From Dehalococcoidia bacterium (GTDB lineage: Bacteria; Chloroflexota; Dehalococcoidia; SZUA-161; SpSt-899): a stretch of DNA of 26,772 bases. Positions 1 through 26,772 of the stretch are shown one piece after another. Location of the stretch: the NCBI GenBank assembly GCA_023271515.1, contig JALPXQ010000008.1, positions 1 through 26,772 on the forward strand. Direction: 5' to 3'. Positions within the stretch are counted from its first letter, which is position 1. Every line of letters starts with the position of its first letter. The notes beneath the pieces were generated by a model, which did no database searches, was not told where the DNA came from, and was given only the letters and a program-made list of their open reading frames with translations. The position numbers and the translations under genes were made by a program.

Positions 1-476
1 AGCACTCGGTACTCGGTCGGGTGGCGGTGATTGGGGGAGGCAATACGGCTGTTGACTGCGCTCGGACGGCCAGGCGCCTTGGAGGGGAGGAGGTGAGGAT
101 CATCTACCGTCGCTCCCGGGCCGAGATGCCGGCCTTGAGCGAAGAGGTAACTGCGGTGGAGGAGGAAGGGATAGGGATAGATTTTCTGACGGCACCGGTG
201 CGATTTCTCTCTGAAGGGGGAAGGCTTACGGGGATGGAGTGCATCAGGATGAAGCTCGGGGAGCCGGATGCCAGTGGCCGGGCCCGTCCGGTCCCCATTG
301 AGGGGTCGGAGTTCAGGATGGGTGTGGATACGGTGATAGCTGCTCTGGGACAGGTGCCGGAGACCGGATTCGTCCGGGAACTCGGGATATCACTGGGGAA
401 GACGGGCACGATAGAGACTGATCCCCGTACCGGGGCGACGAGCATCGAAGGGGTATTTGCCGGGGGGACGTGGTGA
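1..476 (+). CDS. NAD(P)H-binding pyridine nucleotide-disulfide oxidoreductase domain (GltD/SudA-like), 5'-partial. It runs off the window start and forms the N-terminal module of an HdrA-like fusion. The reading frame breaks in a G6 run at 462-467.
   Basis: Motifs VAVIGGGNTAVDCARTARRLG and, after the shift, GDVVTGPAFAIDAIAAGKRAA are typical of GltD-like oxidoreductases. There is no stop upstream of position 21 in frame. This ORF ends at TGA 477-479 only because of the frame change. Confidence 0.7.
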   Translation, partial: HSVLGRVAVIGGGNTAVDCARTARRLGGEEVRIIYRRSRAEMPALSEEVTAVEEEGIGIDFLTAPVRFLSEGGRLTGMECIRMKLGEPDASGRARPVPIEGSEFRMGVDTVIAALGQVPETGFVRELGISLGKTGTIETDPRTGATSIEGVFAGGTW

Positions 477-1849
477 CTGGACCTGCCTTTGCCATCGATG
501 CCATCGCTGCGGGGAAGAGGGCGGCGCGTTCGATAGGCCGCTATCTGAATGGCGAGCCGATGGAGGTTGAGGAAGAGGAGGGCAAGCCGGAGAGGCTCTC
601 CGAGGAGGAGGTCAAGTCATTAAAGGAACAGTTTCCAGCGGAGAAGCGGGTGGAGATGGGGGAGGAACCGGTAAAAGAGAGGGTTGCTGACTTCCGAGAG
701 GTGGTCCTGGGGTATACTGAGTTGGAGGCAGTTGGGGAAGCTTCACGGTGTCTTGCAGGGCAGATAGAGGGGTGCATCGAGTGCCGGGAGTGCAAGAGGC
801 GGTGTGATGCTGGGGCGATCAATTATGAGATGAAGGATGAAACTATCCAGGTGGAGGTGGGGAACATCATCCTGGCCACTGGTTACGATCAGTTCGATCC
901 CTCGGTTATCCCGGAGTACGGATATGGAAGGTATGAGAACGTTATCACCGGGTTGGAATTTGAGCGGCTCTCAAATGCTGCCGGGCCGACGGCGGGGCAG
1001 ATACTGCTGAAGAATGGCCGGCCACCCCGGAGTGTAGCTATTATTCACTGTGTGGGCAGCCGGGATAAAAACTTTCACCAGTACTGCTCCCGGGTTTGCT
1101 GTATGTATGCTTTGAAATTTGCGCATCTGATCAGGGAGAAGACCGACGCCGAGGTATATCAGATGTACATCGACATGCGATGCTTTGGGGAGGGATATGA
1201 GGAATTTTACGAGCGTGTGGGGACCGAGGACGGGGTGAACTTTATCCGGGGGAAGGCGTCGCGGGTAACCGACCAGGCTTTGAACGAGGAGGAGGAAGGG
1301 AAGCTCATCGTCTGCGTGGAAGATACGCTGCTGGGCAATTTCATGCGGGTGCCGGTGGAGATGGTCATCCTCTGCACTGCGCTGGAGCCGAGGGCCAATG
1401 CGGAGGAGGTAGCCCGGCTCTTCTCCATCGGGCAGAGAGCGGATGGATTCTTCCTGGAGAGGCATGTCAAGCTTGCCCCAATAGCGACCATGACCGAGGG
1501 GATGTTCATTGCCGGGTGCTGCGGAGGCCCGCGGGACATCCCGGACACGGTGGCTCAAGCTAAGGCGGCCGCTTCCGATGTGTTGAGTCTGCTGGCGCGG
1601 GGCAAGGTAGGGATCGAGCCTATTGTTGCCTCGGTGGACGAGGAGGTCTGCGCTGGCTGCGGTCTGTGTGAGAAGATATGCTCCTATAGTGCGCCCTCGA
1701 TTGACAGGCTTCGGAGAGTGACGGTGGTCAACAAGGCTTTATGTAAGGGTTGCGGTGCCTGTGCCGTCACCTGCCCTTCAGGGGCGATGAGCTTAAGCCA
1801 TTTCACTCATCGCCAGATACTGGAGGAAGTGGAGGCCTTGGTCTATTAG
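470..1849 (+). CDS. hdrA: Heterodisulfide reductase subunit A-like (HdrA) portion. It contains the inserted ferredoxin domain, the remainder of the FAD domain and a C-terminal 2x[4Fe-4S] domain. It is the continuation of the upstream GltD-like ORF.
   Basis: CIECRECKRRC, ILATGYDQFDP, CVGSRD, YCSRVCCMYALKFAHLI, the C-terminal CAGCGLCEKIC...CKGCGACAVTCP cysteine clusters and FIAGCCGGPRDIP all match HdrA. The N-terminal 25 aa of this ORF (VVTGPAFAIDAIAAGKRAA) belong to the GltD-like domain of the upstream ORF. Confidence 0.8.
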   Translation: MVTGPAFAIDAIAAGKRAARSIGRYLNGEPMEVEEEEGKPERLSEEEVKSLKEQFPAEKRVEMGEEPVKERVADFREVVLGYTELEAVGEASRCLAGQIEGCIECRECKRRCDAGAINYEMKDETIQVEVGNIILATGYDQFDPSVIPEYGYGRYENVITGLEFERLSNAAGPTAGQILLKNGRPPRSVAIIHCVGSRDKNFHQYCSRVCCMYALKFAHLIREKTDAEVYQMYIDMRCFGEGYEEFYERVGTEDGVNFIRGKASRVTDQALNEEEEGKLIVCVEDTLLGNFMRVPVEMVILCTALEPRANAEEVARLFSIGQRADGFFLERHVKLAPIATMTEGMFIAGCCGGPRDIPDTVAQAKAAASDVLSLLARGKVGIEPIVASVDEEVCAGCGLCEKICSYSAPSIDRLRRVTVVNKALCKGCGACAVTCPSGAMSLSHFTHRQILEEVEALVY

Positions 1850-1918
1850 CCCCTAGAAGTGCCTCTGTGGTGGATAGCCACAATTTTGGGTCCGGCTTGT
1901 CCGGGATAGGAGGATAAA

Positions 1919-2689
1919 ATGGAGTATCGGGAAATAATCCTGCTGAAGCAGGGCGAAATGGCCAGGATCACCATCAACCGACCCCCGGTTAACGTGATGA
2001 CCTTGAACACCATAGCCGAGCTGAACCAGGCACTAGGGGGATTGAGGGAAGATCCCGAGGTCAAGGTGGTGATCATCCGGGGAAGCGGGGAGCGGGCCTT
2101 CTCCGCCGGCGTGGAGGTGGCCGACCATCTGGGCGAGAAGTTACCCTGGATGTTGGAGGAGTTTGGCCGGCTGTTTAAGTCGCTGAGGAATGTAGACAAA
2201 CCGATTGTAGCAGTGGTAAACGGCGTCGCTTTGGGAGGCGGTTGCGAGCTGGTGGCCGGGTGCGATATGGCTATCGCCTCGGACAAAGCTAAATTCGGTC
2301 AGCCGGAGATAAAGTAGGGTGTGAACCCTCCGCCGGCCAGCGTGCTTTTCCCCAAGATCATAGGGATGAAAAAGGCCCTGGAGTTGATCCTCACTGGCGA
2401 TTCCATAGATGCGTGGGAGGCGCAGAGGATAGGTCTGGTGAACAAAGTGGTCCCCCACGAAGAATTGGATCAGGCTGCGGAGGAATTCGCCAACCGACTT
2501 CTGGAGAAAAGCGGATACATACTGAAGTTGAGCCGGGAAGCCTTCTACAAGGTTAGCGAGATAAGCGACTATGAGAAGGCCCTTGACTTTATGAACTGCC
2601 GGTCGCGTAGGATCATGGAATCTGAGGACGCCGTCGAGGGACTGACCTCTTTCATCGAAAAGCGCAAGCCGGTCTGGAAAAACCGGTGA
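1919..2689 (+). pseudogene. Enoyl-CoA hydratase/isomerase (crotonase) family protein, interrupted by an in-frame TAG at 2315-2317 and split into 132 aa and 122 aa ORFs.
   Basis: The N-terminal part has the crotonase fold motifs (INRPPVNVMT, VIIRGSGERAFSAGVEV, VNGVALGGGCELVAGCDMAIA, KFGQPEIK). The C-terminal part continues in the same frame (KALELILTGD...). There is a Shine-Dalgarno site AGGAGGA upstream of ATG 1919. The TAG sits where the conserved Leu of FGQPEI-L-G is expected. Confidence 0.65.
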
Positions 2690-3806
2690 TGGCAAGTATA
2701 ATAGACGAACTGGAGCCCATCATTAATCCCCGAAGCATCGCCGTGATAGGAGCCTCAGATAATCCCGCTAAGCTGGGCTATCACTGCATGAAGAGCCTGA
2801 AAGAGAGCGGGCTTCAGTCCATATATCCCATAAATCCGCGCTCTTCGGAGATTTGGGGATTTCCGGCCTATTCCTCGCTGAGAGAGATAGATCAGGAAAT
2901 CGACCTGGCTATCGTGATTGTGCCGGCCTCTGCGGTTCCTTCAGCAATAGAGGATTGTGCCCGGAAGGGGATAAAAGGCATTGTCCTTATGACTGGTGGA
3001 TTCAGGGAAGCGGAAGATCTGGCGGGCTCCAGGATGAAATAGGTTTGCTGGCAAACAAGAGTAGAATCAGGGTGATCGGTTCCAACGCATTCGGTCCATC
3101 TAAATGCCTCCTTACCCCGGAATTCCTTGCTACTTGAGGGTAAGCCTTATAAGTCAAAGTGGCGAGATATGCCACCCTCCTTGCTGATGGAATCGGAGAA
3201 AGTAATCGGCTTTTCCAAGATCGTGGACCTAGGCAACCGATGCAAATTTTCCCAACATGCTGGAGTACCTGGCGGTGGACCTGGAGACCAGGGTGATCCT
3301 GATGTATCTCGAGGGGATAGATGATGCCCGCAGGCTTATCGAGATTGCTCGGTGAGTGGCGCCCCAAAAGCCCATAGTAGCCTTCAAGTCAGGAAAGATG
3401 ACCACTGCGGACAGAGCGGCTTATTCTCATACCGGTTCCCTGGCGGGAAAGCATAAGGTCTATCTCGCCGCTTTCAGGCAGGCCGGGATCCTGTTGGCAA
3501 GCGATTTCGAGGAATTGCTGGATATCTGACCCGAACGTTGATGCCCTCTTGTTTCTCTCTGCCTATGCCTCAGCCAACGAGCCCGTAATTAGAGCGCTCG
3601 CTGCAGTGCTGAGGGAGGAGATCGAGGCTCGCCGGAAGCCGATCCTCACCTGCTTCCCGACACCACTGCGAATCTGGGAGGAAAGGGTCGAGCTGGAGAA
3701 GAGCGGCATTCCGGTTTATGCTACGCCGGAGAGGGCGGCTAGATCTCTGGCAGGTTTGGTCTGCTACGGAGATATCCCGGCTTTGGCGCTATTCACGAAA
3801 ACTTGA
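2686..3806 (+). pseudogene. ADP-forming acetyl-CoA synthetase (acetate--CoA ligase) alpha subunit, heavily degraded. It has at least 4 to 5 frameshifts, an in-frame TGA at 3353-3355 and an apparent internal deletion of about 250 nt.
   Basis: An N-terminal CoA-binding domain is intact in ORF 2686-3042 (SIAVIGASDNPAKLGY...IVPASAVPSAIEDCARKGIKGIVLMTGGF). Homology then continues across three frames: LQDEIGLLANKSRIRVIGSN, HLNASLP, ISQSGEIC, GIGFSKIVDLGN, LEYLAVDLETRVILMYLEGIDDARRLIEIAR-TGA-VAPQKPIVAFKSGKMTTADRAAYSHTGSLAG. The C-terminal tail is in ORF 3549-3806. Total length is about 1.1 kb against about 1.4 kb expected. Confidence 0.7.
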
Positions 3807-4872
3807 ACCTCCCATATTTTTCCACCATTTTTTGGTCAATGGAAGGTCCCGTCTTGTGGATCACCTCCACTAAGTCTCTCATTTCCACATCCCTTGCAAT
3901 GCCGGTCTGGATATTCTCTCTAAAGGGGATCAGCGAGGCTTTAAGGCAGATCTGCCTTATGTCCGCGCCGCTATGACCCTCGGTCATCTGTGCCAGGTTG
4001 TCGAAATCAATATCCTCTGCCAGCGGCTTTCCCTGGAGATTCAATTCAAAAATCTTTTTCCTCGCCTGAGAATCAGGGAGAGGAACATAGATAGTCTCGT
4101 CAAATCTTCCCGGTCTAAGGGCAGCATGGTCAATGCTCCATGGCTCGTTGGTTGCCCCGATGAAGAGGAGGTTCTCATTTTTCGACTCCATCCCCTCCAT
4201 CTCCGCCAAAATCTGAGGAACAACCCGTTGCATCACCGTAGACCCGGAATCCTTCCTCTTTGGAATCAGTGCTTCAACCTCGTCAATAAAAATCACCGCT
4301 CTCTTCTGATTCCTCGCCGAAGAAAACAGCTTCGCTATATTCTGCTCACTCTCCCCGACCCACTTGCTCATAATTTCGCTCGGCTTTATGCTGAAGAATA
4401 CCGCATCCACTTCATTGGCAACCGCCTTTGCGATGTAAGTCTTGCCTGTGCCAGGGGGACCGTAGAGCAAGATTCCTCCCCCGGATCTGATCCCAAACCT
4501 CTTCGCCTCTTCAGGATATAGAAAAGGATAGATTATCTTGTTCTTGATCTCCTCTTTGATATTCTCCAGTCCTGCCACGTCGTCGAAGGTTACGGCAGGT
4601 CGTTCCTGCAAGATGAATTCTGCACCTTTTCCCCTTCCCGCAGCAGCCTCCTTTTCCTTAAGAGTGATAGACTTTGCCTTCTCCAGGAGTTTCTGGGCGT
4701 TTTCAACCCTTATCAGCTTCACCCTCCCCTGCGATTCGGAAGACGCATTAAAGAGTTGTCTGCTCGCCTGCAGGTAATAGTCTCTGGCTTTTCGCAACTC
4801 GCTTTGCGCTTCCGCCTTCATTGCCTCGGCGATATATTCTTCGGCTTTTTGAAGAAATACGTCAATGCTCAT
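3793..4872 (-). CDS. vps4: MIT-domain AAA+ ATPase, Vps4/CdvC-like (copy 1).
   Basis: It has an N-terminal three-helix MIT-like region. It has Walker A GPPGTGKT, Walker B IFIDEVE, arginine finger RPGRFDE and a Vps4-type C-terminal helix. Its start overlaps the stop of the upstream ESCRT-III-like gene. Confidence 0.85.
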   Translation of the reverse strand: MSIDVFLQKAEEYIAEAMKAEAQSELRKARDYYLQASRQLFNASSESQGRVKLIRVENAQKLLEKAKSITLKEKEAAAGRGKGAEFILQERPAVTFDDVAGLENIKEEIKNKIIYPFLYPEEAKRFGIRSGGGILLYGPPGTGKTYIAKAVANEVDAVFFSIKPSEIMSKWVGESEQNIAKLFSSARNQKRAVIFIDEVEALIPKRKDSGSTVMQRVVPQILAEMEGMESKNENLLFIGATNEPWSIDHAALRPGRFDETIYVPLPDSQARKKIFELNLQGKPLAEDIDFDNLAQMTEGHSGADIRQICLKASLIPFRENIQTGIARDVEMRDLVEVIHKTGPSIDQKMVEKYGRFKFS

Positions 4873-4875
4873 CGC

Positions 4876-5475
4876 CTACCCCTTCCGCATCATGTCCTCG
4901 ACTTCCTTGATGCCCCTGGAAATCCTCTCATCCAGGCCCTTTTCCTCAGTCTCTGCCTCCCCTTCCATTGTTTTTACAATTTCGTTGATGTCTCTATCAG
5001 AGAAACCTTCGGCACTCAAGATACCCTCGCTGGCCATGTCTAAAGTAGTGGACAACGCCTCGTCGATGCCCTCTGCCTGTGCCATCGCCTTCTCAAATTC
5101 CACCTGCATGCCGGCGATCTTTTCTACATCTGGGCCTTCGGTAATGGACTCGCTTATGTCCTTAGCAAAGGTTACAAAATCCCCGGAGATCTTGACCATC
5201 TCCCGTTGAAGTCTGGCCTCGTCCATCAGCAGGAGCATCCGCTGTCCCTTTCTTATCCGTTCCTGCAAGACCAGATATTTGGCAGCCTGCCTCTTCAAAA
5301 ACTTCTCTTCATTTAGTCTAGCCGCCTGCCTTCCCTGATCGTATATCGTCTTTTGCAGGTCCATCAGCTTCGAGATGTAGCCTTTAACCCTTGCTTTCGC
5401 CTTCCTGTACCTTATCTCCCTCTCGATCTCCTTCTCTTCCCTTGATTTTCCCTTCAACTTTTTCAATATGCCCAT
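4876..5475 (-). CDS. ESCRT-III/Snf7-like protein (copy 1). It is an all-helical protein of about 200 aa with a basic N-terminus and an acidic C-terminal tail.
   Basis: The N-terminus is MGILKKLKGKSREEK..., the sequence is predicted coiled coil, and the C-terminus is acidic (EGEAETEEKGLDERISRGIKEVEDMM, MIM-like). It is translationally coupled to the Vps4-like gene. There is a GGAG Shine-Dalgarno site 7 nt upstream of ATG 5475. Confidence 0.6.
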   Translation of the reverse strand: MGILKKLKGKSREEKEIEREIRYRKAKARVKGYISKLMDLQKTIYDQGRQAARLNEEKFLKRQAAKYLVLQERIRKGQRMLLLMDEARLQREMVKISGDFVTFAKDISESITEGPDVEKIAGMQVEFEKAMAQAEGIDEALSTTLDMASEGILSAEGFSDRDINEIVKTMEGEAETEEKGLDERISRGIKEVEDMMRKG

Positions 5476-5492
5476 TCTTTCACTCCTTTGAC

Positions 5493-5542
5493 GGGTTTAC
5501 GGTTCACGGTTCTGCATAGTCTAGAGTCTAGAGTCTAGAGTC
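5493..5542. promoter_or_regulatory. Upstream region of the ESCRT-III-like copy 1 gene. It carries a partial GGTTCACGGTTC motif followed by a (AGTCTAG)x3 heptad array, which equals three overlapping palindromic TCTAGA sites spaced 7 bp apart.
   Basis: The sequence is gggtttacggttcacggttctgcat agtctag agtctag agtctag agtc. It lies 20 to 70 nt upstream of ATG 5475 on the minus strand. Confidence 0.4.
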
Positions 5543-5561
5543 CCCCGCTCCACCCCTACCT

Positions 5562-6299
5562 TCAACCTTCAGCCTTCAGCCTATCCACCTGAGTAGCTAG
5601 GATTACAGTTATATTGTCCCTTCCGTCGGTCTCTTTCGCAGAGTTTATGAGCTTCTCGCAGGCTTCATCGAGGTCTTTTGAACTTATTATGATCCGTCTT
5701 ATTTCTTCACCCCGTAAGGAATCTGTCAATCCATCAGAGCACAACAACAGATATTGACCACAAATCCGGATCTCGTAGAGGTCAGGTTTTATATCGGCAT
5801 CCGTTCCCATCACCCTGGTAATGATATTCTTTTCCGGATGATCAAAGGCCTCCTCTTCTGAGATAATACCTCTATCCACCAGTTCTTGAACGAAGGAATG
5901 GTCCTTGGTCTGCTGCTTTATCTCCTCTCCTATCAGATAAGCCCTGCTGTCGCCTATATTTGCGATCACACATCTTTCTTCTTCAATCAAGGCAGCCACC
6001 AGCGTTGTGCCCATATTACTATAGTCTGGATTTTCCCGGGCTAAACTGTATATCTCCCTATTTGTCTTCTCAAAAGCCTGCTGAAGCAGCATCCTGAAGT
6101 CAGTAATCCCCTCGCTAAATCCTTTGTTCACCGCCTCTTCCAGCTCTATCACTGCCAGCCCACTGGCAATCTCGCCGGCGCTGTGCCCGCCCAGACCGTT
6201 GGCAACGGCAAGGAGGTAAATGTCGCCGAAGCGCGTTACCGCAAGGCTATCCTCGTTATTTGCTCTCTTCCCGCTGTCAGTAAGAGATGCTATCTTCAT
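5562..6299 (-). CDS. PP2C-family (PPM) Ser/Thr protein phosphatase.
   Basis: AVANGLGGHSAGEIAS, GTTLVAALI, ANIGDSRAY and LLCSDGLTD are the conserved PPM metal-binding motifs. Its start overlaps the kinase stop by 4 nt. Confidence 0.9.
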   Translation of the reverse strand: MKIASLTDSGKRANNEDSLAVTRFGDIYLLAVANGLGGHSAGEIASGLAVIELEEAVNKGFSEGITDFRMLLQQAFEKTNREIYSLARENPDYSNMGTTLVAALIEEERCVIANIGDSRAYLIGEEIKQQTKDHSFVQELVDRGIISEEEAFDHPEKNIITRVMGTDADIKPDLYEIRICGQYLLLCSDGLTDSLRGEEIRRIIISSKDLDEACEKLINSAKETDGRDNITVILATQVDRLKAEG

Positions 6300-8548
6300 C
6301 CTTCTGTCCTCGCTTTGCGGATAATTCTATCCATATCGTTTAATCTACGGGGTTCTAATGTTGGATCACGATGCTTAATGCAATGATTAAGGACACCGAT
6401 TTGCTGGTCGATCAAATCCTGTGTCTCACTGGATTTCACCTGGGTTTTTAAGGAATTCAGGTAATCGATACATTTGTTCAGCGCACTCAAGCGCGTCTCA
6501 CGATGTTCCGAGCTGCTATATGCCTGTCGTAAGAGCATATCCGACATCTCGCAATAGAGCGTTATTCTCTCCAGTCGTTCTATGGTTATCTTCACCTTTT
6601 GTTTGTGTTCTATTTCCAGAACGTCTGCCAAGTGATTATGGAGCTCTTCTATGCTCTGGTAGCGCCTCTCCTTTTCCTTCTCCAGACAGCGCATGATTAC
6701 AGGTTCGACGAATTTAGCTTCCTGGTTAATGCTTGAGGGTAAGGGAGGATCGTGCTTCTTTATTTTCTCCATTATGGCAGATTCATCGGCGGCTTCAAAG
6801 GGAGGCTTGCCGGTTACCAGCTCATAGAATATCTGACCGAGCTGGAATATGTCGGTTCTTCCATCTACCTTCCCTCCGCTTATCTGCTCCGGCGTGGCAT
6901 AGAGGGTAGTGTATCCTCTGGCTTGATCATCTGACTGCTTTGAAGCCCGTATCATCTTTGCCAGCCCCCAATCCACGATTTTCGGCTCCTTATTACCATC
7001 AAGCATGATATTGCCAGGCTTCAGGTCGAGGTGAAATACAGGTCGCGGTCTTCCATGAGCATATCTTAAGCCATCTGCTATCTTGAAGATCAGATGACCC
7101 GCTTTTCTCGGATCAAGCGGTATCAAATCCTCAATCGAGCCAGCCAGAAGCTCCATCTCGATATATGGCCTGGGATAAGAGCTATAGTCGTATATCGTGG
7201 CTATGTTCTTGTGATCGAGTTCCTTCCAGATTTGTATTTCGTCTATAAAGCTCTTGGCGGTCTTTTTATCATGGTACCTGGCGATCTTTATGGCCACCAT
7301 GGCACTGTCCTTCTTCCGCTGTGCGCGGTACACCCAGGAACTTCCACCCTCGCCGACGTATTTAGGTTGATGATAGTATTCATGGAGCTCCTCCGGAAAG
7401 GCGAACATCGGTTGGCCTTTTCTTATGCCAGGTCCAACTGCGGGTTCCAATGTTATATCCTCAACCTTTATTGGCTTTCGTACCTCGTCGCCTTTTGCGA
7501 CAGCGCTCCTTGCGCGGACCAGAGTATCGGTGCACAACCTTATATTTGCTGTGCAGGCATCAGTTGACTTTTCGATCCTTGTCTTTTCCTCTTCCAGACC
7601 GTGTTCGGCAGCAAGCTCACGAATGCCGTCGAAGTGTGTCTGAGCATTCCTGTATTGGTCTCTTGCTTTGAGGTATTCTCCCTTGTTGAACCACTTCTCG
7701 GCATCCTCGATTAGCCCGTTCCCGATTTCAATCTTTCCCTCCACCAAGCCTCTGTATGCCGTTGTTTTCAATTGGTTGTAGGTTGCGTTATCCGAGGAGA
7801 ACGATTCCAGGTACTTTATCACTTCTGAGAAGGCATTCTCCTTTTCCTTGCCTTTTTCCTTATTGGCCTGCTCGATTAACTTATCTCCCTTGTGCAGGAG
7901 GCATGCCTCGATGCTAACCTCCATGTTTGCTACTGCTCGATTGATCGTTGGCTCGTCCTCAAACCCGAATTTGCCTGCAACCCCAGCGCCTTTTGCATAC
8001 GTCTCTCTCGCTGACCGGAATCCTTCTCTGGCAGCATCGAAATCTCCTGCCTCAAACATTCTTTTCGCCTCGTTCACGGTCTTGTTTGCCTCATCAACGA
8101 GTGCAGCCATCTCTTTCCGGGCTCTGTTTACCGCAGCAGTCTTTATATCTTTCTCGATGCTTCCCATAGAGGGTTTAAGAGCCTCAACTATCTCCCCCTC
8201 GTTCCTTTCGCTCGCCAACTGCACCACACGGGTGTATTCTTCGAGAGCCCTTTCCCAGAGCGTTATGGCTTCTGAGTAATCTTCTCTCTGGTATGCCTCG
8301 CTGCCATCGTCGGCTATCTTTTTCGCTCTATCCAGAAGATATTCGGTAGTGGGTCTAGCGGCCAGTTGGGCCTTCTTGGTCAGCTCCAGCGCTCTTGCGA
8401 ACTCCTTCTTCTTCACCGATTCCGCCGCTTCCTTGAGGAGGCTCCTTGCCTCATCCAGGTTGGCGCCTATATGGTGCTGATTTATCAGACCTCTAGCAAC
8501 CTCCACTTCCTTGTGCAGCCCTTCGAGTTCTTTCACAATACTGCCCAT
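6296..8548 (-). CDS. Hanks-type Ser/Thr protein kinase with an N-terminal helical-repeat region of about 380 aa and a C-terminal tail of about 100 aa.
   Basis: The kinase domain spans about 6600-7400. Motifs are GEGGSSWVY, VAIK, HLDLKPGNIM, DWGLAK (a DFG variant) and YATPEQ. The start is ATG 8548 or TTG 8551, with GGAGG 8 nt upstream. Confidence 0.9.
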   Translation of the reverse strand: MGSIVKELEGLHKEVEVARGLINQHHIGANLDEARSLLKEAAESVKKKEFARALELTKKAQLAARPTTEYLLDRAKKIADDGSEAYQREDYSEAITLWERALEEYTRVVQLASERNEGEIVEALKPSMGSIEKDIKTAAVNRARKEMAALVDEANKTVNEAKRMFEAGDFDAAREGFRSARETYAKGAGVAGKFGFEDEPTINRAVANMEVSIEACLLHKGDKLIEQANKEKGKEKENAFSEVIKYLESFSSDNATYNQLKTTAYRGLVEGKIEIGNGLIEDAEKWFNKGEYLKARDQYRNAQTHFDGIRELAAEHGLEEEKTRIEKSTDACTANIRLCTDTLVRARSAVAKGDEVRKPIKVEDITLEPAVGPGIRKGQPMFAFPEELHEYYHQPKYVGEGGSSWVYRAQRKKDSAMVAIKIARYHDKKTAKSFIDEIQIWKELDHKNIATIYDYSSYPRPYIEMELLAGSIEDLIPLDPRKAGHLIFKIADGLRYAHGRPRPVFHLDLKPGNIMLDGNKEPKIVDWGLAKMIRASKQSDDQARGYTTLYATPEQISGGKVDGRTDIFQLGQIFYELVTGKPPFEAADESAIMEKIKKHDPPLPSSINQEAKFVEPVIMRCLEKEKERRYQSIEELHNHLADVLEIEHKQKVKITIERLERITLYCEMSDMLLRQAYSSSEHRETRLSALNKCIDYLNSLKTQVKSSETQDLIDQQIGVLNHCIKHRDPTLEPRRLNDMDRIIRKARTEG

Positions 8549-8553
8549 CAATT

Positions 8554-9735
8554 CTACCTCCTGCCTTGATTTACAACCTCATCTATCATCTCAAGAATCG
8601 CTCTCTTTTTCCTTTCAATCTCCTCCCTCTCGGCCTTCTTCTTTCGCCCGTAGGAAAAAATGCCTATTGACAGGATCACGGCAAAAGCAAGTGTCCCCAC
8701 GTAGATGTGATTGTTATTGATCGTCGGTGCAAAGTCTCTATAGTTGACCACGCCGTCTTGATCCAGGTCCATGGCAAGAGACTTTGCCCTTGTTGCCATC
8801 TCAAATGCCGTTTTATAATCTGCATCCTCAAATGCCTCCTCACTACCTGAAAGCAAAGCCTCGGCCATGGCTACATTGAATCCTCGTAGCTCTGCTACTC
8901 TAATTGCCTCCCTTGCCTGGTCGATCCCTTCAATGGCCAGTTCACCGTCTCTTTTAATCGTTTCTGCCGTAGTCTTTGCCTGCTCAGCAAGGGTTTTGGC
9001 GCGTCCAAAATGCCCTCCTGCAAGCGCCCTCTCGGCCTGCCGAAGAAGACCCTCAGCCTCTGTCATATCGAGCCCTTCGGCTCTCCCCCTTTGAATCGCT
9101 TTGGCGATCTCTTCAATGATAGCGGCAATTAGTGCTTCTTCCGATTCAACCTTTATCAGCCAGAGATCACTCTCACCTGCGCCAAAAGACATTGTCCAAC
9201 CGGTTACGATAAATCCGCCGTCATCGGTCTGCTGGACTGAGAGGCCCGAATCACTTTTTGCGCCACCGAATGTGCGGCTCCACTCCTTATTCCCCGCAGA
9301 ATCGGTCTTTATCAGCCAGAGATCCGACTCACCTGCGCCGAAAGACCCTGTCGTTCCGGTTACGATAAACCCGCCGTCAACCGTCTGCTGGACTGAGCAG
9401 CCCCAATCCCTGGCTGTGCCACCGAACGTGCGGCTCCACTGCTTATTACCCGCAGGATCGGTCTTTATCAGCCAGAGATCCGACTCACCTGCGCCAAAAG
9501 AGCGTGTCCAACCGGTTATGATAAATCCGCCGTCAGTTGTCTGCTGGACTGAGAGGCCCCGATCAGATTCTGCGCCACCAAATGTGCGGCTCCACTCCTT
9601 TGCCGGCGCTCGCTCTGTGGTCTCGTCAGCCACGGCCACGCCTACGAGAGGGAAAGGGAACGCCGTTACCAGCGCGGCAACCATAAGCACCACTGCCACC
9701 CCAAACAGGATTGGTGTCAGACTTTTCATGATCAA
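8554..9735 (-). CDS. Type-I membrane surface protein. It has a signal peptide, 3 tandem blade-like repeats of about 47 aa, a helical repeat, a DxDGVVN motif, a C-terminal TM helix and a conserved basic cytoplasmic tail.
   Basis: There is an N-terminal hydrophobic signal. There are three copies of [42 protein letters not shown]. The C-terminus is [55 protein letters not shown]. Confidence 0.75.
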
Positions 9736-9769
9736 AACCTCCCTGAAGATTCTTAGCGCCTCCCCCTAC

Positions 9770-10012
9770 TCATTTCCCCATTTCCCTCTCAATCCCTCTC
9801 TCCCAAATGTGCTTTGCCTCTTCAATGCTTTCATCACTGATTTTAACACTCTTCCAGATTCCTCGAAGAGAGATCACCTCCCCCTCTGGTGGAGTTTTCT
9901 GGGGCTCCCCATGAAGGATTTGCATTCTTACTCGCTCGTTCTCTCTTAAGCCAACTTTGTCCAGAAGTTTGATCACCCCTTTTTGATAGATGCCCTCTAT
10001 GACCTCGGCCAT
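9770..10012 (-). CDS. Small DUF104-like protein (archaeal antitoxin-like), orphan.
   Basis: The N-terminus MAEVIEGIYQKGVIKLLDKVGLRENERVRMQI resembles archaeal DUF104 antitoxin-type proteins. There is a GGAGGT Shine-Dalgarno site 7 nt upstream of the ATG. There is no PIN or other toxin partner adjacent. Confidence 0.45.
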   Translation of the reverse strand: MAEVIEGIYQKGVIKLLDKVGLRENERVRMQILHGEPQKTPPEGEVISLRGIWKSVKISDESIEEAKHIWERGIEREMGK

Positions 10013-10042
10013 TTTCGTTACCTCCGCTAGTTTTTGCCCACA

Positions 10043-11653
10043 CTACCCCCTGCCCTCATTTACAACCTCATCTATCATCTCAAGAATCGCTCTCTCTTTC
10101 CTTTCAATCTCCTCCTTCTCGGCCTTCTTCCGTCGGCGGCGAAAAGAAACGCCTGCTGATGCAGAGATAAGGCCCAGGACAAGAAGAAATGCTCCCATGT
10201 AGATATGATTGTTGTTGATCGTCGGTGCAAAGTCTTCATGGTTGACCACGCCGTCCCGATCCACATCTAAGGCAAGCGATTTTGCGGTTGCGGCCAGTTC
10301 TACCGCTCTTTCATACTCTCTATCATCAAATGCGCTCTCAGCCTGAGAAAGCGAGCTTTCGGCCTCCACAACATCGAAACCTTTTGCCCTTTCCTGAGAG
10401 ATTACCTGCCTTGCTTCTTCGATAGAGCTTCTTGCCAGTCTCAGTTCTCTGGTAATTTCTTCCGCTTTTGCCTTTGCCTGCCGGGCAAGGCTTATGGCTC
10501 CTCCAAAATCCCCTCCTGCAAGTGTCTCCTCAGCCTGCGAAAGTACACCCTCCGCCTCGGTCATATCGAGTCGTTTGTCTATCCCCTCCTCGATTGCATC
10601 CCTGGCCTGGTTGATCGCATCAAGCGCTGCCTGAGCTTCCCCTTTTACCTCTCGTGCGGTAACCTCTGCCTGCTGGGCAAGGCTCATGGCTTCTCCATAA
10701 TCCCCTCCTGCAAGCGCCCTCTCGGCCTGCCGCAGGAGATCCTCAGCCTCAGCCATATCGAGCCCTTCGGCTCTGCCTGTTGTTATTGCCTCCTTTGCTT
10801 GCTCGATCTGCTCCAGTGCCGCTGCCCTTCTAATCCCTTCTACCTTAGCCTCTGCCTGCTGGGCAAGGCTTATGGCTTGTTCAAAATCCCCTCCTGCAAG
10901 TGCCCGCTCGGCCTGCCGAAGGAGACGCTCGGCGTCTGTCATATCAAGCCCTTCGGCTGTTCTGGCTTCGATTACTTCTCTTGCTTTGTCGATCTCTTCA
11001 ATCGCTGCTTCAGCATCCTCTTTAATGCCTTCTGCTTTAGTCTTTGCCTGCTCAGCAAGGCTTACGGCTCTTTCAAAATCGTCTGCTGCAAGCGCCCTCT
11101 CGGCCTGCCGGAGGATATCCTCAGCTTCAGCCATGTTGAGCCCTTCGGCTCTCCCGGCTTCGATTGCCTCCCTTGCCTGGGCGATGGCATTGATGGCAAA
11201 TTGAGGCATGGGGATTTCAACAAGGTTATGGTGGATGATCTGCGCGGCATGCTGGACTATTATCCGCGGCCGCACCCTATCGGCGAGGATAGAAACCTCG
11301 CCCGGGACTTGAATAAGGTTATGGTGGATGATCTGCGCGGCATGCTGGATTATAATGCGGGGCATCACCTCACCTGCGAGGCTCACCAGGGTCTCCGCAG
11401 GCTCCACAAGGTCAAATTCTTGCACGCTGTCGGCGTCTTCCACGACAATCTCAGGGCCGCTTGCGGCATGCACCCTGGAATTTACCGCCAGATATGCCGA
11501 TACGGCCAGCACCAACGCGGCCAGAATCAAGACCATCAGGGGGATTCTCCCCCTGAAACCCCCTGAAGAGCGGTCATCCTTAGGATTTTTAAAGGAGCTT
11601 CGCTCCTTTATTCTCCAGGGCGGTTTACACTGGTTTATCCTTATCCTGAACAA
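10043..11653 (-). CDS. Type-I membrane surface protein, paralog of 8554-9735. It has a signal anchor, a 2x 31-aa tandem repeat and 5 helical repeats of about 37 aa. It ends with a DxDGVVN motif, a TM helix and the conserved tail.
   Basis: The C-terminus [72 protein letters not shown] is nearly identical to the upstream paralog at the DNA level. It contains repeats of the form [32 protein letters not shown]. The true start may be the internal Met near 11536 (MVLILAALVLAVSAYLA). Confidence 0.7.
   Translation of the reverse strand: MFRIRINQCKPPWRIKERSSFKNPKDDRSSGGFRGRIPLMVLILAALVLAVSAYLAVNSRVHAASGPEIVVEDADSVQEFDLVEPAETLVSLAGEVMPRIIIQHAAQIIHHNLIQVPGEVSILADRVRPRIIVQHAAQIIHHNLVEIPMPQFAINAIAQAREAIEAGRAEGLNMAEAEDILRQAERALAADDFERAVSLAEQAKTKAEGIKEDAEAAIEEIDKAREVIEARTAEGLDMTDAERLLRQAERALAGGDFEQAISLAQQAEAKVEGIRRAAALEQIEQAKEAITTGRAEGLDMAEAEDLLRQAERALAGGDYGEAMSLAQQAEVTAREVKGEAQAALDAINQARDAIEEGIDKRLDMTEAEGVLSQAEETLAGGDFGGAISLARQAKAKAEEITRELRLARSSIEEARQVISQERAKGFDVVEAESSLSQAESAFDDREYERAVELAATAKSLALDVDRDGVVNHEDFAPTINNNHIYMGAFLLVLGLISASAGVSFRRRRKKAEKEEIERKERAILEMIDEVVNEGRG
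11222..11407. repeat. 93-bp tandem direct repeat (2 copies) within surface protein gene 10043-11653.
   Basis: aaggttatggtggatgatctgcgcggcatgctgga occurs at 11222 and 11315. It encodes the duplicated 31-aa segment PRIIIQHAAQIIHHNL. Confidence 0.8.
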
Positions 11654-11814
11654 AGGTTCACCTCCCGTCGCGAGCGCATGCCCGAGATGGCAATCATGCC
11701 TTGTCCATCAGTCTAAAGGGTGGAGCAAAGACCAGGTTCATCCCTCTCGGTAGACAAGGACGATAGCAAATGATCCTGCCCACACCCTCGCGATTTGGTG
11801 GAACACATCTGGCC

Positions 11815-12513
11815 TTAGCTGAGCCGGTGAGAGTGTTCCATGTGAGTCTGCTCCCGCAACTCGCTCTCCATCAATATTAAGGGGGGGGGGTCGGTCATGA
11901 ACGACCTCTCAAAGACGGTTAAGGCCCCGGGTATCTTGAGGTTAAAGCTGTCATGGTCAACAATGATCATCATCCTATCAGCATCGGGGTGTCTGAAGTC
12001 GTAGTGTTTTACCTCGGCAATACCCACTCCAGCAGCCGTGGTTACCTGCATCAGTACTCTCTCCAGCCTTGTGCTGCCCAAATCCCCCAGGTCAATTATC
12101 CTGGCTACCGGATGCTCGCGGCCATAAAAGGCCACTATCCAACCATTCCGGTGGAGAAAGACATGTGCATCCCACTCTTCGTCGTGCCCAGGCACTCCGA
12201 CTGAGCCGATAATGTATTCATCCGTCTCGCGCTCTATCGTTCTGAATGCCCCCCTTGCCCTCACCAGATCAATCTCCCGGCCCACATTGGTAAAGGCCGA
12301 GATTCCCGCCTGCTCCTCAAGGAAATTGGCCCCCGCTGTTCCGGCGGCAAACGCCGGCCGCGCCAGGGTGATCAGTCCGGATATTCCGGCCGCCGCGCGG
12401 GGAGTCTCGCCGCCCCCCGCCCCGGAACCCGGTGGGATAAAGACCGGAACCGCGGCAACGATCACCGCCAGGACTACCAAAGCCCCACCAATCCTCCAGA
12501 TATGCTTCCTCAT
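11815..12513 (-). CDS. Secreted or membrane-anchored protein of unknown function, with an N-terminal TM or signal sequence.
   Basis: It is a 232 aa ORF with a hydrophobic N-terminus (GGALVVLAVIVAAVPVFI). It contains a G10 homopolymer at 11881-11890 that encodes PPP near the C-terminus. Confidence 0.5.
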   Translation of the reverse strand: MRKHIWRIGGALVVLAVIVAAVPVFIPPGSGAGGGETPRAAAGISGLITLARPAFAAGTAGANFLEEQAGISAFTNVGREIDLVRARGAFRTIERETDEYIIGSVGVPGHDEEWDAHVFLHRNGWIVAFYGREHPVARIIDLGDLGSTRLERVLMQVTTAAGVGIAEVKHYDFRHPDADRMMIIVDHDSFNLKIPGALTVFERSFMTDPPPLILMESELREQTHMEHSHRLS

Positions 12514-12595
12514 GGTTTACCTCCCTAAAATAGAGATTTTGCTTGGTCTGATCAGACATGCTTTTACACGATGCCCCTCCTCGTATCCATCGCCG

Positions 12596-15500
12596 TCAGG
12601 CAGCTCGTCTTTTTATGAGTAAGACGATCAGTCCTAGCGCTGCAATTCCGGCTGCGATCCACGGGTTCGCCTGAACAAGCTGAATAAGCTGAGCAAGTAG
12701 TCTTTCACCAATGCGAAGTAGTCTTTCGCCAATATCAAGTAGTCTTTCACCAATGTCTGGTGCCTGGGGCAAGACCACCTCGACTATTGTTGAGAAACTA
12801 TTTATCACCCCATCGTTATCTGCTATCGTCAGTGTTACCATATAGTCTCCAGCAACTGAAAAGCTATGCTCGATTACCCTACCAGTTCCAGTGGTTCCAT
12901 CCCCAAAGTCCCATTCATAGGATATTATCTCGCCATCAGGGTCAGACGAACCAGACGCATCGAAGGTGATGGGCTGATCTACAATCATCTCCTCCGGGGA
13001 GTATGCAAAAGATGCGATTGGTTGTTGAAGCATTCTCTGTTCCTCAAATACCCCGTCGCCATCAGCATCCGTCTTCATGGTAACCCCTGCCTGGACGGGA
13101 ACTTCTGTATCAATAACAAATCGGTGTGTTGTAGTCTCTGTCGTGGGGACATCAGTAATAGCAAAACTCTCAATTTGTCCTTCCACGCTAGAAATCGTTG
13201 TTAATCGATATGTTGCCTCCTCTATACCTGCAACCTCTAAGTAATAGATGCCAGTTGGAGCAAATATAGTAACAATCTTATTTTCCGTATCATACATTGA
13301 ATATGGAATTTCTTCTTTTACTACTCCATCTACTAAACCAGTAACTCGTCCCTGAGAATCGTAAACCCGTAACTCTCCAGGACTGGCAAATGCTACAACT
13401 CTGAGGTCAGCAGGCAATATATTCAGAAATTCTCTTCTGATAAAATGTGCTGCGATATTCTTGTGAGAATCCATCCTGATAGTGGTAACGGGTGCATGTA
13501 CATCTGCAATAGTCCCAACATCTCCTTTCCAACCAACAAACTTCCAACCTGGAGCAGGATATGCCCTAATTTCTACTTGTTTTAGTTCTCCTCTAGGAAA
13601 AATAGTATCTCCAGGTTTATTAACTGTCCCCTCGCCAATAATATCCATTGAAAGTGTTACATCTTCGGAAATGAAGGTAACCAATGCAAACCCTATTATT
13701 GGATTCCCCCTCCAAAAATCTTGATATACACCTATTCCAAGACTTACAAGAGTATTTCCTGCAGCTCTAATAAGATTAATAGGAGCAAGGAGACGGTCTA
13801 TAACCCACCCTTTACCATACTCCCTAACTGTATCAGATTTTGCAATATCAAGTAAAAGTGGTGGTAAAGAATTAAGTACGACTTCACGCCCTTCAGGACA
13901 GAATACAATAGTTCTAGGAGTTAACACAAGCTGCCCCATCTGTAATAATGTTCTAGATTGAATATATTCTACAACTTCTTTTAAATGCTCATGATCCTCA
14001 AATTCTATATAAAGTTGTAATGCAAACTTAGGTTCAGCCGGAACTCCAAATACTCCTAATGCTGCTGATAATAATTCCATTGCTATTGCAACGTGCACTA
14101 TCGCCATTTCAACTTCCAATATATCTCCAGGTAGAAGAGTATTAAGCTTCACCGTGTATGTTACGCTTCCCTTAGGAGGGACTAGTCTAAAATAATTACC
14201 AAAACTTTCTTTCTGAAGATGTTCCATAAAGCCATCTATACTTTCTAAAGTTACATCTTCCCTAATAAACCGAGGTTTAAATTCAACCCACATATCTAAA
14301 GAGTTGTGTACAGTTAGCTCAACAATGCGCTTCTCCTCATCGACATATATAGGAGCAGATCCCCTTATACGCCAATCATCACCGCTAATTTTAAAAAACG
14401 CTGTTTTATATGGTAGTGCCGGCGGGGTGACTTCTAGTGCCTCGGTGAAGGTCCTTGAAGCCAGGTGCCGATCCCCAGCATCTATCCTGCCGTTGTTGTT
14501 GACATCCTCCACCAGAGAGACGAGCAGGTTATACCTGCCTGGGGGTGCATCTGTCGGCATTACAAACGAACGCTGGACGGTGCTGGAACCTGAAACGATG
14601 GCGACCTGGCGATCATTGGCCGGATCGCTCAGAGGCGATCTCCCGGGCAACTGGATGCTGGCCCCCAACAGAACCGTCCTTGTGGGCCCTGGATTTGCCA
14701 CGTTGTATGTAATGGTGATCGTCTCTCCGGCCGCAGCGGTGCTGGGTGACGGGTGAGCAGATGTGATTGTTGGGTCTGGTGGTGGCGCCGGCGGGGTGAC
14801 TTGTAGTGCCCCGGTGAAGGTCCTTGAAGCCAGGTGCCGATCCCCGGCATCTATCCTGCCGTTGTTGTTGACATCCTCCACCAGAGAGACGAGCAGGTTA
14901 TACCTGCCTGGGGGTGCATCTGTCGGCATTACAAACGAACGCTGGACGGTGCTGGAACCTGAAACGATGGCGACCTGGCGATCATTGGCCGGATCGCTCA
15001 GAGGCGATCTCCCGGGCAACTGGATGCTGGCCCCCAACAGAACCGTCCTTGTGGGCCCTGGATTTGCCACGTTGTATGCAATGGTGATCGTCTCTCCGGC
15101 CGTAGCCGTGCTGGGTGACGGGTGAGCAGATGTGATTGTTGGGGCTGGTGGTGGTGCCGCCAGTAGACGAAGCCTGCTGGGCGTGGAGCTGCCAATGTTG
15201 TTATTCTCATTCGATTCGGTGACTTGTTTAAAGCCATCAACAAAGACTGTCACATAGTAATCCCCCGGGGCAGGAACTGCTGATGGGATGGCGTTAGTGG
15301 TGATAGTGAGCGTTCTAGAGGCACCAGGACCGAGCGAGGCTACAGGGAAATTGCCCAAACCGTGGCGAGTTCCCCATCGACGGGTGGATAGAGAAACACG
15401 GAGGTGGAATGAGCCCGAGGCGGCATCACCCCGGTTTTTCACTGTAAAAGCAACCGAAATTTCATCGCCGTGAGCTACCTCAGCAGGGTCGAAGGTGACG

Positions 15501-15631
15501 CGGGTCGTCACAGTAAGATCAGGGAGTCCAGCGCTGGCTATCGCGGTGGGTACTGTCAAAGCGCTCGCGCTGAACAGCAGCAGGGTGGTCATAAGGATGG
15601 CGAAAATGCTGAGAGTAGTTCTCTTTTGCAT
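12596..15631 (-). CDS. Large surface adhesin-like protein of 1011 aa. It has a signal peptide, a CARDB-like domain, 2 identical Ig-like repeats of 123 aa, a central domain of unknown function, a PKD domain and a C-terminal TM anchor preceded by 3x IGERLL.
   Basis: The N-terminal signal is followed by a CARDB-like segment (PDLTVTTRVTFDPAEVAHGDEISVAFTVKNRGDAASG). The PKD motif is ITFDASGSSDPDGEIISYEWDFGDGTTGTG...GDYMVTLTIADNDG. The C-terminus is PWIAAGIAALGLIVLLIKRRAA. There is an AGGAGG Shine-Dalgarno site upstream of ATG 15631. Confidence 0.8.
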   Translation of the reverse strand: MQKRTTLSIFAILMTTLLLFSASALTVPTAIASAGLPDLTVTTRVTFDPAEVAHGDEISVAFTVKNRGDAASGSFHLRVSLSTRRWGTRHGLGNFPVASLGPGASRTLTITTNAIPSAVPAPGDYYVTVFVDGFKQVTESNENNNIGSSTPSRLRLLAAPPPAPTITSAHPSPSTATAGETITIAYNVANPGPTRTVLLGASIQLPGRSPLSDPANDRQVAIVSGSSTVQRSFVMPTDAPPGRYNLLVSLVEDVNNNGRIDAGDRHLASRTFTGALQVTPPAPPPDPTITSAHPSPSTAAAGETITITYNVANPGPTRTVLLGASIQLPGRSPLSDPANDRQVAIVSGSSTVQRSFVMPTDAPPGRYNLLVSLVEDVNNNGRIDAGDRHLASRTFTEALEVTPPALPYKTAFFKISGDDWRIRGSAPIYVDEEKRIVELTVHNSLDMWVEFKPRFIREDVTLESIDGFMEHLQKESFGNYFRLVPPKGSVTYTVKLNTLLPGDILEVEMAIVHVAIAMELLSAALGVFGVPAEPKFALQLYIEFEDHEHLKEVVEYIQSRTLLQMGQLVLTPRTIVFCPEGREVVLNSLPPLLLDIAKSDTVREYGKGWVIDRLLAPINLIRAAGNTLVSLGIGVYQDFWRGNPIIGFALVTFISEDVTLSMDIIGEGTVNKPGDTIFPRGELKQVEIRAYPAPGWKFVGWKGDVGTIADVHAPVTTIRMDSHKNIAAHFIRREFLNILPADLRVVAFASPGELRVYDSQGRVTGLVDGVVKEEIPYSMYDTENKIVTIFAPTGIYYLEVAGIEEATYRLTTISSVEGQIESFAITDVPTTETTTHRFVIDTEVPVQAGVTMKTDADGDGVFEEQRMLQQPIASFAYSPEEMIVDQPITFDASGSSDPDGEIISYEWDFGDGTTGTGRVIEHSFSVAGDYMVTLTIADNDGVINSFSTIVEVVLPQAPDIGERLLDIGERLLRIGERLLAQLIQLVQANPWIAAGIAALGLIVLLIKRRAA
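14400..15137. repeat. Perfect tandem duplication, 2 copies of 369 bp differing by a few SNPs, inside adhesin gene 12596-15631.
   Basis: The block starting near 14421 (ggcggggtgacttctagtgcc...) recurs at 14790. The two ORF-track antisense ORFs 14304-14756 and 14763-15125 are near-identical. The duplication encodes a duplicated Ig-like module of 123 aa. Confidence 0.9.
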
Positions 15632-15752
15632 GATTTCCTCCTTAATATTCTAGCACCTCTTGCAGGTCTGCTCCCACTGAATTTTCAATTCTTTTGCAAG
15701 GTAAGCGTTCAGCCAGCCTTTCCCCATTTATCCCTCCTTTGACCTTCACCCT

Positions 15753-17009
15753 TCAGCCTACCTTATATTCCCTGGCAGCCTCTATCAACTCCCTGAACAT
15801 CTCACCCTCTCCCGTTCCGCTTAATTCTTTGACTGCTTTTGGATACCAAGAAGCAAGCACAGTCTTCTTCCCTTTCAACACCTGGTCGAAGTCTTCCATC
15901 GTTATCTCTCTCCTGGGGGTCATCTCTTTGATCCTCTCCCCCAGGGGAATCATTGCCGCCTTCTCACAGATATCTGCGATCTCAGCGCTGGCATATCCCT
16001 CGGTGATCTCTGCCAGTCTCTGCAGACTGACTGATCTGGAGACAGGCTTATTCTTCAGATTTATCTCCAGGATTTTTTTGCGAGCCTCAATATCGGGATG
16101 GGGGAGGAAAACCGTTGTATCGAACCTCCCTGACCTTCTCAAAGCAACATCAACAGCCCAGGGGCGATTGGTAGCTGCAAGAACAAGATAGCGTTTAGTT
16201 GTGCCTTTCGCTTCCAGACCATCCATCTGTGATAACAGCTCGCTTACCAGGCTTCTCTCGTGCCCCTCCATTGACCCGGAGCGCTCCCCTGCCAGGGAGT
16301 CGAACTCATCGAAGAATAACATTGCCTTTTCATAGCTTCTGGCAACGTTGAAGATTTCCTTGATGTTTTTCTCGCTTTCTCCTACGTATTTGTCCTTGAT
16401 ATCGCTGCCTTTTAGACTGACGAAGGCTGCATCGGATTCGGCCGCCGCCGCCGCCGCGAGCATCGTTTTTCCGCATCCCGGAGGACCGTATAAGAGAATC
16501 CCCCCACCCGGTTTAACCCCAAAGTACTCGTACTCCTCCGGGTACTTGAAGGGATAAACAATTGCCTCCTTGATGTTCTCCTTTACTCTGGCTAAACCGG
16601 CGATATCGCTGAATCTTATCTTCGGTTTTTCCGCCAGGATCAGACCTTTAACCCTCTCCCCTGTCTTTTCTTTCTCTATCCTCCCCCCGGGTGTCTTTTT
16701 AACCCCTTCCTCCGGTGGTATCATGCCATCCGTATATACTTTAACAGTCCCTTCTTTGAGCCCCTCGGCGATCTCCCTGAATTTCTTGGATCTGTCCAGC
16801 AGCTCTTTTCGCTTATCCCTCGGTGACATATCTGCAAGATGCTCCAGGAATTTAGCGCACTTTAAGTACTCCACACTGGCTTTCGCCATGCTGCCTTCAT
16901 CATAGTGCCTCCTGGCCAGATTAAGGGATTTCTTATACTCGGCTTGGACCGCATCTCTCAGCTCCATACTTATTCCCTCCATAGTCGGGTTATCGGGTTC
17001 AGGGTTCAC
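15753..17009 (-). CDS. vps4: MIT-domain AAA+ ATPase, Vps4/CdvC-like (copy 2). The likely true start is ATG 16967 (MELRD...).
   Basis: It has an MIT-like N-terminus. It has Walker A GPPGCGKT, Walker B LFFDEFD, RSGRFDT and a Vps4-like C-terminus. The ORF-track start 17009 is GTG. An internal ATG at 16967 is preceded by GGAGGGA with a 6 nt spacer. Confidence 0.85.
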   Translation of the reverse strand: MNPEPDNPTMEGISMELRDAVQAEYKKSLNLARRHYDEGSMAKASVEYLKCAKFLEHLADMSPRDKRKELLDRSKKFREIAEGLKEGTVKVYTDGMIPPEEGVKKTPGGRIEKEKTGERVKGLILAEKPKIRFSDIAGLARVKENIKEAIVYPFKYPEEYEYFGVKPGGGILLYGPPGCGKTMLAAAAAAESDAAFVSLKGSDIKDKYVGESEKNIKEIFNVARSYEKAMLFFDEFDSLAGERSGSMEGHERSLVSELLSQMDGLEAKGTTKRYLVLAATNRPWAVDVALRRSGRFDTTVFLPHPDIEARKKILEINLKNKPVSRSVSLQRLAEITEGYASAEIADICEKAAMIPLGERIKEMTPRREITMEDFDQVLKGKKTVLASWYPKAVKELSGTGEGEMFRELIEAAREYKVG

Positions 17010-17106
17010 GGGTCACGGTTGATGGTTCACGGTTCATGGTTATTTGTCTAACCGTTCAATCTTGATCGCTCTAACCTTGAACCGTGAACCCCGGCAACTT
17101 TGAATC
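16987..17106. repeat. GGTTCA-rich inverted-repeat intergenic element (copy B), in the 5' region of the Vps4-like copy 2 gene.
   Basis: The sequence is gggttatcgggttcagggttcacgggtcacggttgatggttcacggttcatgg...taaccgttcaatcttgatcg...cttgaaccgtgaacc. The arms GGTTCACGGTTCA and TGAACCGTGAACC form a dyad. Confidence 0.7.
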
Positions 17107-17113
17107 TAAGCAG

Positions 17114-17743
17114 CTACAGCGTCTCTAACTCTTCTTCCTCCCTCTCTCTGGCAACTCTCTCTTTTAGCAGCCTCTCAGCTATCTGCTCAGCTTCGGCTTC
17201 ATTTGCCGTTTCCAAGACGTCCATGTATCTCTTTATCTCTTCGTCCTCCTTGGGTTTGGCAAGTAAGCCCAATTCTCCATCTAACATCTCAAGTAAGTTG
17301 TCCACATTCCCTTTCGCTATCTCATTCTGCAGGTTCACTTGTGCCAGAAACTTTTCCAGCTTACTCGCCGGTAGTTTGGTCAGCTTGGTCATTATGCCCT
17401 TATGTGCCAGCAACTCTTGGCTCTCCTGGGTGAAAACCAGATTGTCCACTACTCGAAGTTGGTCGTTGATGTTCTTCAGATACTTGTCGTCGAGTGCCAT
17501 CTCGCGCTCCAAACGCAGCATCTGCCTTGCAGTGCTCCTTTTCTTCGCCTCGCTGCTTTCTCCCGAGCCTTGTTTTATTAGCGCCCTGAACTGCTGAGAC
17601 GCCTTGTCAACCTTTGCTATCCTCAGCTTCTCTTCCCTTTCCAGCCTGATCCTTTCGGCTATCAGGTCATCCTTCTTCAGCTTCTCGAAGGGGTTTCCCT
17701 TTATTTTGTCCAGAATTCCCATTGTGTTTGCCTCCTTTTTCAT
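17114..17743 (-). CDS. ESCRT-III/Snf7-like protein (copy 2). The likely true start is ATG 17722 (MGILDKIKG...).
   Basis: An internal start MGILDKIKG mirrors MGILKKLKG of copy 1 and has an AAGGAGG Shine-Dalgarno site 8 nt upstream. It is all helical with an acidic C-terminus (AREREEEELETL). It lies directly upstream of Vps4-like copy 2. Confidence 0.6.
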   Translation of the reverse strand: MKKEANTMGILDKIKGNPFEKLKKDDLIAERIRLEREEKLRIAKVDKASQQFRALIKQGSGESSEAKKRSTARQMLRLEREMALDDKYLKNINDQLRVVDNLVFTQESQELLAHKGIMTKLTKLPASKLEKFLAQVNLQNEIAKGNVDNLLEMLDGELGLLAKPKEDEEIKRYMDVLETANEAEAEQIAERLLKERVAREREEEELETL

Positions 17744-17771
17744 TTGAGCCAGTTTGTCTTTGCTGTTTGTA

Positions 17772-17879
17772 GCTAGTCAGGTTGTCAGGTTCACGGTTCA
17801 TGGTAGTTTGTCTAACCGTTCAATCTTGATCGGTTGATCGGTGTAACCTTGAACCTCGGAACTTTGAACCTGACTAGTC
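17772..17879. repeat. GGTTCA inverted-repeat element (copy C1), flanked by a perfect 12-nt inverted repeat gctagtcaggtt / aacctgactagc.
   Basis: It has the same core as copy B (caggttgtcaggttcacggttca...tctaaccgttcaatcttgatcgg...taaccttgaacctcggaactttgaacctga). It lies upstream of the ESCRT-III-like copy 2 gene. Confidence 0.7.
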
Positions 17880-17925
17880 TTTGCTGCCTACATTTCATTC
17901 TTTCCTGTGACTTCTCACCTCCTTT

Positions 17926-17997
17926 CAGGTTGTCAGGTTCACGGTTCAATCTTGATCGGGCTAACCTTGAATCGTGAACCCCGGAACTTTGAACCTG
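17926..17997. repeat. GGTTCA inverted-repeat element (copy C2).
   Basis: The sequence is caggttgtcaggttcacggttcaatcttgatcgggctaaccttgaatcgtgaaccccggaactttgaacctg. It is a direct repeat of the C1 core 147 bp downstream. Confidence 0.7.
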
Positions 17998-18002
17998 AGT
18001 AC

Positions 18003-18295
18003 TTAGCATTGACTTAGCATATTCTCGATGGCAATGCGCTCTTTCTCAAGGAGACCCAATGCTTCATACTCCCCAGCCCATATCATTGCCTCCTGATCGT
18101 CTCCATCAAGACCCTTCTCGAATTTCTTGAGAAATTCTTTGCTGCTCATTCCTGTACTCTGCTCAAAATCTCTCAGCTTCTTCCTTGTGGTAGAGATGCT
18201 CCTATCCAGCAAGAGCTTTTCTCTTTTAAGCGATGCTTCCAACACGCCAACCGCTGTCACAACATCTGGAACCTCAAGCTTTATCACACCCATAT
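18003..18295 (-). CDS. Small hypothetical protein of about 96 aa, the last gene of the six-gene operon.
   Basis: There is a GGAGGT Shine-Dalgarno site 6 nt upstream of ATG 18295 (MGVIKLEVPD...). It lies downstream of 18356-19978. The longer ORF-track start at 18359 is unlikely because it overlaps the upstream gene. Confidence 0.45.
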
Positions 18296-18355
18296 AATTA
18301 CCTCCTACTACCCTCATTTCATCTCCACCTGGTATGTAAGGATTCCCCAAAATTC

Positions 18356-19978
18356 TCACCTCAAATAGCCCCGCTCGAGTCTAACCGTATCTCCAACATC
18401 CACCCCCAGTATATCTCTCACCATCCTGTTGACCTTGATCACATCTCGATCACCGTCATCCAGCGGGCGAACGGTTACAAGATGTTCCCTGCCGGAAAAG
18501 ACAATTCTTGCCCGATCAATCCCTTGCAGACCCAGCCGTTCCATTATCTCTGGGTGAACCCGCACGACATTGCCGTATCTATCCTTCGGATGTGGATGGG
18601 TTACCCGCAGCAGTATCTCAACTGACTGGCTGCAAATTGTCTCCACCATATTGATTGGAATGCCGGTTTCAATTGATAATGCAAAGATCTCTTTTCTCAG
18701 TTGATCTCCCTTCACACCAGCCAACCGCTCCTGCATTTTCCTCAATTCTTCCGGTGCTATGTCAAATCTCTCCGATAGGCTCTTGCTATCTTTCCCTGTA
18801 ATCTTTTCAACGCCATCAGAGGTTTGGGATATGGTTTCAAGATCAGACAGGCTGTCCAGTAATTGTTGCATATGATTTCTCAACCCGGGAAGCTCTGTTT
18901 TCGCCATCGCCACATTCAAGATATCCCTTGCTCTTGCATAATGACGCAAGGACGCATCATCATCCCCGGTATGCCGCAGAAGGTCTGCAAGCAGCATCTC
19001 CTCATAGCCACCAAGTATCGTGCTGAGTGCATCTATCCCCGTTGCGATTTCGGTCTTACCTATCTTCTCAAAGTACAACCTGCTCGCCTCAAATGATGAT
19101 CTTGCCTGGCTGATCTCTGATTGTAGTAGAGATAGGTGATCATCATTGTGGCTTAACATCAGATGCATCAGTTGTGTCAGGTGGGCCCAGCCATTACAGA
19201 ACCTGCTGCTTGTAAATAACCCCTCCCTTGTCTCTTCCGAATCTGCATGGAGAGCTGCTTCATAATACATCTTTGCTGCCGCAAGGAAACGGTGCTTGGC
19301 AGCACGGTAATCCCCTTCTCTGTATGATGCTGCCCCCTCCTGCTCGTTATGGATTGCCATCTCGAGCGGCCTCTTTGTCTCAACGATCTCCTTTGCAGGT
19401 GTAACTATTATGTGGCGACCGATAGGTACTCGGAGGTAATCTTCAAAAGCCAGTCCGTACCTCTCCTCCAGGTAATCTCTCATTCCCTTTGGCAACTGAC
19501 CGAATACCGCATTCTTAGCGATCGGATCCATTGGGACCTGTTCACCAGTTGACTGCTGCAGCTCGATATACACGTGCTCTGGAAGGATCACAAAGATGGG
19601 TTCAAATCCGATGGAGCCGAGCATCGCGGCAAGCAGGATCGCCTGGTCATCACAATCCCCGGCGCTGACCTCCAGTGTCGCCACCGCCGGCTGGAAGTGA
19701 TCACCGGGCGGATCATTGATATACTCAATGTTGTCTCGCACCCAGAGAAAGATCGCCTCAGCCACCTTATTGCGATCCGCATCACTCATCCTCTTGACAT
19801 CAAGCGGCGCATCATAAATCTTCTTCACCACCTCGTATGCCGTCTTCCTTACAACAGGTTCTCGTGAGCCCCTTTTTGCCTGCTCAATCATCTCGGCTAC
19901 CTTCAGTATTTTCCTTGACGGCATAAAATTGAGGGAGCCGCAAGAGGTATCACCCGGGGATACTTTCCCATCTCTCAT
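18356..19978 (-). CDS. Transglutaminase-like cysteine protease domain protein. It has a central TPR-like helical region and a C-terminal Cdc48/VAT-N-like double-psi barrel segment.
   Basis: The transglutaminase-like core motif is SAGDCDDQAILLAAMLGSIGFEPIFV, with downstream His and Asp. The C-terminus NVVRVHPEIMERLGLQGIDRARIVFSGREHLVTVRPLDDGDRDVIKVNRMVRDILGVDVGDTVRLE resembles the Cdc48 N-domain. Confidence 0.6.
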   Translation of the reverse strand: MRDGKVSPGDTSCGSLNFMPSRKILKVAEMIEQAKRGSREPVVRKTAYEVVKKIYDAPLDVKRMSDADRNKVAEAIFLWVRDNIEYINDPPGDHFQPAVATLEVSAGDCDDQAILLAAMLGSIGFEPIFVILPEHVYIELQQSTGEQVPMDPIAKNAVFGQLPKGMRDYLEERYGLAFEDYLRVPIGRHIIVTPAKEIVETKRPLEMAIHNEQEGAASYREGDYRAAKHRFLAAAKMYYEAALHADSEETREGLFTSSRFCNGWAHLTQLMHLMLSHNDDHLSLLQSEISQARSSFEASRLYFEKIGKTEIATGIDALSTILGGYEEMLLADLLRHTGDDDASLRHYARARDILNVAMAKTELPGLRNHMQQLLDSLSDLETISQTSDGVEKITGKDSKSLSERFDIAPEELRKMQERLAGVKGDQLRKEIFALSIETGIPINMVETICSQSVEILLRVTHPHPKDRYGNVVRVHPEIMERLGLQGIDRARIVFSGREHLVTVRPLDDGDRDVIKVNRMVRDILGVDVGDTVRLERGYLR

Positions 19979-19990
19979 TTCATAATCCCC

Positions 19991-20227
19991 CTATTTCTTG
20001 TCCACCCTCGAGCCTATTTTGTATAAGATTGCGGCGAGAACGCCGCTGGCTAAGGCGCCGCCCACGGGGCCGCCTATGGCACTACCCAACGTCAAGCCGA
20101 GAGCGGTTCCAGTGGTCATACCAGCAACCTCAAAAAAGCCGTCAAACTCCTCTGGCTCGCCTTCAACATACCTATACTCAACAGCCTTAACCCATTCTAA
20201 ATGCTGATATATTATCTCGCTGTCCAT
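19991..20227 (-). CDS. Small membrane protein of 78 aa with a glycine-zipper TM segment.
   Basis: The C-terminal half is GTALGLTLGSAIGGPVGGALASGVLAAIL, made of GxxxG repeats. It is wedged between the SPFH gene and the transglutaminase-like gene, with a 6 nt gap to the SPFH gene and 12 nt to the transglutaminase-like gene. Confidence 0.5.
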   Translation of the reverse strand: MDSEIIYQHLEWVKAVEYRYVEGEPEEFDGFFEVAGMTTGTALGLTLGSAIGGPVGGALASGVLAAILYKIGSRVDKK

Positions 20228-20233
20228 CGTAAA

Positions 20234-22048
20234 TCACCCCCTATGCGCGATCGTAGCGCCACAATTCGTGCAGAACTTCGTGCCGACAGGCAACTCCACA
20301 TTACATCCGGTGCAGATAACGACCCTCTTTGTTTCCTGAGCCGGCGGTGAGGGTGTTCCACCTATTATTACCGGTTGCCCCTGTTGTCCGCCCGTTACTA
20401 CGGTTGTCCCTCCTGTCTGTGCTCGCGTAGAAGCTGTGGTCCCCATCTGTTCCAGTGCCTTTGCCGCCAGGCGCTCGATTCTATCTCCGCCTTTATCTGC
20501 CATCTCCTGTATTGTCTTAAGCATCTTATCCCTATCGCCAAGGCGATCCTCGTAAATGCTCATAATCTCCTCGGCACTCTTCGACTTATATCTCTCCTTG
20601 AATGCTTCAGCTATGGCAGCGCTGTCCCTCGCTCCAAGGGCAAGTATCTGCTCGTCTGTAAGGCCGGTGGCTAACTTCATTCTTGCCAGTTCGGTGAGGT
20701 GCTCTGCCTGTTTGCTCTCCACCATAGAAATGAGAGCCTCATCCGAAGCCGCAGAACGCACCTTAAGCCGCTGTTCCTCAAGCTCGGCTTCTTTCTGCAT
20801 CCGCTCAATCTCAAGTTTCTGATAGCCGGCCACATCCTCTCTTTTTGCTGCTTTCAAATCTCTCAGAGCTTTCAATCCCATATCCAGTTCTTCTCGATCT
20901 TGCTCCATCTCTAGCTCATGCGACTTTCGCCCCATCTCCAGTTCATGCAAACGCCGTTCAGCATCCATATCCAGCGCGTGTCTCTGTTCAACTCGTTTCA
21001 GCATCAAATCCCGTGCAAAGGCTCGATCCTGGCGATTCTCCTCAAATATTTGTTTGAGTTCAACCATCTCGTTCTCTTGAATGACCTTGCTCCTGTCGAG
21101 CTCGTGCAAGAACTTTTCAAGGTCTTCTGCATTCTGGAGTTCATTGATCTTATCAGCAGTGAGCCTTGCACGCATCCTCCTTGTGAGATCAAGCCGCCTA
21201 TCCGCAAGAGTTTCTCGCTCTTCATCCCTGGCGTATTCACCTCGCTCTCTGCGTATGGCTTCCCAGTAGCTTTCATCATAGTCGAAATATGAAAGATACA
21301 CCAGGTTAAGCCCGTTTCGACTGAGCGTTGTATCCAGGTGATGCCTGAAATCCTGCTCGATCTCCTTTTTCAATTCGAGATTGCCATACAACTCCTCGAA
21401 CGAATACTGCTTGATCTTTGATTGCAGTATATTCAGCAGCTCACTCCTCAACATCGCTTCAATATCTGTTATCAGTATCTCCTCTTTGGTTTTCATGAGG
21501 TTCTGGAAGAACAGTATCGGCTCCTCGATGTTCAGAACGACTTTCCCTCTCACCCCGGCATCGAAGTTCTCTCTTGTTCTCAGACCACCGATATTGAAAT
21601 TGAGTCCAACATCGGCGTCATCCACTAATATTATAGTTGCCCTCTCTGCCAGATTGAGATTCTTTATCATCGAGATAAGCCCCCCTACATTGTATCTCCC
21701 GGGCGGCAATTCCCCAAAGAACCTTCCTTCCTGCAAGACTATCGCCTTCGTTCCTGAGGTGATAGTTATGTTCTTGCTGAAGATCCCTTTGATGTCGCTG
21801 ACCTCCAATCTGCGCGCAAAGTCATTGGGACCTCTTTGCCAGGTGCTTATTTTGCCGGGGTCTTCCCTCTTTTCTACGAACTGGCTGCTCGCACCACAAC
21901 CGGGGCAGAACTTATATTCCGGCTCTATTGACCTGCCGCAGTTGCTGCAAACCGATTCAGAGAAGAGAGGGCTTCCACATTGCGAGCAGAATCTGCTCTT
22001 GGGATCACTCCTTACTCCACACTTGCTGCACGTTATTTTTTCAAACAT
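20234..22048 (-). CDS. Zinc-ribbon / SPFH (band-7/flotillin-like) / long coiled-coil / zinc-ribbon protein of 604 aa.
   Basis: The N-terminus has four CxxCG pairs (CSKCG, CSQCG, CSNCG, CPGCG). There is an SPFH-like segment (AIVLQEGRFFGELPPGRYNV...ILITDIEAMLRSELLNILQSKIKQYSFEELYGN). A coiled coil of about 250 aa is rich in E, R and A. The C-terminus is CTGCNVELPVGTKFCTNCG. There is a GGAGGA Shine-Dalgarno site 6 nt upstream of the ATG. Confidence 0.65.
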   Translation of the reverse strand: MFEKITCSKCGVRSDPKSRFCSQCGSPLFSESVCSNCGRSIEPEYKFCPGCGASSQFVEKREDPGKISTWQRGPNDFARRLEVSDIKGIFSKNITITSGTKAIVLQEGRFFGELPPGRYNVGGLISMIKNLNLAERATIILVDDADVGLNFNIGGLRTRENFDAGVRGKVVLNIEEPILFFQNLMKTKEEILITDIEAMLRSELLNILQSKIKQYSFEELYGNLELKKEIEQDFRHHLDTTLSRNGLNLVYLSYFDYDESYWEAIRRERGEYARDEERETLADRRLDLTRRMRARLTADKINELQNAEDLEKFLHELDRSKVIQENEMVELKQIFEENRQDRAFARDLMLKRVEQRHALDMDAERRLHELEMGRKSHELEMEQDREELDMGLKALRDLKAAKREDVAGYQKLEIERMQKEAELEEQRLKVRSAASDEALISMVESKQAEHLTELARMKLATGLTDEQILALGARDSAAIAEAFKERYKSKSAEEIMSIYEDRLGDRDKMLKTIQEMADKGGDRIERLAAKALEQMGTTASTRAQTGGTTVVTGGQQGQPVIIGGTPSPPAQETKRVVICTGCNVELPVGTKFCTNCGATIAHRG

Positions 22049-22136
22049 TTTCTATCCTCCTTCTTCTAGGTTCTACGTTGTCTGGTCACTGCCGACCTCT
22101 GACTTCTCACCTGTCACTTCTGACCTCTGTACACGC

Positions 22137-23297
22137 TTACTTTAGTTTTCCCCCACAAAAGGGGCAGGCGATCCACTCCGCTTCTACCTTCTGACCGCAT
22201 TGGGAGCACTTCAATTCAAGTTCGGTCCCGCAGAACGGACACATGCGCCACCCTTCTTGTAGTTTATTGTTGCATTTTGCACACCTCCTTTCAACATCAC
22301 TAGCATCTGCCCCACCACCTATCTCACTGCGCTGAACTATACTATCGCTCACCTCAATGCTTCTACCCTTCGTTGATGAGTCACCTGTCTTGCCAGTTTC
22401 CGCTGCGCCAACTGTGCTTCTTTGAATTACGCTATCTTTGATCTGCGTTGCTCCAGAAGATACAACTTCGCCGATTGACCCTATATCAACCTTTGTTACC
22501 GTTTTATCGGCCTCCATTACCTGAACTAAAAAATCCTTTTCGGCATGGTATTTTACTCCATTTACATCAATGCAGACCACATCCAAATTCAGGCTTACAA
22601 AACCACTTTCTCGTGTTCTTAGAACCGGCTGGATAACCACACTCTGGTTCGGCCTCAGGAACTCGGTGCAGACCAGTGTCTTATCCAGTTCAAACTTTGA
22701 ATTCTCTTTCAATGAGACGGTTATGCTTGCGATGTTTTCTTTGCTTATATTTTTGAAAATACAATCCAACGGCTTCCACTGCTCCTGTATCATTTCTTGT
22801 GCCTTCAGCTGGATACTCAGCGGACTGACATACACCTCCATCTCGTTCGAAAGCAGATCATCGAGTGAAAACTTGTTCTCGATCTCGCAGACTGCTCGTG
22901 TTGAAAAATGGCCGCCGGTATTGGCCCGGATTCGGTATTGATATTCTTTCTCTTCGCCCGGAGCTAGTTGGCATACCATATCAGGCATGTCCCCAATCAA
23001 CTCGAATTGTGGAGGGATTTCATCTGTGACAATGCAGTCTAACAGACCTGCTCGGCGCCGGCTTTGAAGTTTTATCGTTATAGTTATTGCCTCTCCGATT
23101 TCAATATATTTGTTTGAGCACACCTTGGAAAATGAAAGAATAGAGTCATCTCCCGATATCTTTGCGATCCCCTTTTGAATACCACTCACAACTGCGTCAA
23201 CTTTTGCTTTTTGGGTTGCGTCCTGAATCTTCTCTTTTATTCCGCTTGCATCTATTCTATCCTTCACTATCCTGGAGAAGTCTTTAATGTCCTTCAT
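22137..23297 (-). CDS. Protein with an N-terminal helical segment, beta-rich Ig-like middle domains and a C-terminal double zinc ribbon.
   Basis: The C-terminus is CAKCNNK...CPFCGTEL...CSQCGQK...CPFCGGKL. There is a GGAGGTGGAG Shine-Dalgarno site upstream of ATG 23297. The start overlaps the stop of the upstream gene (ATAATG). Confidence 0.55.
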   Translation of the reverse strand: MKDIKDFSRIVKDRIDASGIKEKIQDATQKAKVDAVVSGIQKGIAKISGDDSILSFSKVCSNKYIEIGEAITITIKLQSRRRAGLLDCIVTDEIPPQFELIGDMPDMVCQLAPGEEKEYQYRIRANTGGHFSTRAVCEIENKFSLDDLLSNEMEVYVSPLSIQLKAQEMIQEQWKPLDCIFKNISKENIASITVSLKENSKFELDKTLVCTEFLRPNQSVVIQPVLRTRESGFVSLNLDVVCIDVNGVKYHAEKDFLVQVMEADKTVTKVDIGSIGEVVSSGATQIKDSVIQRSTVGAAETGKTGDSSTKGRSIEVSDSIVQRSEIGGGADASDVERRCAKCNNKLQEGWRMCPFCGTELELKCSQCGQKVEAEWIACPFCGGKLK

Positions 23298-24871
23298 TAT
23301 CTCTCCACCTCCATCATACCTTTAATGATTGCGAATTCCTTCTCCGAGATCCTTTCTCTAATTCTCAGTGTGTCGGCCCCATTGGCGATAACAGAACGCT
23401 TGCGCGAAGAAGAACCAAGAATAGAATTACTGGATATGTGTCCCAGAAGCGCTAATTCAAGTTCCCGATCACTCATCAACCTGTTTGTCAGATTCTCCGT
23501 GAATAGAGCATCAAGCCCTTCCCGATGATCCCCCCCGCTGAATTTTGCAAGCAAGGATGAAGCAAGTGATTTCGACTCCTCTGTGACAGAGTTTGGTGGA
23601 AATATCATGAATCTCTGCGTTCCTGCTTTTTCATCCTTGAAAAGAGCAACGAAAGCTGGAATATATACCAAAAAGGAGCCCTGAGCATCTTCGGCCACGC
23701 CGGGTAAGGGCAGGCTGATACTTAATTCATTTATCCTGTCAGTCAGTGCGTTCTTTGCATTTATGATGTATGCCTCTTTAGCAGCCATGAATCTCTCGAG
23801 CAGACGCTCGACACTTTGCATCTTCTCCTTGAATTCATACCTGATGCTCTCTGTCTCATTGTCGAAATTCTCCACTTGCTCATCCAGAGCCAGCAGTTGA
23901 TTATGTAGTTCTGTTCTACGGTTTGCGGCTCTCTCTTTGATTTCTCTGATAGCCTTGTCTATATCCACCAACTGATTCTTACATTCGGTGATAGAGTCTT
24001 TAAGCCGTTCCACTTCACCGGAAGTGCTGGAGAGTTGTTTATTTAGCTGCTGAATCTTGTGTTCTACGGTCTTCCGGCGACCCATACGATCAGAGAGCAA
24101 ATTCTCCTCATCTTCGTCGTTATCCCTTTTCAATTGCTTTATCTCGGCCGCCTTTATCTTAAACGCATCTATCATCTCTCTCCGTTTCTTGTTCCTCATC
24201 ACCATCGTCTTTTCACATTCTTCGGAGAGATTTGCTATCAATAACTGGCTTCTTTGTGTTATTAGTTCCTGAATATCATCCAGGTGAGATGGCAAACTGG
24301 ACAATTTGTCCTCCTCGCACTCCAGCATCTGATGAATCTCTTCAACCTCCTTATTTTGCTCGAAGCTATCGGTGTCGAATAAGAAAACATCTGTGCTTTC
24401 CGTTTCAAAGACGGAGCCCAAAAGCTCCCTTAAATCGTCCAGAGCTTGTTTGCCAGGCAGCGACTCGAATGCTCGTGTATGCTCTTTAACCTCTGCAATC
24501 GATGCGACCAGTGTGGAAAGTCCCCTTATGAACTCATCATAGTCGGTCTCTGCTCGAGCGAATGTTTTCTCCAGAGATTCTAGATCGTGCACCACAATCT
24601 CCGGGAAGGATAAGATCTTCTTTTGTGCCAAAGCCTCATGCAAGATCACTATACCCCGTCCCCGGCGAGCATAAAAAGATATAAGAACGGGGATAGCCAA
24701 CTCTGCTATCCCCCTCACAATCTCCGCCGACTTCTTAAAGAGCCCACCACCCTTTTTGCTCCGGTGCACATTCAGCACCAACCTGGGCAGATATTCCGCT
24801 TCCGGCATCCTGCTTCCACTTGATATTGCAAAGTGAACTGACTTCATGTTTCCCCCTCTTATCAGGTTCAA
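23297..24871 (-). CDS. Coiled-coil protein of unknown function, the first gene of the six-gene operon. The likely true start is ATG 24847 (MKSVHF...).
   Basis: It is a 524 aa ORF with a long central coiled coil (residues about 200-380) and a C-terminal globular part. The ORF-track start 24871 is TTG. An internal ATG at 24847 has a G-rich Shine-Dalgarno site. Confidence 0.5.
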   Translation of the reverse strand: MNLIRGGNMKSVHFAISSGSRMPEAEYLPRLVLNVHRSKKGGGLFKKSAEIVRGIAELAIPVLISFYARRGRGIVILHEALAQKKILSFPEIVVHDLESLEKTFARAETDYDEFIRGLSTLVASIAEVKEHTRAFESLPGKQALDDLRELLGSVFETESTDVFLFDTDSFEQNKEVEEIHQMLECEEDKLSSLPSHLDDIQELITQRSQLLIANLSEECEKTMVMRNKKRREMIDAFKIKAAEIKQLKRDNDEDEENLLSDRMGRRKTVEHKIQQLNKQLSSTSGEVERLKDSITECKNQLVDIDKAIREIKERAANRRTELHNQLLALDEQVENFDNETESIRYEFKEKMQSVERLLERFMAAKEAYIINAKNALTDRINELSISLPLPGVAEDAQGSFLVYIPAFVALFKDEKAGTQRFMIFPPNSVTEESKSLASSLLAKFSGGDHREGLDALFTENLTNRLMSDRELELALLGHISSNSILGSSSRKRSVIANGADTLRIRERISEKEFAIIKGMMEVER

Positions 24872-24908
24872 GGCTCAGGGGTTCACGGTTCAAGGGTTCC
24901 CCTGAGGG
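24864..24908. repeat. GGTTCA-type element (copy D) with a hairpin ctcagggg...cccctgag, in the 5' leader of the six-gene operon.
   Basis: The sequence is caggttcaaggctcaggggttcacggttcaagggttcccctgagg. Confidence 0.55.
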
Positions 24909-25085
24909 ATCACCCTGAAGGGTTAGACCGCTCAAGATTCGTAGAGCTTTCTCCTCTCATCCTCCCCACCTTATGCACCAGGATGTCGGCCTGGTTCACG
25001 AGTTCAGCCGGAATAGGCGTCTTTTTCTTCACTCTCCGCTTTATCTGTTCTCTTAAGGTGTATCAAGCTGTTGTGCCACGATTGT

Positions 25086-26772
25086 TCATTTCATCAGCAC
25101 CCGCTTTGTAAGGGTTTCTATCTCTCTAATATGCTCTTCTTCGCCTGGTTCAATGCCCTTTTTCTGCCGGTGGTATATTCCTTGGATTACATTCTCGATC
25201 TGTGCCTTGTCTTCCTCTTTTGCGTAGCCTTTCAGAGCCGAGAGATTCTTCAACATCTCAGTGTAATCGCCATATTTCGCAGCAAGCAGAACCAGGTCAG
25301 CACAGAAGAGCCTTGATTTTGTGAGATCGCCACTTGAGGAGCTTTTTTTCAGTGATTCGGTCAGTTGGACTTTCAAATACCCGGCAAGTGCTCTCTGGAG
25401 CTCGGCAGCGCTTTGATAGCGATCCTCTTTCCTCTTCTGGAGGCACTTCATAATAATCGGCTCAACATCTTTTGCCCGCGGGTTTATCTCGGAAGGCAGA
25501 TCAGGCTCCTCGCCTACTATTGCACTGCTGATCTCCATAATAGAATCGCCCTCAAATGGCAGCCTGCCGGTTACAAGCTCATAGAAGATCACTCCCACTT
25601 GATAGTTATCAGTCCTTGGGTCAGGTCGGCCGAACTGCTTCGGGGCAACCTGTTCCGGGGTTGCATACAGGGGTGAAAAGCCTGTTATGCTCGATGATTT
25701 GCTCTCTGCCACTACTTTGCTGAGTCCCCAGTCTGAGATTTTGGGGGTTAAATCCCCGGTGAGCAAGACGTTCTGCGGCTTTAAGTCTCGATGGATAACC
25801 CCTTTATCGTGCGCATATTTCAACCCCGAGAGGATTTCAAAGATGATCCTGGCTGCCTCTTCGGCCTCCACCGGCTTGCTCAATGCTTCAAGGTTCCCCT
25901 TGTCTGCATACTCCATCTCGAAATATGGGATAGGCATTATGTTTACATCGTACAGTTGGATGATGTTCTCGTGCCTTAGCTCTTCCCATGCCTTGATCTC
26001 CTTGAGGAAGCTTCTGCCAGTCGCCTCGTCCAGGCTCAGGGGGACCTTCAGCGCTACGGTTCTGCCGTCGCTTACCCTCTTTGCCCGGAAAACCCTCGCA
26101 AAGCCACCCTTGCTGATGTATTTCACATCCCTGTATTTAGGCTGAAGCTCTGCCGGGAAGGTGGAGGGGGTTGTTGGACGGGGGGTAAACTCTGCCGGTC
26201 TTATCTCTTCTATAGTTTCAGCTTCCCCAACACTCAGGATGAACTCATTTGTGGTATCGTATGCCTCGCCATCCAGGTCTTCATATCTTATATCAACCTC
26301 CAGAGGAATCTCTCCCGCATTCTTTGGCATGAGCATAATACCCAATCGCTGCTCATCTCCGATATTAAGGTTCAATTCCCTCAATCCCTTGACCTCTACT
26401 TCCTTTGAGAAGCTTAAGCTTATCGCTTTTGCATGTGCAGTCCCCGTATTCTTCAGGAGTATATCTACCTTCTCCCAGTAATTTGGTCTGAAGTTATGCT
26501 TTGTCAGGTGTAATGTAATCTCAGGCCTTGCGCCCGCTTTTAATGTTTTTGATTGCTCTATGGCATTCTTTGCAATAGTGATCCCCTCTTTATAATTGCC
26601 GGCAGAAACTGCTGATCTTGCTTGGTTCAATAGCTCTTCAGCTTCTGTAACCTCGCAGCCAAGCCTCTTTGCATCCCCTATCGCCGATTCTGCGGATTTT
26701 ATCTGGTTGTTTAGCTCATTGAAATCGGTCAATCTTCCTTCGATCCGTTCATTCGCTTCTTTTGCAATAGTG
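25086..26772 (-). CDS. Hanks-type Ser/Thr protein kinase paralog. Its N-terminus has a helical repeat and an Ig/CARDB-like beta-sandwich. The 5' end runs off the window.
   Basis: Kinase motifs are KGGFARVF, VALK, HRDLKPQNVLL, DWGLSK and YATPEQ. The C-terminal tail motif EDRYQS..EL is shared with kinase 1. The reading frame is open to the window end (TIAKEANERIEG... upstream of the annotated start). Confidence 0.85.
   Translation of the reverse strand, partial: TIAKEANERIEGRLTDFNELNNQIKSAESAIGDAKRLGCEVTEAEELLNQARSAVSAGNYKEGITIAKNAIEQSKTLKAGARPEITLHLTKHNFRPNYWEKVDILLKNTGTAHAKAISLSFSKEVEVKGLRELNLNIGDEQRLGIMLMPKNAGEIPLEVDIRYEDLDGEAYDTTNEFILSVGEAETIEEIRPAEFTPRPTTPSTFPAELQPKYRDVKYISKGGFARVFRAKRVSDGRTVALKVPLSLDEATGRSFLKEIKAWEELRHENIIQLYDVNIMPIPYFEMEYADKGNLEALSKPVEAEEAARIIFEILSGLKYAHDKGVIHRDLKPQNVLLTGDLTPKISDWGLSKVVAESKSSSITGFSPLYATPEQVAPKQFGRPDPRTDNYQVGVIFYELVTGRLPFEGDSIMEISSAIVGEEPDLPSEINPRAKDVEPIIMKCLQKRKEDRYQSAAELQRALAGYLKVQLTESLKKSSSSGDLTKSRLFCADLVLLAAKYGDYTEMLKNLSALKGYAKEEDKAQIENVIQGIYHRQKKGIEPGEEEHIREIETLTKRVLMK

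Follow-up and report, generated by a model that had tools for sequence, protein, structure and literature searches.

The 26,772-nucleotide stretch of Dehalococcoidia-assigned DNA analysed here (the window) carries a gene for a 540-amino-acid protein in which a transglutaminase (TGase)-like cysteine protease core is followed by a helical domain of Bro1/MIT-like fold and by a Cdc48-type double-psi β-barrel. The protein is probably a previously undescribed protease, and with somewhat less than even confidence we propose that it would act as a cytoplasmic, membrane-proximal cysteine (iso)peptidase docked on a prokaryotic ESCRT-III/Vps4 and SPFH membrane-remodelling assembly. It is placed on such a machine because its gene always follows that of a small membrane protein and usually lies near ESCRT-III-like and Vps4-like genes. 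Look-up of the exact protein sequence returned no matching record, our literature search found no paper on a TGase plus helical plus barrel protein, and transglutaminase is unmentioned in the main text and supplements of Makarova et al. 2024. HMMER, run exhaustively over 1.84 billion representatives, finds the TGase-plus-barrel architecture solely in one small family, which agrees with the suggestion in the initial annotation that the domain combination is new.

The open reading frame is genuine: a GGGGGA ribosome-binding site lies 9 nt ahead of its ATG, the start codon is 12 nt past the stop of the gene upstream, and full-length homologues exist at 50–99% identity. The product has no signal peptide and is cytoplasmic. 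An AF2 model of the full-length protein, built from 29 sequences, has low confidence over amino acids 1–60. Features of the gene and its neighbours are collected in the table.

Table. Features of the TGase-like protein gene and of neighbouring genes in the window
Feature	Position	Strand	Basis or remark
Whole gene, TGase-like/Bro1-MIT-like/double-psi-barrel protein, 540 aa	18356..19978	(-)	ORF and translation; stop codon TGA at 18356-18358
N-terminal region, aa 1-60	19799..19978	(-)	Alignment; invariant S38, R39, R44, K45
TGase-like cysteine protease core (predicted), aa ~61-200	19379..19798	(-)	Pfam Transglut_core and conserved triad
Cys109 codon	19652-19654	(-)	
His135 codon	19574-19576	(-)	
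Asp151 codon	19526-19528	(-)	
Seven-helix α-solenoid, aa 204-383	18830..19369	(-)	Fold like Bro1 core
Disordered variable linker, aa 384-~399, and four-helix small unit, aa ~400-454	18617..18829	(-)	
Double-psi β-barrel, Cdc48/VAT Nn type, aa 455-540	18359..18616	(-)	Pfam and sequence/fold similarity
78-aa partner gene	19991..20227	(-)	Directly upstream of TGase gene
604-aa SPFH scaffold	20234..22048	(-)	Pfam and hydropathy scan
386-aa zinc-ribbon protein	22137-23297	(-)	
524-aa coiled-coil protein	23297-24871	(-)	
Probable ESCRT-III-like subunit, 209-aa ORF	17114..17743	(-)	Adjoins Vps4-like gene on its upstream side
Vps4-like AAA+ ATPase, 418 aa	15753..17009	(-)	MIT-like N-terminus, one AAA cassette
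Second module	3793..5475	(-)	
Snf7-like 199-aa protein (second module)	4876-5475	(-)	
Vps4-like 359-aa protein (second module)	3793-4872	(-)	

Over amino acids 68–126 the core matches Transglut_core (PF01841) at 30.7 bits, above the gathering score of 23 (E 4.1e-7), as had been proposed from the sequence, and the motif GDCDDQAILLAAMLGSIGF begins at amino acid 107. Cys109, His135 and Asp151 are invariant among 29 family members, as is the flanking AGDCDD motif, so that the expected Cys-His-Asp triad is complete. In a 12-sequence alignment that includes distant TGase-like proteins, Cys109, His135 and AGDCDD are still invariant and Asp151 is at least 90% conserved, and in P0060, a relative at 30% identity, the triad is likewise retained, within AGDCDC. 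A single-sequence PDB search with this region gave only a spurious match, to FabH, so a profile was needed. The TGase-domain profile finds LapG (4u65_E, E 2.4e-4) and 3isr (E 6.9e-4), with a weak match to PNGase 1x3w (E 0.42); all three triad residues line up with their counterparts in 3isr, and the Cys motif aligns with LapG 4u65. LapG itself is a protease of TGase fold whose triad is C-H-D (PMC4359373). The AF2 model of the core has low pLDDT (<50 over amino acids 83–109 and 149–161) and places a helix (109–121) that begins at Cys109, strands at 136–139 and 147–149, and His135 beside a strand, an order of secondary structure that fits a papain-like fold within this low-confidence region. What is conserved so strictly is a predicted TGase/papain-type Cys109-His135-Asp151 centre.

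Sequence does not distinguish protease from transamidase chemistry, and the same Cys-His-Asp centre would support transamidation. The protein might then be a true transglutaminase that cross-links Gln and Lys residues of an SPFH or ESCRT-III-like lattice, or of cargo, and so locks the scaffold, with the helical domain and barrel as substrate docks; TgpA is reportedly a bacterial TGase-domain protein, and a linker rich in Gln and Gly (TGGQQGQP) precedes the last zinc ribbon of the SPFH partner. We consider this unlikely, since the closest solved sequence relative, LapG, is a protease, and the motif following the nucleophile is CDDQA, whereas animal cross-linking TGases have CWVFA there and need the Trp for transamidation. 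Most prokaryotic TGase-like proteins are, moreover, considered hydrolases (Makarova et al. 1999, as cited in PMC2989375).

The region between core and barrel, described at first as a TPR-like linker, is really a sizeable conserved domain; in structure it comes closest to Bro1 and MIT domains. In a structure comparison against 48,164 chains all five Bro1-domain chains occupy ranks 1–5, with about 185–190 of their 358–377 residues matched by this domain of ~180 residues, and MIT domains, including that of Sulfolobus Vps4, are matched over their whole length. The first three helices of the solenoid resemble an MIT domain, and its most conserved patch, FxxAAKMY...SSxFCxGWxHL, lies in helices 2–3. 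The domain therefore has the fold of the Bro1 helical core and lacks the full ~360-residue Bro1 boomerang with its N-terminal part. Pfam gives no BRO1 (PF03097) or MIT (PF04212) match in the protein at E <= 10, and in their place only TPR matches below threshold, and a PDB profile search with the helical domain returned nothing significant and no Bro1 chain. Bro1/Alix orthologues have been reported not to be identifiable even in Asgard archaea (PMC10936438).

The C-terminal barrel matches CDC48_N (PF02359) over amino acids 457–535 with 40.3 bits against a cut-off of 35.1 (E 3.6e-10) and is 33% identical to an Aeropyrum barrel (E 6.6e-10). Both motifs that had been quoted for it are present, MERLGLQGIDRARIV and VRDILGVDVGDTVRLE lying at equivalent positions of its two pseudo-symmetric halves, so that the region combines an above-threshold profile match with a double-psi fold and its pseudo-twofold repeat. 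The chain ends 5 residues past the barrel and so has the Nn half of the Cdc48 N-domain alone; it gives no match to the Nc β-clam (CDC48_2). In p97 structures the Nc β-clam and Nn together form the adaptor-binding cleft. The barrel similarity in the initial annotation stands, but with this part of the cleft missing the substrate-recognition role attached to it is an assumption. Pfam detects no AAA+ cassette in the chain, the AAA+ proteins being encoded by genes of their own. The barrel is an accessory module: it is missing from sister subfamilies (P0033-39, P0060) in which TGase core, helical domain and small partner gene are all retained. In the barrel-less subfamily the four-helix unit is swapped along with it.

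Directly upstream, the 78-aa partner combines an acidic/aromatic N-terminal helix that is conserved (HLEWxK motif) with a hydrophobic segment rich in Gly and Ala and with a basic tail; it is 61–67% conserved, gives a weak Gly-zipper match and one hydrophobic window, and is probably a membrane anchor or adaptor. The 604-aa protein consists, in order, of a double zinc ribbon, an SPFH/Band-7 domain, a long middle region and another zinc ribbon, and the hydropathy scan finds no transmembrane segment in it. Neither the 78-aa partner nor the 540-aa protein matches NfeD or ClpP models, and the cluster is thus outside the SPFH-NfeD/STOPP class. The 386-aa zinc-ribbon and 524-aa coiled-coil genes have orthologues in the most syntenic loci (L005 and L010/L037). 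Archaeal ESCRT loci with SPFH, coiled-coil and zinc-ribbon proteins have already been described (PMC10936438).

On the other side, the nearest AAA+ gene, 1.35 kb downstream, is Vps4-like with a single AAA cassette, which bears out the AAA+ proximity claimed earlier. The N-terminal region of this 418-aa ATPase aligns with the MIT regions of other Vps4-like proteins, and the Pfam MIT match among the Vps4-like neighbours is weak (E 0.007). The Vps4-like proteins of the window have AAA and AAA_lid_3 Pfam matches, and the CdvC model spans the full 359-aa ATPase with 258 bits, under the equivalog cut-off of 650; membership in the Vps4/CdvC type thus appears to hold at the level of architecture only. 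The 209-aa ORF, whose likely true start is M8 (MGILDKIKG), has no direct Pfam or PDB match; by hhalign it matches the 199-aa group (P 2.4e-5, 183 columns), in which the L005 member has a Pfam Snf7 match and the 199-aa neighbour itself has no PDB match and reaches Snf7 only at E 0.14. Weak profile evidence of this kind makes its ESCRT-III identity probable. A CHMP4-like 'LxxW' Bro1-binding motif was considered; it occurs in the ESCRT-III-like proteins of L004, L036 and L037 (QALEMWDEL) and is not conserved in the 209-aa protein. Genes of the PP2C and Ser/Thr kinase types are found upstream of the second module.

The family comprises 44 clusters and is found in ANME-2/GoM-Arc1 archaea and on contigs of Dehalococcoidia-labelled genomes; a further database search, made with nothing but the TGase region, brought in just 12 more proteins. 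In all 18 loci a gene for a small glycine-zipper membrane protein (75–80 residues) lies directly upstream of the TGase gene, and one is also found beside the 30%-identical P0060. This is the most frequent neighbour, and the ESCRT-III-like/Vps4-like pair ranks next. A Vps4-like gene is present on 10 of the 18 loci, and most of the loci without one are short contigs. L046 and L048 are compact, with the small, TGase, ESCRT-III-like and Vps4-like genes directly one after another in that order. A zinc-ribbon SPFH orthologue precedes the small gene and TGase pair in a third of the loci (6/18: L001, L003, L004, L005, L006 and L010). The barrel-less subfamily keeps the pairing with the small gene, and its locus L038 also has ESCRT-III-like and Vps4-like genes. 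An ESCRT/SPFH membrane system consequently fits the context better than the Cdc48-type segregase frame first given to it: the invariant partner is a small membrane protein, not an AAA+ ATPase.

In L001-L003 the orthologue is directly followed by genes for JAB, E1 (ThiF), an 87-aa β-grasp protein whose internal GG is followed by 8 extra residues, and E2. This arrangement would suit an enzyme that is mainly a ubiquitin-like (Ubl) protease or isopeptidase, a DUB analogue that strips or matures Ubl on cargo like Doa4/AMSH while its barrel binds the β-grasp fold; Cdc48/Ufd1-type N-domains do bind ubiquitin-like folds, and TGase-fold enzymes include the isopeptidases PeiW/PeiP (PMC2989375). We regard it as quite unlikely, however, as the genes for Ubl, E1, E2 and JAB are confined to a single lineage and absent from the window and the other 16 loci, and the L001-L003 cluster has a JAB peptidase of its own. 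The barrel, in addition, is without the Nc half, which in p97 contributes to the UBX/Ubl-binding cleft.

The island has a lower GC content than its flanks, and it seems to have passed between archaea and Dehalococcoidia; the occurrence in Dehalococcoidia probably stems from horizontal transfer. Chimeric assembly at the junction of bacterial genes and island was considered and rejected, because the junction recurs, at ~96% nucleotide identity, on an independent contig. Toxin-antitoxin modules are inserted throughout the orthologous loci. Since these loci are rich in toxin-antitoxin genes and kinases, a stress or defence role unconnected with ESCRT is conceivable; the protein would then serve a mobile island as its effector protease and would be linked to Vps4-like genes through co-transfer only. 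The low GC, the apparent inter-domain transfer, the toxin-antitoxin insertions, the kinase and phosphatase genes and the moderate matches of the window AAA+ proteins to IetA/TRIP13 defence models all point that way. For the same AAA+ proteins, however, the scores with CdvC/PAN/Cdc48 models are about double, and PADLOC defence models match none of the TGase protein, the small partner, the SPFH and the ESCRT-III-like proteins; gene order is kept across 50–93% identity, and no family member was found on a viral contig, which together make this role very unlikely. Finally, three of the four regions of the protein are interaction-type modules, and Rad4/XPC are inactive TGase-fold proteins, but a catalytically inert scaffold or adaptor that links the small membrane protein with SPFH and ESCRT-III is scarcely credible given the invariance of the triad and AGDCDD in the family, their near-complete retention in distant relatives and the intact triad of P0060.

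For the (iso)peptidase docked on an ESCRT-III/Vps4 and SPFH assembly, the parts of the protein suggest a possible mechanism. The small protein would tether the enzyme to the membrane via its conserved N-terminal helix. ESCRT-III tails are docking sites for MIT and Bro1 domains, and the helical domain may likewise bind the C-terminal tail of an ESCRT-III-like subunit within the polymer, or else the SPFH protein, while the barrel, where present, could hold an extended or β-grasp segment of the client. The active site would then cleave a scaffold subunit or cargo protein at a peptide or isopeptide bond; the cut would make one step of the assembly cycle irreversible, and the Vps4-like ATPases would recycle the polymer.

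Vps4-like ATPases appear to be absent from bacteria (PMC7619361), and the setting here is an ESCRT-III/Vps4/SPFH cluster of alkane-/methane-oxidising archaea and, it appears, of a Dehalococcoidia bacterium as well. The family offers a compact, testable protease built from the recognition modules of Vps4- and Cdc48-type ATPases. If its helical domain binds ESCRT-III tails, regulated proteolysis would be a new step in prokaryotic ESCRT cycles, the fold would be a structural precedent for, or a convergence with, eukaryotic Bro1/MIT-protease modules, and the link between SPFH and ESCRT would gain a handle in a catalytic Cys mutant and the 78-aa partner; inter-domain transfer of an ESCRT system would be documented too, if true. 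A wider reading, which we hold to be doubtful, is that a prokaryotic Bro1-like ESCRT-III-binding domain has been fused to a cysteine (iso)peptidase, that the eukaryotic practice of placing a protease or deubiquitinase on ESCRT-III by way of a Bro1/MIT adaptor (Bro1-Doa4, PalA-PalB, calpain-7) pre-existed or arose independently in non-Asgard archaea and was wired to E1-E2-Ubl-JAB in one lineage, and that a Vps4/ESCRT-III island moved into Dehalococcoidia.

In eukaryotes PalA/Rim20, a Bro1-domain protein, is found with the calpain-like protease PalB/Rim13 on ESCRT-III. Bro1-Doa4 (PMC2172414), Bro1-Snf7 (PMC3172170) and calpain-7/IST1 (PMC10586806) are further eukaryotic precedents for proteases recruited to ESCRT-III. 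As in Bro1-Doa4 and PalA-PalB, a papain-superfamily cysteine protease is here paired with a Bro1-shaped helical domain, and the likeness to Bro1-Doa4 extends to a genomic context of ESCRT-III-like and Vps4-like genes, with a Ubl system in one lineage. Those systems, however, use two chains and a USP or calpain catalytic domain, whereas both functions are in one chain here and the catalytic domain is TGase-like; the host of Bro1-Doa4 is a eukaryote (yeast) and the present host is prokaryotic; and with ~185 of ~360 Bro1 residues matched at 8–12% identity the likeness to Bro1 is one of fold. Calpain-7 also joins tandem MIT domains to a cysteine protease and binds the ESCRT-III protein IST1, but its domain order is opposite, its protease family is another one, and it has neither a barrel nor a small membrane partner.

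LapG, of the bacterial BTLCP group, is the best solved sequence relative of the core and shares with it the AGDC(D/E)D motif and the C-H-D triad; it is periplasmic, single-domain, calcium-dependent and controlled by LapD, whereas the 540-aa protein is multidomain and cytoplasmic. PNGase is a TGase-fold enzyme functionally tied to the Cdc48-type machine p97, which it binds through a PUB domain; it is an amidase acting on glycans and has no barrel of its own. SPFH proteins have operon partners in the stomatin-NfeD/STOPP and HflK/C-FtsH systems, where, as here, the gene for an SPFH scaffold accompanies those for a small membrane protein and a β-barrel-bearing protease. The proteins here have no homology to NfeD, ClpP-type or FtsH proteases, so that this is an analogy only, and the present SPFH protein has zinc ribbons where others have a membrane anchor. 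The barrel has the same Nn fold as the Cdc48/p97/VAT N-domain, with clear sequence similarity, and is of the type carried by the VAT-N-bearing Vps4-like ATPases of haloarchaeal ESCRT loci, some archaeal Vps4-like ATPases having a VAT-N domain in place of MIT (PMC10936438). Cdc48/VAT have the Nc β-clam and AAA+ in the chain, whereas this protein has neither and carries the barrel at the C-terminus of a protease. In effect, the MIT-like and VAT-N-like recognition modules of Vps4- and Cdc48-type ATPases appear here joined to a protease rather than to an unfoldase.

The target gene is preceded by a ribosome-binding site (GGGGGA) and starts 12 nt past the stop codon of the gene before it (see table). 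The ORF is real, and the two domains named in the initial annotation were correctly identified, both with Pfam matches above their gathering scores: Transglut_core at amino acids 68–126 (30.7 bits versus 23) and CDC48_N at amino acids 457–535 (40.3 bits versus 35.1). The likeness of the C-terminal barrel to the Cdc48 N-domain holds for the double-psi barrel (Nn) half alone; the chain stops 5 residues beyond it and Pfam finds no match to CDC48_2, the beta-clam half. A hydropathy scan found neither signal peptide nor transmembrane segment, the sole hydrophobic window being the helix after the nucleophile.

Coordinates of features in the window
Feature	Position	Strand	Size
Enoyl-CoA hydratase gene	1919-2689	+	
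In-frame TAG in the enoyl-CoA hydratase gene	2315-2317		
Vps4-like gene, first pair	3793-4872		359 aa
ESCRT-III-like gene, first pair	4876-5475		199 aa
Repeat protein gene	8554-9735		393 aa
Repeat region	9151-9778		~155-nt unit
CARDB/PKD surface-protein gene	12596-15631		1011 aa
Vps4-like gene, second pair	15753-17009		418 aa
ESCRT-III-like gene, second pair	17114-17743		209 aa
TumA-like ORF	18003-18359	-	118 aa
Target (TGase) gene	18356-19978	-	540 aa
Small partner gene	19991-20227	-	78 aa
SPFH gene	20234-22048	-	
Second kinase gene	25086-26732		

Throughout the family G107-D108-C109-D110-D111, H135 and D151 are invariant, and the Cys-His-Asp triad is complete. In an alignment extended to distant TGase-like proteins of 175–312 residues, neither AGDCDD nor H135 varies, and conservation at D151 is 90% or higher. 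As a profile, this extended alignment matches two solved structures. In 3isr, a TGase-like protein from Cytophaga (E 6.9e-4), Cys, His and Asp correspond column for column. The other, LapG (4u65_E, E 2.4e-4), is a protease of TGase fold that has a C-H-D triad, with calcium close to its active site (PMC4359373). In the full-length AF2 model, whose confidence in the core is below 50, Cys109 starts a helix and His135 lies beside a strand. The bacterial protein TgpA is said in the literature to carry a TGase domain.

The joining region, initially called TPR-like, is helical as proposed, amino acids 196–455 forming a seven-helix solenoid when modelled separately (AF2, pLDDT ~90); TPR matches between the two Pfam domains are all sub-threshold, and the predicted fold is Bro1/MIT-like. 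The best PDB profile match is a MIT domain (E 0.34) and comparison with the MIT regions of these loci's Vps4-like proteins gave P 1.7e-4 and 50% probability (hhalign), both sub-threshold; Pfam matches neither BRO1 nor MIT in the target. Because the sequence support is sub-threshold, our label Bro1/MIT-like for this region, by its model a proper domain, refers to fold and makes no claim of homology. Its most strongly conserved patch is FxxAAKMY...SSxFCxGWxHL in helices 2–3.

A word-indexed search gave 44 family clusters. Searching 1.84 billion representatives exhaustively with HMMER gave one representative of the full architecture, a 499-aa subfamily that lacks the barrel and has another C-terminus, one 671-aa, 30% identical relative with no barrel, and fragments; the remaining ~1,200 matches are, among the matches listed, mostly generic TGase domains. 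The sister subfamilies, P0033–P0039 (loci L038, L039) and P0060 (the 671-aa type; L042, L043), retain the small partner gene, TGase core and helical domain and differ at their C-termini: the former have an unrelated ~80-aa tail in place of a four-helix unit and the barrel, and P0060 has its helical domain duplicated. Genomes with a full-length gene belong to Ca. Ethanoperedens, Ca. Methanogaster (ANME-2c) and Ca. Argoarchaeum, and ~11 JGI metagenome contigs carry one too; the viral contigs searched contained no family member.

In 18/18 loci, and also beside P0060, the gene directly upstream of the TGase gene encodes a protein of 75–80 aa (conservation 61–67%). Its N-terminal helix is acidic/aromatic and bears the motif H-L-E-W-x-K; a hydrophobic, Gly/Ala-rich stretch weakly matches a glycine zipper, and the tail is basic. 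Upstream there is usually also a gene for a zinc-ribbon SPFH/Band-7 protein of 600–680 aa lacking a transmembrane segment, preceded in the most syntenic loci by zinc-ribbon and coiled-coil protein genes.

The expected neighbouring AAA+ ATPase genes are indeed there. A Vps4-like gene is present on 10/18 loci, those without one being mostly short contigs, and the compact loci L046 and L048 have the order TGase, ESCRT-III-like, Vps4-like. The window has two separate ESCRT-III-like/Vps4-like pairs (3793–8551 region and 15753–17743), the first adjoining PP2C phosphatase and 751-aa Ser/Thr kinase genes. The 209-aa protein, which probably starts at MGILDKIKG, matches the Snf7-annotated 199-aa group with P 2.4e-5 (hhalign). 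The Bro1-binding motif of CHMP4 is LxxW; TKQALEMWDEL, in the C-terminal region of the 202–204-aa ESCRT-III-like proteins of L004, L036, L037 and L048, resembles it and is not conserved in the 209-aa protein. A TumA-like antitoxin gene (33 bits) separates the TGase gene from the second pair in the window; it overlaps the target stop codon, also resembles PADLOC model PDC-M44A, and has no recognised toxin gene adjoining it. In other loci SWIM, HEAT or PQQ genes are interspersed, as are toxin-antitoxin modules (HEPN/MNT, ParE, PemK, PIN, UPF0175), whose insertion places vary.

The left end (1–3800; GC 0.55–0.60) has an HdrA-like gene, an enoyl-CoA hydratase gene and a CoA-binding gene, whose best named relatives are from Chloroflexi/Dehalococcoidia (78–88% identity). 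Directly adjoining it is the archaeal-type ESCRT-III-like/Vps4-like island (3800–26772; GC 0.46–0.50, versus 0.55–0.62 in the flanks). The junction is not an assembly chimera, since an independent contig of 38.5 kb from GCA_023271455.1 (L041) has it too, at ~96% nucleotide identity. This contig is 95.8% identical to window 1–1850 and 96.5% to 3526–8842, encodes an identical 359-aa Vps4-like protein and continues into HIT, DnaJ, MerR and ClpB genes; more than 15 Dehalococcoidia-labelled bins carry this ATPase, on two contigs together with that DnaJ. The island probably came from archaea of the ANME-2/GoM-Arc1 type, in which the orthologues are 50–69% identical; Vps4-like ATPases appear absent from bacteria according to a 2025 review (PMC7619361).

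Three local features may be recorded here. A single in-frame TAG (...FGQPEIK*GVNPPPA), at a position where crotonases have a hydrophobic residue, divides the enoyl-CoA hydratase gene into two ORFs of the same frame; the gene could be a pseudogene or be read through, or the stop could be a sequencing error. The ~155-nt repeat lies within the gene for an SBBP-like protein with DUF4398/DUF1771-like matches and has more copies in the L041 strain (4165–6018, protein of 691 aa), a case of copy-number variation between near-identical genomes. GC falls to 0.40 at 13001–14000, inside the surface-protein gene.

The data establish three features of the protein: conservation of its Cys-His-Asp centre, the presence of two domains of the interaction type, and an operon partner that is strictly kept. 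We propose that the small protein would anchor the enzyme at the membrane, that the helical domain would dock onto ESCRT-III-like tails or the SPFH protein, that the barrel, where present, would hold a client segment, and that the enzyme would cleave a scaffold subunit or cargo at a peptide or isopeptide bond. The TGase fold has precedents for both peptidase (LapG, PMC4359373) and isopeptidase (PeiW/PeiP, PMC2989375) activity. Less probably, it could be a cross-linking transglutaminase. It might also be a Ubl-specific peptidase: in the L001–L003 lineage JAB, E1 (ThiF), 87-aa beta-grasp and E2 genes lie directly downstream of the TGase gene (L001 11750–14039), the beta-grasp Ubl ending ...PTGG-VFNGKISK with an internal GG, and among the 18 loci compared these genes are absent from all others. 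A role as an effector in defence or stress is a further reading of low probability; PADLOC matches neither the target nor its conserved partners. The least probable of these readings is an inert scaffold. The earlier framing as a protease with a segregase domain needs replacing by that of a putative ESCRT/SPFH-associated protease with Bro1/MIT-like (by fold only) and Cdc48-Nn modules.

Archaeal ESCRT loci contain SPFH, coiled-coil and zinc-ribbon proteins, kinases and phosphatases, and one Vps4-like ATPase has a VAT-N domain instead of MIT; for Bro1/Alix, not even Asgard archaea have an identifiable orthologue, and a transglutaminase is unmentioned in the main text and supplements of that work (Makarova et al. 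2024, PMC10936438). Full-text literature searches found nothing with the target's domain combination, in keeping with its proposed novelty. Functional analogues include PalA-PalB and stomatin-STOPP. Others are Bro1-Doa4 (PMC2172414, PMC3172170) and calpain-7/IST1 (PMC10586806), and by analogy we would place the target with the ESCRT-III-tethered cysteine proteases.

What the first reader, a model, noticed from the sequence alone, without database searches (positions are those of the whole stretch)
20234..22048. Zinc-ribbon-flanked SPFH/flotillin-like protein
The architecture is 4x CxxCG (a double zinc ribbon), then an SPFH-like domain, then a coiled coil of about 250 aa rich in E, R and A that resembles flotillin EA-repeats, then a terminal CxxC...CxxCG ribbon. 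No TM helix is evident. The zinc ribbons may therefore mediate membrane or partner attachment in place of the usual N-terminal hairpin. This is an unusual SPFH variant.
Basis: partly seen in the sequence, partly recalled or inferred. Interest (0 to 1): 0.6.

Follow-up and report, generated by a model that had tools for sequence, protein, structure and literature searches.

The report
Zinc-ribbon SPFH scaffold of archaeal ESCRT locus
The gene encodes a real, membrane-anchor-less SPFH (stomatin/flotillin-type) scaffold protein capped by zinc ribbons. It belongs to a family described by comparative genomics in 2024 as a component of archaeal ESCRT-like membrane-remodelling gene clusters, so it is a new member of a known, untested kind rather than a new kind of protein.

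Summary

It is not an oddity. A profile search finds 707 clusters at E<=1e-30, almost all without a TM segment and with terminal ribbons. It is 31% identical over its full length to the Methanocorpusculum parvum protein encoded beside Vps4, most likely the member of arCOG15283 ("SPFH family protein, ESCRT system component", Makarova et al. 2024).

The window carries the matching context: a Snf7-like gene plus an MIT-AAA ATPase, a second helical-hairpin protein plus AAA pair, an adaptin-appendage-like zinc-ribbon protein, a coiled-coil protein, two Ser/Thr kinases and a PP2C phosphatase.

The NfeD/glycine-zipper partner idea is not supported. The 78-aa ORF is conserved but travels with the transglutaminase gene.

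Most likely mechanism (inferred): a peripheral SPFH ring or cage, docked through zinc-ribbon-bearing partners, that localises ESCRT-III-like polymers, as B. subtilis YdjI does for PspA.

Verdict: new member of a known kind; moderate interest.

The parts
20234..22048 (-). SPFH-zinc-ribbon protein, 604 aa (the finding)
21977..22030 (-). N-terminal zinc ribbon 1 (aa 7-24, CSKCG...FCSQCG)
   Evidence: Cysteines conserved in at least 90% of 23 homologues.
21896..21949 (-). N-terminal zinc ribbon 2 (aa 34-51, CSNCG...FCPGCG)
   Evidence: C34, C37, C48 and C51 are invariant in all 23 sequences of A1.
21236..21841 (-). SPFH/Band-7 domain with its beta-rich N-terminal extension (aa about 70-271)
20420..21235 (-). 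Helical / coiled-coil region (aa 272-543), with a conserved 'LT-EQILAL-A-DS' motif at aa about 463-482
   Evidence: AF2 secondary structure, including helix 342-433; composition; E466, Q467, A470, A473, S476, A480 and A482 conserved even in 24-30% identical homologues.
20324..20419 (-). Low-complexity Gly/Thr/Val/Pro linker (aa 544-575, 'GGTTVVTGG..PVIIGG')
   Evidence: pLDDT below 50; T548, T549, V551, G554 and P559 invariant in the close set.
20261..20314 (-). C-terminal zinc ribbon (aa 579-596, CTGCN...FCTNCG)
   Evidence: invariant in A2.
22137..23297 (-). 386-aa adaptor-like protein: beta-rich body, 'KDSVIQRS' motifs, C-terminal double zinc ribbon
   Evidence: Pfam DZR and Zn_ribbon_3. 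Gene order cc524-adZn386-SPFH is kept in L010 and L019. The L019 orthologue has weak TRAP_beta (E=6.9e-4) and Alpha_adaptinC2 (E=9e-4) hits. Tail motif.
23297..24871 (-). 524-aa coiled-coil protein, first gene of the tight cluster (overlaps the next gene by 1 nt)
   Evidence: Only weak SMC-like and coiled-coil hits. Orthologues lie directly upstream of the adaptor gene in L010 and L019.
19991..20227 (-). 78-aa glycine-zipper small membrane protein
   Evidence: One hydrophobic segment at aa 50-68. Conserved in L007 and L010, always immediately upstream of the transglutaminase gene.
18356..19978 (-). 540-aa transglutaminase-core + CDC48_N (VAT-N-like) protein
   Evidence: Pfam Transglut_core E=4.1e-7 and CDC48_N E=3.6e-10; orthologues in L007 and L010.
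18003..18359 (-). [quoted passage not shown]
   Evidence: TumA-like (E=5e-8, below cut-off) and PADLOC PDC-M44A (E=8.7e-9) hits; homologue in L025.
17114..17743 (-). 209-aa all-helical hairpin protein, candidate divergent ESCRT-III
   Evidence: No Pfam hit. At least 152 archaeal homologues, none with Pfam annotation. AF2 pLDDT 82 with hairpin 24-60/65-107. Foldseek gives nothing significant, but 20 of the top 50 hits are ESCRT-III superfamily proteins. Homologues lie next to SPFH and AAA genes in L002, L020 and L029.
15753..17009 (-). 418-aa single-domain AAA+ ATPase downstream of the hairpin protein (Vps4/CdvC-like by position)
   Evidence: Pfam AAA plus AAA_lid_3. The CdvC model scores 224.8 bits, below its cut-off and about equal to the CDC48 and PAN models. 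No MIT hit, but the test was insensitive because the positive control also failed.
4876..5475 (-). 199-aa Snf7/ESCRT-III-like protein
   Evidence: Snf7 E=0.14 over 150 aa for the window protein. Its L002 homologue (E=7.5e-25 to it) scores Snf7 E=3.6e-6, 27.2 bits against a cut-off of 27.3. Three family members carry precomputed PF03357. The only PDB profile hit is CHMP3, E=0.27.
3793..4872 (-). 359-aa MIT + AAA ATPase (Vps4 architecture)
   Evidence: AAA E=1.3e-43. N-terminal aa 7-69 match the whole MIT model at E=6e-4; the L002 homologue scores MIT E=0.033.
25086..26732 (-). 548-aa Ser/Thr protein kinase heading the gene array
   Evidence: Pkinase E=1.4e-43. Kinases flank SPFH-ribbon genes in L002, L004, L005, L018, L020, L033 and L035.
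5562..8551 (-). 751-aa Ser/Thr kinase and 245-aa PP2C phosphatase
   Evidence: Pkinase E=7.9e-43; PP2C_2 E=3.9e-16.

Best explanation
What it is. The ORF encodes a cytoplasmic SPFH/Band-7 scaffold protein without a TM segment. It belongs to the family that Makarova et al. (2024) defined as arCOG15283, 'SPFH family protein, ESCRT system component'. It sits in a same-strand gene array that encodes an archaeal ESCRT-like membrane-remodelling or sorting system:
- a Snf7-like protein plus an MIT-AAA (Vps4-type) ATPase;
- a second hairpin-protein/AAA pair;
- an adaptin-appendage-like adaptor ending in zinc ribbons;
- a coiled-coil protein;
- Ser/Thr kinases and a PP2C phosphatase.

How it most likely works:
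1. [Inferred from every solved SPFH assembly] The SPFH domain and the long helices oligomerise into a ring or cage on the cytoplasmic face of the membrane.
2. [Inferred from context] Lacking its own hairpin, the protein is held at the membrane and coupled to clients through proteins that carry the same terminal zinc ribbon. These are ribbon+TM proteins in Methanoregula relatives and ribbon-tailed adaptors here. The three ribbons would therefore be docking modules.
3. [Inferred by analogy with B. subtilis YdjI, a TM-less Band-7 protein with a C-terminal zinc finger that needs YdjG/YdjH and is required to bring PspA to the membrane] The scaffold marks the site where the ESCRT-III-like polymer assembles. 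The AAA ATPase then remodels that polymer.
4. [Inferred] Kinase/phosphatase signalling switches the system.

Shown here: domain architecture, SPFH fold, absence of a TM segment, family membership by homology, and the conserved neighbourhood. Not shown: oligomeric state, membrane binding, any interaction, any phenotype.
For: Identity:
- Pfam Band_7 above cut-off plus three ribbons.
- Model and fold matches to stomatin, flotillin, prohibitin, HflK/C, erlin and QmcA.
- No TM segment.

Family:
- 31% identity, E=8e-77, end to end with the M. parvum protein at L029 5599-7203. That protein has the same ribbons-SPFH-helices-ribbon order and lies beside a 385-aa AAA ATPase.
- The paper lists M. parvum WP_095642223 as arCOG15283 and WP_095642221 as Vps4. 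It describes the family as SPFH plus coiled coil plus zinc ribbon.

ESCRT context in the window:
- Snf7-like p199 and MIT-AAA aaa359.
- Hairpin protein e3_209 next to a second AAA.
- An adaptor orthologue with TRAP_beta and Alpha_adaptinC2 hits.

Context elsewhere:
- L002: kinase, 218-aa e3_209 homologue, AAA, Snf7, MIT-AAA, 150-aa protein, SPFH-ribbon gene.
- L020: SPFH-ribbon gene, kinases, two e3_209-like genes, AAA.
- L029 and L033.

Ribbon docking idea:
- Ribbon-bearing ORFs number 2.19 per 10 kb within 2.5 kb of the gene, against 0.33 per 10 kb at 5-10 kb.
- The partner proteins differ between clades.
- Ribbon plus two-TM neighbour in Methanoregula.

Analogy:
- YdjG has two zinc ribbons plus a TM segment (PMC11237479).
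Against: - Most Methanoregula loci show no AAA or ESCRT-III-like gene within 10 kb of the SPFH gene, so the link is not obligatory or acts in trans.
- In the window the better-supported Snf7/MIT-AAA pair is 15 kb from the SPFH gene.
- The nearer pair is weakly supported. e3_209 has no significant sequence or fold match to ESCRT-III. The 418-aa AAA domain scores as well against CDC48 and PAN models as against CdvC.
- The L029 protein comes from a MAG of M. parvum. I could not confirm that it is the very accession listed in the paper.
- I never obtained the type example, M. zhilinae WP_013898576 (428 aa, SPFH at 1-212, no N-terminal ribbons), for direct comparison.
- Zinc ribbons are common in these archaea, and the loci used for the enrichment count are partly related by descent.
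- Nothing here tests oligomerisation or membrane binding.
Confidence: 0.55

Rival explanations
1. The protein is part of a kinase-centred conflict (anti-virus / abortive-infection) system. The multi-kinase arrays sense invasion. The SPFH-ribbon scaffold, the AAA ATPases and the ESCRT-III-like proteins are the membrane-directed effector or repair arm. On this reading it is not a housekeeping sorting machine.
For: - Across the wider family the most constant neighbours are Ser/Thr kinases, many fused to FGE-sulfatase (C-type-lectin-fold) domains: L004, L005, L033, L035.
- L005 carries a bAvd gene, an accessory of diversity-generating retroelements.
- L004 carries a caspase-like Peptidase_C14 and an M4 peptidase. 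L002 carries Peptidase_U49.
- The window has a transglutaminase-fold protein and a small protein that matches PADLOC candidate PDC-M44A / TumA.
- FGE-sulfatase (FGS) effector domains and kinase/PP2C themes are typical of the conflict systems described in PMC7159879.
Against: - PADLOC has no model matching the SPFH protein, the adaptor, the hairpin protein or the transglutaminase protein.
- The IetA and TRIP13 hits of the AAA ATPase are generic AAA similarity.
- There is no phage or plasmid homologue, and PHROG hits cover only the ribbons.
- The window kinases lack FGE-sulfatase domains.
- No toxin-like effector was recognised in the window.
- PMC7159879 does not describe this system.
Confidence: 0.2
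2. The protein is an autonomous SPFH microdomain scaffold, like stomatin, HflK/C or QmcA, that regulates a membrane protease, channel or transporter. Its adjacency to ESCRT-like genes has no functional meaning.
For: - The fold matches HflK/C, stomatin, prohibitin, erlin and QmcA equally well.
- The Methanoregula loci keep the gene with only a ribbon+TM neighbour and lack nearby AAA or ESCRT-III-like genes.
Against: - No NfeD, FtsH or other protease partner appears among 17 window proteins scanned.
- There is no TM segment or hairpin, unlike HflK/C, stomatin, prohibitin and QmcA.
- Association with Snf7-like and AAA genes recurs in at least four separate contexts, including a bacterial one: the window, L002, L020 and L029, plus an AAA with a weak Vps4_C hit in L033.
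- The tight cluster cc524-adaptor-SPFH is conserved.
Confidence: 0.15
3. The protein forms a soluble, vault-like cage. SPFH is the 'shoulder' domain of the major vault protein, so the protein would assemble a closed particle in the cytoplasm with no membrane role.
For: - No TM segment in 144 of 145 family members inspected.
- The protein has long helices comparable to the vault cap-helix.
Against: - The vault matches are weaker than those to all membrane SPFH families and cover only the SPFH and helix part.
- There are no MVP repeat domains.
- Neighbours with TM segments and ESCRT-III-like proteins point to the membrane.
Confidence: 0.03

Closest known systems
arCOG15283, 'SPFH family protein, ESCRT system component' of the Meth_adaptin archaeal ESCRT systems (Makarova et al., mBio 2024, PMC10936438)
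   Same: - SPFH + coiled coil + zinc ribbon architecture.
- Euryarchaeal (Methanosarcinales and Methanomicrobiales) distribution.
- Full-length homology to the M. parvum representative: 31% identity, E=8e-77.
- Neighbourhood with Vps4-type AAA, ESCRT-III-type proteins, an adaptin-appendage-like ribbon protein and a coiled-coil protein.
   Different: - The type example from M. zhilinae is 428 aa with SPFH at residues 1-212, so it has no N-terminal double ribbon. The window protein has two N-terminal ribbons and a longer helical region.
- The window locus adds Ser/Thr kinases and PP2C, which the paper assigns to its 'main' and Halo_FHA clades rather than Meth_adaptin. It also adds a transglutaminase/CDC48_N protein and a second AAA/hairpin pair.
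- It lacks the ProX and GOLD-domain genes.
- The family has no experimental characterisation.
Bacillus subtilis YdjI (with YdjG, YdjH and PspA)
   Same: - A Band-7/SPFH protein with no membrane anchor, a low-complexity stretch and a C-terminal zinc finger.
- It needs separately encoded membrane proteins. One of them, YdjG, starts with two zinc ribbons.
- It is required to bring an ESCRT-III-superfamily protein (PspA) to the membrane (PMC8581546, PMC11237479).
   Different: - Sequence relationship not tested, because no YdjI sequence was available in the tools.
- YdjI lacks the N-terminal double ribbon; in Bacillus those ribbons sit on YdjG.
- The partner there is PspA without an AAA ATPase. 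Here the partners are Snf7-like and hairpin proteins paired with AAA ATPases and kinases.
Flotillins (eukaryotic flotillin-1/2; bacterial FloT)
   Different: - No flotillin-family Pfam hit.
- No hairpin or lipidation-type anchor.
- The helical region is charged (E/R/K/D plus A/L) but is not the flotillin EA-repeat family by any test run.
- Stomatin, prohibitin, erlin and HflK/C match as well as flotillin does.
SPFH-NfeD operon pairs (stomatin PH1511/PH1510, QmcA-YbbJ)
   Same: An SPFH protein followed immediately by a small membrane-protein gene.
   Different: The 78-aa ORF has no NfeD or OB-fold signal. It tracks with the transglutaminase gene, not the SPFH gene. The SPFH protein has no TM segment.

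Membership tests
SPFH / Band-7 superfamily (PF01145) | Significant match to the family profile above the curated cut-off | tested here: met
   E=6.6e-8; 33.2 bits against a cut-off of 23.6; aa 95-271. Most homologues carry precomputed PF01145.
SPFH / Band-7 superfamily (PF01145) | Alpha/beta SPFH fold followed by long helices | tested here: met
SPFH / Band-7 superfamily (PF01145) | N-terminal TM helix or hairpin anchoring the protein (typical, not universal) | tested here: not met
   Highest 19-residue hydropathy 1.18. 144 of 145 relatives also lack such a segment.
SPFH / Band-7 superfamily (PF01145) | Homo- or hetero-oligomeric ring or cage | not testable with these tools
   Only monomer prediction was available. 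Needs a multimer model or cryo-EM.
arCOG15283 (SPFH component of archaeal ESCRT systems, PMC10936438) | SPFH + coiled coil + zinc ribbon architecture | tested here: met
.
arCOG15283 (SPFH component of archaeal ESCRT systems, PMC10936438) | Sequence homology to a listed member | tested here: met
   31% identity, E=8e-77, full length, to the M. parvum protein in L029. M. parvum WP_095642223 is listed in arCOG15283. Caveat: L029 is a MAG of that species, so identity with the listed accession was not verified.
arCOG15283 (SPFH component of archaeal ESCRT systems, PMC10936438) | Encoded with a Vps4-type ATPase and an ESCRT-III protein | tested here: met
   The Snf7-like p199 plus MIT-AAA aaa359 lie on the same strand in the window, although 15 kb away. 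The nearer pair, e3_209 plus the 418-aa AAA, is only suggestive. The same linkage is seen in L002, L020 and L029.
arCOG15283 (SPFH component of archaeal ESCRT systems, PMC10936438) | Adaptin-appendage-like (arCOG15284) neighbour, one form of which ends in a zinc ribbon | tested here: inconclusive
   The 386-aa neighbour has the C-terminal double ribbon. Its L019 orthologue gives sub-threshold TRAP_beta (E=6.9e-4) and Alpha_adaptinC2 (E=9e-4) hits. The window protein itself gives neither. No structure was predicted for it.
Flotillin family | Flotillin-specific C-terminal (Flot / EA-repeat) region and hairpin or acylation anchor | tested here: not met
   No flotillin-family hit among the Pfam results at E<=0.1. 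No hydrophobic hairpin. Fold similarity is no better than to other SPFH families.
SPFH-NfeD pair | Adjacent NfeD-family gene (TM segments plus OB-fold domain) | tested here: not met
   No NfeD hit in any of 17 window proteins. The 78-aa ORF has only a sub-threshold Gly-zipper hit and co-occurs with the transglutaminase gene.
YdjI-type Band-7 proteins of PspA operons | TM-less Band-7 protein with a C-terminal zinc ribbon, linked to an ESCRT-III-superfamily gene and to a ribbon+TM partner | tested here: inconclusive
   The architecture and logic match the literature. A ribbon+TM neighbour is present in Methanoregula relatives but not in the window. Direct sequence comparison with YdjI was not possible.

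The most novel reading that the evidence does not exclude
The terminal zinc ribbon works as a docking or sorting tag. In the adaptors it is often preceded by a short 'KDSVVQRS' motif. The tag would plug a variable set of proteins into a cage built by the TM-less SPFH-ribbon protein. The tagged proteins include Ig/adaptin-like, TPR, Sel1 and beta-propeller proteins, peptidases, FGE-sulfatase-domain proteins and small TM proteins. The cage in turn nucleates Snf7-type filaments that an MIT-AAA ATPase remodels, under multi-kinase control. On this reading the module is not confined to archaea. A contig with an ECF sigma factor and a GGDEF cyclase (L002) carries Snf7 + MIT-AAA + SPFH-ribbon genes together. 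That would be a bacterial ESCRT-like machine, which current reviews say bacteria lack.
Probability: 0.2. Interest if true: 0.75.

Novelty: new member of a known kind. Interest (0 to 1): 0.38.

Why it matters
SPFH cages (flotillin, stomatin, prohibitin, HflK/C) and ESCRT-III filaments are two ancient membrane-organising systems whose functional link is poorly understood. This family joins them genetically in archaea and apparently in some bacteria. It does so with a protein that lacks its own membrane anchor, which makes the recruitment step experimentally separable.

The family is large: 707 clusters at 50% identity. It has a clean modular architecture and no experimental data. A single localisation or pull-down study in a tractable methanogen would test whether SPFH scaffolds position ESCRT-III polymers, and what the very common prokaryotic 'CxxCG...FCxxCG' ribbons actually bind.

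For this window specifically, the result is mainly a correct annotation. The gene is the SPFH component of an ESCRT-like, kinase-associated locus. It is not a new class of protein.

Tried and rejected
1. NfeD or glycine-zipper partner: rejected. There is no NfeD signal, and the ORF follows the transglutaminase gene.
2. Specific flotillin membership: rejected.
3. Known defence system: PADLOC gives nothing for the SPFH protein.
4. Viral or plasmid origin: tblastn against phage and plasmid collections finds nothing, and PHROG hits are ribbon-only.
5. Sequence-profile search of the PDB with the family alignment finds only zinc-ribbon proteins, no SPFH. Sequence alone is too divergent; fold search was needed.
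6. Proving that the 209-aa hairpin protein is ESCRT-III: not achieved.
   - Pfam gave nothing.
   - The best relevant PDB profile hit was CdvB at E=0.53.
   - hhalign against the Snf7-like family gave probability 7%.
   - The best Foldseek hit was E=0.56.
   It remains a candidate only.
7. Discriminating Vps4 from CDC48 for the two AAA ATPases by PDB and NCBIfam scores: uninformative. The MIT test worked for the 359-aa protein only; the M. parvum Vps4 positive control also failed.
8. The first genome scan with the 23-sequence alignment failed because it had no conserved stretch. It was repeated with the 14 closer sequences.
9. Extending the left flank to settle the organism: the exact-product look-up found nothing, and the window has no tRNA.
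Full report
**1. The observation**

The ORF at 20234..22048 (-) is real and 604 aa long. All twelve cysteines fall in six CxxC motifs. Four CxxCG motifs form two N-terminal zinc ribbons (aa 7-24 and 34-51). Two further motifs form a C-terminal ribbon (aa 579-596). Pfam reports Zn_Ribbon_1 (E=1.1e-15) and DZR (E=4.1e-13). It also reports Band_7/SPFH at E=6.6e-8, 33.2 bits against a curated cut-off of 23.6, over aa 95-271.

An AlphaFold2 model built on 23 homologues is confident (pLDDT 80-91) from aa 70 to about 430. It shows:
- a beta-rich segment;
- the alpha/beta SPFH core;
- helices from about aa 260 to 543, including one 92-residue helix;
- a disordered Gly/Thr/Pro linker;
- the C-terminal ribbon.

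No 19-residue window exceeds a Kyte-Doolittle mean of 1.18, so there is no TM helix or hairpin.

**2. How common it is**

The word-indexed search found 112 homologues. Named ones come from Methanosarcinales, Methanoregula, Methanomicrobiales and 'Euryarchaeota'. The 98%-identical cluster is labelled Dehalococcoidia.

The exhaustive profile search finds many more: 707 clusters (50% identity) at E<=1e-30 and 3,102 at E<=1e-10. The top 150 are mostly full-length matches of 500-890 aa. I inspected 145 of these:
- 96 have both N- and C-terminal ribbons;
- 32 have an N-terminal ribbon only;
- 16 have a C-terminal ribbon only;
- 1 has a TM-like segment.

The TM-less ribbon-SPFH-helix-ribbon design is therefore a large, conserved family, not a rare variant. 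The double N-terminal ribbon is a feature of the methanogen-related clade.

**3. Published precedent**

Makarova et al. (mBio 2024, PMC10936438) describe euryarchaeal 'Meth_adaptin' ESCRT systems. [quoted passage not shown] They created arCOG15283 for it. Members come from Methanosalsum, Methanococcoides, Methanohalophilus, Methanocorpusculum, a haloarchaeon and marine group II.

My genome scan recovered a Methanocorpusculum parvum locus, L029. There a 534-548-aa protein with the same ribbons-SPFH-helices-ribbon order is encoded next to two small helical proteins and near a 385-aa AAA ATPase. It aligns with the window protein end to end: 31% identity, E=8e-77. The paper lists M. parvum WP_095642223 as arCOG15283 and WP_095642221 as Vps4.

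I therefore file the window protein in this family. Two caveats apply. L029 is a MAG of the species, so identity with the listed accession is unverified. And I could not obtain the shorter M. zhilinae type sequence (428 aa, SPFH at 1-212) for direct comparison.

**4. The neighbourhood in the window**

Every gene from 26732 down to 3793 is on the minus strand. In transcription order the array is:
- Ser/Thr kinase (548 aa);
- a 524-aa coiled-coil protein, overlapping the next gene by 1 nt;
- a 386-aa protein ending in a double ribbon; an 88-nt gap follows;
- the SPFH protein; a 6-nt gap follows;
- the 78-aa glycine-zipper protein; a 12-nt gap follows;
- a transglutaminase-core + CDC48_N protein, overlapping the next gene by 4 nt;
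- a 118-aa protein;
- a 209-aa helical protein;
- a 418-aa AAA ATPase;
- a CARDB/PKD surface protein;
- a TM protein with MIT-like repeats;
- a second kinase, then PP2C;
- a 199-aa protein;
- a 359-aa AAA ATPase.

The 199-aa protein is Snf7-like:
- its own Snf7 hit is E=0.14 over 150 residues;
- its L002 homologue (E=7.5e-25 to it) scores E=3.6e-6, 27.2 bits against a cut-off of 27.3;
- three family members carry precomputed PF03357;
- the only PDB hit of the family profile is CHMP3.

The adjacent 359-aa ATPase has an N-terminal match to the whole MIT model (E=6e-4), which is the Vps4 architecture.

The 209-aa protein belongs to an unannotated archaeal family of at least 152 members. It models confidently as a long helical hairpin plus short helices. 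It has no significant sequence or fold match. ESCRT-III-superfamily structures make up 20 of the top 50 Foldseek hits, but the best E-value is 0.56. I call it a candidate divergent ESCRT-III, no more.

The orthologue of the 386-aa protein in L019 gives sub-threshold TRAP_beta and Alpha_adaptinC2 hits. These are the families the paper used to name arCOG15284.

**5. Conservation of the neighbourhood**

I ran phmmer with the window proteins against ORFs of the 31 loci fetched by that point.
- The order coiled-coil protein, adaptor, SPFH is kept in an ANME-2c MAG (L010) and another archaeal MAG (L019).
- The glycine-zipper ORF recurs in L007 and L010, always directly upstream of the transglutaminase gene. 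In L010 that is 4.7 kb away from the SPFH gene. It is therefore that gene's partner, not an NfeD-like partner of SPFH. No NfeD hit exists anywhere in the window.
- A Methanoregulaceae locus (L020) has the SPFH-ribbon gene, kinases, two hairpin-protein genes and an AAA.
- A distant homologue (P0107, 30% identity) lies in the order kinase, hairpin-protein homologue, AAA, Snf7, MIT-AAA, 150-aa protein, SPFH-ribbon gene, then three N-terminal-ribbon proteins and more kinases. That contig also encodes an ECF sigma factor (71.6 bits, above cut-off) and a GGDEF cyclase, so it is bacterial.
- Still more distant members sit among arrays of kinases fused to FGE-sulfatase domains, with AAA ATPases: L004, L005, L033, L035.
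- Most Methanoregula loci lack AAA or ESCRT-III-like genes within 10 kb.

**6. The zinc ribbons**

ORFs of at least 120 aa that carry the same 'CxxCG..[FYW]CxxCG' ribbon cluster around the SPFH gene:

| Distance from the SPFH gene | Ribbon-bearing ORFs per 10 kb |
|---|---|
| within 2.5 kb | 2.19 |
| 2.5-5 kb | 0.97 |
| 5-10 kb | 0.33 |

The ribbon-bearing proteins differ by clade:
- Ig/adaptin-like TM proteins (L006);
- TPR and Sel1-like proteins (L029);
- a beta-propeller/CARDB protein (L024);
- DUF4384, FGE-sulfatase and Peptidase_U49 proteins (L002);
- in the Methanoregula/Methanomicrobiales loci examined (14 records, L001 and L014 being the same contig), a small gene just upstream on the opposite strand with an N-terminal ribbon. 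The copy read in full (L001) has the ribbon followed by two TM helices.

Many C-terminal-ribbon partners also share a short 'KDSV[VI]QRS' motif 15-35 residues before the ribbon, including the window's 386-aa protein.

The evidence is contextual only, and the loci are partly related by descent.

**7. Mechanism and analogy**

The closest experimentally studied analogue is B. subtilis YdjI. [quoted passage not shown] It needs the membrane proteins YdjG and YdjH to reach the membrane, and it is required for PspA (ESCRT-III superfamily) foci (PMC8581546). YdjG carries two zinc ribbons and a TM segment (PMC11237479).

The window protein looks like YdjI with YdjG-style double ribbons fused on. I therefore propose:
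- (a) ring or cage formation by the SPFH domain and helices, as in all solved SPFH assemblies;
- (b) peripheral attachment and client coupling through ribbon-bearing partners;
- (c) positioning of Snf7-like or hairpin-protein polymers, which the MIT-AAA and AAA ATPases remodel;
- (d) control by kinase and PP2C.

Steps (a) to (d) are all inferences.

My confidence by step:

| Claim | Confidence |
|---|---|
| Identity as an SPFH protein of the arCOG15283 type | about 0.9 |
| Functional ESCRT link | about 0.6 |
| Ribbon-docking step | about 0.4 |

**8. Rivals**

- A kinase-centred conflict system with a membrane effector arm. It is suggested by the kinase/FGE-sulfatase arrays, a bAvd gene, caspase-like and other peptidases, and a PDC-M44A/TumA-like small protein. 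It is weakened by the absence of PADLOC, phage or plasmid matches.
- An autonomous SPFH scaffold unrelated to ESCRT. It is suggested by the Methanoregula loci. It is weakened by the recurrent Snf7/AAA linkage in separate lineages and by the lack of NfeD or a protease partner.
- A soluble vault-like cage. Fold support is weak.

**9. Source organism**

The window equals the 26,772-bp contig that carries MCL0059177.1, labelled 'Dehalococcoidia bacterium'. Eight MAGs with that label share the protein at 90% identity or more.

Every component's nearest relatives outside that cluster are archaeal or carry doubtful MAG labels: ANME-2c, Ethanoperedens, 'Halobacteria' MAGs, Hydrothermarchaeales and Argoarchaeum.

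The left flank (1-3400) has 55-60% GC against about 48% for the locus. It holds an HdrA2-like gene scoring 400 bits against the Methanosarcina-type HdrA2 model, together with frameshifted or truncated metabolic genes.

I lean towards an archaeal origin or a transferred island, but this is unresolved.

**10. Verdict**

The finding is real and correctly described at the domain level. It is a new member of a family already defined computationally as an archaeal ESCRT component. Its interest is moderate. The family is large and experimentally untouched, and it links SPFH scaffolds to ESCRT-III. The more novel leads are side observations: the ribbon-tagged partner set, the unannotated hairpin family, and a bacterial Snf7 + MIT-AAA + SPFH locus.

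Noticed in passing
window 3793-5475 (-): An ESCRT-III/Vps4-type pair lies 15 kb from the finding. It is a 199-aa Snf7-like protein followed by a 359-aa AAA ATPase whose N-terminus matches the whole MIT model (E=6e-4). Together with the nearer hairpin-protein/AAA pair at 15753-17743, the window holds two filament-candidate/ATPase pairs. Bacterial locus L002 also has both.
   Followed up: yes
window 17114-17743 (-): The 209-aa protein belongs to an unannotated archaeal family: at least 152 homologues, about 200 aa each, no Pfam hit. It models as a long helical hairpin plus short helices and always sits just upstream of an AAA ATPase. It may be an unrecognised divergent ESCRT-III family, but no sequence or fold match is significant.
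   Followed up: partly
window 22137-23297 (-), aa 287-385; also L006, L008, L009, L020, L024, L025, L029: Neighbours of the SPFH gene share a tail. It is a short 'KDSV[VI]QRS(x)IG' motif, once or twice, 15-35 residues before a terminal zinc ribbon. The proteins are otherwise unrelated (Ig/adaptin-like, TPR, Sel1, beta-propeller). It looks like a common docking tail and I found no description of it in the literature searched.
   Followed up: partly
L001 9345-9950 (-), and the same position in L011-L018, L020-L022 and L028: In the Methanoregula/Methanomicrobiales loci examined, the gene transcribed divergently from the SPFH gene encodes a small protein with an N-terminal zinc ribbon. The copy read in full (L001) follows the ribbon with a linker and two TM helices of TM2-domain-like sequence. 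This arrangement resembles the ribbon+TM protein YdjG of B. subtilis.
   Followed up: partly
L002 3102-11731 (contig CAZNGS010000020.1 of GCA_964572825.1): A contig with an ECF sigma-70 factor and a GGDEF/HDOD protein, so bacterial, encodes in order: kinase, hairpin-protein homologue, AAA, Snf7 (E=3.6e-6), MIT-AAA (aligned to almost the whole CdvC model), a 150-aa protein, the SPFH-ribbon protein. Recent reviews state that Vps4-like ATPases paired with Snf7 are absent from bacteria.
   Followed up: partly
L004, L005, L033/L034, L035: Distant SPFH-ribbon homologues sit in arrays of three to six Ser/Thr kinases. Many of the kinases are fused to FGE-sulfatase (C-type-lectin-fold) domains. An HTH_17 gene lies directly upstream of the SPFH gene in L004 and L035. 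L005 has a bAvd gene, which hints at a diversity-generating retroelement. L004 has a caspase-like peptidase.
   Followed up: no
window 1-4000: GC content falls from 55-60% (1-4000) to about 48% across the ESCRT-like locus. The left flank holds broken genes: a GltD-like fragment (21-476) out of frame with an HdrA2-like ORF (470-1849); an enoyl-CoA hydratase split into 1919-2317 and 2321-2689; and a 118-aa stub of ADP-forming acetyl-CoA synthetase (2686-3042). The contig is labelled Dehalococcoidia in NCBI, but the locus has archaeal affinities. Mis-binning, a chimeric contig or inter-domain transfer could each explain this.
   Followed up: partly
window 18356-20227 (-): A 540-aa protein joins a transglutaminase-like core to a C-terminal CDC48_N (VAT-N-type) domain. 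It is always preceded by the 78-aa glycine-zipper ORF (window, L007, L010). In haloarchaeal ESCRT-like loci the VAT-N domain is fused to the ATPase itself; here it is on a separate protein.
   Followed up: partly
window 10043-11653 (-): A 536-aa protein has an N-terminal TM segment and repeats that match DUF4398 and the NRBF2 MIT domain (E about 1e-6). It may be a membrane-anchored MIT-like repeat protein inside an ESCRT-like locus. A homologue lies next to the SPFH/transglutaminase genes in L007.
   Followed up: no
window 12596-15631 (-): A 1011-aa CARDB/PKD surface protein contains two nearly identical copies of a segment of about 115 aa ('PTITSAHPSPSTA...RHLASRTFT'). The gene spans a GC dip to 40% at 13001-14000.
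   Followed up: no
window 18003-18359 (-): The 118-aa protein just upstream of the hairpin-protein gene matches the antitoxin TumA model (E=5e-8, below cut-off) and PADLOC candidate PDC-M44A (E=8.7e-9). The published archaeal ESCRT loci have a winged-helix protein in this position.
   Followed up: no
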